Source of the DNA: Candidatus Iainarchaeum sp.
GTDB taxonomy: Archaea; Iainarchaeota; Iainarchaeia; Iainarchaeales; JACQJH01
Assembly: GCA_016205145.1 (NCBI GenBank)
Contig: JACQJH010000001.1
Location: 240,001 to 272,000 of the forward strand
Direction of reading: 5' to 3'
DNA: 32,000 bases
Both the position numbers and the translations under genes were made by a program. Shown in pieces: positions 1-32,000 of the stretch (the stretch's first letter is position 1; every line of letters begins with the position of its first letter). The notes below the pieces were generated by a model, which was not told the origin of the DNA, did not search any database, and saw only the letters and a program-made list of their open reading frames with translations.

Positions 1-382
1 CGGTGTTGTGGATTGTCATCTGCGTGCTTGCATGCAATCTCAGCCCGGGCAAAAGCTCGTGCAGGCTGTGCGCCAGGCCGACGTCCTGCACGATTACAGC
101 GTCAATGCCATGCTCGTACGCACTCTTCGCCATGTCGATTGCCGCGCCGATCTCGAACTCGTTGAGCAGAATGTTCAATGTAAGGTAGGCTTTCCTGCCG
201 TGCAAATGCAAATAGTCGATTGCTTCTTTCACCTGCTCAGGCGAAAAGTTTTGCGCGCCGATCCTTGCATTGAACGCCTGGTAGCCGAAGTAAACAGCGT
301 CCGCGCCGTTTGCGACCGCAGCTTTCATGTGCTCAAAGCTGCCCGCCGGGGCGACAAGCTCCGGTTTGATTTGTTTCACCAT
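1..382 (-). CDS. peptidase U32 family protein, N-terminal part (3' end lies beyond the window start)
   Basis: Absent from the ORF track because there is no stop in the window. Reverse translation from the ATG at 382-380 gives MVKQIKPELVAPAGSFEHMKAAVANGADAVYFGYQAFNARIGAQNFSPEQVKEAIDYLHLHGRKAYLTLNILL..., a typical U32 (collagenase-like) N-terminus. The plus-strand ORF 8..460 is its antisense shadow. Confidence 0.75.
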   Translation of the reverse strand, partial: MVKQIKPELVAPAGSFEHMKAAVANGADAVYFGYQAFNARIGAQNFSPEQVKEAIDYLHLHGRKAYLTLNILLNEFEIGAAIDMAKSAYEHGIDAVIVQDVGLAHSLHELLPGLRLHASTQMTIHNT

Positions 383-409
383 AAGAATCTCTTTTTCAAA
401 ATCAGGGTT

Positions 410-634
410 TTATTCTGTTTTTCCGCTTGCCGGCAGGGATATGCGCGTGGATTTTTTTGAGTCAAACCGTTTCTCAAAGTTCAGAATGGTATACCCGACT
501 GTTTTGCCGCTTTTGGCGTCTTTTCTTTCCAGTATGTCCTCTCCAATTTCCCCGCAGACCGCTTTTTTCGGCTTTCCGATGACTATCTCAAGTATGTCGC
601 CTTCCTTGTCGTAGTGCAGGCTTATTTTTTCCAA
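410..634 (-). CDS. DUF2283-like small protein (putative antitoxin partner)
   Basis: 74 aa starting MEKISLHYDKEGDILEIVIG..., which resembles the DUF2283 pattern (x-YDxEADxLYI). It overlaps the upstream small gene by 13 nt. Confidence 0.6.
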   Translation of the reverse strand: MEKISLHYDKEGDILEIVIGKPKKAVCGEIGEDILERKDAKSGKTVGYTILNFEKRFDSKKSTRISLPASGKTE

Positions 635-927
635 CTCGTTTCACCTGGTTTTTCAGTCTTTGAATAATATCCGGCCAGTACAAACCCGCTGTTTTCATGC
701 GTCTTTATAACAATTATTAGTAGCCTGCCGTTTTTAACCTTTTTATGGTACAGCTCAACTTTGCCGTCAAGCCTGCTTTTTTTGATGAAGTCCGGGTTGC
801 AGACAGTTTCCTCGATTTCCTTGAATTTGCCTTCAAGTTCCGGCCTGAACATCGTCATGTGCGAATACCTTTCAGCCGTCAGGGAAATTTTCCTTCCCAG
901 CGGATCAGTGGCGCGGAACAGTTCCAT
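622..927 (-). CDS. small conserved hypothetical protein, putative toxin-like partner of the DUF2283 gene
   Basis: 101 aa. The motif ...ETVCNPDFIKKSRLDGKVELYHKK...LLIIVIK...GFVLAGYY... is typical of small nuclease-like proteins paired with DUF2283. Function is inferred from gene pairing only. Confidence 0.5.
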   Translation of the reverse strand: MELFRATDPLGRKISLTAERYSHMTMFRPELEGKFKEIEETVCNPDFIKKSRLDGKVELYHKKVKNGRLLIIVIKTHENSGFVLAGYYSKTEKPGETSWKK

Positions 928-1021
928 GCTTTTCCAAAAAGCCCCGGCTGGGAAAATTTAATAACTGTTCGAGGTTTTAGTCAATAAACGAAGGCCGATG
1001 ATGACCAGGCTGAGATTTGAG

Positions 1022-1092
1022 AGCCGCTTTCGTCCGGCTGGTTCGACGCCCCATGCCAATTTCATTCGCATGGGGCTGCGCGCTGTTGCGCG
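1022..1092 (+). repeat. intergenic hairpin element, copy E (hp1 AGCCGC-TTTCGT-CCGGCT, GGTTCGAC, then 9-bp and 5-bp hairpins)
   Basis: 1022-1047 is near-identical to the minus-strand sequence at 18528-18503 (copy B). It has the same architecture as copy F at 18108-18161. Second stem: GCCCCATGC (1048-1056) pairs with GCATGGGGC (1068-1076). Confidence 0.5.
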
Positions 1093-1203
1093 GGAACTGC
1101 CTGAAAGCGCTTGATGAAGAATCGTTATGAGTGCCGAGGCTTTCGCTTTATTGGCGGTTTGAATGGTTCATTGGCCTGCAAGACATGATATTTTTCTTCT
1201 GAC

Positions 1204-2283
1204 TCAGCCAAGAAAGCCCTTTGCCTTAAGCAATTCCGCGTTCAGGATTCCGCCGCCGGCAGCGCCCCTGCCCGTGTTATGCGACAATCCGACGAACCTG
1301 AAGTCGAAGACCTTGCATTCGCGCAGCCTGCCGACCGAAACAGCCATGCCTTTTTCGGCATCCCTGTCCTTGCGCGGCTGCGGCCTGTTTTCCTCGAACC
1401 TGTAAATGATGGGCTGTTTGGGCGCGAAAGGCAATTTCAATTCCTGCGGCTCCGCCTTGAAATCCTGCCAGATCTTGATTATCTGTTCCTTCGAGGGCTT
1501 CTTGTCCTTGAATTCGATGCTCACGCAAGCAGTGTGCCCGTCGATTACGGGAACGCGGTTGCAGTGCGCGGAAATTTTGATGCTCTTGTCGTAAACGAAT
1601 TTGCCGTTTTCAATCTTTCCCAGAATCTTTTCAGGCTCGCACTCCGATTTTTCCTCTTCCCCGCCGATATAGGGAACGACATTGTCAATCAGGTCAAGCG
1701 ACGGCACGCCGGGATAGCCCGCGCCTGACGCTGCCTGCATTGTAGTGATAATCATTTTGCTTGCCTTGAACCCCGCTTGCTGCAACGCATGCACCGGCGT
1801 GAGATAGCTTTGCAGGGAACAATTTGGTTTGACCGCAATGAACCCCTTCACGAATCCGCGGTTTTTCTTCTGCACCGGAATTATTTTTATGTGCTCCGCA
1901 TTGATTTCCGGAATGAGCATTGGAATGTCGTCGGTATGTCTGTGCGCGCTCGCATTCGAAACAACGGGGATGTCGTGCCTCGCATACTCTATTTCAAGCG
2001 CCTTTGTCATGTCCTTGTCCATTTCAAGCGCGGAAAAAACGAAGTCGGCGTCGCATTCCTCGACTTTGTTCGCGTCCCTTACAACAAGGCCTTTCACGTG
2101 TTTCGGAATGTCTTCCTGCATCTGCCATCTTCCCGCAACAGCTTCGGCATAGCTTTTGCCAGCCGAAGAGGGCGAGGCCGCCACGCATGACACTTCAAAC
2201 CATGGATGATTCTCCAAAAGCCTTATGTAATTCTGGCCAACCATTCCGGTTGCGCCCAAAACCCCGACCTTCAGTTTCTGCAT
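1204..2283 (-). CDS. asd: aspartate-semialdehyde dehydrogenase
   Basis: MQKLKVGVLGATGMVGQ... (NAD(P)-binding GxxGxxG), ...NCSLQSYLTPVHAL... active-site Cys region, and full-length similarity to archaeal-type Asd. The track start at 2286 is TTG; an ATG at 2283 is preferred. Confidence 0.9.
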   Translation of the reverse strand: MQKLKVGVLGATGMVGQNYIRLLENHPWFEVSCVAASPSSAGKSYAEAVAGRWQMQEDIPKHVKGLVVRDANKVEECDADFVFSALEMDKDMTKALEIEYARHDIPVVSNASAHRHTDDIPMLIPEINAEHIKIIPVQKKNRGFVKGFIAVKPNCSLQSYLTPVHALQQAGFKASKMIITTMQAASGAGYPGVPSLDLIDNVVPYIGGEEEKSECEPEKILGKIENGKFVYDKSIKISAHCNRVPVIDGHTACVSIEFKDKKPSKEQIIKIWQDFKAEPQELKLPFAPKQPIIYRFEENRPQPRKDRDAEKGMAVSVGRLRECKVFDFRFVGLSHNTGRGAAGGGILNAELLKAKGFLG

Positions 2284-2432
2284 CAAAAAACACTCTCCAT
2301 GAAAACGAATTTATGCCGATTCGGCATTTTTGCCTGTCTAAAAGCAGTAAAAACTCCTCTACGAAACCCATTAAAAAACTAACTAAAAATTACGAAAAAC
2401 GTATGGACCGTTTTGCCTTAAAAAAGAAAATT

Positions 2433-2541
2433 TGCCGGTGGCGAGATATGAACTCGCGGCCTCTTGATTATGAGTTTCGCCCCGCAACACAAAAAAGCTG
2501 AATTGCAGTCAAGCGCTCTAACCAGGCTGAGCTACACCGGC
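2433..2541 (-). tRNA. tRNA-Met(CAT) (elongator-type, or Ile2-CAU) with a 34-nt non-canonical intron
   Basis: Hand fold: GCCGGTG TA GCTC AGCCTGGTTA GAGC G CTTGA [34-nt intron, 2475-2508] CTCATAA TCAAG AGGCC GCGAG TTCATAT CTCGC CACCGGC A. The acceptor, D, anticodon and T stems all pair. A T-run follows the 3' end. Confidence 0.8.
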
Positions 2542-2613
2542 AAACTCAATTCGGTTAGGCTATGATTTTTGCCTGTTAAAGGCTTTTAAAAGTTGTTTTC
2601 GGCGGTTTCGGTC

Positions 2614-3348
2614 TCAGATGGTGAAAAACCCTTTTTCGCCCAGGACTTCGGCTTCCTTCGACTGTTTGGTGTAGTCGAGCCTGCTTTTCACTTCGATGTG
2701 GCCGTTGTGCAATAGCATCCTGTCCGCATAGCCTATGAACAGGCCGGTTTCAAGCACGCCCGGAATCTCCTTTGCCTGGAATTCCAAGTCTTCAAGCGAA
2801 TAAATCCTGTCGACCAGCACTTCCGTGAGATAGTTGTTCGACTCGGTTTTCGCCGGCTTTCCGTCGCGCAAAACGATGTTTGCCCTGCCGAGCTTTTCAA
2901 GCTGTGCGACCGTGCGCTTCCAGCCGAAAATGGCGATTTCAAACGGGATTTTTCCATGCAATCTTGCGACAAGGTTTTTCCTTTCAGTGATGATTATGAG
3001 CTCTGCCGCGCTCTGCGCTATCATCTTGTCCCTCACAAGCGAATGCGAGTCGCGCTTGATGAAATTGAAAAAATTGTCAGCTTGGTCGACAAACTCGACT
3101 GCAACGTCTATTTCGATGTCGTTCAGCGAAACCACTTCAAGGCCCAGTTCGGTGAGCATTCCCGCCATTTTTGCGGAAGTGGGAACGACCGAAAACGACA
3201 GCTTTTCCTCCTCCGCCTTCAATGCGACCTTTTTGAGGAAGATTTCGGCCATCTCGCTTGTGCCGAACGACAGCACTTCGCCTTTTTTTATGTACTTGTC
3301 GACAAGCAGTTCAACCAGATTTTCGCTCAAAGCCATTGTAATGCCCAT
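2614..3348 (-). CDS. ribose-5-phosphate isomerase A-like protein (divergent active-site motifs)
   Basis: Collinear with RpiA: VVPTS, IDVAVE..D.AD, IK....L.RDK, IPGV.ETGLF. The GTGST, DGADE and KGxGGA motifs are degenerate. Confidence 0.6.
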   Translation of the reverse strand: MGITMALSENLVELLVDKYIKKGEVLSFGTSEMAEIFLKKVALKAEEEKLSFSVVPTSAKMAGMLTELGLEVVSLNDIEIDVAVEFVDQADNFFNFIKRDSHSLVRDKMIAQSAAELIIITERKNLVARLHGKIPFEIAIFGWKRTVAQLEKLGRANIVLRDGKPAKTESNNYLTEVLVDRIYSLEDLEFQAKEIPGVLETGLFIGYADRMLLHNGHIEVKSRLDYTKQSKEAEVLGEKGFFTI

Positions 3349-3440
3349 AATAGATTGATTCTGCTGTTTTTATTTTTTTGTCCTGCTGGCAGGGATTCCT
3401 GCGGCTTTTTTATTTTTTTTGCTGGAAAACCATTTTTCCC

Positions 3441-4556
3441 ATGATGTACCACATCATCACGACCCCGGACTGCAACCTTTGCTGCAGCTACTGTGCGGGC
3501 AAGGCCTTCGACGAGCCGGAGGACGCGAGCAACAACATGCAGTTTGAATCCCTGCCCATGAAAATCTCGTATTCGATGCAGGACCTCAATTCTTTCCTTG
3601 CCAAGGACAGGGAAAAGAAGGGCCTGATTTTTTACGGCGGCGAGCCTCTTGTAGCCCTGCAGTCAGTCAAGCAGGTAATGGATTCAGTGCAAGCCGACTA
3701 TTTCATGATGCAGACAAACGGCATTTTGCTCAACCTTTTGCCGAAAGAGTATGCAAACCGCTTTCACACAATCCTGGTTTCCATTGACGGCGGAAAGGAA
3801 AGGACTAACGCAAACAGGGGCGAGGGAACATTTGAACGCGTTGTCTCCAACCTCAAATTGCTCGGGCAAAACGGCTTCAAGGGCGAAATAATCGCGAGAA
3901 TGACTGTCGAGGAGCCCACAAACTTTTTTGACGACATCATGGCACTGCTCCACAACACTGATTTTGCGTTCTCTTCCGTTCACTGGCAGCTTGACGCAAA
4001 CATGTGGCACGATTACGAAAAAAGAAACTTCTCAAAATGGAGCAAAGCCTATAATCAAGACATTTCAAGGCTCGCGGATTACTGGCTTGCCGAGCTTGAA
4101 AAAGGAAACGTTTTGCGCCTTTATCCTTTCCTCGGCCTGCTTGACGCAATCCTCAATGGAACACAATACAATCTGCCATGCGGTTCCGGCACAGGCAACT
4201 TTTCAATCCTGACAAACGGCGAAATCAGCGCGTGCCCGATCATGGCGGGAGTGAAAGACAAATACGTTGGCAACATCCGCGATTCAAATCCGGAAGACCT
4301 GCCGTTCAAGATAACCGTCGGCGGGCCATGCGTTTCCTGCGAGGTTTTCAGCTATTGCGGAGGCAGGTGCCTTTATTCAAACATCGCAAAGCCCTGGCCG
4401 GAAAAAGGCTTCAAGGAAGTCTGCGGAACCGTAAAGCATTTGGTCAAGGAAATGCAGAGAATTCGCCCAAAAGTTAAGGCCTTGCTTGACAATGGAACAA
4501 TCGAATGGGAACAGCTTGCCTTCGTCAAATACAACAGCGCGGAAATTATCCCCTGA
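3441..4556 (+). CDS. radical SAM/SPASM-domain protein (peptide- or protein-modifying maturase type)
   Basis: CNLCCSYC contains the CxxxCxxC cluster near the N-terminus. C-terminal Cys clusters CGSGTGNF...SACP and CVSCEVFSYCGGRC match a SPASM domain. The ATG-ATG at 3441 is preferred over the 3378 alternative start. Confidence 0.8.
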   Translation: MMYHIITTPDCNLCCSYCAGKAFDEPEDASNNMQFESLPMKISYSMQDLNSFLAKDREKKGLIFYGGEPLVALQSVKQVMDSVQADYFMMQTNGILLNLLPKEYANRFHTILVSIDGGKERTNANRGEGTFERVVSNLKLLGQNGFKGEIIARMTVEEPTNFFDDIMALLHNTDFAFSSVHWQLDANMWHDYEKRNFSKWSKAYNQDISRLADYWLAELEKGNVLRLYPFLGLLDAILNGTQYNLPCGSGTGNFSILTNGEISACPIMAGVKDKYVGNIRDSNPEDLPFKITVGGPCVSCEVFSYCGGRCLYSNIAKPWPEKGFKEVCGTVKHLVKEMQRIRPKVKALLDNGTIEWEQLAFVKYNSAEIIP

Positions 4557-4596
4557 AAACACTGTTTTTAACTTTTTTCAAGGCAAACTTTCATTC

Positions 4597-6018
4597 ATGC
4601 AGGAAAAACAAAACGCCTTCCGCACCGAAAAGGACTCGCTCGGCGAAAAAAACGTGCCTCTTGAAGCCAATTTCGGCATTTTTACCCAGCGCGCTTTCGA
4701 AAACTTCCGGATCAGCGGCCTGAAAGCGCCGAAAGAACTGCTGAAAGCCTACATTTCAATCAAGCTGTGCGCCAGCCAAACCAACGCGCAATTGGGCGTG
4801 CTTGAAAAAGACAAGGCTGATGCCATTGTGCGGGCGTGCAGGGAACTGCTTGCAAAGCCTTTGCATGAGGATTTTCCGCTTGACGTTTTCCAGGCCGGAG
4901 CCGGAACACCCTACAACATGAACGCAAACGAAGTCATTGCGAACAAGGCAACGGAACTGCTTGGCGGAAGGAAAGGCGAATACCTAGTGCACCCGAACGA
5001 CCATGTAAACCTCTCGCAGTCAAGCAACGACGTTTCGCCGACGGCAATACGCATCGCAGCATTATGGCAACTGCAAAACCTCGACAAGAACCTGGCGCAA
5101 TTGCAGGCCGCATTTGAAGGAAAAAGCCATGACTTTGCGGATTTGCTTAAAGCGGGGAGAACGCACCTGCAGGACGCATTGCCCATAACTCTCGGCCAGG
5201 AATTCTCGGCTTTCGCAAAAGCCGTTGAAAAAAGCAGGAAACGCATCAGGCAAAGCGAGGAAAATTTGCGAATTCTTGGCATCGGAGCAACCGCGCTTGG
5301 CACCGGCTCGAACGCGCCGAAAGAATACCAGAAACTCATGGTTGAAAACCTCGCAAAAGAAACCGGCCTCGAACTCAAACCGGCCGACAACCTGTTCGAA
5401 AAAACCGCTTTTGCCTCCGATTACCTTGAAACCGCGCACGCACTATCCGAATTTGCTGTCGATTTGAACAAGATTTGCAATGATTTGCGCCTGCTATCCT
5501 CAGGCCCGAACACTGGTTTTGCGGAAATCGTTTTGCCTGGCGTGCAACCCGGCAGCAGCATAATGCCCGGCAAGGTCAATCCAAGCATATCCGAAATGGC
5601 GAACATGGTCTGCTATCAGGTGCAAGGCAACACAAAAACAATCGAACTGGCGGCAATGAACGGCGAACTGCAGTTGAACGTGTTCACGCCGGTCATCGCG
5701 CACAACCTGTTGCAGTCAATCGACATTTTGGCAAACGCCTGCTCCGCCTTGAACGAAAAATGCGTTTCCGGCATCCAGGCGAACGAAAAAAAGCTGAAAG
5801 AAAACTTCGACAAAAACCTGGCAACGGCAACGCTTCTCTCTCCGTTAATCGGCTACGCAAAGACAGCAGAGCTCGTCAAAGAAGCGCTACGCGAAAACAA
5901 AAGCCTGATTGAGATAGTGAAAGAGAAAAAACTGCTATCCGAAGAAAAGCTGTCCAAACTGCTTTCGAAAGAAGTTCTGACGATGGCTAATTTGGAAGAA
6001 TTAAATAAATTGAAGTAG
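4597..6018 (+). CDS. aspartate ammonia-lyase / class II fumarate hydratase family lyase
   Basis: GSSIMPGKVNPS signature, SQSSNDVSPTA, GELQLNVF, and overall collinearity with AspA/FumC. The ATG at 4597 (MQEKQNAFRTEKDSLGEKNVP) removes the overlap with the upstream gene. Confidence 0.9.
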   Translation: MQEKQNAFRTEKDSLGEKNVPLEANFGIFTQRAFENFRISGLKAPKELLKAYISIKLCASQTNAQLGVLEKDKADAIVRACRELLAKPLHEDFPLDVFQAGAGTPYNMNANEVIANKATELLGGRKGEYLVHPNDHVNLSQSSNDVSPTAIRIAALWQLQNLDKNLAQLQAAFEGKSHDFADLLKAGRTHLQDALPITLGQEFSAFAKAVEKSRKRIRQSEENLRILGIGATALGTGSNAPKEYQKLMVENLAKETGLELKPADNLFEKTAFASDYLETAHALSEFAVDLNKICNDLRLLSSGPNTGFAEIVLPGVQPGSSIMPGKVNPSISEMANMVCYQVQGNTKTIELAAMNGELQLNVFTPVIAHNLLQSIDILANACSALNEKCVSGIQANEKKLKENFDKNLATATLLSPLIGYAKTAELVKEALRENKSLIEIVKEKKLLSEEKLSKLLSKEVLTMANLEELNKLK

Positions 6019-6038
6019 GTAACATAATTAGTGATTTA

Positions 6039-7247
6039 ATGTTCCGCTGGCTCAAAAACCTGTTCAGGCCGTCAAGAGGCCCGCACTATTTGATTGAATT
6101 CAGGTTTCATGGTTACACAAAAAAGTATCTGAAGGAAACCATTTTTGACGTCTCGAAAAAGTTCCGCGTTTCAGGCGTTACCAAAAAGCACGTTGTTCCG
6201 CATATAAGCTTGGTTGGGCCGTTTCAAACAAGAAACCAAAGAGAAGTCGTGTCCAAGTTTGTGAACGTGTCCAAAAAATATGGGCGCATAAACTTCAAGT
6301 TGTCAGGATTCCGCCACTTTGACGATCGGGTGGTTTTCGTTGATGTCGAGTCTTCCTCTGAACTGGCCAAATACCGGCAAGACCTGTTCAAAAGCTTGGA
6401 GCCAGTCATTTACACGACCGACACCGACTACCTTGAACCATTCGCGTTCCATTCTACAGTCGCCTTCAAAGACATCCAACACAAATTTGACAGGATTTTC
6501 TCCTATTTGGATAAACAAAAGCCTAAACAAATAAACCAAACCCTGCTCAGGGCCACGTTGTTAAAAGGCGGAAAAATTCTATGCGAATACGATTTCATTC
6601 AAAAAAGGCTGCTCAAACGGAAAGAGGCACTAGACAAAAAACTAATGAAAAAGACGATTGGCATATTGAAGGAAACCAAAAACGCGGACATCACAAAAAT
6701 ACCTGAATTTACGGCCAAAGAAAGCGAAGGAAAACGCACTTTTCTTATAAGCGACCTCCACTTGGACCATGCCAATATTATAAAATTCTGCAAAAGGCCA
6801 TTCAAGAATGTCGAAGAAATGAACCGCGCACTAGTTGATAATTGGAACAAAACTGTCTCTAAAAACGACACGGTTTATTTTTTGGGTGATATGGCATATG
6901 GCAAAAACAGCAGGTCGGCAAAATACTGGCTTTCCAAACTAAACGGCAAAATAGTGTTCATTGAAGGCAATCATGAGGATATTGGCAACATGAAATCATA
7001 CACGCAAATAATACTAAATTTTGGGCAAGAACGATTTCTCTTAATTCATGATCCAGCGCTCAAACCAGCCGACTGGCAAGGATGGGTTATCCACGGGCAC
7101 AAACACAACAACGATTTGTCTGGTTACCCATACATTAACAAAAAAAACAAAACAATCAACGTAAGCGCAGAATTGGTAAATTACACCCCAAAACGGTTAG
7201 ATGAGGTTTGCAAAGAAATTGGGGTGTTTGAATTCAAGATTCTTTAG
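6039..7247 (+). CDS. fusion protein: N-terminal 2H (LigT-like) phosphoesterase plus C-terminal calcineurin-like metallophosphoesterase
   Basis: Two HxS/Tx motifs (PHISLVGPF at aa 54-62, FHSTVAF at aa 137-143). Then DLHLDH...RPFKNVEEMN...NWN...YFLGDM...GNHE...IHGHKH, the metallophosphatase motif set. Confidence 0.75.
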   Translation: MFRWLKNLFRPSRGPHYLIEFRFHGYTKKYLKETIFDVSKKFRVSGVTKKHVVPHISLVGPFQTRNQREVVSKFVNVSKKYGRINFKLSGFRHFDDRVVFVDVESSSELAKYRQDLFKSLEPVIYTTDTDYLEPFAFHSTVAFKDIQHKFDRIFSYLDKQKPKQINQTLLRATLLKGGKILCEYDFIQKRLLKRKEALDKKLMKKTIGILKETKNADITKIPEFTAKESEGKRTFLISDLHLDHANIIKFCKRPFKNVEEMNRALVDNWNKTVSKNDTVYFLGDMAYGKNSRSAKYWLSKLNGKIVFIEGNHEDIGNMKSYTQIILNFGQERFLLIHDPALKPADWQGWVIHGHKHNNDLSGYPYINKKNKTINVSAELVNYTPKRLDEVCKEIGVFEFKIL

Positions 7248-7261
7248 AAAATATCGGAGAA

Positions 7262-7492
7262 TTGGTTGAAAAGGTTTCATTTTATAAACCGCGACTTGAT
7301 TTCAATGATCGTGCACTTCTTGCAGTTGTTTCTTTTTTTGGTTGTATAATTTCTTCATTAATTTTTTTGTCTGGTATCACTTTCGGTAAACTTAATTTCT
7401 TATCTTTTGCTATGGGATTTGCATTGTTGGGGATAGGCTCATCCTTAATTCTTCTTGTTAGTTGGTTTCTTTTCAACAAAGAAAATGAATGA
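7262..7492 (+). CDS. hypothetical small membrane protein (two predicted TM helices)
   Basis: 76-aa ORF with a TTG start and two hydrophobic stretches (LLAVVSFFGCIISSLIFL, FALLGIGSSLILLVSWFLF). No recognisable homology. Confidence 0.35.
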   Translation: MVEKVSFYKPRLDFNDRALLAVVSFFGCIISSLIFLSGITFGKLNFLSFAMGFALLGIGSSLILLVSWFLFNKENE

Positions 7493-7672
7493 TAGTTATA
7501 TGGGAATTTCTGTCTAACATTGTCAGACTTTTCCCACTAATATCATCGCCTCCATTTCGTCGAATTTTTTCTTGCGACTTGTGCGCCGCTCGGCTTAAAC
7601 CTTCGTCTGCTCGGCAAAAATTAAGCTAAAAATAGTCTTCTGGATTTGCTTTTTTTGCAGGCTTTTTTTAAA

Positions 7673-7744
7673 AGCCTCTGGCGGGAATTGAACCCGCGAC
7701 CCCGTCCTTACCAAGGACGTGCTCTACCACTGAGCCACAGAGGC
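7673..7744 (-). tRNA. tRNA-Thr(GGT)
   Basis: GCCTCTG TG GCTC AGTGGTA GAGC A CGTCC TTGGTAA GGACG GGGTC GCGGG TTCAATT CCCGC CAGAGGC T gives a perfect cloverleaf. TTTT follows directly after the 3' end. Confidence 0.92.
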
Positions 7745-7780
7745 GATGAAAAGCCTAAATTTTCCTTCCCGCAAGCTTTT

Positions 7781-9028
7781 TTATTCCAAATCCCAAAGCT
7801 CTTTGAGCGCGTCAAGCCTGACTGTTTTCTGTTCGCCGGTTTCAAGGTTTTTGACTGCAAGCTCTTTTTTCTGCAGTTCGTCTTCGCCGGCAATAATCGC
7901 GAATTTGATACCCTGCTTGCTTGCGAATTCAAGGTTTTTTGAAATGCCCCTTCCAACCAAATCAATGTCAGTGTTCAGGCCCAGCCTTCTCATTTCCTGC
8001 ACGATTTTAAGGCATTCTTTTTGCGTTTTTCCGATCGGAATGACAAAGAATTTCACCGGGTTTTCTACGCCGAGCTTTTCTTCGACGACATCAAGGAGCC
8101 TGTCGATTCCAAAAGAAATGCCGATTGCCGGTGTAGGCGAACCGCCATAGCTTTCAATGAGATTGTCATATCGGCCGCCCCCGCCGCAGGAAATTCCCGC
8201 ACTTGAAACCTCGAAAACGTTTCCAGTGTAATATTCCAATCCGCGTGCCAGGCTAAGGTCGACTTTTACTTTTTTTGACAGGCCGTTTTCTTCAAGCAAA
8301 TCCAATAGTTCTTTGAGTTCCTTGAACCCGTCTTTTTCTTTCACGTCCTTGGGCAGGCCTTCGAAATCGTTTTTCTTGAGCGTTTCAATGATCTTGTCGG
8401 AAATGCCTTTTTGTTCCAATTCCTTCCTGACTTCTTCTTCGCCGATTTTTTCCAGTTTGTCCAGGCTCCTGAAACAGTCCTTGATTTGGCGTTCTTCCAC
8501 GCCATTCGCCTGCGCGACGGCTTCGAGCAGTTTTCTGTTATTCAGCCTTATGTAGAAATCAACGTTTATTTCTGAAAAAAATTCGGCTGCAAGCGCAATC
8601 AGTTCAAAGTCAGCGAAAACGCTTTTCACTCCGATGATGTCGGCATCCGCCTGTGTAAACTCGCGATACCTTTTTGCGCCCGGCCTGTCATACCGGTAAA
8701 CCCTTTCGATCTGGTAGCGCTTGAACGGTTTCGGCAGCTGCGGGTTTGTTGCTATGACACGTGCCAATGGAACCGTCAGGTCGAAGCGCAGGCCAAGCTC
8801 TCTCTCGGACTTGTCCTTGAAGTAGTAGATTTCTTCCTTGATTGCCTCGCCGCCAGAGCCTTTCTTTGCAAGCAAGGCGAAGTCTTCCACGACGGGCGTC
8901 TGCATTGGCTGGAAACCGTATTTTTCAAAGATGCGCCTGGCTAAACCTTCGAGGAAAAGTTTTTTGCGCGCCTGTTCGGGCAGGATGTCGCGCATTCCCC
9001 TTATCGCCTGGAATTTTTCTTCAGCCAT
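7781..9028 (-). CDS. hisS: histidine--tRNA ligase
   Basis: MAEEKFQAIRGMRDILPEQ..., class II motifs (RYDRP, ...CGGGRYD...), and a C-terminal anticodon-binding domain. The ATG at 9028 is preferred over the upstream alternative at 9055. Confidence 0.92.
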   Translation of the reverse strand: MAEEKFQAIRGMRDILPEQARKKLFLEGLARRIFEKYGFQPMQTPVVEDFALLAKKGSGGEAIKEEIYYFKDKSERELGLRFDLTVPLARVIATNPQLPKPFKRYQIERVYRYDRPGAKRYREFTQADADIIGVKSVFADFELIALAAEFFSEINVDFYIRLNNRKLLEAVAQANGVEERQIKDCFRSLDKLEKIGEEEVRKELEQKGISDKIIETLKKNDFEGLPKDVKEKDGFKELKELLDLLEENGLSKKVKVDLSLARGLEYYTGNVFEVSSAGISCGGGGRYDNLIESYGGSPTPAIGISFGIDRLLDVVEEKLGVENPVKFFVIPIGKTQKECLKIVQEMRRLGLNTDIDLVGRGISKNLEFASKQGIKFAIIAGEDELQKKELAVKNLETGEQKTVRLDALKELWDLE

Positions 9029-9117
9029 GCAATTCACTTTCAGATTTCCTGTCAAAATCCCATAAAAGGGCTATGGTTTATAGCCGCCCGCTTCATTCCG
9101 TGGCATTGTCCAAACTT

Positions 9118-9765
9118 TTATTCCGAACGCGCTGGCTTTCTGACGTGGAATACTCTTGTCGGATAAGTTCCCGGAATAGGTTTTGTGTTTTCCGTGATTA
9201 TTTCAAATCCTGCGGCTTTGAGTTCGCTATGCCAGGTGTTTATCTCTTTTTGTCCGCCTATTTGGATGAGCATGTTGAATTTGGCTTCCCCGCCCGGCCT
9301 GAGTATTCGGTATAATTCGGCAAAGGCTGTGCTTTTGGGCGTTGCGTGTGCTATGCCGAAATGCGAGTAAACAAAGTCGAAGTAATTGTCTGGGCGGCGC
9401 GTGTTGTGCGCGTGCGCAACATGCCATAAAACGTTTTCTTGTCCGCGCCATTCCGGGGCGCGCTTTAAGCTGAGGCCATGTGCTTCCATTTCGGGGTATT
9501 CTCTGGCAAGTTGCATGATGCTTGTTCCTTCTTTACAGCCTAAATCAAGGACCCTGATTTTTCTGTCAGGCGTTGCTTGGTGAATCCTTCTTATGTCCTC
9601 GATATTAAACCCCAGATTTTGGTAAATTGTTGGCAGGCCGGTTTTGCTCACCGACCACCTGCACAGGGGCCTGTTTCCTTCGTAAAGTTTGATTATGTCT
9701 CTGAGTCTTCGGCCCACTTTTGCCCTATCTTCAGGGGATTCGGGTTTTCTATGGCCCGGTTCCAA
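9118..9765 (-). CDS. class I SAM-dependent methyltransferase
   Basis: Motif I is VLDLGCKEGTS; the post-I and II regions are followed by LRPGG. TTG start preceded by GAGGTG (SD-like) at 5-nt spacing. Confidence 0.7.
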   Translation of the reverse strand: MEPGHRKPESPEDRAKVGRRLRDIIKLYEGNRPLCRWSVSKTGLPTIYQNLGFNIEDIRRIHQATPDRKIRVLDLGCKEGTSIMQLAREYPEMEAHGLSLKRAPEWRGQENVLWHVAHAHNTRRPDNYFDFVYSHFGIAHATPKSTAFAELYRILRPGGEAKFNMLIQIGGQKEINTWHSELKAAGFEIITENTKPIPGTYPTRVFHVRKPARSE

Positions 9766-9774
9766 AAAGACACC

Positions 9775-9834
9775 TCATTCCAAATCCCACCGCTCTTTTA
9801 GTTCGTCGAGTTTGACTGTTTTTTGTTCGCCATT
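9775..9834 (-). pseudogene. relic of the 3' end of a hisS-like gene (19 codons plus stop, no start)
   Basis: Minus-strand translation NGEQKTVKLDELKERWDLE* against the HisRS C-terminus TGEQKTVRLDALKELWDLE* gives 15/19 identical. By hand alignment, 48/60 nt are identical to 7781-7840. Confidence 0.7.
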
Positions 9835-10208
9835 TACTTTTTTGCTTTTTTTGCCTCATTCATTTTCGCTTTTGCTTTAAGGATTTGCCCTATCTCCGCG
9901 GCCGGCGCTTTTTGGTCGAACCTGATTTGAATGGTTTTTTTTCCGGTCACATAACCTTTTTCTTCGAGCGCTTTGCGGTCTTTACTTTGAAGCGCGAACG
10001 CCAGGCCGAAGCCGGCGTGGCTCTTGAATGCGGCAAACCCGGCAAGAAGGCCCTGGTATTTGTAGAATGGCACGCCCCAGCTGATGCTTTCCTCCGCCTT
10101 TGGCACGGCTGATTTGATTATTTTCCTGATTTCCTTGAGCGTCGGCTGCGCTTCTATGCCTGCGCCGGCAATGTACTCGTCGACGTTTTTTGCGCTGTAA
10201 TTTTTCAC
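9834..10208 (-). CDS. DUF1801 (YdhG-like) domain protein
   Basis: (V)KNYSAKNVDEYIAGAGIEAQPTLKEIRKIIKSAVPKAEESISWGVPFYKY... fits the DUF1801 pattern. The GTG start at 10208 overlaps the hisG TAG by 1 nt. The long 219-aa track ORF would overlap hisG. Confidence 0.65.
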   Translation of the reverse strand: MKNYSAKNVDEYIAGAGIEAQPTLKEIRKIIKSAVPKAEESISWGVPFYKYQGLLAGFAAFKSHAGFGLAFALQSKDRKALEEKGYVTGKKTIQIRFDQKAPAAEIGQILKAKAKMNEAKKAKK

Positions 10209-11104
10209 TATTCCACGACCTTGTTCAAGGGAAACTCGACTATGCCTTCCGCGCCGGCACCCTTCAGTTTCGGAATGAGCGTCCTGACGTCGTCTATTTT
10301 GACGATTGTGAGAACGTCGAACCAGCCTTCCTTGGAAAGCTTTGAAACCGTTGGATTGTTCAATGATGGCAGGACTTTGAGGACTTTTTGCAGGTTTTTT
10401 TCCTGCACGTTCATCATCAACCCCGCAAGGGTTTGCGCCGCGATTGCGCCTTTGAGCAGGGTTGCGATTTCGTCGATTTTCTTTCTCTTCCACAAATCCT
10501 TTGCCGCGCCTTTGTTTGCAATCAGTTTCGTGTTGCTTTCCATGAGCGTTTCGACAATGCGCAGGCCGTTCGCGCGCAAACTGCTTCCGGTTTCAGTCAC
10601 TTCAACGATTGCGTCGGCAAGCGTCGGCGGCTTGACTTCGGTTGCGCCCCATGAAAATTCCACTTCGGCTTTGACGTTGTTTTTTGCAAGCCATTCCTTT
10701 GTGAATCCCACAAGTTCGGTTGCGATCCTCTTTCCCTGCAGGTCCTTCACGCCTTTGATTTTCGAGTCGTTCGGCACAGCCAGAACCCATTTGACCCTTC
10801 CAAGGCCGGATTTTGCGTAAACAAGGTCCGCGATTTCGTCAACGCTTGACTTGTTTTCAAGAATCCAGTCCTTTCCCGTCAAGCCAAGGTCGATTGCGCC
10901 CTGTTCGACGTAACGCGACATTTCCTGCGCCCTGATGAGCACGCACTCTATTTCATCGTCGTTTATTTTCGGGTAATACGAGCGCTCTTCCGCGCGGATG
11001 TCATAACCGGCTTTCTTGAACAATTCTATTGTCGAATTCTGCAGGCTTCCCTTGGGGATGCCAAGCTTGAGTTTTTTGCCGCTTCCATCTTCTTTGCCTT
11101 TCAT
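10208..11104 (-). CDS. hisG: ATP phosphoribosyltransferase, long form with a C-terminal regulatory domain
   Basis: [24 protein letters not shown]..., 298 aa, which is the HisG-long length. ATGA overlap with the upstream gene. Confidence 0.92.
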
Positions 11105-12102
11105 TTCAATTCCTCCGCTTTCCTGAAAAAACAGCTCCTCTTGCCCGTGTGACAGGCAACATTGCCTTCCTGCTTCACTTTAAGAAGAATCGCGTCGTTG
11201 TCGCAGTCAAATCTCACTTCCCTGACAATCTGGAAGTTTCCGGAAGTTTCGCCTTTCACCCATAATTTTTGCCTGCTTCTGCTCCAATAGCAGGCCTTTC
11301 CTTCTTTCAGGGTGCGGCGAAGGCTTTCCCTGTTCATGTATGCAAGCATAAGCACTTCTCCCGTATTCCAGTCCTGTGCGATTGCAGGCAGCAGGCCGTT
11401 TCCCTTTTCAAAGTCAAGTTCATCGGGCAGGATGTCGGATAATTTTATCTTGCTAGTGTACAATGACATGCCCAATGCGCAGTCCACGCCGATGCCTTCA
11501 AGCCTGCGCGCCTCTTCAAGCGAGGCAATCCCGCCGGCGGCAATGATGCGGTTTTTCGTTGCCTTGCGAAGCCTTTGCACCGCTTCAAAGTCGATGCCTT
11601 TCATGAGGCCCTCTTTTTCCACGCACGTGAACAGGAATGCAGAGCACAGGCCTTCAAATTCTTTCGCCTTTTGCAAATAATCCGCCCCGGTTTTTTCCTG
11701 CCAGCCTTTCACAACAACCTCGCCTTTCCATGAATCCAATGCAACAATGATTTTTTCCTTTCCAATTTGCGCGCCAAGCTTTTGCAGGAATTCCTTGTTT
11801 GCGGCACTGCCGATGATGACGCGCTTTGCGCCAGCGCCGATGAGCGCTTTGGCTTTTTCCACGCTGTCGATTCCGCCGCCGGTGTTTGCATTCACGACAG
11901 AGCAGATTTTTTTGACGGTTGCGAGATTTGAGCCTATGCGTTTTGCCGCGTCCAAATCAATGACCTGCACTTCCCTGAAAGCGGAGAATTTTTCCGCGAA
12001 TTTTTCGGGAGCAGACGCTATGCGAATCTTCTCGGTTTTGCCCTGCTGCAGCTGGACAACTTTTCTGCCTTTCAAGTCAATGCTTGGCAACAACATTTTC
12101 AT
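11101..12102 (-). CDS. hisA/hisI: fusion: HisA-like ProFAR isomerase (aa 1 to ~225) plus phosphoribosyl-AMP cyclohydrolase HisI (aa ~228-333)
   Basis: N-terminal part: [38 protein letters not shown] (HisA barrel). C-terminal part: [24 protein letters not shown]...[18 protein letters not shown]...[11 protein letters not shown]...[11 protein letters not shown] (HisI). The ATG at 12102 overlaps the hisF TGA (ATGA). Confidence 0.88.
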
Positions 12103-12878
12103 TCCCTCACTACAATTCCCTTTTCTTTCAGGTATGCCTTGACTTTCCACACCGGAAACTCGTTGAAATGGAAAATGCTTGCGGCAAGCGCGGCATCGGC
12201 CTTTCCTGTTTCAAATACATCCACAAAGCTTTCAAGGTTTCCCCCGCCCCCGCTTGCAATGACTGGAACGTTAACGCTTTCCGAAACCGCTTTTGTCAGT
12301 TCGAGGTCGAAGCCCTCTTTTGTTCCGTCGCGGTCCATGCTTGTCAGGAGGATTTCGCCTGCGCCAAGTTCAACCGCTTCTTTCGCCCATTCGAGGGCGT
12401 TTTTTCCCGTGAATTTGCGGCCGCCGTATTTCGAGCACTCCCACCAGACTTTTCCTTTCTCTTCCCTTTTTTTCGCGTCAATCGCCAGCACGACTGCCTG
12501 GTTGCCATACGCTTTTGCAATCTCCGAAATGAGGCGAGGCCTTTCCAGCGCGGCAGTGTTTATGCTTACCTTGTCCGCGCCTGCTTCGAACACACTTTTT
12601 GCGTCCGCCAGTGAGCGTATTCCGCCCCCGACAGTTAACGGCACGAAAACTTCCTGCGCGGTTTTTTCGATTACGTCAACCATTGTTTCTCTTCTCTCGG
12701 AACTTGCGGTGATGTCCAGAAAGACGATTTCGTCAGCGCCCTGCGCGTAATACGCTTCGGCCTGCTCCCACGGCACGCCGGCGTATTTTATTTCCTTGAA
12801 CTGGACTCCTTTGACGACTCTTCCTTGCGCGACCGAAAGGTCGCAGTCCAGACAGGGAATGATTCGTTTTGCGAGCAT
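12099..12878 (-). CDS. hisF: imidazole glycerol phosphate synthase, cyclase subunit
   Basis: [13 protein letters not shown]...VVKGVQF...[11 protein letters not shown]...GGGIRS...; full-length HisF. Confidence 0.95.
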
Positions 12879-12890
12879 TTGAAACCAGTT

Positions 12891-13295
12891 TTATTCTCTA
12901 TTCATTAATTCAGTTTGAACGCGGGTGTACATTGTAATTAATCCATTTGCAATAATGTCCGTTGTGTGTTCGGGCTGTTCTGTCGTGCGTTCGTGTTCTA
13001 TTTCAATGAACCGGTTTATCCTTTCCATTGTGCTTTCAAGGACTTCCGTGGGAATGCTTGTGAGCGGCCTATTGCGTTCAACCAATCTTAGTGTCAGCCT
13101 TTCGAGTTGCTGGTCTGGGCCCAATCCGGTTTCCAGCAATTTTTGCAGTTCCGGAATCACATGTTGCTGGGCCGGCATATCCGTTCCGGGGACGGTATGT
13201 GTCGATTCTCTCACATCTTGCCCAAAATAACCCTGCGCTATATTCCGGAAACGTTCTTTAAGCCCTTCCGGGTGCGCCTCATGTCGTCTCTCCAT
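12891..13295 (-). CDS. hypothetical protein embedded in the his operon (orf134)
   Basis: 134 aa. GAGGTGAT (SD) lies 5 nt upstream of the ATG and overlaps the hisH stop. The composition is poor in Lys and rich in Glu/Arg/Thr/His, unlike neighbouring genes. I could not recognise any family. Confidence 0.6.
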   Translation of the reverse strand: MERRHEAHPEGLKERFRNIAQGYFGQDVRESTHTVPGTDMPAQQHVIPELQKLLETGLGPDQQLERLTLRLVERNRPLTSIPTEVLESTMERINRFIEIEHERTTEQPEHTTDIIANGLITMYTRVQTELMNRE

Positions 13296-13304
13296 AGTAT
13301 CACC

Positions 13305-13907
13305 TCAAATTTCAACAAAATTCTCCAGCACCTTAAGTCCAGCGGCTCCGCTTTTTTCCGGGTGGAATTGCACGGCAAAAACGTTGTCTTTTTCAACAGC
13401 GGAACAGTATTTTCCGCCGTAATCGGTTTCGCCAGAGACGATGTCCTTGTCGAACGGCTTGGCATAATAGCCGTGCACGAAATAAAAGAACGAATTGTCG
13501 GGAACATCCTCGAGCAGCGCGCTTTCCTTTGCCTTTTCGACCTGGTTCCAGCCGATCTGGGGAACTTTCAGGTTTTTTCCTTCAAATTTTTCAACCGTGC
13601 CCTGCAAAACTTTCAGGCCTTCGCTTTCAGGGCTTTCCGCGCTTTCCTCGAACAGCGCCTGGAGGCCGATGCAGATGCCGAGGAAAGGCTTTCCTTCCTC
13701 GATTGCCCATTCGATTGCGTAGTCCAGTTTTTTTTCGCGCAGTTCGCGCATTGCCTCGCCGAAATTGCCCACGCCGGGAAAAACGACCTTGCTCGCTTTT
13801 CCCACCTGTTCAGGAGTTTTCGCAATGACTGCCTTTTCGCCGATTTTTCGGAAGGCGTTGCGGACGCTCTGCAAATTGCCCCTGCCATAATCAATGATTG
13901 CAATCAT
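13305..13907 (-). CDS. hisH: imidazole glycerol phosphate synthase, glutamine amidotransferase subunit
   Basis: MIAIIDYGRGNLQSVRNAF..., GICIGLQ (catalytic Cys), ...QFHPEKS. Confidence 0.95.
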   Translation of the reverse strand: MIAIIDYGRGNLQSVRNAFRKIGEKAVIAKTPEQVGKASKVVFPGVGNFGEAMRELREKKLDYAIEWAIEEGKPFLGICIGLQALFEESAESPESEGLKVLQGTVEKFEGKNLKVPQIGWNQVEKAKESALLEDVPDNSFFYFVHGYYAKPFDKDIVSGETDYGGKYCSAVEKDNVFAVQFHPEKSGAAGLKVLENFVEI

Positions 13908-14536
13908 AGCATTCCCTTGGTGCTCGGCAAAAACTTCTGCCGCCTGTCAAATTCAACCGCGCAACGCAACGCGCGCGCGAAAGCCTTGAACAGCGCTTCA
14001 ACCAGGTGGTGTGCATTCTTTCCGTAAACAACTTTGACGTGGATGTTTGCCTTCAGCTCGTTTGCCACTGCCTGGAAGAATTCTTCCACAAGCTCGGTCG
14101 GAAACCCGCCGATGCGGTCGAGCGGAAACTTTGCGTCGAACACAAGCTTTGGCCTGCCGCTCAAATCAATCGCGCAGAACGCAAGGCTTTCATCCATTGG
14201 CACGTATTCCCAGCCGTACCTTGCAATGCCCTTTTTGTCGCCAAGCGCTTTAGCTATTGCCTGTCCGAGGACAATGCCGGTATCCTCGACAGTGTGGTGC
14301 AAATCCACTTCCAAGTCGCCTTTTGCCTCAAGCGAAACGTCGATGAGGCTGTGCTTGGAGAAAAGTTCGAGCATGTGGTTGAAGAACCCGATTCCGGTTT
14401 CAATTTCATACCTGCCTTCGCCGTCAAGGTTTACCGAGGCTTTGATTTTGGTTTCAGTGGTGTTCCGTTCAATCTCCGCTTTCCTCACGAATGATTTCGC
14501 CTTTTTTTCGTTTGCCTTTCCTTTGCCTTCGCTCAT
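13904..14536 (-). CDS. hisB: imidazoleglycerol-phosphate dehydratase
   Basis: RNTTETKI...GIGFFNHML...DLHHTVEDTGI...NAHH..EA.FKAFARAL; ATGA overlaps at both ends. Confidence 0.95.
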   Translation of the reverse strand: MSEGKGKANEKKAKSFVRKAEIERNTTETKIKASVNLDGEGRYEIETGIGFFNHMLELFSKHSLIDVSLEAKGDLEVDLHHTVEDTGIVLGQAIAKALGDKKGIARYGWEYVPMDESLAFCAIDLSGRPKLVFDAKFPLDRIGGFPTELVEEFFQAVANELKANIHVKVVYGKNAHHLVEALFKAFARALRCAVEFDRRQKFLPSTKGML

Positions 14537-15591
14537 TTCGTTTCACCCAAAACCTTTTCCAGCGCGGAGCAGAATTTTTTCATCTGTTCTGGCGTGCCGA
14601 TGCTGATGCGGATGCAGCCTTCCAGTCTCTCATAACCGCTCCTGTCCCTTACAAGGAAGCCTTTTTCCTTAAGCTTTTCGGCGATTGCTTTGGCGTTTTT
14701 GCCAAAGCGTGCGACGAGAAAATTCGACTTGCTCGGAAAGCGCTTCACGCCTTTTTCGTCAAGGAACTTTTCAAGAATTGCGCGCCCCGCTTCAACCTGT
14801 TTCACATAATCCTGCATGTAAGCCGGGTCCTTCAGCGCTTCCGTTGCCGCGAGCGCGCTCAAAGCGGTGATGCTGTAAGGCGACTTCGCCTTTTTCAGCG
14901 TTGAAATGATTTTTTCGTTTCCCAGAGCGTATCCGATGCGCATTCCGCCGAGGCCCATTGCCTTTGAAAAGGTTTTGAGCACGACAAGGTTGTCGAACTC
15001 TCCAATCCTGCCGGCAACGGTTTCTTTCGTGAATTCCGAGTATGCTTCGTCGACGATTGCCAGGCAGCCTTCCGCCCGCGCGGCCCTGATGATTTCGATG
15101 AGGTCTTTTTCCGGAATTTCGGTGGCAGTCGGATTGTTGGGGTTGCAGAGAATGACTGCCCGGCTGCCCTTGATTTCCGCGAGCACTTTTTGCGTCGGAA
15201 ATGAGAGGTCTTCATTGTACAGCGGCTTTGCAATTTTCGCCCCTTGCAGTTCAGCGTAAAAGTAAAACATGGCAAAGCTCGGAGTCGGAATCACGATCTT
15301 TCCGTTGCCCACAAAGCATTCAATGCATCCGCGGATGGCCTCATCCGAGCCGTTGAAGGGCACGGCGTTTTCCGGCTTCGCGTTGTTGTAATCCGCAATC
15401 GCTTTTGTCAGCTCCGAGTATTCCGGATACGCGGACAGCCTTTCCGCTGAAACGTTTTTGATTGCCGTGAGAACGCGCGGGCTTGGGCCGAGAGTGTTTT
15501 CGTTGAAGTCAAGCCTCATTTTGCCCAGCCTGCTGGCTGTCGGAGGATTGTACGGCTTGAGCTTTTTCACATTGCCGGTTTCGGAAATCAT
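14533..15591 (-). CDS. hisC: histidinol-phosphate aminotransferase
   Basis: LKPYNPP...RLDFNENTLGPSP...NPNNPT...FSKAMGLGGMRIGY (PLP Lys). The start is ambiguous: ATG at 15591 (1 nt after the hisD stop), ATG at 15609, or TTG at 15624. Confidence 0.9.
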   Translation of the reverse strand: MISETGNVKKLKPYNPPTASRLGKMRLDFNENTLGPSPRVLTAIKNVSAERLSAYPEYSELTKAIADYNNAKPENAVPFNGSDEAIRGCIECFVGNGKIVIPTPSFAMFYFYAELQGAKIAKPLYNEDLSFPTQKVLAEIKGSRAVILCNPNNPTATEIPEKDLIEIIRAARAEGCLAIVDEAYSEFTKETVAGRIGEFDNLVVLKTFSKAMGLGGMRIGYALGNEKIISTLKKAKSPYSITALSALAATEALKDPAYMQDYVKQVEAGRAILEKFLDEKGVKRFPSKSNFLVARFGKNAKAIAEKLKEKGFLVRDRSGYERLEGCIRISIGTPEQMKKFCSALEKVLGETK

Positions 15592-15592
15592 T

Positions 15593-17794
15593 TCATTCAC
15601 TTCCCGCATGCTCCGGCTTTCCAAAAAGCTTTGGCAGTTCGTTTATGTCTTTCAACACGGCGTCCGCGCCTTTTTCCAAATAAAATTTTTTGCCCGGCGA
15701 GAACGCGCCCGTCAAAACCATTGCGCAAAAATTGCCTTTCAGCGGGCCGCCCGCGTTTTTCACCATTTCAAGGTCGTCAATCATGTCACCCACATACAAA
15801 ACCTTTTCGGCATTGAGCCTTTTTTTCATCCATTCCAGCGGCGCGGCGTTTGGTTTCAACTTTCCGCCGGTTTCGCTTGCGGTTTCATCCGAAAAAATGT
15901 TTTCTTTTGCAATCGCCGCTGCAAGGCCGCATCTTTCAAGGCAAAGCATTGCTTCGTTGAACGTGCGCCCGGTTATCACGCCGAGCTTTTTGCCGTTGTT
16001 TTTCAGCCACTCGACGGTTTTCCTTGAAACAATCATTTTTTCGTTTTCGCAAAGCCCTTTTTTCACGCCCAATCTTGCCGGTTTGCCGAAAAACTCCGTG
16101 AAACGCCTTTCGCCGAGGTATAGTTCCTCGAACGCGTCCATGATTTTTTCGCGGTCGTATTCGCGTGCAATGCTTTCCCACTTTTGGCCGGCAATCTGCC
16201 TTGCAGCCCTTTCTGCGCCTTCAAAGCCTTTGTCCAAGCCGATTTTCGGGGCGAATTCTTCCCCGCTTACGCGAAAGCCGTTTTTTTGCAGCAACGCAAC
16301 CAGGCTTAAAGCATAGGCAACGTGCCAGTCGTTGTTGAATCCCCCCAAGCGCTTGAACAAAGCGGTTTTCTGCACCGGAAACCTTTTTCCGTACAAAACT
16401 TCGACCGCTTTCACTGTTGCAATCCTGTAAGTGTTGCTTACATCTGCCAGCACGCCGTCAATGTCCAAAACAATCGCGTCAACGCCAGAAAACCCGCTTC
16501 CGGGCGCGCTTTTTCCGCGGTCCAAGCGTATTTCAACGCTTTTTTTGTGCGCTTCAAGGCCCTCGGAATCAGCCATTGCACCAATCGTTTTTTGCAGGCC
16601 TTTCAGGCCTTTTTCAGAGATTTTCTGGAACGCGATGACCTTGACAAAGTCCCTTGCCGACAGGCCAGCGCGTTGTTTTGCCGTTCCGCCGGTTGGCAGG
16701 ACGTGATTTGTGCCGGAACAGTAGTCTCCCGCGGCTACCGGGCTGAAGTCTCCGAGAAAAACGCTTCCAGCCGCGCTTATTTGCGGCAGAAGCCTTTCCG
16801 CCCTGCCGAAAAGCACCAAGTGTTCCGGGCCGATTTGGTTCACGATGCCCGCGCAGTCCTGCAGATCCCTTGCAATGACAACAGCCGAATTGGTTTCAAG
16901 CGCCCTGCGTGCTGTTTCGGCATTCTTTGCTGTTTCAAGCTGAACCGAAAGCGCGGCTTTGGCTTTTTCTGCGAGCGCCCTGTCCGGCGTGACAAGAATG
17001 CAGACGCTGTTTGAGTCGTGCTCGGCCTGCGTCAAAAGCTCGGCCGCAACGATTTTCGCGTCGGCTTTCGAGTCCGCTACAACGCACACCTCGCTCGGCC
17101 CGGCAACAAAATCAATGGAAACCTGGCCGAAAACAAGCCTTTTCGCGGTTGCGACAAAAACGTTTCCCGGCCCGGCAATCTTTTGCACGCGCGGCACGGT
17201 TTTGGTGCCGAATGCCATTGCGGCAATTGCCTGGCTTCCGCCCAGAGTGAAAATCCTGTCCACGCCGGCGATGTCGGCTGCGACAAGCACGAGCGGGTTA
17301 GTGCCATCCTTTTTCGGCGGAGTGCACATCACAATCTCTTTCACGCCCGCGGCTTTCGCAGGCAAGGCATTCATCAAAACGCTTGAAGGCAAAGGATACC
17401 TGCCCGCTGGAACATAAATGCCGACAACGTCCAATGGCCTGACAATTTCCCCAACAACCACGCCTTGCGCATTTTCAGTTTTCCATTCTTTCGGCAGCTG
17501 CCTTTTTGCAAAAGCAAGAATGTTTTTTTTCGCGAGCTTCAAGGCTTCAACCTGTGCCTTCGAAACTTTGGAATAAGCCGCCTTAATCTCCGCACTGCTC
17601 ACTTCCATGCTTTCAGGGGAAAGCCGCACGCCATCGAATTTTTCCGAAAACGCAATCAGCGCGGAATCGCCTTTTTCCCTGACTTCCGCGATAATGCTTC
17701 GGACGGTTTCTTCGACATTCTTGTCCGGCGCCTCCAGCCCGGCAAGGAACGCTTCAAGCTCTCCGGGTTTTTCGGCGGTTATTTCTTTCAGCAT
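15593..17794 (-). CDS. hisD: fusion: histidinol dehydrogenase (~427 aa) plus C-terminal HAD-superfamily phosphatase (~295 aa)
   Basis: HisD part: ...VREKGDSAL..FSEKFDGV...GPGNVFV..AK...QAEHD...GDY.SGTNHVLPT...EGLEAHKKSVEIRL. After the linker DRGKSAPGSGFSG come HAD motifs DIDGV (I), VITGRT (II), K..P (III) and YVGDMIDD (IV). ATG at 17794 (GTG alternative at 17803). Confidence 0.9.
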   Translation of the reverse strand: MLKEITAEKPGELEAFLAGLEAPDKNVEETVRSIIAEVREKGDSALIAFSEKFDGVRLSPESMEVSSAEIKAAYSKVSKAQVEALKLAKKNILAFAKRQLPKEWKTENAQGVVVGEIVRPLDVVGIYVPAGRYPLPSSVLMNALPAKAAGVKEIVMCTPPKKDGTNPLVLVAADIAGVDRIFTLGGSQAIAAMAFGTKTVPRVQKIAGPGNVFVATAKRLVFGQVSIDFVAGPSEVCVVADSKADAKIVAAELLTQAEHDSNSVCILVTPDRALAEKAKAALSVQLETAKNAETARRALETNSAVVIARDLQDCAGIVNQIGPEHLVLFGRAERLLPQISAAGSVFLGDFSPVAAGDYCSGTNHVLPTGGTAKQRAGLSARDFVKVIAFQKISEKGLKGLQKTIGAMADSEGLEAHKKSVEIRLDRGKSAPGSGFSGVDAIVLDIDGVLADVSNTYRIATVKAVEVLYGKRFPVQKTALFKRLGGFNNDWHVAYALSLVALLQKNGFRVSGEEFAPKIGLDKGFEGAERAARQIAGQKWESIAREYDREKIMDAFEELYLGERRFTEFFGKPARLGVKKGLCENEKMIVSRKTVEWLKNNGKKLGVITGRTFNEAMLCLERCGLAAAIAKENIFSDETASETGGKLKPNAAPLEWMKKRLNAEKVLYVGDMIDDLEMVKNAGGPLKGNFCAMVLTGAFSPGKKFYLEKGADAVLKDINELPKLFGKPEHAGSE

Positions 17795-17805
17795 GTAGAC
17801 CACGT

Positions 17806-17870
17806 GCCAAGTAAAGGCTTACTTGGCATATTGCGCAGCAATATGCCTTGGTTTCGCACCCGCCGGGCGA
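17806..17870 (-). repeat. intergenic hairpin element, copy A (between the tRNA-His 3' end and the hisD start)
   Basis: Plus strand: CTTACTTGGC; stem GGCATATTGC (17825-17834) pairs with GCAATATGCC (17838-17847); then TTGGTTTCG. An extra 9-bp hairpin GCCAAGTAA (17806-17814) / TTACTTGGC (17819-17827) lies just upstream of the hisD ATG. Confidence 0.55.
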
Positions 17871-17879
17871 TGACGGCGA

Positions 17880-18104
17880 GGCCTGTGCCGGGAATCGAGC
17901 CCGGGCCGGGGGATAACTGCAACCATGCGGTTTTTCGCAAACCTTTTTGGAAAAGGTTTCTTGCGGTTTTTCGCAAACCTTTTTGGAAAAGGTTTCTTGC
18001 GGTTTTTCGCAAACCTTTTTGGAAAAGGTTTCTTGCGGTTTTTCGCAAACCTTTTTCCAAAAGGTTTCCACAGTCCCCAATGCTGCCACTACACCACACA
18101 AGCC
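17880..18104 (-). tRNA. tRNA-His(GTG) with a 153-nt intron at the canonical 37/38 position
   Basis: 5' exon 18104-18068: G(-1) GCTTGTG TG GTGT AGTGGCA GCAT T GGGGA CTGTGG. 3' exon 17914-17880: A TCCCC CGGC CCGGG CTCGATT CCCGG CACAGGC C. The encoded G-1 sits opposite C73, a tRNA-His hallmark. All four stems pair. Confidence 0.8.
17927..18069 (-). repeat. four tandem copies of a 36-nt unit (GCGGTTTTTCGCAAACCTTTTTGGAAAAGGTTTCTT on the plus strand) filling the tRNA-His intron
   Basis: Units start at 17927, 17963, 17999 and 18035. The first three are identical; the fourth has GG to CC in the loop and is truncated at the exon. Each unit contains the 9-bp palindrome AAACCTTTT/AAAAGGTTT. Confidence 0.95.
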
Positions 18105-18107
18105 ATT

Positions 18108-18161
18108 CGGCGGTTTCGTCCGCCGGGTTCGACGACGGGTACTTCGCTGCGCTCAGTACCC
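18108..18161 (+). repeat. intergenic hairpin element, copy F (abuts the tRNA-His 5' end on the opposite strand)
   Basis: CGGCGG-TTTCGT-CCGCCG (18108-18125), GGTTCGAC (18126-18133), then GGGTACT (18137-18143) pairs with AGTACCC (18155-18161) across an 11-nt loop. Same layout as copy E. Confidence 0.5.
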
Positions 18162-18349
18162 ATCTGTTCTTTTTCGTATTATCCTCTGCCGCTAAAAGGT
18201 TTTCCGCCGCGAATCCAGCCTGAGGGCTGGGTTGCGTTGAAAACAGGCTTTCAGAGTTACTTCTATTCAAGAATTTAAGAGAATTTTCATACGATGTGAA
18301 GTAACTCACTTTTCATTCTGAAAACCTGAAATAATCTGCCTATGCAAGG

Positions 18350-18357
18350 TTTAAATA
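18350..18357. promoter_or_regulatory. palindromic TATA box TTTAAATA (within GGTTTAAATACC)
   Basis: The same GGTTTAAATA sequence occurs at 30853-30862 in front of a gene start. Direction here is unresolved. A plus-strand TSS would fall near 18380, at the edge of hairpin copy C. A minus-strand TSS would fall near 18325. Confidence 0.4.
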
Positions 18358-18381
18358 CCTATGCGGCGGCGGGAATTCGTG

Positions 18382-18441
18382 CTTACTCGGCCATTGCAAC
18401 GCAATGGCCTTGGTTCCGAACGCAGGGGGCTTCGCCCCCTC
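18382..18441 (-). repeat. intergenic hairpin element, copy C
   Basis: Plus strand: CTTACTCGGC; stem GGCCATTGC (18389-18397) pairs with GCAATGGCC (18401-18409); TTGGTTCCG; then the GGGGGC-TTC-GCCCCC hairpin (18425-18439). Confidence 0.55.
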
Positions 18442-18466
18442 ACCCGTCCCCAATCATTTACTACTG

Positions 18467-18528
18467 CTTACTCGGCGTATTGCGCTGGCAATACGCCTTG
18501 GTTCCGAACCAGCCGGACGGAACCGGCT
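18467..18528 (-). repeat. intergenic hairpin element, copy B (immediately 3' of tRNA-Leu)
   Basis: Plus strand: CTTACTCGGC; stem GGCGTATTGC (18474-18483) pairs with GCAATACGCC (18488-18497); TTGGTTCCGAACC; then AGCCGG-ACGGAA-CCGGCT (18511-18528). Confidence 0.55.
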
Positions 18529-18529
18529 T

Positions 18530-18613
18530 TGCAGGAGGGCGGATTCGAACCGCCGAACGCACTAAGCGACAAGGCCCTGAACCTTGCGGGTTTGGCCGCT
18601 TCCCTACCCCTGC
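18530..18613 (-). tRNA. tRNA-Leu(CAG)
   Basis: GCAGGGG TA GGG AAGCGGCCAAA CCC G CAAGG TTCAGGG CCTTG TCGCTTAGTGCGTTC (long variable arm) GGCGG TTCGAAT CCGCC CTCCTGC A. Confidence 0.9.
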
Positions 18614-18678
18614 ATTATGCTAGTATTTGTTTTGGGTTTGTTTTAAGAATATTTTTTTTTGCGCGCCGGAACGCGCTT

Positions 18679-18752
18679 CGACCCCAAGGGGATTTGAACC
18701 CCTGCCAGAGGCTCCGCAAGCCCCCGTGCTGTCCAGGCTACACCATGGGGCC
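18679..18752 (-). tRNA. tRNA-Arg(GCG)
   Basis: GGCCCCA TG GTGT AGCCTGGACA GCAC G GGGGC TTGCGGA GCCTC TGGC AGGGG TTCAAAT CCCCT TGGGGTC G. It is followed 2 nt later by the hairpin GCGCG-TTCCGG-CGCGC (18676-18661). Confidence 0.88.
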
Positions 18753-18837
18753 AGAACTGTCCGGGCAATTTTGCCAGAAGCAATTGTGCTGAAAAAGTCT
18801 TTTTATGGCTTGTGTTGGATTGCCATAATAAAAGCGC

Positions 18838-19716
18838 TTATTCGCGGAACAGTATGAATGCGATTACCGCGAAGAGCGCGGGCAATAGCAGCAGGTTTGT
18901 TTCGGGAATGTTGGTTGCGCTTGTCCGCTTTGACACGCTGAAATAGGCTTCCCTTGAATCGTTGTTCGGATTGGAGTTTGCCGGTGGCGCAAGAGGGTCA
19001 ACTGGCACTATGCTTTTGAGTGTTATTTGCACTTTATAACTGTCTTTGTTTGCAGCAAGTCCCCCCGGCGGATTGTATGAATAGCTGCCGATTGTCAGTT
19101 CAGATTGGTTGGCCGGAACGTTTGAGAATGCGAGCAGGCCCGTGGCACTAATGCTGCCAACCGGCGTTGCCGATGGGCCGGGCGTGAAGGTTCCGCCGGT
19201 TAACGGGGTTCCACTGGTGTCAAAAAATTTGTATTCGGTTTGGAGGTTCACCGGCCCGGAATTGTTATTGTACACGCTGAGTTTTACTGTTATTGGATTG
19301 CCTTCAAAAATGCTTGGCGCCTTCACGTCAATCAGTGCGACGTCGTTGGCGCTGACTGGAACGCAGTGGCCGAGATTGACGCACACGTACAATTCGCTTA
19401 GGGTCAGCTTGCACGTTCCGTTGTCGCAGTGGAAGTTTATTTCGCAGTCCGCGGAGCTTGTGCAGCTTGCCGCGTTTCCTGTGCCGGGCGCCTTTCCGCC
19501 TTTCAGCAGGTCAAGGTCGACGCGATAGTTTGTTCCCTGCTCGGAGTTGCTGCCTTTTGAAACGTAAAAATAGTAGCAGAAATTCGTGCCCGCCGTGAGC
19601 TGTATGCTTGGGTCTGCGGGCGCGGGGCAGGTTACTGCCGCGAATGCGTTGCCTGCAAGGAATGCCATGAACAGCGCAGCTGCCAGCAAAAAAAACTTTT
19701 TTTCCATTTTTTTCAC
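18838..19716 (-). CDS. secreted Cys-containing surface protein with a CARDB-like domain and a C-terminal TM anchor
   Basis: Signal peptide MKKMEKKFFLLAAALFMAFLAGNAFA|AV. The C-terminus ...IPETNLLLLPALFAVIAFILFRE is a short motif, a TM helix, then charged residues. GTGA overlap with the upstream gene (ATG alternative at 19707). Confidence 0.75.
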   Translation of the reverse strand: MKKMEKKFFLLAAALFMAFLAGNAFAAVTCPAPADPSIQLTAGTNFCYYFYVSKGSNSEQGTNYRVDLDLLKGGKAPGTGNAASCTSSADCEINFHCDNGTCKLTLSELYVCVNLGHCVPVSANDVALIDVKAPSIFEGNPITVKLSVYNNNSGPVNLQTEYKFFDTSGTPLTGGTFTPGPSATPVGSISATGLLAFSNVPANQSELTIGSYSYNPPGGLAANKDSYKVQITLKSIVPVDPLAPPANSNPNNDSREAYFSVSKRTSATNIPETNLLLLPALFAVIAFILFRE

Positions 19717-20309
19717 GCGCTTATTCCGACCATGCGGAAAAACTTTTCCACTTTCCCTGTTTCAATGTCGACTATCGCTATGAACGAACCCTTTGCCGCC
19801 GAAGAGAATTCCACGAGGTGCAATTCCTTGTCCGGCAAATTTTGGTATATTATGAACTGCTGTTTTAGTATTTCTTTCTTTTCTATCGTGAGAACGTAGA
19901 CTTTCGCGTCAAAACCTTGGTCCTTCACGTATGCCTGGTAAGTCGCATTGGTTGCTGCAACTTCTATCGCCTTTGCCGTCTTCGCAGAATCGGTTTCCTC
20001 GCTCAATTGTGCGCTTTCTTCGGGTTTGCCTGCCCCCGCACTTGTTTCAGCCTGGCTTGCGGTTGGCTTTTCTGTCACGGTCACAGTGCTGTTTTTGCTG
20101 TCCCGCTCTGCCTGCAGCCGGATTTCATTCATTTCGTTTTCAATGTTTTTCTGGATGTTGGCGTAAGCCAGGTATCCCAGAACAACGGCCAGGATTACCG
20201 CGGCCACCAGAAAGACTATGGTGGCTTTTTTGAATGTACTTCCAGGTTTTGCCGGAGCATCGCTTTTGGCTTCCTTTTTTGCCTGCGTTGCTTTTTTTTG
20301 CGGCACCAA
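19713..20309 (-). CDS. hypothetical N-terminally membrane-anchored protein
   Basis: 198 aa. Lys-rich N-terminus, then the TM helix IVFLVAAVILAVVLGYLAYA. TTG/GTG start. Lies in an operon with surface-protein genes. Confidence 0.6.
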   Translation of the reverse strand: MVPQKKATQAKKEAKSDAPAKPGSTFKKATIVFLVAAVILAVVLGYLAYANIQKNIENEMNEIRLQAERDSKNSTVTVTEKPTASQAETSAGAGKPEESAQLSEETDSAKTAKAIEVAATNATYQAYVKDQGFDAKVYVLTIEKKEILKQQFIIYQNLPDKELHLVEFSSAAKGSFIAIVDIETGKVEKFFRMVGISA

Positions 20310-20341
20310 AAAGACCTTTCCCTGGCTTTTCTTATGCCCAT

Positions 20342-23300
20342 TCAGGACGTGAACGTCACATTGATTGTTTCGGTTGCGCCCGTTGCATTGTCCCTGATTG
20401 TCGCGGTTCCGGTGTGCGGCGTTCCGGGCACAAGCTTGCAGTTTAACGGGTCGATCTGCACCGAAATGATGCCGTTGTTGAATGCCGGCGAGATTGCCGG
20501 GGTGCTGCAGCTTTCGCCTGCAACAGTGGAATTGACAGTGAATGCAACCGTGCCGCTTTGCACGGGCTGGCCGCCGGCCTTCATTATGAAACCGTTAAGG
20601 AAAAGGAAAACGTTCACAGGCTGCAATGTCTGGCCTGAAGTGTTCTGGCAGGTTCCCTGGCAGCAGACCAAGCCGTTTTGCACGTCCTGCACTGTTCCAG
20701 AGCACAATTCAGTTGAAGCATCGCAGGTGTTCCAGCCTTGGTCAGTGCAAGCCTGTTCGAAGTTTGTGGGATTGGTGCATGCAACGTTGCAGCAGACGCC
20801 ATAAGGATAGGTTGCCTGCACGTTCGAGCATGTCTGCAGGCCCGTGCAGTAAATGTTTGTAGAACAGGTCACGACTCCGCCCCCGCCGCCCGGCGCTGTG
20901 TGCCCGTGCTCTAAATCGTATTGGCAGCTTGTCATGAGCGTCGGTGTTCCGGTTGAATTGTCATAAACCTGCAAGGTTATCTGGTGGATTGTCGGGTCCG
21001 TTACCACAGCATAACTGTGGTTTACGCCCGCTGAAAGGTTTGTGATTTGCCCAAATGCAACATCTGCGAACGCGCCCGCGGAATCCCACTTGATTTTTGC
21101 CGTATGGCCGGAGCCGACTGGGTTTGACACGCTTGCCTTGACATTGACTGTTGCGGCATTCGCCGGATAAATGTTTGACGGGTCGACCAGGAGGTTGCAG
21201 CTTGGCGCGTTTCCGCCTGTTCCCCCGGTGCCTCCGCCCCCGGTCAGCACGGGGCTTTGCCTTAAAGTCTTGGTGCACGAATAACCGTCCACATCGGTGT
21301 AAGTGACGTCATAGCTTATCTGGCTTTCGAAATTGTTCTGTCCGTAAGTGCATGTTCCGCCGGAGCTTATTGCCGGCGCGTTGTTTCCGCATGAGATTGT
21401 TCCGGCCGGAGCCGCGTCCGGACTGAAGTTTCCGGCTTCAACCTTTATTTCACCGCCAACTGCGTCAATCTGGTCGATGGCTGCGCCGACGCTTCCATCC
21501 GCATTAACTGTTTTCGTGGTTATCTGGCAGGTTTTTCCTCCGCCGCCCCCTCCGCCATTGTTTGAGCCGCCGTTGCGGAATGGGCAAGTAAGGTCTGCTG
21601 ATATTGTCGGGTCTGCTCCCGTGTTCGGGTTCTTACGGAAAAAAGTTGACCATGCTGCCGCGGTCGGGCTTGGCGTCCAAGTTGAAACGATAAAGTTGTT
21701 GGCCAATATTCCCGTATGGTTGATTGTTCCGCTCCCGCTCCAATTGCATGCGCCCATCGTCACTGCCTGGTTATTGCCTGTGATGCTGGGCACTTCTTCA
21801 ATCTTTATGCCTTTTGTGTCGCCGTAGTCAACAGATACCGTGAGCCGCTTGGAGCCATTCCATATGCCCGTGCCTTGCAGCAACAGCTTGTAGTCCTTGT
21901 CTGTTTCGGCGTTTCCAACTGAAATGACGTGATCGAATGCAGCATTGTTGAATGCCATGCGGCCGCGGACCAATTCAAGGTCTTTTTCTGCCTGAATTCC
22001 CAGATATATGAATGGCATGTCAATGTTTTCAAGCCTTATTCTCGGTGCCGTGATCAGCTTTAAAACATACACGTAGGTTCCGACAAGCTTTATCTCTTCG
22101 TCTGCATCGATTGTCATCTTTTCGTTTCCGTTGCCGTTTTCCGTGCCTTCAAACCGGCTGCCTGAAACGTCGATTTTGTTGGCTTTCAGCAGTTTGATGT
22201 CGTTTCCCCAGCCGTTTTTGAAATTGGTGTTCCGGATGGTCAATGTTTCGTCCGCCTGGATTACCGCGCCGCTGGGGTCTGTTGCAGTGTTGGTGGTCAC
22301 GTCCCAGAATTCCGGGTTGTTTAAAATGGTTATGTTTTTTGCGCGGATTAGGCTTACAATGCTTCCTTCATTGAAATTGCGCTGGTCCAGGCCCTTCCCG
22401 CTGATTGTGATGTTGCCGTTCAATGCCTTGATTTGGGCGTTTGCGCTGTTAGGGCCGATTACTGACCAGAAAGTCGTGTTTGCCAGGTTTATGTTTCCGT
22501 TGGCTGACTCTATTTTTGATATTCCGTTGTTGTTGAGGCCGTCAAAGCCCTGCACGTTTGAAACCGTGATGTTGTTGTTTGCCGTCAAAGCCCCTTTCAT
22601 GAAATGAATGCACCATCCTCCGCCGCAGCTGCTGATGTCGTGGATGTTGATTGAGCCGTTTGGTGCGGTTATTGCCGCCGGGTTTTCAACCGCCTTGCCG
22701 TTTTTCTGCCCGGTTATTTCCAGTGCGGCCTGCGTGCCGTCATCCGGGCCGTTCACGGTTATGGGATAGTAATTGTTCACAAAGCTGATTTTTGAGTTCT
22801 GGCTTTTCATCCTTCCGCCGACGGTTATGCCGCCCGTCGAATACATTTCAACATTTGAAAGGTTTAGGTTTCCGCCAGAATTGATGCCCTGCAGTTCTGT
22901 GCGCGAATTGGAAATTGTTGTCTGCAATGAGCTTTCCAGCTTCGGGTTGTGCCTGACATCGGTTCCGCTTAAAATTATCGAGCCGTTCGTTGCTTTGATC
23001 AGGCGGTCGGTTATGCCGCTGCCGTCAATTGTATACTGTGCGACCGGCCCTTTTCCCGTCATGCTGATTGCCCAGTTGCCCGCAAATTCGCCAGTTCCGC
23101 TTTCATCGGTTCCGCCGGCGGTAATGCTTCCGTTCTGCTGGAAATGCATTCTTGAATTCGTCGTTTTTATTTTGCCTGTTGATGCTGTCACGGGGCCGCT
23201 GATATAGTGTATTTGCGTGTCATTGAGCTTGAGGTTTCCCCTGCACAGCTGGATTTTGTTTGGCAAGTGGATGCCTATGTCCCTCCCGGATGTCCTGCCG

Positions 23301-24331
23301 TCAACGACCATTCCGGCGTCGGCTGTCGGCGCAGTGCAGCCTACTTTTATTTCGCCGTGGTCCGCTATAATAACCGAGTCTGTTGATGTGAATTTGCCTT
23401 CAACAGAGATGTTTGTGGGGCATTCACCGCCCCAGCAGTTTTCTATTTCGCTGTTGGTGAGCGTGAAATTGTTGCCGACGTTTATGCGGCTGGCGTGCAG
23501 TGCGCGCCCGCCGTACAATCCGCTTACCGTGAGGTTTCCGCCTGCCGTAATTGTCGTGCCGGTTTCAGGGGCATGCAGTTCAACCCTTGCGCCGCTCATG
23601 TAAATGTTGTTGCCGGCGTTGATGCTTGCGCTGCCGCCCGCATTGCCAACCAAATCCACTCTGTTGTTTTGCAATGTTATGTTTCCGTTCGGGACGCTGA
23701 GGCTTTTGGCGTAAAGCGCGTAGTTGTCGCGCTGGCCTCCGGCATAAAAGTCGCTTCTGGCGGTGATTGCGCCGTGGTCGGTCCGGATGTTTGAACTGTA
23801 CAGCCAGATTCTCTCCGCAGTCACTATTCCGGGCGCATTCACCTGGATGCGGGCGCTGTCGTTCAATTGCAGGGTTTCGTCAAGGCTTATTGATGTGACA
23901 TCCGCGATTGACGCGCCGTCCCTGCTCGGGCCGGTCGCGCTTATTGAAGTCGCATCAATGGTCATGTCGATTGTTGTCCTGCGCCTTATGACTCCGCTTG
24001 GTTCCCCGCTGGCCGGTCCCCTTATGTCAATAATGAGTTTCCCTGTTGTCGCCTGAGAACCGCTTTTCGTTAGGGCTATCCTGTTTGTTCGCAGCACTCC
24101 GCCGGGCATTATCGTCAAATAGTATGTGCCAAAACCGCGGTCTTCAAGCTGTCCCTTGCCGACCAAAAACTCGTTTATGTGTATTTCGCCTGGGCTGTTG
24201 TCAATGTAGCAGTAAAAGTTGGTTCCGACTTCTTGTTGGTACGAGCAGGCAGTAAGCGCGTTTGCCGCCTGCATTGCCAAGATGAATGCGAATGCCGCCA
24301 CCGCCAAAAGAACCCTTTTTTTCATTGTCAT
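20342..24331 (-). CDS. giant secreted beta-helix-repeat adhesin-like protein with poly-Gly linkers and a Cys-rich C-terminal module
   Basis: 1329 aa with signal peptide MTMKKRVLLAVAAFAFILAMQAANA. There are hundreds of residues of degenerate GN-I-T/L...N repeats (a parallel beta-helix signature), linkers GGSNNGGGGGGGK / GGGGTGGTGGN / GGGGG, and a module rich in C-x-C motifs near aa 1150-1225. Confidence 0.8.
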   Translation of the reverse strand: MTMKKRVLLAVAAFAFILAMQAANALTACSYQQEVGTNFYCYIDNSPGEIHINEFLVGKGQLEDRGFGTYYLTIMPGGVLRTNRIALTKSGSQATTGKLIIDIRGPASGEPSGVIRRRTTIDMTIDATSISATGPSRDGASIADVTSISLDETLQLNDSARIQVNAPGIVTAERIWLYSSNIRTDHGAITARSDFYAGGQRDNYALYAKSLSVPNGNITLQNNRVDLVGNAGGSASINAGNNIYMSGARVELHAPETGTTITAGGNLTVSGLYGGRALHASRINVGNNFTLTNSEIENCWGGECPTNISVEGKFTSTDSVIIADHGEIKVGCTAPTADAGMVVDGRTSGRDIGIHLPNKIQLCRGNLKLNDTQIHYISGPVTASTGKIKTTNSRMHFQQNGSITAGGTDESGTGEFAGNWAISMTGKGPVAQYTIDGSGITDRLIKATNGSIILSGTDVRHNPKLESSLQTTISNSRTELQGINSGGNLNLSNVEMYSTGGITVGGRMKSQNSKISFVNNYYPITVNGPDDGTQAALEITGQKNGKAVENPAAITAPNGSINIHDISSCGGGWCIHFMKGALTANNNITVSNVQGFDGLNNNGISKIESANGNINLANTTFWSVIGPNSANAQIKALNGNITISGKGLDQRNFNEGSIVSLIRAKNITILNNPEFWDVTTNTATDPSGAVIQADETLTIRNTNFKNGWGNDIKLLKANKIDVSGSRFEGTENGNGNEKMTIDADEEIKLVGTYVYVLKLITAPRIRLENIDMPFIYLGIQAEKDLELVRGRMAFNNAAFDHVISVGNAETDKDYKLLLQGTGIWNGSKRLTVSVDYGDTKGIKIEEVPSITGNNQAVTMGACNWSGSGTINHTGILANNFIVSTWTPSPTAAAWSTFFRKNPNTGADPTISADLTCPFRNGGSNNGGGGGGGKTCQITTKTVNADGSVGAAIDQIDAVGGEIKVEAGNFSPDAAPAGTISCGNNAPAISSGGTCTYGQNNFESQISYDVTYTDVDGYSCTKTLRQSPVLTGGGGTGGTGGNAPSCNLLVDPSNIYPANAATVNVKASVSNPVGSGHTAKIKWDSAGAFADVAFGQITNLSAGVNHSYAVVTDPTIHQITLQVYDNSTGTPTLMTSCQYDLEHGHTAPGGGGGVVTCSTNIYCTGLQTCSNVQATYPYGVCCNVACTNPTNFEQACTDQGWNTCDASTELCSGTVQDVQNGLVCCQGTCQNTSGQTLQPVNVFLFLNGFIMKAGGQPVQSGTVAFTVNSTVAGESCSTPAISPAFNNGIISVQIDPLNCKLVPGTPHTGTATIRDNATGATETINVTFTS

Positions 24332-25131
24332 TGCGCATCACCCGGCGCGTTTGTGTCCGGCGGCCCATAGTTTGAGCCGGGGTCGGACATCGGAACCACT
24401 TCCGGCTGGCTGGTTTCCTTCGGAGGAACAAAATCCGGGTCCGGCGTTCCCGCTTCGCAGGCCTCTTTTATGTAATTCCAGTATTCCTGGTCCTGGTTGC
24501 GGGCTTTCATGTTTTCGATTGCCATTTCGTTCCCGATGCCTGCCAGCTTTTCGGAAAGCTTTTCTGCAATGGTTGTGGAAATGCCTGCCACGACTGCCGC
24601 GCCTGGATTGCTGTTGAAAAGCCCTTTGGCGATTTTGTCGGCGCCCGAAATTTCTTCGCGCGCGGACAAGACTTTCTGTTCGGCTGACGGAATAAGCTTT
24701 GCTATTGCACTGCTTGCGCCATCCCCGCAGAGGTTCACTTTTCCGATTTCTTCAAACCCCTGCCTTGCGCCCTCTATCGCGCTTATGGCGTTCAGGGCCG
24801 AATTGTATGCCGCGGTTGTCTGCCCGCCGGTTTGGTCGTCTTTTGCCAGCAGAGCAACGCCCTGCTTGAGTTCGGCTATTTTTGCGCCGGTCATGGGCTT
24901 GTCGTCCGGGCCGCTTGCCGCGAGATAAGAGTCAATTTCGGTTGTGATTGCCGAATAGTCCGCGATTTTTGCGTTGTTTTGCGGCACGGCTTTTTGTTCC
25001 ACGGGCTTGGGCGCGAGCACGTTTCCGAACGCGAAGCCGATTGCAATGAGCACAACCAGTATTCCGACGAATGCCGCGGGCTTCAAGGTTACGGCGTTGT
25101 CCTTGAGGAACTGCAAACCCATGTTCTTCAC
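24328..25131 (-). CDS. hypothetical N-terminally membrane-anchored protein with a Pro-rich C-terminal tail
   Basis: 267 aa with TM helix AAFVGILVVLIAIGFAFGNVL. First gene of the surface-protein operon; its TGA overlaps the next ATG. GTG start at 25131 (ATG alternative at 25122). Confidence 0.6.
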   Translation of the reverse strand: MKNMGLQFLKDNAVTLKPAAFVGILVVLIAIGFAFGNVLAPKPVEQKAVPQNNAKIADYSAITTEIDSYLAASGPDDKPMTGAKIAELKQGVALLAKDDQTGGQTTAAYNSALNAISAIEGARQGFEEIGKVNLCGDGASSAIAKLIPSAEQKVLSAREEISGADKIAKGLFNSNPGAAVVAGISTTIAEKLSEKLAGIGNEMAIENMKARNQDQEYWNYIKEACEAGTPDPDFVPPKETSQPEVVPMSDPGSNYGPPDTNAPGDAQ

Positions 25132-25251
25132 TTTTTAACCGGCGGCTTTCGCGCCCGCGATTGTGCTATTATAATTCGCTTTTTACTATTTAAATCTTTG
25201 CGGGCGTTTTTGGGTTAGCAGGCTTTCAGGCTTTTTGCGGTGGCGAAGCGT

Positions 25252-26148
25252 TCAGACGAGGGTTTCAACCTTGCCGTCCGCCAAAAGAATTGTTGTTTCG
25301 GCCTGCGTGACAATCCTGCCGTCTTTTTCGCGCAGCACGGGATATGACTGCAGGCATTTTTTGAAGACCAGTTCGCGCAACGCTGTTTTGCGCTGGAAAT
25401 CCGAAAGCTGCAGTTCCCTTCCGATCCACCTTTCCGCGAAAGGCAGTGCAAAATAGTTTTCGGCTGCGAATTCGAGTATTTTCCTTGCGACCGGGCTGCG
25501 CATTGTTTTCGGCTCTTCAAGGGAAAAGATTTCAACGCTCTGCCCTTCGCGCACAATGCCCTCTCCGTCGGTCGCGAACGGTTCGATTGCAATGCACGAA
25601 TCGTCTTCCAGAATCCGGTCGTCGGGCCTTTCGATGTTGGGAATGCTTGGGGGGGCGTGCGCTTCGAATGCCTGCAAACCGTGGCCTGTCAGGTTTTCGA
25701 CAGGGGAAAAGCCGTAATGCTTTATCGTCTTTTCAATTTCCTGCCCGATTTTGGAGATTTTTTGCCCGGCTTTGACGTGGCTTAACGCGTTCTCCAAAGC
25801 TTTCTCCGCGGCTTCAATCATTTTTGCGTGCCTGTTCGACGGGTTGACAGTGAAAGCTGTGTCGGTGATGAAGCCTTCGACGTGCACTCCGATGTCCACC
25901 TTCAGGACATCCGATTCCAAAAAAACGCTTTCGTCGCCGATGCTCGGGGTGGCGTGCGCCGCCTCGTTGTTGCGCGACAAATTGACGGGAAACGCCGGCT
26001 TTCCGCCTTCTTCGGCGATGAACTTTTCAATGCTTTCCGCCAGGCCGGACAGCTTTGCGCCCGGCTTTGCCTCTTTTTTGGCGAAATGAACGGCTTTCCT
26101 GAGGATTGCCCCGGATTTCCTGTAATTTTCAATCTCTTCGCTTTCCAT
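25252..26148 (-). CDS. map: methionine aminopeptidase, type 2 (archaeal)
   Basis: NYRKSGAIL..., FPVNLS.NNEAAH, VLKVDIGVHVEGFITDTAFTV, GHGL, plus the inserted helical subdomain typical of type-2 MetAP. Confidence 0.9.
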   Translation of the reverse strand: MESEEIENYRKSGAILRKAVHFAKKEAKPGAKLSGLAESIEKFIAEEGGKPAFPVNLSRNNEAAHATPSIGDESVFLESDVLKVDIGVHVEGFITDTAFTVNPSNRHAKMIEAAEKALENALSHVKAGQKISKIGQEIEKTIKHYGFSPVENLTGHGLQAFEAHAPPSIPNIERPDDRILEDDSCIAIEPFATDGEGIVREGQSVEIFSLEEPKTMRSPVARKILEFAAENYFALPFAERWIGRELQLSDFQRKTALRELVFKKCLQSYPVLREKDGRIVTQAETTILLADGKVETLV

Positions 26149-26200
26149 GAAAAATCGGATTTATTTTCTGGACAAGAAGCCTTTTTTAGCTGTCGTTTTT

Positions 26201-28615
26201 TCAGAAAAACCGGTTGAGGCTGCTCTGCTTTCCGCCGTGCAGTAGGTCCTGCTCGGAATAGCCGAGTTCCTGCACGATTTTTTCAACTGCCGGCAAAACC
26301 TGGTGGCTTATGTAGTAGTCGGCGTCGTAGTCGCCTTCGTTCACGAATTCCTCAAGCTCGGCCTTGTCGGAAATGCTTTTTCCAGTGCGCGTAACGATGT
26401 AGCCTATCACGCTTCCGACTCCAATGTCTTTTCCGCGCTTTATGGCTTTTTCAGCGGCAACGACGTGCGGGCCTTTCGACACGTATTTTTTGAGCGGCCT
26501 TTTTATCTGCGTCAGGATGACAAGCTCTTTTTTCGGAACCTTCCCTTCCTTCAGCTCGGCCAGAACCTTTTTGACTATGGCAATCGCTTTTTCGGGCCTG
26601 CCCTCTTTCAGCACCGCCTCTATGACCTGCCTTTGCGTTTCCTTGGCGATGTTCGACCAGTCCCTTCTCACGTATTCGAAGCCGACTATTTTGAGGTTGT
26701 CCTTGTAGTCCATCAGGGCATACCGTTTCTTTGCCGCTTTCTCCTCGCCTTTGCGCGAAACGAATATGCCGCGCTTGTAAAATCCCTGCAAATCTATCTG
26801 CATTATGCCGGGCAGCCAGTCATTGGTTTTCCTGACGAATTCCTCGACGTCCTTTTCGTTTTTGCCGGCCGGAATTTTCAAAAAATTGGAATCAGTATCC
26901 CCGTAAATGACTTCGAAGCCTTCTTCTTCCGCCATCTTCGCGACTTCCTGCACGTACTTTTGGCTGAACATTGTCACGGCCCTTGCGCATTCCCTGTCAT
27001 ACCATCTGCTGCGCGCATAGCCCAGGTAACCGTAAAACGAGTTGAGCAAAATTTTCAATGCCTGCGTGCGCGCGTTCAGCAGGGCAAATTCCTTGCTTTT
27101 CCTGTCCATCGCCTTCAGCTTTTTCTTGAGCGCCATGCGCCGTTCAAAAAGGTCTTTTATGATTGAGGAAAGGAACCCGTCTTTTTTGGTGCAGAACCAG
27201 TGGTTGGTGGGCGCGGAGTTTTTGGCTTTGCATTCCTCATGCCTGCAGTCGAGGCTGTCCGGCGAAATGTTGTGCGAAACCATTATGCTCGGATGCAATG
27301 AGGAAAAGTCCAATACCGCAATGCGTTCATGCAGCCCCGGTTTGGGTTCGCGCACAAAGCCGCCTTCAAAGCTCTGCATTATGCGCTGCCCCACTTCTTC
27401 GTCGGAAGGCTTTTCCGGAACAAGGCTGTTGGTTTCAAAGCACTTGTTGTAGAGCAATGCTTCCACCAGGTTTGAGGCCGATGCCCTGCTCACGTCGAAC
27501 AGCGTCTGCTTGACAAGCCTGCAGAACTCTGTTTCGAGCGGCAAAAAAGTTTCGGCTATTCTCAGTGTTGCTTCGGCATCCTCGCGGTTGTATGCTACAA
27601 GCCTTTTGAATTCGGCTTCCGAGCCTTTTTCCCAGATCCTTGCTATGTCCGCAGCTTTTATCTTTTCTTTCGGCGTTCCGAACAGGCTTTCCGCAACCGA
27701 TTCGAGGTCGAACTTGATGAGGCTCACAACCGCAAACCTGTTGAGCACCCTGAGCATCTGGAACGCGTCGAGATGCTGCAGGCCGTTTATTTTCACTGCA
27801 TTGTCCTGTCCCCTGCGCCTGATTTTGGGTTTCGAGCCGTCCGATGCTATTCCGTCGTCAAAGCCCAGCTTTTCCGCCCTGCCGGCAAGGTACGGCAGGT
27901 CGAAGGAATCTCCATTGTAAGTGACGAGGATGTCGAGTTTCGCTTTGCGGATTTCAGCGACAAGCGCTTCCAGCATTTCCTTTTCCGAGCCGAAGGTTTT
28001 GGTGCCCTGCATGCCCGCAAACTTTTCCTTGTAAGTCAGCACAAACGAATGGCCGTTGCCGGCGAATGATGCCATCAGCACCGGGTCCTTGTCGGGCGTG
28101 GAAAATCTTTCCGCTGAAAGGGTTTCAAAGTCGAACGAGGCAATGCTGAACTCGGCTTCGGAGTCGAACTTTTCCGCTTCAAGGATTTCATTGCCTTCGA
28201 CAACCAGCCTTATGCCGTTCATGGGTTCAAGCCGCTTGTCTATGAGATAGCGTTTCGCGAACGGCAAATCGTATTCGCGTTTTTCGATTAGCCATGGAAA
28301 AGCGCTTATTTCCTGCCTTGCAATGATGAGTTCGTTCGTGCTTTTGAAATAAATCTTGACAACGTTTTCGGCATTGGATTTTTTGACGGTTTCGGCTTTC
28401 AGGGCCTTTGCGCCCTCCGCAAACGTTTTTTCCCTGAGGTCTTCGATTGCTTTTTCCGTGTCTTTTGTTATGGCATAAAAGTAGGGCCGGAATTTTTTGT
28501 CCTCGAACCGCCGGATTCCTTCAGGCGTTTTCACGAACAGTTCGATGTCGGATTCGCCGTTTTTTCCGGAAGAATAGGCTGCGTCAAGCAAAATTCCTTT
28601 TATCTCCCTTGGCAT
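26201..28615 (-). CDS. polB: DNA polymerase, family B
   Basis: Exo I FDFET, Exo II YNGDSFDLPYL, Exo III YNREDAEAT, motif A DFSSLHPSIM, motif B KILLNSFYGYLGY, motif C YGDTDS. Confidence 0.95.
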   Translation of the reverse strand: MPREIKGILLDAAYSSGKNGESDIELFVKTPEGIRRFEDKKFRPYFYAITKDTEKAIEDLREKTFAEGAKALKAETVKKSNAENVVKIYFKSTNELIIARQEISAFPWLIEKREYDLPFAKRYLIDKRLEPMNGIRLVVEGNEILEAEKFDSEAEFSIASFDFETLSAERFSTPDKDPVLMASFAGNGHSFVLTYKEKFAGMQGTKTFGSEKEMLEALVAEIRKAKLDILVTYNGDSFDLPYLAGRAEKLGFDDGIASDGSKPKIRRRGQDNAVKINGLQHLDAFQMLRVLNRFAVVSLIKFDLESVAESLFGTPKEKIKAADIARIWEKGSEAEFKRLVAYNREDAEATLRIAETFLPLETEFCRLVKQTLFDVSRASASNLVEALLYNKCFETNSLVPEKPSDEEVGQRIMQSFEGGFVREPKPGLHERIAVLDFSSLHPSIMVSHNISPDSLDCRHEECKAKNSAPTNHWFCTKKDGFLSSIIKDLFERRMALKKKLKAMDRKSKEFALLNARTQALKILLNSFYGYLGYARSRWYDRECARAVTMFSQKYVQEVAKMAEEEGFEVIYGDTDSNFLKIPAGKNEKDVEEFVRKTNDWLPGIMQIDLQGFYKRGIFVSRKGEEKAAKKRYALMDYKDNLKIVGFEYVRRDWSNIAKETQRQVIEAVLKEGRPEKAIAIVKKVLAELKEGKVPKKELVILTQIKRPLKKYVSKGPHVVAAEKAIKRGKDIGVGSVIGYIVTRTGKSISDKAELEEFVNEGDYDADYYISHQVLPAVEKIVQELGYSEQDLLHGGKQSSLNRFF

Positions 28616-28620
28616 ACAAT

Positions 28621-28660
28621 AGCCTTTTAAGTATCAATTTCTTTAAAATAATGTGATTCT
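28621..28660. promoter_or_regulatory. divergent promoter region with two TATA-like boxes (TTTTAAGTA 28625-28633; TTTAAAATAA 28643-28652)
   Basis: The box centres lie about 27-32 nt from the polB ATG (28615) and the plus-strand ATG (28664), so both transcripts would be leaderless or near-leaderless. Confidence 0.5.
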
Positions 28661-28663
28661 CTG

Positions 28664-29191
28664 ATGCCGCCACATTCCAGGCCGGCGAGGCCTGCAGACG
28701 TTTCCGCGAGGCCACAGTCTTATTCTGCTTCCGGCGGCGGGGCTTCATCGGGCATTTCCGCCATGAGCCTGCGCGAGGACATTAAGGCGCTGAATTCCGC
28801 GATTCTCGTGCTGTCGCAGAAAATGAAGTTTGTAGTGCGCAACGAGAAGATTCTTGGCAGGAACCTTCTTGTTTTGAACAAGAAGTTCAAGGGCTTTGAG
28901 GAGCCGAGGCAGAACGGAGCTTCCTCCGACAGCGGCGGCCTTGCTTCCGAGGACATTGAAAAGCTTTTGCTGCATTTGCAGGATCTTTCGGGGAAAGTCG
29001 ACGAGCTTGAGGCAAAGCTCAAGCATGCGCAGGAAACCTCGGTGTCAAAGGAGCAGTTTGCCGAGCTCAAATATGTCATTGACGCCATAAACCCGCTTGA
29101 CTTTGTAACGATCGCGCAGGCAAAGGAACTGATTGACAAGAGGCTTGCGAAGGATTCGGCCGGCGAATCAAAGAAAGAGAAGAAAAAATAG
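28664..29191 (+). CDS. hypothetical coiled-coil protein
   Basis: 175 aa. Low-complexity N-terminus, then heptad-like regions (DIKALNSAILVLSQKM..., LQDLSGKVDELEAKLKHAQE) and a Lys-rich tail. Alternative ATG at 28763. Confidence 0.55.
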   Translation: MPPHSRPARPADVSARPQSYSASGGGASSGISAMSLREDIKALNSAILVLSQKMKFVVRNEKILGRNLLVLNKKFKGFEEPRQNGASSDSGGLASEDIEKLLLHLQDLSGKVDELEAKLKHAQETSVSKEQFAELKYVIDAINPLDFVTIAQAKELIDKRLAKDSAGESKKEKKK

Positions 29192-29281
29192 TTGCCGCTT
29201 TTTTTTGCAATTGCATTATGTTTGCATTTTTTGTGTTTGCGTTTTTTTTTGTAATTGCATTGGTTTGCGTTTCCTTTTATT

Positions 29282-30838
29282 TTATTGCAATTCCGAGCAC
29301 GCGCTTAATCCGGGGCGGAGCATTGCCCTGTATTGCCTTTTGTTCCTGATCTGCACGCCGATGTCGTTGTTTTTGACTATCCCGATTTTGGCTTCGGTTT
29401 CCTCGAGCAGTTTCCTGTCAAGGTCGGTTTCAACCGGCGTCGAGAGCGCTATGCCCGTGCCGAAGGTTTTGAGTTCGAGCATTGTTTCGGCGATGCTTTT
29501 GCCGTCAAGCGTTTCATCTTCGAACGGCGCCAGCTTTTCCGTTTCGGGGATGAAAACCATTGTTTTGAGCCCTCCCCGCGAACCGTGTTTCCTGAAATGG
29601 TTGAGCAGTTCCCTTAACAGCGCGTCGACCATAATGAGCGACTGCCTTTTGTCCAGGCCAGCCAGGCTGATGTGGCTTGTCCTGCCGATGCCATGCAGCC
29701 ATTTTTTTGAAATTTCCTCGACGTTGTTTTGGCCGCCGAAAAATCCGGGATAGCGAACATCCAAAAGCTTTGCAAGCCTTATGGTTTTGAGTTTGTGGAA
29801 ATCGTTCCAGTCGTCCGTTGCGGGCATTTTTTCTATTTCTTTTATGAGGCCGTCGATCGACTCCGCTTTCGACAGCTTTACCGCCTTTGCAAGAGTTTGC
29901 GCTGCAACGTTGTTTCCGGTTTCAAAGAGTTCCAGCACGCCGTCAGCATTGAGGCTTGGAATGCATGCCTTGATGTTTTCCTTGGGCTTGAATTCCCTGA
30001 ACGGGAAACCGATGGGTTCCACGTCAAGCTTGTAGTCGAGGAGCTTTTCCTTCTGCTCCGTCTGCCTTTTGAGGCCGGAAAACCTGTCGCTCCAGTCGAA
30101 GACTATTGCGGGCAGGCTTGAAAGCAGGGCGCTTTCGATGAGAATGTGCATTGCGTGGTTTCTTTCCTTTTCAGTTCCGCCGTAGATTACGGTGTGCGAG
30201 AAAAGCCTCAGCGGCTCTTTGAGCGGCTGGTTTTCCGCGGAAACCCCGAGAATGATTTCACCGGCCAGGTCGTGTTTTTGCATGTTTCCTTCATCCCGCT
30301 CCCCGTCGGCTGTTGCAGGCCCGGCAGTGCCAAGGCTGTTAGGCATGAGTTCCATTGCCAGCAATGGCTGGGAGAAGAACGCGTTTTTTGTCTCGTCGCC
30401 GCTTTTTTCCAGTTCCGAGAGCTCTATGTCGTATGCCTTTGAAAAGTTGCCGACAAGCTTTGCCGAGGTTTCAATCTGTTTGAGCTGCTCGTCGACGGTT
30501 TCCTCGAGCGAATCCTTTTCAAGCGGCGAATACGCCGGCTCGGAGGGCAGGAGCAGGAATTTCATTGTTTTTTTAGGGTCGTGCCTTGAAACGACTATCG
30601 CGTCTTTCGGAAAGGTTTCAACGAAACCGTCTATGTTGCCGGTAGCGTGGAAAACCTTGAAGAGCTGCGTAAGCGCGCCCTTTTTTTTGCCGTTTTCCTC
30701 GTCGAAGACGGTTGCGAGCACGACGGATTCCGGGTTCAATTTGATTTCCGAGGCGTGGCCCAGGACATTGCCTTCGAACAATTGCTTCCAAGGGCCCTGT
30801 AAAAACCTGGCCTCTCCGCTTTTCCGTTTCATGCCCAT
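29282..30838 (-). CDS. HerA/DUF87-like protein with degenerate Walker A and B motifs
   Basis: SHTVIYGGTEKERNHAMHILIE...PAIVFDWSDRFSGL aligns with the HerA pattern H-hhI-G-TGSGKS-N...hhIhD-HGEY. ISLAGLDKRQ...LKTMVFIPETEKLAP aligns with the Walker B segment (hhhEEAH). The TATA at 30855-30862 favours an ATG at 30838 or 30832 over the TTG at 30868. Confidence 0.65.
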   Translation of the reverse strand: MGMKRKSGEARFLQGPWKQLFEGNVLGHASEIKLNPESVVLATVFDEENGKKKGALTQLFKVFHATGNIDGFVETFPKDAIVVSRHDPKKTMKFLLLPSEPAYSPLEKDSLEETVDEQLKQIETSAKLVGNFSKAYDIELSELEKSGDETKNAFFSQPLLAMELMPNSLGTAGPATADGERDEGNMQKHDLAGEIILGVSAENQPLKEPLRLFSHTVIYGGTEKERNHAMHILIESALLSSLPAIVFDWSDRFSGLKRQTEQKEKLLDYKLDVEPIGFPFREFKPKENIKACIPSLNADGVLELFETGNNVAAQTLAKAVKLSKAESIDGLIKEIEKMPATDDWNDFHKLKTIRLAKLLDVRYPGFFGGQNNVEEISKKWLHGIGRTSHISLAGLDKRQSLIMVDALLRELLNHFRKHGSRGGLKTMVFIPETEKLAPFEDETLDGKSIAETMLELKTFGTGIALSTPVETDLDRKLLEETEAKIGIVKNNDIGVQIRNKRQYRAMLRPGLSACSELQ

Positions 30839-30854
30839 AACCAAAAACCGCAGG

Positions 30855-30862
30855 TTTAAATA
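30855..30862. promoter_or_regulatory. TATA box TTTAAATA (GGTTTAAATATG) in a divergent intergenic region
   Basis: Centred about 21-27 nt upstream of the minus-strand ATGs at 30838/30832. A second A/T box, CCTAATAAAAATTTTT (30891-30906), precedes the plus-strand ATG at 30921. Confidence 0.5.
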
Positions 30863-30920
30863 TGCCAATTTTATTATTAGATAAGTGTTAGCCTAATAAA
30901 AATTTTTGGTTGCGGTTTGC

Positions 30921-31580
30921 ATGGTGAACAAGCAGGTTGTCCTTGAAACTATCAAGAGAATGCGCGATTCCGGCCTGGACAATGCGGACATCGCCAAGAC
31001 TTTGCGCGACATCGGCATTTCCGACAATGAAGTCGAGGAATATCTTCTGGAGCTTGAGGACAGCTATGCAGGCAAAAAGCCCAAGCCCGCAAAGGCAGGG
31101 GAAGGCGATGCGCAGTCAGCCGAAGGCCGGGGCGGGGAACGCCAGGGTGAAGAACGCGATAGCGAAGCGGAAGAGGGGGATGCTGAAGGCGGGGCCGGAG
31201 ACGAGGTTCAAGGGCAGGCAGAGGACGATGATAATGACATTGACATTGCCGAAAAGACGGCGTTGCGCGTGAAAGAGCATTTGGACCGCAGGCTTGAGGA
31301 AGACGCAATGCAGGATGCCGAACTGCAGAACCGGCTTGACAGCCACTCCGAAAAGCTTGAGGCCATGCACGAGAACGTGCAGGACATCCACGGCAAAATC
31401 GCTTCGATTGCATCAGGGCCGTCGAACCGCGATCTGGAGAAGCGCCTTGCCGACATCAATGAAAGGCTCTCCGCTTTGGAGGCGCAGGTCAACGACCTCA
31501 AAGCATTGTCCACGGCATCAAAGGCTTTGCTTGCGAAAATCCTTGAAACCGACAGGCGCATTCTCGGCGAAAAAGATTAA
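30921..31580 (+). CDS. hypothetical acidic coiled-coil protein
   Basis: MVNKQVVLETIKRMRDSGLDNADIAKTLRDIGISDNEVEEYL (small helical N-terminal domain), an acidic Gly/Glu/Asp-rich linker, then a C-terminal coiled coil (RLADINERLSALEAQVNDLKAL). The ATG at 30921 is preferred to the TTG at 30906. Confidence 0.6.
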   Translation: MVNKQVVLETIKRMRDSGLDNADIAKTLRDIGISDNEVEEYLLELEDSYAGKKPKPAKAGEGDAQSAEGRGGERQGEERDSEAEEGDAEGGAGDEVQGQAEDDDNDIDIAEKTALRVKEHLDRRLEEDAMQDAELQNRLDSHSEKLEAMHENVQDIHGKIASIASGPSNRDLEKRLADINERLSALEAQVNDLKALSTASKALLAKILETDRRILGEKD

Positions 31581-31602
31581 CTGTTTCTGACTTTGCAAAC
31601 AC

Positions 31603-31680
31603 CTTACTCGGCATTCTGCGAAAGCAGAATGCCTTGGTTTCGGCACGCGCGGTCGAAAACGCGCCCGGACGAAACCGGCT
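31603..31680 (-). repeat. intergenic hairpin element, copy D (starts at the stop codon of the minus-strand gene)
   Basis: Plus strand: CTTACTCGGC; stem GGCATTCTGC (31610-31619), GAAA loop, GCAGAATGCC (31624-31633); TTGGTTTCG; inner GCGCG hairpin; then CCGG-ACGAAA-CCGG (31665-31678). Confidence 0.55.
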
Positions 31681-32000
31681 AACGGAAAATTTCGAAGAAC
31701 ATTTCCGACACGTTTTTTGCGCCCTGGCCCATGCGCGAAATGAGGTTCGGCGACTTCCACTTGTGGTGCGAGGGCGCAAACAACCCCTCGCCCGTTTTTT
31801 TGCCCATTTCCCTGAACGACCTGTCAACGAAACCTGTTTTGACGGCTCCGGCTTTCCTTTTCTCCATTTCGGAGACCGTGCCGTGCAGGAGGAACGAGAA
31901 AAAGCCTATGGTGATTTTGAGGATTGCCGCAACTATTCCGAAGACGAACAGCCAGAACCCGAAGACTTGTGCGTTAAGCTGCATTGCAATGAAGCCGAAG
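31679..32000 (-). CDS. hypothetical membrane protein (the 5' end may lie beyond the window)
   Basis: The reading frame is open to the window edge, with a possible ATG at 31984. Hydrophobic N-terminal part VFGFWLFVFGIVAAILKITIGFFSFLL. No homology recognised. Confidence 0.45.
   Translation of the reverse strand, partial: FGFIAMQLNAQVFGFWLFVFGIVAAILKITIGFFSFLLHGTVSEMEKRKAGAVKTGFVDRSFREMGKKTGEGLFAPSHHKWKSPNLISRMGQGAKNVSEMFFEIFR

Follow-up and report, generated by a model that had tools for sequence, protein, structure and literature searches.

A histidinol dehydrogenase gene fused to a predicted histidinol-phosphate phosphatase of the HAD superfamily in an archaeal histidine operon

We describe here a gene in which a complete histidinol dehydrogenase (HisD) is continued in frame by a phosphatase domain of the HAD superfamily. 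This hisD::hisN fusion lies at 15593..17794 on the reverse strand of the window, that is, of the whole 32,000-nucleotide stretch of archaeal DNA that was analysed, and it is a single open reading frame in which Pfam recognises both Histidinol_dh and HAD. A preliminary description had read the gene as a HisD with a C-terminal HAD phosphatase, and this is confirmed: the product consists of a complete HisD, a 14-residue linker and a 295-residue HAD domain. The protein is very probably a bifunctional histidinol-phosphate phosphatase (HolPase)/histidinol dehydrogenase that arose by the fusion of adjacent genes. The HisD::HolPase fusion appears to be previously undescribed; no HisD-phosphatase fusion was found in the literature searched, and a literature search on the NCBIfam family TIGR01548, discussed below, gave nothing relevant.

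According to the scheme that we propose, the HAD domain would be a Mg2+-dependent phosphatase with an aspartate nucleophile and one large helical cap, and would release L-histidinol from L-histidinol phosphate, which is made by HisC, the product of the gene that follows. The HisD domain would then take histidinol to histidine in two NAD+-dependent oxidations, and a single polypeptide would perform the final three steps of histidine synthesis. As to its origin, the fusion would go back to a narrow lineage of DPANN, related to Diapherotrites, where the phosphatase gene was already located directly downstream of hisD, an in-frame linker taking the place of the hisD stop codon and a short spacer. 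Our analysis shows what the two domains are, that the catalytic motifs are intact, to which family the phosphatase belongs, how the genes are arranged and that the fusion is real; the HolPase specificity, and any kinetic benefit of the fusion, we infer.

In the ORF listing, the fusion is one uninterrupted open frame of 736 residues, extending over 15593..17803 of the reverse strand from a GTG at 17803 to the stop codon at 15593-15595. Three codons into the frame there is an ATG at 17794, which gives a protein of 733 residues. This ATG is probably the true start. In two other assemblies it is the start chosen by the gene callers, and the homologue P0020 begins there too; in a protein look-up, the exact 733-residue product was found, while the 736-residue product had no exact match. 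The residue numbers of domains and motifs given below follow the GTG-based 736-residue numbering. The preliminary description had assigned the phosphatase to 15596-16483, and its motifs are located where it placed them, but in the GTG-based numbering these coordinates begin with residue 441, and the gene itself probably starts at the ATG.

The histidinol dehydrogenase domain covers residues 4-427 (16523..17794, reverse strand) and ends in ...EGLEAHKKSVEIRL (residues 414-427). Pfam Histidinol_dh spans residues 27-427 (E 1e-157), and the NCBIfam hisD model TIGR00069 is matched over its full length (positions 1-393 of 393) with a score of 511.5 bits, the cutoff being 243.8. In the alignment with E. 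coli HisD (1k75; query 23-424 versus 28-427, E 3e-94), H419, the histidine of EGLEAH (codon 16547-16549), is paired with residue 419 of the E. coli enzyme. Judged by the hisD equivalog score and by the presence of the C-terminal histidine, the HisD domain of the fusion is complete.

The two domains are joined by the linker DRGKSAPGSGFSGV (residues 428-441; 16481..16522, reverse strand), which was delimited by comparing the junction with the loci L008, L009 and L010. It stands where the relatives, whose HAD gene is free-standing, have the hisD stop codon, a spacer of 22-23 nt and the N-terminal tail of the HAD protein. At L010 the linker is GAGKNVPLGAISNV, which is another sequence but is still in frame.

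The remaining residues, 442-736 (15596..16480, reverse strand), constitute the HAD-superfamily phosphatase domain, a predicted HolPase that resembles nmHisN and TIGR01548 on the evidence of Pfam, TIGR01548, hhalign and an AF2 model. PF00702 spans residues 441-685, with E 7e-13 for the whole protein and 2e-13 for the domain alone, and HAD_2 (PF13419) is also matched. All four HAD motifs named in the preliminary description are present on the reverse strand: motif I, DIDGV, at residues 447-451 (16451..16465), with the nucleophile D447 and with D449; motif II, VITGRT, at 609-614 (15962..15979), with T611; motif III, KLKPN, at 648-652 (15848..15862), with K650; and motif IV, GDMIDD, at 672-677 (15773..15790), with D673 and D677. 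In a family alignment of 28 sequences (A1), the D, D, G and V of motif I are invariant, as are R613, K650, P651, G672, D673 and D677, while T611 and D676 are at least 90% conserved.

The AF2 model of the domain has a pLDDT of 94.5 and shows one large, all-helical insertion between motifs I and II; a second insertion is absent. In domain numbering, the cap helices are 18-31, 39-44, 52-67, 74-81, 86-108, 111-123, 125-132 and 144-147, and they sit between the strands 3-6 and 166-170. The cap carries the K..GGFNNDW signature, which holds two residues that are critical in nmHisN. In a pairwise alignment with the Nitrosopumilus orthologue, Y459-R460 of the segment YRIA (16418..16429, reverse strand) are aligned with nmHisN Y24-D25, and in KRLGGFNNDW (16325..16354, reverse strand) K484 corresponds to K56 and D492 to E64, the spacing of 8 from the lysine to the acid being common to both proteins. 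Three of the four fingerprint residues are thus kept (Y459, K484 and D492, the pattern being Y, K, D/E), the fourth being R460 and not Asp. K44, N50 and W53 (domain numbering) of the second segment are invariant in A1.

By profile and alignment comparison, the HAD domain falls in the clade nearest to TIGR01548, which includes nmHisN (Nmar_1556). TIGR01548 is its best NCBIfam model and is matched over the full length (1-197 of 197), but the score, 115.6 bits when the domain is taken by itself and 113 bits in the full protein, is below the curated cutoff, which is 140.2; P0021, the closest relative, reaches 139.5. Phosphoglycolate phosphatase and PpaX models are matched secondarily, in every case far under the cutoff. 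BLASTP aligns the domain end to end with the HAD protein of Nitrosopumilus sp. (locus L020; 26% identity over 306 residues, E 1e-20). With hhalign, the comparison to nmHisN, made with Nitrosopumilaceae orthologues picked by taxon, hisC-HAD-hisB position and YDKE fingerprint and not with the N. maritimus sequence itself, gave a probability of 100% and E 3.8e-45 over 307 columns. Nitrosopumilus is not among the matches listed in the A1 profile search, and the link to nmHisN was established by scanning genomes with an alignment of TACK archaea. A word-index homology search with the domain returned 19 matches, among which the fused proteins and the closest relatives were lacking; these were recovered by an exhaustive search. 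In the neighbor-joining tree, the window sequence groups with P0020 (bootstrap 100) within a hisD-adjacent clade (bootstrap 100).

Two other HAD types were considered and rejected. The DDDD-type model of HisB-N, TIGR01656, reaches 21.2 bits, with a cutoff of 84.15, and its match is confined to domain residues 208-246 around motif IV, and the large cap is present. For the PSP-like HAD-IB type, the archaeal model TIGR01491, which is not specific for paHisN, gives 19.3 bits, far from its cutoff of 151.9.

We now turn to the genomic context of the relatives. In the closest ones, from Diapherotrites MAGs (L008 and L009), the same HAD gene is free-standing and is found 22-23 nt downstream of hisD, between hisD and hisC. 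A bacterial relative (L006) and Nitrosopumilus sp. (L020) have it between hisC and hisB. Other relatives are fused to bona fide HisC, in at least seven 50%-identity clusters, four of which are above the TIGR01141 cutoff, and one is fused to HisG-HisC; all of these fusions are in his operons. Haloarchaeal members of the clade are free-standing and away from his genes. The pattern Y-R-K-D characterises cluster II, as well as the delta-proteobacterial clusters, of the nmHisN study, whose authors consider them likely but unproven HolPases and write of cluster II that an Arg at the D25 position "puts the HolPase function into question" (PMC10804674). Members with Y/F-R-K-D are fused to HisC or located inside his operons, which argues that the arginine is compatible with HolPase function.

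Within the window, the operon continues from the fusion over 10208..14536 of the reverse strand, after a hisC (14533..15609, mapped from L001; TIGR01141 294 bits versus a cutoff of 276.6) whose start shares 17 nt with the end of the fusion gene and whose product makes the predicted substrate of the HAD domain. The order after the fusion is hisC-hisB-hisH-hisF-hisA::hisI-hisG, all on the same strand: hisB, encoding IGPD only (13904-14536), hisH (13305-13907), hisF (12099-12878), the hisA::hisI fusion (11101-12102/12150) and a long-form hisG (10208-11104). Together with HisC and HisD, the his set of the window comprises HisG, HisI (PRA-CH only), HisA, HisH, HisF and HisB. An ORF with no assigned function, orf134 (12891-13295, reverse strand), lies between hisH and hisF; as a HisE candidate it had no family match even at E<=10, and its single-sequence AF2 model (pLDDT 52) is unusable. 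The preliminary description had stated that the window encodes every his step but HisE and histidinol-phosphatase, and the ORF tests bear this out: PRA-PH/MazG, PHP and IMPase families were not found in any ORF tested within the window, and its 32,000 nt yielded no HolPase of another type. The HisA::HisI protein is a second fusion of consecutive steps in this operon.

It is important to ask whether the fusion is real and whether its phosphatase has the function proposed. A sequencing or assembly error that erased the hisD stop codon and merged two adjacent genes could in principle be small, as the nearest relatives have these genes separate and 22-23 nt apart. However, the identical fused protein is present in two other assemblies (SRR12113383 and SRR12113384), a fusion diverged to 85% identity, with a different linker that is nonetheless in frame, occurs in two further data sets (ENA ERZ27293400 and JGI Ga0066639), and no remnant of a start codon or a Shine-Dalgarno sequence was seen in the linker in the junction comparison. 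The artefact is thereby effectively refuted, and we consider it hardly credible. Some metagenome matches that appeared to span the junction (L041, L042, L048 and L049) are free-standing HAD genes with N-terminal extensions and not fusions.

With the fusion real, the HAD domain could still be a phosphatase of other or broad specificity, for example for phosphoglycolate, a sugar phosphate or phosphoserine, fused to HisD without a role in histidine synthesis. The weak phosphoglycolate phosphatase/PpaX matches, the arginine at the position of the nmHisN specificity residue D25 and the location of the haloarchaeal relatives outside his clusters are in line with such an assignment, and the related Tt82 phosphatase reportedly has diverse substrate specificity. 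The association with his genes, on the other hand, recurs independently, in two operon slots and in fusions to HisC, HisG-HisC and HisD, the operon is otherwise devoid of a HolPase, and nmHisN rejected nine other phosphoesters (PMC10804674). We consider a different specificity improbable. Another option is that the domain supplies, alone or additionally, the missing PR-ATP pyrophosphohydrolase (HisE) step. The window has no PRA-PH/MazG domain and its HisI is PRA-CH only, hisE is likewise missing from the related operons L008 and L009, pyrophosphatases are known among HAD enzymes (PpaX being among the weak matches and BT2127 structures among the structure matches), and HisE is missing in 9% of prototrophs (GapMind 2026 analysis). 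Against this, the family is also represented in operons with a HisIE of their own (L006), nmHisN, the relative that has been characterised, acts as a monoesterase and left ATP and PRPP unhydrolysed (PMC10804674), and the fusion partners HisC and HisD flank the HolPase step while HisI is not a partner. A HisE role is very improbable. That the HAD domain is the missing HolPase of the operon, as the preliminary description had suggested, is supported by the full-length homology to nmHisN orthologues, by the cap signature and by the his-operon slots and fusions of the relatives.

A wider proposal, which we regard as possible but rather doubtful, has two parts: that the fusion is a three-reaction machine with proximity channelling to the HisD site, and that the whole Y-R-K-D/TIGR01548 clade provides the HolPase that many genomes seem to lack. 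Solved structures show that in the HisD dimer each active site is completed by the C-terminal domain of the other subunit. Here, the HolPase domain is tethered ca 22 residues past the histidine aligned with E. coli H419, and with so short a tether at that C-terminal domain, histidinol could pass directly to the HisD active site, although such channelling is purely something that we infer. As to the clade, the HisD::, HisC:: and HisG-HisC:: fusions would constitute gene-fusion evidence for a HolPase role in haloarchaea, Armatimonadota, DPANN and others. If this were true, an annotation gap at the HolPase step would be filled in many genomes.

The closest characterised counterpart is nmHisN of Nitrosopumilus maritimus, a specific archaeal HolPase described in 2024 (Kinateder et al.), in which Y24, D25, K56 and E64 are critical and whose gene, Nmar_1556, was described between hisC and hisB (PMC10804674). 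The cap has nine helices in nmHisN and seven in toHisN from Thermococcus onnurineus, whose fingerprint variant is Y-D-R-D (PMC10804674, citing Lee et al. 2008). The window domain shares with this type the HAD clade, the single large helical cap, the K..GG.N.(D/E) cap motif with an upstream Tyr and the his-operon association, and with toHisN also the Asp at the last fingerprint position. It differs from nmHisN in being ca 26% identical, in having Arg for the critical Asp25 and in a Tyr-Lys segment that is 7 residues shorter. While nmHisN and toHisN are monofunctional, nmHisN being a monomeric single-gene product (PMC10804674), the window domain is covalently fused to HisD; its function is a prediction, whereas nmHisN and toHisN are characterised enzymes. 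Since the HAD domain belongs to the nmHisN/toHisN type, the phosphatase is not new, and only the HisD::HolPase architecture is.

The haloarchaeal members of TIGR01548 (HAD-SF-IA-hyp1, mostly haloarchaeal) are 33-38% identical to the window domain and have the identical Y-R-K-D fingerprint, but they are free-standing and outside his clusters, and the window domain scores under the trusted cutoff of the family. Among solved structures, the closest by sequence is the Tt82 phosphatase of Thermococcus thioreducens (PDB 6IAH; profile E 2.5e-34), which is also at rank 2 in Foldseek (TM 0.68/0.82 versus the window HAD domain). Its fingerprint, Y-D-R-D, is of the toHisN type; unlike the window domain, it is a free-standing protein of 240 residues with a smaller cap, and the two are 26% identical.

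Fusions of his enzymes are known from other systems. E. coli HisB (HisNB) likewise joins a HolPase of the HAD superfamily to a second his enzyme and is derived from adjacent genes (PMC1963479), but it is of the DDDD type without a large cap, the phosphatase is N-terminal, and the partner, IGPD, performs a non-consecutive step; the HisB of the window, unlike that of E. coli, is IGPD only. In fungal HIS4 (HisI-HisE-HisD), HisD is also part of a multifunctional polypeptide (PMC1963479), here with HisIE partners at the N-terminus, non-consecutive steps and a eukaryotic host; a HisIE-HisD fusion was not found in Archaea by a 2024 survey. Finally, paHisN (PA0335) is a HAD-superfamily HolPase that is PSP-like, with a cap and a fingerprint (D16-D18-Y47) unrelated to those of the window domain, and this type is judged to have evolved independently (PMC10804674). 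The preliminary description, which named the HisB-N, PHP and IMPase-like types as the known HolPases, was right that a HisD::HAD architecture is distinct from them, but its list lacked the paHisN type (PMC5764234, PMC10804674) and the nmHisN/toHisN HAD type (PMC10804674).

The HolPase step is the one most often missing in reconstructed amino-acid pathways, being absent in 20% of 208 prototrophic genomes (GapMind 2026 analysis). Not until 2024 was the HAD family shown to contain a real HolPase, and then for no other than the Nitrosopumilus type with Asp (PMC10804674). The fusions to HisD, HisC and HisG-HisC offer the classic gene-fusion argument for placing the Arg-containing branch in histidine synthesis, and they are natural constructs for testing it. 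The gene described here also adds a new kind of fusion, one that joins consecutive steps, to a pathway that has long been used as a model of evolution by gene fusion. The gain is incremental and not fundamental, since both the enzyme family and the part it plays had been published before. The NCBI name for the Arg-containing branch is still "TIGR01548 family HAD-type hydrolase".

The hisD::HAD gene is a single uninterrupted open reading frame on the minus strand (15593-17803), which encodes 736 amino acids when counted from its GTG, the numbering used here. The start is probably the ATG at 17794, giving a 733-residue protein, as indicated by the gene callers in two other assemblies and by alignment with the homologue P0020. 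The HisD part is matched by Pfam Histidinol_dh over residues 27-427 (E 1e-157) and by the NCBIfam hisD equivalog TIGR00069 over the whole model length (511 bits, cutoff 244), and it ends with ...EGLEAHKKSVEIRL at residue 427. Residues 428-441 form a linker of 14 residues, DRGKSAPGSGFSGV, which leads into a HAD domain of 295 residues that is recognized by PF00702 (E 2e-13 when the domain is searched by itself) and by HAD_2 in Pfam. The motifs DIDGV (447-451), VITGRT (609-614), KLKPN (648-652) and GDMIDD (672-677) are all present, and an alignment of 28 family members shows their catalytic residues to be either invariant or conserved at 90% or more. Both domains have a complete catalytic equipment, and the His of EGLEAH in the HisD part corresponds to residue 419 of the E. 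coli enzyme when the two are aligned. The reading frame, the Pfam and TIGR00069 matches and the motif positions thus confirm the fusion of a four-motif HAD domain to HisD that was originally described.

We now turn to the family of the HAD domain. Of the curated models, NCBIfam TIGR01548 (a hypothetical equivalog) fits best; the match spans its full length but, with 115.6 bits, stays below the cutoff of 140.2. A characterized archaeal HAD enzyme is Nmar_1556 of Nitrosopumilus maritimus, located between hisC and hisB, which has one large helical cap and is a specific histidinol-phosphate phosphatase (HolPase), named nmHisN, with a kcat/KM of about 1e4 M^-1 s^-1; it rejects nine other phosphoesters (Kinateder et al. 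2024, PMC10804674). Its critical residues are Y24, D25, K56 and E64, and the fingerprint of toHisN, the HolPase of Thermococcus, is Y-D-R-D; in a euryarchaeal "cluster II", and in some sequences from delta-proteobacteria, position 25 is Arg, which cast doubt on their function (PMC10804674). Nitrosopumilaceae loci were recovered by a genome scan, and in Nitrosopumilus sp. DT_77 (L020) a 322-aa HAD gene between hisC and hisB shows the Y-D-K-E fingerprint with the expected spacing. The window domain aligns with this protein from one end to the other (26% identity over 306 aa, E 1e-20), which pairs Y459, R460, K484 and D492 with its Y, D, K and E, respectively. When the 28-sequence alignment is compared, profile against profile, with eight Nitrosopumilaceae orthologues, the probability is 100% (E 3.8e-45, 307 columns); here, as in the pairwise alignment, congeneric orthologues stood in for the N. 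maritimus protein. In the AF2 model (pLDDT 94.5), about eight helices make up a single, wholly helical insertion that separates motif I from the second core strand. By sequence, the solved structure nearest to the domain is that of Tt82, a Thermococcus thioreducens phosphatase (6IAH; profile E 2.5e-34), which carries the Y-D-R-D pattern. Taken together, the alignment, the profile match, the modelled cap and the Tt82 match identify the domain as a member of the nmHisN/toHisN clade, and of its Y-R-K-D subtype.

The fusion gene is followed on the same strand by hisC (TIGR01141 above cutoff), whose start overlaps it by 17 nt, hisB (IGP dehydratase only), hisH, a 134-aa ORF (12891-13295), hisF, a hisA::hisI fusion (11101-12150) and a long-form hisG. 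None of the window ORFs tested belongs to the PRA-PH/MazG, PHP or IMPase families, so that HolPase and HisE, the PR-ATP pyrophosphohydrolase, are the only steps lacking a conventional gene in the window; the family scans bear out the preliminary description on this point. The hisA::hisI gene is a second fusion of consecutive steps in the operon, joining HisA (residues ~20-240) to the PRA-CH domain of HisI (~240-346), whereas the Diapherotrites relatives L008 and L009 have separate, overlapping hisA and hisI genes. Rare HisA/F-HisIE fusions in DPANN are mentioned in a 2024 survey. Since HisE is lacking in the window, the 134-aa ORF between hisH and hisF can be put forward as a weak candidate for this step. 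It has a Shine-Dalgarno-like GAGGTGA 5 nt upstream of its ATG and is predicted to be all-helical, but AF2 gives no usable model of it (pLDDT 52). Searches of Pfam and NCBIfam bring up no match even at E<=10, and the ORF is missing from the corresponding slot in L008 and L009.

Relatives linked to his genes in several ways also have the cap signature K..GG.NNDW, with (Y/F)R upstream of it. As separate genes, they sit between hisC and hisB in a bacterial MAG (L006), and in Diapherotrites between hisD and hisC. An aminotransferase carries the HAD domain at its C-terminus in at least seven 50%-identity clusters; five of these fusions were scanned against TIGR01141 (hisC), with three above the cutoff and two just below. 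The HisC::HAD fusions (P0053, P0088, P0112, P0151, P0169, P0106 and P0119) and a HisG::HisC::HAD fusion (P0079, HisC part above the TIGR01141 cutoff) come from metagenome contigs and share the signature of the window domain, and both HisC-type fusions checked for context (L051, L052) lie in his operons. The HisC and HisD fusions are independent and involve the enzymes that act just before and just after HolPase, which speaks for Arg at the D25 position being compatible with the predicted HolPase function, a point left open in the nmHisN paper (PMC10804674). The HisC::HAD and HisG::HisC::HAD fusions thereby back this function for the Arg-type branch. Together with the nmHisN-clade homology and the his-operon slots, they lend weight to the original proposal of the domain as a candidate HolPase.

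It is important to point out that some family members, in haloarchaea, are found outside his clusters, which is counter-evidence to this assignment. We nevertheless consider it unlikely that the domain is a phosphatase of unrelated specificity. Another option, that it acts as a surrogate for the missing HisE, is less probable still, because nmHisN does not hydrolyse ATP or PRPP and HAD relatives coexist with HisIE. That the fusion is an artefact is hardly credible, as four independent data sets refute it.

Gene calls on contigs of SRR12113383 and SRR12113384 give exactly the same 733-aa protein, and P0020 (730 aa, 85% identical), found in an ENA assembly and a JGI metagenome, has the same architecture with a linker, GAGKNVPLGAISNV, that is unlike that of the window yet in frame. 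Among the matches listed, P0021 (38% identity; record name "Candidatus Diapherotrites archaeon") and P0022 (43%) are the nearest relatives without a fusion; both are free-standing genes 22-23 nt downstream of hisD. Their operons read hisD-HAD-hisC-hisB-hisH-hisF-hisA-hisI-hisG, where two His_biosynth genes are seen and the order of hisF before hisA is set by analogy with the window. One of the two loci also shares the PolB and M24-peptidase neighbours of the window. In a neighbour-joining tree the window protein and P0020 group together (bootstrap 100), nested in a clade with P0021 and P0022 (bootstrap 100). From this grouping and the gene adjacency it follows that the fusion arose from neighbouring genes by loss of the hisD stop codon and the spacer; it is both real and recent. 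When 1.84 billion representative proteins were searched exhaustively, 970 of them matched, and among the best 150 this is the only HisD-fused cluster; rarer ones may sit further down.

In the proposed mechanism, HisC would yield histidinol phosphate, the HAD domain would remove the phosphate via an aspartyl-phosphate intermediate at D447, and the HisD domain would then oxidize histidinol to histidine. The HAD domain begins about 22 residues past the His aligned with E. coli residue 419 and, judging by this distance, should be near a HisD active site, which makes a proximity effect between the two sites plausible. A fixed stoichiometry is an equally good rationale for the fusion.

The preliminary description had proposed a distinct solution to the HolPase step. 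Two HAD types of HolPase, the PSP-like and the nmHisN/toHisN ones, were missing from its list, and the phosphatase is therefore not a new solution but belongs to a known family. The HisD::HolPase architecture, on the other hand, appears to be new. Published reviews and surveys list HisNB, HisIE, HIS4 (HisIE-HisD) and HIS7 as his gene fusions, and a fusion of HisD or HisC with this phosphatase is mentioned neither there nor in the nmHisN paper or the other literature searched, in which the HisC::HAD and HisG::HisC::HAD fusions also appear to be undescribed.

Some further observations concern the relatives. In GCA_964540145.1 (L008, unfused) a second HAD_2-type gene (203 aa, 6708-7319) lies directly upstream of hisD, so that this genome has two HAD genes flanking hisD. 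In haloarchaea a TIGR01548 gene is found just downstream of a UPF0146 gene (L003, 6779-7177; L005, 7435-7905), which is not a his context, and in the P0025 cluster UPF0146 is fused to the HAD domain.

In the window itself, a tandem repeat (17926-18068; 4.0 copies of a 36-nt unit, 98% matches) is located some 130-270 nt upstream of the start of hisD; each unit contains two short palindromes, and the array is missing from the related contig L010. The 173-aa "ORF" across it (17788-18309, minus strand), which encodes KGLRKTARNLFQ four times, is probably not a gene. Four consecutive minus-strand ORFs have no Pfam match: 292 aa (18838-19716), 198 aa (19713-20309), 1329 aa (20342-24331) and 267 aa (24328-25131). 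The window also has genes for tRNA-Thr (7673-7744), tRNA-Leu (18529-18614) and tRNA-Arg (18678-18753), and a 109-nt Rfam match to tRNA (2433-2541, minus strand), which covers the full model and has no ARAGORN call, is probably an intron-containing tRNA. This tRNA, the family-B DNA polymerase (26201-28615) and the Diapherotrites-like synteny are consistent with an archaeal origin.

Follow-up and report, generated by a model that had tools for sequence, protein, structure and literature searches.

The closest described relatives of the elements reported here are the bacterial REP, BIME and REPIN sequences (PMC2817692, PMC3116915, PMC3733652, PMC3479197), short extragenic imperfect palindromes in which an invariant tag stands beside the stem. 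Their stems vary among copies yet stay paired, they cluster at gene 3′ ends and between convergent genes, and they can form tandem clusters. REP elements are also grouped in lineage-specific families that are gained and lost among relatives, and a secondary role as transcript hairpins is possible. The elements of the present locus share all of these traits, the tandem cluster being formed here by the copies named C and B. On the other hand, the REP definition (PMC3733652) includes the tags GTAG and CGTC, which are absent here; the tag is CTTACTY instead (GCCRAGTAAG on the other strand). The elements further differ from REPs in that the first hairpin is always followed by another conserved tag, GCCTTGGTTYCG, and another hairpin. 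They do not follow the REPIN layout of inverted pairs, no RAYT gene is seen in the sequence analysed, and the host is a DPANN archaeon. The copy number of REPs is in the range of tens to hundreds per genome; the 32 kb analysed here, out of a 613-kb contig, hold four full copies. In the 2013 survey of tagged REPs, archaea are named only in the reference list.

The ends of the IS200/IS605 elements and the PATEs of Haloquadratum (PMC3119063) offer a second comparison. PATEs are non-autonomous derivatives of such elements; the hairpins of this group are strand-specific, subterminal and recognised as single-stranded DNA, neither terminal inverted repeats nor target duplications are present, and archaeal cases are known. 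Our elements are far shorter than typical PATEs and have no definable distinct left and right ends, and no tnpA or tnpB was found in the analysed sequence or in the related loci. TTAC is present 5′ of the hairpin in seven of the eight known copies, as in IS200/IS605-type ends, but with a spacing unlike that of IS608. IS608 inserts 3′ of TTAC, and its TTAC lies about 19 nt from the hairpin, compared with about 2 nt from the foot of a 10-bp hairpin here.

Small GC-rich hairpin modules in spacers have also been described as the GC clusters of fungal mitochondria (PMC4478555), which belong to an unrelated genetic system with unrelated sequences and serve as an analogy only. The analogy extends to the arrangement of two adjacent hairpins and to presence or absence among close relatives. 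Double-hairpin elements are known from the mitochondria of Allomyces. Bacterial intrinsic terminators and 3′ stabiliser hairpins resemble the present elements in placing a GC hairpin straight after the gene end. However, the four copies analysed here have no U-run, their flanks are conserved and asymmetric, and the host is archaeal.

The stretch of DNA analysed (the window, 32,000 nucleotides) belongs to an uncultivated Candidatus Diapherotrites (DPANN) archaeon, from a narrow group of tiny archaea of groundwater, and carries almost all of its genes on the minus strand. Its gene content is archaeal and includes a family B DNA polymerase, a complete his operon, and intron-containing tRNAs. An exact search of the window for the pattern CTTACTYGGC-N(10-30)-GCCTTGGTT returns four matches, all on the plus strand, at 17818-17853 (A), 18382-18415 (C), 18467-18503 (B), and 31603-31639 (D), compared with none in 100 shuffles. 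This unit will be called module 2. We use the term "P strand" to define the strand that reads CTTACTY, hairpin, and then GCCTTGGTTYCG, which is the plus strand of the window for A-D. The stems of these four copies are perfect palindromes of 9-10 bp with loops of 3-4 nt; across all known copies the stem has 9-10 bp and the loop 3-5 nt, and every copy is intergenic. Three of the four full window copies sit in one 700-bp tRNA cluster. Searching the window with R1, a covariance model of the copies, added none to these four even at E<=10. The original prediction, made from the window alone, had counted at least seven copies; four of these are full elements, and the other three are partial or solo hairpins. 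The features of the window are collected in the table.

Table. Elements of the palindromic family and adjoining features in the window (positions counted from its first letter).
Feature	Position	Strand	Description
Module 2, copy A	17818..17856	+	CTTACTTGGC, stem GGCATATTGC/GCAATATGCC, then GCCTTGGTTTCG; between the 3′ end of tRNA-His and the start of hisD
Extra palindrome	17805..17828	.	10 bp, TGCCAAGTAA/TTACTTGGCA; 5′ flank of copy A plus an inverted partial copy of that flank
A-type right half	17845..17879	+	GCCTTGGTTTCGCACCCGCCGGGCGATGACGGCGA, with hairpin CGCCG/CGGCG; abuts the tRNA-His 3′ end
tRNA-His(GTG)	17878..18104	-	153-nt intron (about 17915-18067)
Element F	18108..18161	-	Incomplete member of the family, inverted with respect to A-D; hairpin GGGTACT/AGTACCC, 11-nt loop (18137-18161), then GTCGTCGAACCC, then hairpin CGGCGG-acgaaa-CCGCCG (18108-18125); stops 3 nt short of the tRNA-His 5′ end
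Copy C	18382..18440	+	Module 2 (18382-18418) and right hairpin AGGGGGC-ttc-GCCCCCT (18424-18440)
Copy B	18467..18528	+	Module 2 (18467-18506) and right half abutting the tRNA-Leu 3′ end (18529); helix GGTTCCG/CGGAACC (18500-18524) competes with hairpin AGCCGG-acggaa-CCGGCT (18511-18528)
Solo GC hairpin	18661..18676	.	GCGCG-ccggaa-CGCGC; 1 nt past the tRNA-Arg 3′ end
Composite D	31603..31678	+	Module 2 (31603-31642), middle hairpin GCGCG-gtcgaaaa-CGCGC (31647-31664), end hairpin CCGG-acgaaa-CCGG (31665-31678) in contact with the convergent gene's stop codon; fills nearly the entire convergent spacer
Element E	1022..1076	-	Incomplete member of the family, inverted with respect to A-D; hairpin GCCCCATGC/GCATGGGGC, 11-nt loop (1048-1076), then GTCGAACC, then hairpin AGCCG-gacgaaag-CGGCT (1022-1039)

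Eight copies are known in total, in three lineages, of which four are in the window and four on related metagenome contigs. A metagenome scan with a 22-base pattern yielded two true copies, L131 and L132 (JGI sample 3300004210). L131 adjoins the 3′ end of a tRNA-Gln gene and L132 sits upstream of a small ORF; a contig search for the tRNA-Gln locus of the window organism gave only short contigs ending at the element. The contig L122, whose HisD is 85% identical, carries an orthologous copy of A at 1190-1233, about 24 nt upstream of hisD. The stems of A and of its L122 counterpart differ by two compensated double changes and one G.T, and element F is also conserved in L122, again with compensated stem changes. 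The eighth copy (L138-L143, here L138) is more divergent, scoring 31.5 bits, and its site is orthologous to that of D. Three independent Logan k=31 contigs, representing three loci, end inside elements 16-18 nt after GCCTTGGTTTCG, as would be expected if this sequence occurred at other places in those metagenomes too. Contig breaks inside elements hint at further copies.

Covariation has been assessed on an alignment of seven copies, the four of the window and three from related contigs. Pairing is kept in 100% of the stem cells, and two-sided changes occur at four of the ten stem pairs (8 cells). The observed score is reached by none of 500 shuffles, and stem registers that have been slid out of place give only 25-46% pairing. 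The only fixed pairs are the outer GGC/GCC and the inner TGC/GCA, the remaining interior being variable, and the asymmetric flanks are near-invariant across copies. As judged from these aligned sequences, the stems of module 2 are under selection for pairing, beyond mere copying. Four module 2 copies with nearly invariant flanks and compensated stems, and a structure that is selected rather than simply copied as a repeat, had been proposed in the original prediction; the pattern search, the covariance model, and the covariation check all agree with this proposal.

The full element is a double hairpin of about 75-100 nt. On the P strand, the 5′ tag CTTACTY is single-stranded and is followed by the first hairpin, the tag GCCTTGGTTYCG, and a GC-rich second hairpin, which is found after each module 2 and often has the loop NCGRAA. 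The second hairpin occurs in several subtypes: GCCGGGCGATGACGGC in A and L138, CGCG-TCGAAA-CGCG in D and L131, GCCGG-ACGRAA-CCGGC in B, D, and L132, and GGGGGC-TTC-GCCCCC in C. The GC hairpins called module 1 (GC stem, TTYCGN loop, or NCGRAA on the other strand) are located at 1022-1039, 18108-18125, 18511-18528, 18661-18676, and 31665-31678. These are the five sites at which they had been predicted, and three of them touch gene ends as had been claimed, with a distance of 0-1 nt from tRNA-Leu (18529-18614), tRNA-Arg (18678-18753), and the stop codon at 31679. The second hairpins with 11-nt loops that had been described for E and F were likewise recovered at their positions. Elements E and F lack the module 2 tags. 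The segment of E at 1022-1045 is 92% complementary to the right half of B (18505-18528), of which it is an inverted copy, and the 3′ hairpin of F with the bases preceding it closely resembles the sequence after module 2 in L132.

In B, D, and L132, the flank GGTTYCG can also pair with CGRAACC of the second hairpin, forming an alternative helix that has 7 bp in B. The minimum-free-energy folds of B and D prefer this helix over module 1 and stack it directly on the first hairpin. The competing helix that had been predicted for B and D is thus real, with compensation at one position. The further suggestion of a conformational switch is not supported, because of this single compensated position and because A, C, L122, and L138 do not have the helix, which leaves it in three or four of the eight copies.

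The site of D, between convergent genes, has been compared in three lineages. In the window it is occupied by a 76-nt composite element. In lineage Y, the closest relative, where the protein next to the site is 88% identical, the spacer measures 17 nt. In lineage X, where this protein is 70% identical, the site holds a copy (L138) whose 5′ tag and stem differ, and the right half at this site matches that of window copy A, which is at another locus by tRNA-His, at 34 of 35 positions. The 17-nt spacer of lineage Y may be the remnant of a deletion (GCGCAAT) rather than a site that was never occupied. A distant syntenic Diapherotrites MAG contains no copy in 20.5 kb, and its genes abut at the D site. 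When the window is compared with L122, the adjacent tRNAs and the promoter block are about 100% identical, and the tRNA-Leu and tRNA-His trailers show differences of entire modules, among them a clean 16-nt indel of a single hairpin and an insertion of about 75 nt. Taken together, these aligned sites are evidence that copies have been gained, lost, and recombined between loci on the timescale separating close relatives.

An origin of the copies as termini of a MITE or insertion sequence had been named in the original prediction as the contrary possibility. Presence or absence among relatives and module shuffling agree with such an origin, but the comparison of D with the empty L136 site shows no target-site duplication and no terminal inverted repeats, with boundaries that are uncertain by about 7 nt. 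A classical MITE has been rejected because the ends (CTTAC... and ...CCGG or ...GGCGGG) are not mutual inverted repeats and no duplication is seen at D. A resemblance of the flank CTTG/GTTC to IS91-like elements was judged a coincidence.

Asymmetric, invariant flanks could also belong to fixed protein-binding DNA sites that are neither mobile nor RNA, such as chromatin sites, boundary or insulator sites, or the sites of a regulator of the tRNAs or the his operon. The window and L122 share the sequence GAGTAAGC upstream of hisD, at -31 to -24 counted from the ATG, and GCCGAGYAAGCAC is conserved beside a conserved TATA box. Binding to the duplex, however, would leave the compensated stems and the strand-specific wobble pairs unexplained. 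Copy D lies between convergent 3′ ends, where there is nothing to regulate, and the close relative has no element at this site. We consider such sites quite improbable as the explanation. The more specific reading of RAGTAAG as a promoter was rejected, since this position upstream of hisD is kept in two lineages but other copies have no downstream gene.

With respect to transcription, the elements do not share one orientation. Five of them (A, B, D, L131, and L138) stand at gene 3′ ends and face antisense, and three (E, F, and L132) run in the sense direction into a downstream gene. The P strand runs antisense to the tRNA or gene next to A, B, D, L122, L131, and L138, and each of the six module 2 loci with readable neighbours follows closely on the 3′ end of a gene, always with the same relative orientation. 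The imperfect stems of L122 and L138 contain G.T pairs on the P strand, which are A.C on the gene-sense strand. The P strand folds more stably than its complement in six of the eight copies with RNA and DNA parameters alike; of the remaining copies, one is tied and one is worse with RNA parameters, and both are tied with DNA parameters. The loops on the P strand include GCA, GAAA, GGCA, and CUUG closed by C-G, which we take to be stable loop classes, and the complementary loops fall outside such classes. By the measure of two wobbles and small energy differences, the strand data would be better matched by the folding of one DNA strand than by the transcript to be expected. The elements do not show the behaviour of a strand-specific RNA element or switch, given their mixed orientation, their absence from the same site in the closest relative and from the distant syntenic genome, and the different subtype at that site in another relative.

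The better folding of the P strand would also be expected if the elements were independent small RNA genes on this strand. A symmetric TATA box at 18350-18357, for example, could direct transcription into C and B, with a plus-strand start at about 18380, at the 5′ end of copy C, and B and D form directly stacked helices of 10 and 9 bp on the P strand. However, no TATA-like sequence is present at about -26 of A, B, L122, L131, or L132, and what is conserved past the 18350-18357 box lies on its minus side. The transcripts would moreover enter tRNAs in antisense, and the elements have no match in Rfam. Small RNA genes therefore appear to us very improbable.

The tRNA cluster is of interest for a further possible role. 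On the minus strand, the order is tRNA-Arg, tRNA-Leu, a conserved non-coding block, and tRNA-His(GTG), and hisD lies 83 nt past the 3′ end of tRNA-His. The tRNA-His gene, c[17878,18104], is the neighbour of copy A and was missed by ARAGORN and Rfam at default settings because of its 153-nt intron. Inverted members of the family lie on either side of this gene, with F upstream and A downstream. A GC hairpin is found within 0-6 nt past six of the eight tRNA 3′ ends in the window and lineage X (Leu, Arg, and His in the window; Leu, His, and Gln in lineage X). The sequences of these hairpins differ, and therefore it is the presence of a hairpin that is kept while its sequence turns over.

Based on these observations, the elements could be cis-acting RNA elements of 3′ trailers. 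Behind tRNAs and some mRNAs, they would be transcribed in gene sense as CGRAACCAAGGC-hairpin-GCCRAGTAAG and act as a 3′-end protection, processing, or termination-assisting signal, with a protein on the flanks, and would be gained where useful. In agreement with this role, no T-run follows tRNA-Arg, tRNA-Leu, or tRNA-His, while tRNA-Cys and tRNA-Thr have one of their own, and T-runs are found near module 2 in the gene-sense direction in L131 (T9) and L132 (T6) only. The stems are compensated at orthologous sites, and the L122 trailer hairpin CGCCG/UGGCG has its G.U on the gene-sense strand. On the other hand, the imperfect pairs of the module 2 stems are G.U on the P strand, which also has the better loops, and become A.C in the gene-sense direction, and the related E, F, and L132 have the opposite orientation relative to transcription. 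The element at the D site is dispensable in the closest relative, there is no copy in the distant syntenic genome, and right halves have been swapped among unrelated loci. No use of hairpins in termination is known for archaeal RNA polymerase. A 3′-trailer signal is the chief competitor of the repeat family proposed below, although we find it rather doubtful. An intrinsic terminator has been rejected, since no T run of at least 4 directly follows any window copy on either strand.

No overlap between the elements and Rfam was found at the gathering score or at E<=5, only the tRNAs being matched, in agreement with the earlier statement that no RNA family could be assigned. BLAST against phages and plasmids returned only noise, and three matches in viral contigs were obtained, none with the full flank. 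A scan of genome contigs with a 19-base gapped pattern gave, among the matches listed, only chance ones in bacteria; one of these, L087 (Azonexaceae), has a 5-bp stem and was set aside as within chance expectation. Such elements were not found described in the literature for Diapherotrites or other archaea. Inspection by eye led us to reject a K-turn or C/D box in the flanks, where the GA.AG geometry is missing, and also a tRNA-like structure, T-arm mimic, or bulge-helix-bulge for GGTTCG with its hairpin, for which no consistent fold was obtained. A CRISPR array was rejected as well, since C and B, with a period of 85 nt, are the only adjacent units and have unlike stems. The feature is real, structurally constrained, and outside any described family, and can be regarded as a variant of short interspersed palindromic repeats.

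With middling confidence, we propose that the elements constitute a lineage-specific, REP/MITE-like family of short modular palindromic DNA repeats, which are probably tolerated, or used, as hairpins at gene ends. This reading is based on the invariant asymmetric flanks, the stem constrained in shape only, the interchangeable modules, the occurrence in both orientations, the gain and loss among close relatives, and the narrow distribution. The position of the copies pressed against gene ends, especially tRNA 3′ ends, is attributed to the tiny intergenic spacers. The unoccupied D spacer has just 17 nt, so that any insertion touches a gene, and compactness largely explains the contact.

In the proposed mechanism, a protein would recognise the folded single strand together with the flanking bases, as suggested by the combination of invariant flanks with a stem of which no more than the shape is constrained. 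A single-stranded DNA hairpin on the P strand would then be the means by which the elements are mobilised or at least maintained. By analogy, this recognition may resemble that of REPs and IS200/IS605 ends by Y1/HUH transposases; no Y1/RAYT or other mobilising gene is present among the window ORFs. Once inserted, the elements would probably act as harmless or useful transcript hairpins, like the bacterial REPs. The more ambitious reading of a first archaeal REP-like system, with a putative Y1/HUH-type enzyme, recognition of folded single-stranded DNA, and co-option by the host as transcript-boundary hairpins, seems unlikely to us.

Two observations weigh against the repeat family or do not separate it from the trailer signal. 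The compensated changes at orthologous sites (A and F in comparison with L122) would be equally expected of a structure selected by the host, and the shared orientation 3′ of genes at six loci is predicted by an RNA role in the 3′ trailer too. The two readings may be compatible, if the bacterial REPs, which are both mobilised DNA and transcript hairpins, are taken as a guide.

If the family is truly REP-like, hairpin-recognised non-autonomous DNA repeats extend to the DPANN archaea, whose genomes are very small and compact and would be expected to contain few repeats. The family would then be tractable for study, with short elements, clear flanks, and several subtypes, and would raise testable questions about how such repeats persist and whether they double as transcript boundaries adjacent to tRNAs. 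There are also practical consequences, since short-read assemblies of genomes with these elements are interrupted at them, and since the elements could be misread as small RNA genes or riboswitch-like switches.

Apart from the elements, the tRNA-His intron, which is absent in L122, holds a 36-nt tandem repeat in four copies (17926-18068) in the window.

The tRNA-His(GTG) gene is unannotated and is interrupted at the canonical 37/38 position by an intron of 153 nt. Most of the intron consists of four 36-nt tandem units, with two small hairpins per unit. The orthologous tRNA-His in a relative whose proteins are about 85% identical (contig L122) is intronless, and the intron has therefore been recently gained or lost. 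Downstream of a conserved TATA box, upstream of this tRNA gene, lies a non-coding block of about 130–150 nt in which the window and the same relative are nearly 100% identical, while the proteins of this pair are only about 85% identical. The block folds as one long hairpin (GAGUUACUUC/GAAGUAACUC), on either side of which stand the motifs AUGAAAA and CUGA, look-alikes of C and D boxes, and it has no match in Rfam. It is probably an undescribed small RNA that is co-transcribed with tRNA-His.

The histidine biosynthesis operon lies immediately 3' of tRNA-His, across a gap of 83 nt without a T-run. It comprises a hisD-HAD fusion, hisC, hisB, hisH, hisA, hisF/hisI, and hisG, with histidyl-tRNA synthetase at the distal end, and the tRNA-His-hisD linkage is retained in lineage X. 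Co-transcription of tRNA-His with the histidine synthesis genes is possible, as is a regulatory link between both. The fusion protein (733 aa) has a HAD-family hydrolase domain, presumably a histidinol-phosphate phosphatase, at the C-terminal end of HisD. This arrangement is common only to the window and its closest relative, and the remaining HisD matches are all about 430 aa. Another intron-containing gene in the window is tRNA-Cys(GCA), whose intron measures 34 nt. Default ARAGORN overlooks this gene, but Rfam detects it, as does ARAGORN once introns are permitted.

Features of the window and their counterparts in relatives
Feature	Window position	Strand	Counterpart
GGCCGATGATGACCAGGCTGAGATTTGAGAGCC	985-1016	+	
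tRNA-Cys(GCA)	2432-2542	-	
tRNA-His and his operon	7781-18104	-	L122 1001-5525
HisD-HAD fusion	15593-17794	-	
End of contigs L123 and L124	17874		
tRNA-His(GTG)	17878-18104	-	L122 1001-1072
tRNA-His intron	about 17915-18067	-	
4 x 36-nt units	17926-18068		
Non-coding block	18210-18357	-	L122 765-905
Conserved TATA	18350-18357		
AT-rich stretch	29219-29292		L136 about 850-930
End of contig L001	31658		
'Empty' D site			L136 3161-3177

The double-hairpin elements break up short-read assemblies of the genomes carrying them. Logan contigs from four different runs (L001, L123, L124, and L134) all end within elements, 16–18 nt beyond GCCTTGGTTTCG. A separate assembly artefact in the public record is the Illumina adapter sequence GTGACTGGAGTTCAGACGTGTGCTCTTCCGATCT at the start of ENA contig k141_842052 (L122 1-35).

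In lineage Y (contig L136), the convergent spacer that holds copy D in the window is 17 nt long, and its terminal bases, GCGCAAT, are similar to the loop-proximal 3' arm (GC-GCAAT) of the module-2 hairpins. Because of this resemblance, the site may be a deletion remnant, as opposed to one that was never occupied. Lineage Y also keeps an AT-rich intergenic stretch in which TTGCAATTGCA-type motifs (TTGCATTGGTTTGCGTTTCC...) accompany a tandem repeat of 34 nt. The stretch lies upstream of a HerA-like ATPase gene, with the family B DNA polymerase gene about 600 nt off, and might serve as a regulatory or an origin-like region.

Directly adjoining the partial inverted copy E, GGCCGATGATGACCAGGCTGAGATTTGAGAGCC has a C box of perfect sequence, AUGAUGA, separated by just 7 nt from a D box (CUGA). 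A minimal RNA of the K-turn or C/D-like kind is one possible reading of it, and coincidence is another; a TATA-like TTTAATAA is located about 25 nt upstream.

Follow-up and report, generated by a model that had tools for sequence, protein, structure and literature searches.

A tRNA-His gene in a 32-kb window of Candidatus Iainarchaeum sp. (the window being the whole stretch of DNA that was analysed, 32,000 nucleotides) is interrupted in its anticodon loop by 153 nt that consist almost entirely of direct repeats. This raises the questions of whether such a gene can still furnish a working tRNA, what the insert is and where it came from. DPANN genomes are small and have, as a rule, one gene per tRNA. 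The matter also has a practical side, as default tRNA annotation can overlook genes with introns of this length: because of the long insert, this one was called neither by ARAGORN in its default mode nor by Rfam at the gathering score, and therefore the metagenome-assembled genome (MAG) would seem to be without a tRNA-His.

When run with its intron search, ARAGORN identified a tRNA-His(gtg) at c[17878,18104] whose positions 37 and 38 are separated by an intron of 153 nt, and it again called tRNA-His(gtg) from the artificially spliced exons. The gene is complete (minus strand, 18104..17880, the plus strand of 17880-18104 being its reverse complement), with all four arms paired and an encoded G-1 that pairs opposite C73; the exons alone make up a complete tRNA of defined identity (His). 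An earlier note made from the sequence of this DNA had described a tRNA-His(GUG) with G-1 opposite C73 and an insert at the canonical 37/38 site. ARAGORN and inspection of the pairing bear out the former, and the ARAGORN intron search places the insert at exactly 17915-18067; to that description of an intron-bearing tRNA-His only the strand, which had been left out, has to be added. The features of the locus are as follows, all on the minus strand:

18068..18104, minus strand: 5' exon of tRNA-His(GUG), 37 nt, from G-1 to loop base G37 (ARAGORN intron search; aligns to the intronless orthologues of L040 and L042)
18104..18068, minus strand: parts of the 5' exon in order, namely G-1, acceptor 5' strand GCUUGUG, D arm, anticodon stem GGGGA and loop bases CUGUGG
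18070..18073, minus strand: 5' strand of the central 4-bp helix of the splice motif, C32 U33 G34 U35 (pair list; register as in PMC4090602)
17915..18067, minus strand: intron, 153 nt, at position 37/38 (ARAGORN intron search; exactly the stretch missing in the L040, L042 and L043 orthologues)
18033..18068, minus strand: repeat copy 1, GAAACCUUUUGGAAAAAGGUUUGCGAAAAACCGCAA, with 2 mismatches to the consensus and loop GG; its first base is exon base G37
17997..18032, minus strand: repeat copy 2, identical to the consensus (0 mismatches)
17961..17996, minus strand: repeat copy 3, identical to the consensus (0 mismatches)
17925..17960, minus strand: repeat copy 4, with 1 mismatch, the last base being U and not A
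17915..17924, minus strand: intron tail GGUUGCAGUU, 10 nt, followed by A38 (sequence inspection, pair list and constrained folding)
17880..17914, minus strand: 3' exon of tRNA-His, 35 nt (ARAGORN intron search)
17914..17880, minus strand: parts of the 3' exon in order, namely A38, UCCCC, a 4-nt variable loop, T arm CCGGG CUCGAUU CCCGG, CACAGGC and C73
15593..17794, minus strand: hisD-HAD fusion, first gene of the his operon (Pfam), 85 nt downstream of tRNA-His on the same strand; the interval is free of T5 runs

The body of the intron is made up of four head-to-tail 36-nt hairpin units that precede the 10-nt tail. Tandem Repeats Finder reported this array at 17926-18068 with a period of 36, 4.0 copies, 98% matches and a score of 272; a search with the 36-nt pattern GAAACCUUUUCCAAAAAGGUUUGCGAAAAACCGCAA recovered four adjoining minus-strand copies with 2, 0, 0 and 1 mismatches, and none of 100 shuffled sequences had any match. 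The claim of four head-to-tail copies, three of them identical, is thereby confirmed. The three identical copies are those of the plus-strand register that starts at 17926, in which the fourth differs only in its loop (CC versus GG) and in its last base. On inspection, the central UGGA of copy 1 proved to be an exact 4-nt inversion of the UCCA found in copies 2-4. The sense strand from tRNA-Leu to hisD has no U5 run and the intron RNA in the orientation found has U4 runs at most, in contrast to the antisense strand of the array with its eight T5 runs. We also considered and rejected two other identities for the array, namely a CRISPR array, as the units lie directly head to tail with no spacers, and a coding ORF.

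If the gene works, the array has to be removed by splicing, and the junctions were examined for a motif of the bulge-helix-bulge (BHB) kind, i.e. a 4-bp helix that lies between two 3-nt bulges and contains the first two bases of the anticodon (PMC4090602). Such a motif is present: the central helix joins C32-U35 (CUGU) to GCAG (17920-17917), the 5' bulge comprises G36 (18069), G37 (18068) and the intron base A1 (18067), and the 3' bulge comprises U, U and A38. The anticodon stem GGGGA/UCCCC serves as one outer helix and h', formed by AACC of the intron (18066-18063) with GGUU (17924-17921), as the other; all eight pairs of CUGU/GCAG and AACC/GGUU are standard. The earlier note had correctly recognised a BHB motif at the junctions, but its UGUG/UGCA register was shifted by one with respect to the correct CUGU/GCAG, such that one U of its GGUU helix was used twice and the cuts would fall wrongly.

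Folding of the transcript assigned -82.5 kcal/mol to the cloverleaf with the full motif and -86.3 kcal/mol to the unconstrained minimum, a gap of 3.8 kcal/mol. If the cloverleaf is enforced, the central helix arises unprompted (-83.8 kcal/mol), and its probability in the free ensemble is about 0.5. The outer AACC/GGUU helix is missing from the unconstrained minimum-energy fold and has a pair probability below 0.01, since hairpin 1 uses AAACC for its own base. In these models the splicing enzyme may meet a slightly relaxed motif, which would be unremarkable here since many DPANN endonucleases have loops linked to broader specificity (PMC5829648). We propose that splicing depends on nothing in the intron but its tail and its first five bases. 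The modelled junctions thus point to an intron of the EndA-spliced BHB type, with the splicing itself being predicted; neither EndA nor RtcB is among the scanned ORFs of the 32-kb window. A second intron-bearing tRNA in the window, tRNA-Cys(GCA) (2432-2542, minus strand), has an insert of 34-36 nt in which CUGC can pair with an internal GCGG, but the strict 3-nt/4-bp/3-nt motif could not be drawn at 37/38; its junctions may be relaxed or mis-delimited.

The tRNA-His gene lies in a his-operon locus. Its neighbour, the hisD-HAD fusion of 733 aa, shares 100% identity with MBI4052671.1, a protein from a MAG that bears the label Candidatus Diapherotrites archaeon, and a contig search with the fusion protein returned only a Methanothrix hisD of about 50% identity. 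Following hisD are hisC, hisB, hisH, hisA, hisF-hisI, hisG, the histidyl-tRNA synthetase, tRNA-Thr(GGU) and RpiA. As there is no U5 run from tRNA-Leu to hisD, co-transcription of tRNA-His with the operon is possible. The window also encodes a family B DNA polymerase.

Comparison of this locus across genomes bears on the history of the intron. In the closest relative found (L040), which has a hisD that is 85% identical and shares the order tRNA-Leu(CAG), tRNA-His, hisD with the window, the tRNA-His gene is 72 nt long and intronless. Five positions separate it from the predicted spliced product, and two of these constitute a compensatory change of C2:G71 to U2:A71. Both genes share the odd T-loop CUCGAUU (C54), which makes C54 a lineage trait and not a sign of decay. 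In a more distant relative (L042, from GCA_964540145.1, and L043; hisD 53% identical) the tRNA-His gene, some 150 nt upstream of hisD, has no intron either, and the gene order of the window recurs downstream of it (his operon, HisRS, tRNA-Thr(GGU), RpiA). With both syntenic relatives intronless at the same spot, the intron appears to have been gained in the lineage of the window; a single gain is most likely, being the most economical history under parsimony over three genomes, with a gain followed by a loss as a possible alternative. As close relatives do without it, the intron is not required for tRNA-His function. The earlier note had called for this comparison and had suggested a recent expansion of the array: the orthologues in L040, L042 and L043 all lack the intron, and their intronless state, together with the near-identity of the copies, supports that suggestion.

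Several other features of the locus were noted in the course of this comparison. A stretch at 18215-18366 (minus strand), in the approximately 190-nt intergenic region between tRNA-Leu and tRNA-His, is near-identical in L040 and better conserved than the protein genes that flank it. At its start is a TATA-like GGTATTTAAACC (18348-18359), and it also includes a GC hairpin, as well as GTGAGTTACTTCAC (18296-18309) and its partial inverse GAAGTAACTC (18254-18263); the motif GTGAKTTACTTCAC is also found upstream of the his operon of L042, with the variants GTGATTTACTTCAC and GGGATTTACTTCAT upstream of hisG in L041. The scanned part of this stretch had no Rfam match. As a candidate promoter/operator of the his operon or small RNA, it would put tRNA-His within a regulated his leader. 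Directly upstream of tRNA-His (18108-18161, minus strand) are two GC hairpins, GGGUACUGAGCGCAGCGAAGUACCC and CCGGCGGACGAAACCGCCG; in the L040 counterpart of the first the loop is kept and the stem is different yet complementary (GAGGGUUU...AAACCCUC), suggesting that the tRNA-His has a structured 5' leader. Another interspersed element, distinct from the intron unit, has the form AACCAAGGC-stem-loop-stem-GCCGAGTAAGC and is present in four copies with covarying stems (17817-17853, 18381-18415, 18466-18503 and 31602-31639, all minus strand), two of them after tRNA-Leu and one after tRNA-His, with a related copy in L040. Elsewhere in the window, a 402-aa ORF (6039-7247, plus strand) has a 2'-5' RNA ligase/2H phosphoesterase domain (PF13563, E 1.7e-15), a class that acts on the 2',3'-cyclic phosphate ends left by tRNA splicing. 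ORFs with no Pfam match lie at 20342-24331, 18838-19707, 19713-20309, 24328-25131 and 29282-30868; one of these is of 1329 aa, and the 289-aa ORF at 18838-19707 has, by eye, a signal-peptide-like start followed by a cysteine-rich stretch.

We then asked whether the repeat unit is peculiar to this intron. A search of public metagenome contigs with the 22-base pattern AAACCTTTTNNAAAAAGGTTTGCG returned 30 stretches, and the core of the unit, AAACCUUUU-NN-AAAAAGGUUUGCGAAAA, was found at no fewer than 17 distinct intergenic sites on archaeal metagenome contigs. At 17 distinct sites the GCG is followed by AAAA, which lies outside the search pattern, and most of these then show a short GC hairpin with a variable stem. 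Across archaeal contigs of 29-50% GC the hairpin core is conserved base for base, the 17 sites being intergenic and on contigs of 29-48% GC. The neighbours are unrelated housekeeping genes (SRP54, rpl3, rps15, ftsZ, IMPDH, phosphomannomutase and others), and at several sites they score as archaeal (L3_arch, archaeal S15, RPA-like SSB and TrmB-like proteins). Some sites have one unit and others a tandem run of two to four or more; both orientations are represented, and the 1.24-Mb contig Ga0066333_11 has four separate exact-core sites. It was found neither elsewhere in the 32-kb window nor in the relatives L040-L043, and a scan of viral contigs for the hairpin core gave 0 matches. An RNAalifold run on 18 units had no informative outcome, because hairpin 1 is invariant as the search pattern and hairpin 2 is out of register.

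Some matches and some roles for the element could be set aside. The gapped core-plus-tail matches in viral contigs (n=13) were attributed to chance, as they have no hairpin module and no tRNA, and at least some are coding by eye; the pattern matches from fermentation metagenomes are GATC-flanked with no AAAA extension and apparently represent another element. A his-specific operator was rejected, as the element flanks unrelated genes elsewhere. A one-directional terminator is not supported, given that the element is antisense to its neighbours at about 8 sites and sense at about 7, and a promoter fits poorly with a distance to the next start codon that ranges from 0 to more than 60 nt. No terminal inverted repeats, target-site duplication or cognate transposase were seen at the borders of the intron.

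Individual intergenic sites illustrate the variety of these arrangements. Tandem arrays of the element lie between genes in L013 (~2050-2220, minus strand; period of about 42 and at least four units), L016 (2329-2401) and L028 (5430-5501), where the unit comprises the conserved hairpin, GCGAAAA and then a varying small palindromic hairpin, with one unit having a 28-nt insertion. In L024 (~100-270, minus strand) and L022 (4270-4440) the element lies between an 11-12-nt duplicate of a tRNA 5' end and the complete tRNA, the duplicated starts being GAGCCCGTAGCT for tRNA-Arg-UCU and CCCCCCTTAGT for tRNA-Tyr; the L024 insert also includes GCTACGGGC, which is complementary to the duplicate, as well as TTTGCGAAAAAA duplicated in tandem. 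Such an arrangement may preserve a record of how element and tRNA genes become associated.

In one case the element was found again within a tRNA intron. The tRNA-Asp(GUC) of locus L031, c[4323,4471], has a 74-nt intron at 37/38, as in tRNA-His, consisting of two 30-nt units (26/30 identical) and the tail AAGAAGUUGCAGUC before A38. The same 28-29 nt module directly follows G37, the CUGU/GCAG helix is in the same register, and the 3' end of the intron, GUUGCAGUC followed by A, can be set beside GUUGCAGUU followed by A in the window. Of this resemblance, 22 shared bases constituted the search pattern; the position in the tRNA, the AAAA extension and the tail lay outside it. The same intron fits tRNAs for His, Asp, Asn and Tyr, because GUN-anticodon tRNAs with C32 U33 have CUGU at 32-35. 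The shared sequence has grown in tandem twice independently, with periods of 30 and 36, and the two units in L031 together with the two to four at intergenic sites indicate that tandem growth is a property of the element. Beside the tRNA-Asp gene of L031 lies a free-standing, convergent LAGLIDADG-type ORF (3179-4315; PF14528, E 4e-7) that ends 8 nt from it, and on its other side is an RsmB/F-type RNA methyltransferase. Long introns that do not resemble the hairpin element in sequence occur in two tRNA-Ser genes on Ga0066333_11 (L029, 6896-7062 and 8249-8450); they measure 80 and 114 nt, and the shorter is a long palindrome.

Taken together, we consider it likely that the locus is a working tRNA-His gene with a BHB intron that derives from a dispersed hairpin element, was gained and expanded by slippage in this lineage, and is carried as neutral or selfish cargo. 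Under this scenario, the module would be a copy of the conserved archaeal element AAACCUUUU-NN-AAAAAGGUUUGCGAAAA, and an ancestor with one unit would have been a 45-nt intron, which is ordinary for archaea. The loop of copy 1, GG, is the commonest among the intergenic copies, with CC in copies 2-4; a single inversion of the hairpin loop, as from template switching at the hairpin, would account for the difference between copy 1 and the others. The CC copy would then have been duplicated with almost no later change, through slippage in replication or through unequal recombination, either one acting on the palindromic unit. EndA would cut at the two 3-nt bulges (G36 G37 A; U U A38), after which RtcB would ligate the exons and probably close the excised 153 nt into a circle. 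The array itself is most likely neutral or selfish cargo and no functional part of the tRNA. The opposite orientation would add eight U5 runs to the pre-tRNA, which may explain why both tRNA introns have the element in the sole orientation observed; such a bias is a weak inference from two cases. We also entertain, with considerable doubt, a more far-reaching reading, in which the hairpin module with the tail GUUGCAGUY is a mobile splice-competent cassette of DPANN that moves among GUN tRNA genes (His, Asp and potentially Asn and Tyr) and intergenic DNA and grows by tandem duplication.

The other readings concern the number of units, the state of the gene and the use of the array. The count of four comes from one assembly, and the array region has repeated k-mers up to k=95 and an exactly periodic stretch of 131 nt, so that the number of units would be fixed only by reads of at least ~133 nt or k of at least 96. 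Moreover, the Logan contigs from three runs with identical flanking proteins, which represent the same population, all end at ~17874 and ~18541-18596, i.e. on both sides of the tRNA-His gene at flanking tRNA sequences, with none spanning it; a look-up of the spurious ORF through the array likewise found no product spanning it recorded elsewhere. The intron could accordingly be real and its four units an arbitrarily resolved de Bruijn loop, with a true number that is smaller, larger or variable. We regard this as unlikely, since the assembly has three distinct junction contexts (the GG-loop copy, a CC-loop copy leading into another copy, and the last CC-loop copy leading into the tail), which need at least three units, and tandem units are also present in the L031 intron (two) and at intergenic sites (two to four).

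A different possibility is that the element inactivated this copy of the gene and that another tRNA-His serves the cell. The near-identical repeats do imply a recent event, such that intact exons alone are no proof of function; yet a random insertion would not have a tail that exactly fits a 4-bp helix and two 3-nt bulges at 37/38, the same architecture persists with diverged units in the tRNA-Asp of another archaeon, a conserved syntenic tRNA-His heads the his operon in three genomes, and, as noted at the outset, DPANN usually have one gene per tRNA. A dead gene is, on this evidence, very improbable. Only slightly less so is selection for the array, be it as a stable and possibly circular four-hairpin RNA platform or decoy, or as four palindromic DNA sites at 36-bp spacing for tRNA-His and the his operon. 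The regular spacing of the units, the position of the gene between a conserved promoter/operator-like region and hisD, and a core conserved base for base at 29-50% GC, implying constraint or mobility, are consistent with such a role. However, the two syntenic relatives are entirely without the intron, at its other sites the element has unrelated housekeeping genes as neighbours, whichever way it points, and is hence not his-specific, there are no box C/D motifs and no Rfam family, and near-identical copies are what neutral recent slippage is expected to produce. The multivalent-RNA role advanced in the earlier note finds no support.

Our favoured interpretation, a slippage-expanded BHB intron, makes the insert an unusual member of the ordinary archaeal protein-spliced class, of which the repeat-array body is the new part. 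It shares with canonical archaeal BHB tRNA introns the 37/38 position, the 4-bp helix, the two 3-nt bulges, the outer helices and an archaeal host with other tRNA introns, but differs in having a tandem array of near-identical hairpins as its body and, at 153 nt, in lying beyond the 11-129 nt (medians of 12-25 nt) reported for archaeal tRNA introns in a 2014 review (PMC4090602). We found no description of a tandem-repeat tRNA intron in the full-text literature searched, which leaves most subscription journals outside its scope; the novelty of the repeat intron holds to that extent and is qualified by the dispersal of its unit and by the two-unit intron of tRNA-Asp.

The intron also invites comparison with the transposed intron families of the Thermoproteales, for which similar introns across tRNAs are described (Fujishima et al. 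2010, as summarised in PMC4033280 and PMC4090602). In both systems a similar intron is present in different tRNAs (here His, and Asp in L031), and the intron is present in some close relatives and absent from others, which implies that it was gained recently at the level of DNA. The present case differs in belonging to a DPANN lineage, in being seen only at the canonical position, and in having a sequence that is also intergenic and tandemly expanding. With REP/MITE-like elements the hairpin element shares a short conserved palindromic core at many intergenic sites, single or tandem (two to four or more units) and in both orientations; it differs in that no terminal inverted repeats, target duplications or transposase are established for it, and its abundance per genome is apparently low (four exact-core sites on the 1.24-Mb contig).

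Long introns with a modular body have a precedent in the tRNA-Trp intron of Euryarchaeota, which includes a box C/D guide RNA. As in that intron, the body here is a discrete RNA module unneeded for the splice motif; the difference is that the orthologues are intronless and no conserved guide function is indicated. A box C/D guide was itself rejected, the sense strand of the intron having no TGATGA, CTGA or TGA. No match to group I, group II or any other Rfam family was obtained for the intron at the gathering score, and a permissive Rfam scan of 17800-18350 gave only chance matches to miRNA-type hairpins, far below threshold. Circularisation by RtcB would be expected for a BHB-excised intron of such size and stability, which would liken the intron to the circular tRNA-intron RNAs, i.e. 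archaeal circular introns and metazoan tricRNAs.

The origin and spread of archaeal tRNA introns are still unsettled, and the best evidence has come from the similar introns in different tRNAs of the Thermoproteales. The locus described here offers a natural before/after pair, namely the same syntenic tRNA-His with and without an intron in genomes with hisD 85% identical, and it links the body of the intron to a dispersed intergenic hairpin element. The tandem expansion, with the splice motif undamaged, shows the freedom of the intron interior and extends the length range of the 2014 review. If the cassette reading were true, a very recent gain would have been caught, and the mechanism by which archaeal tRNA introns are gained would become directly testable.
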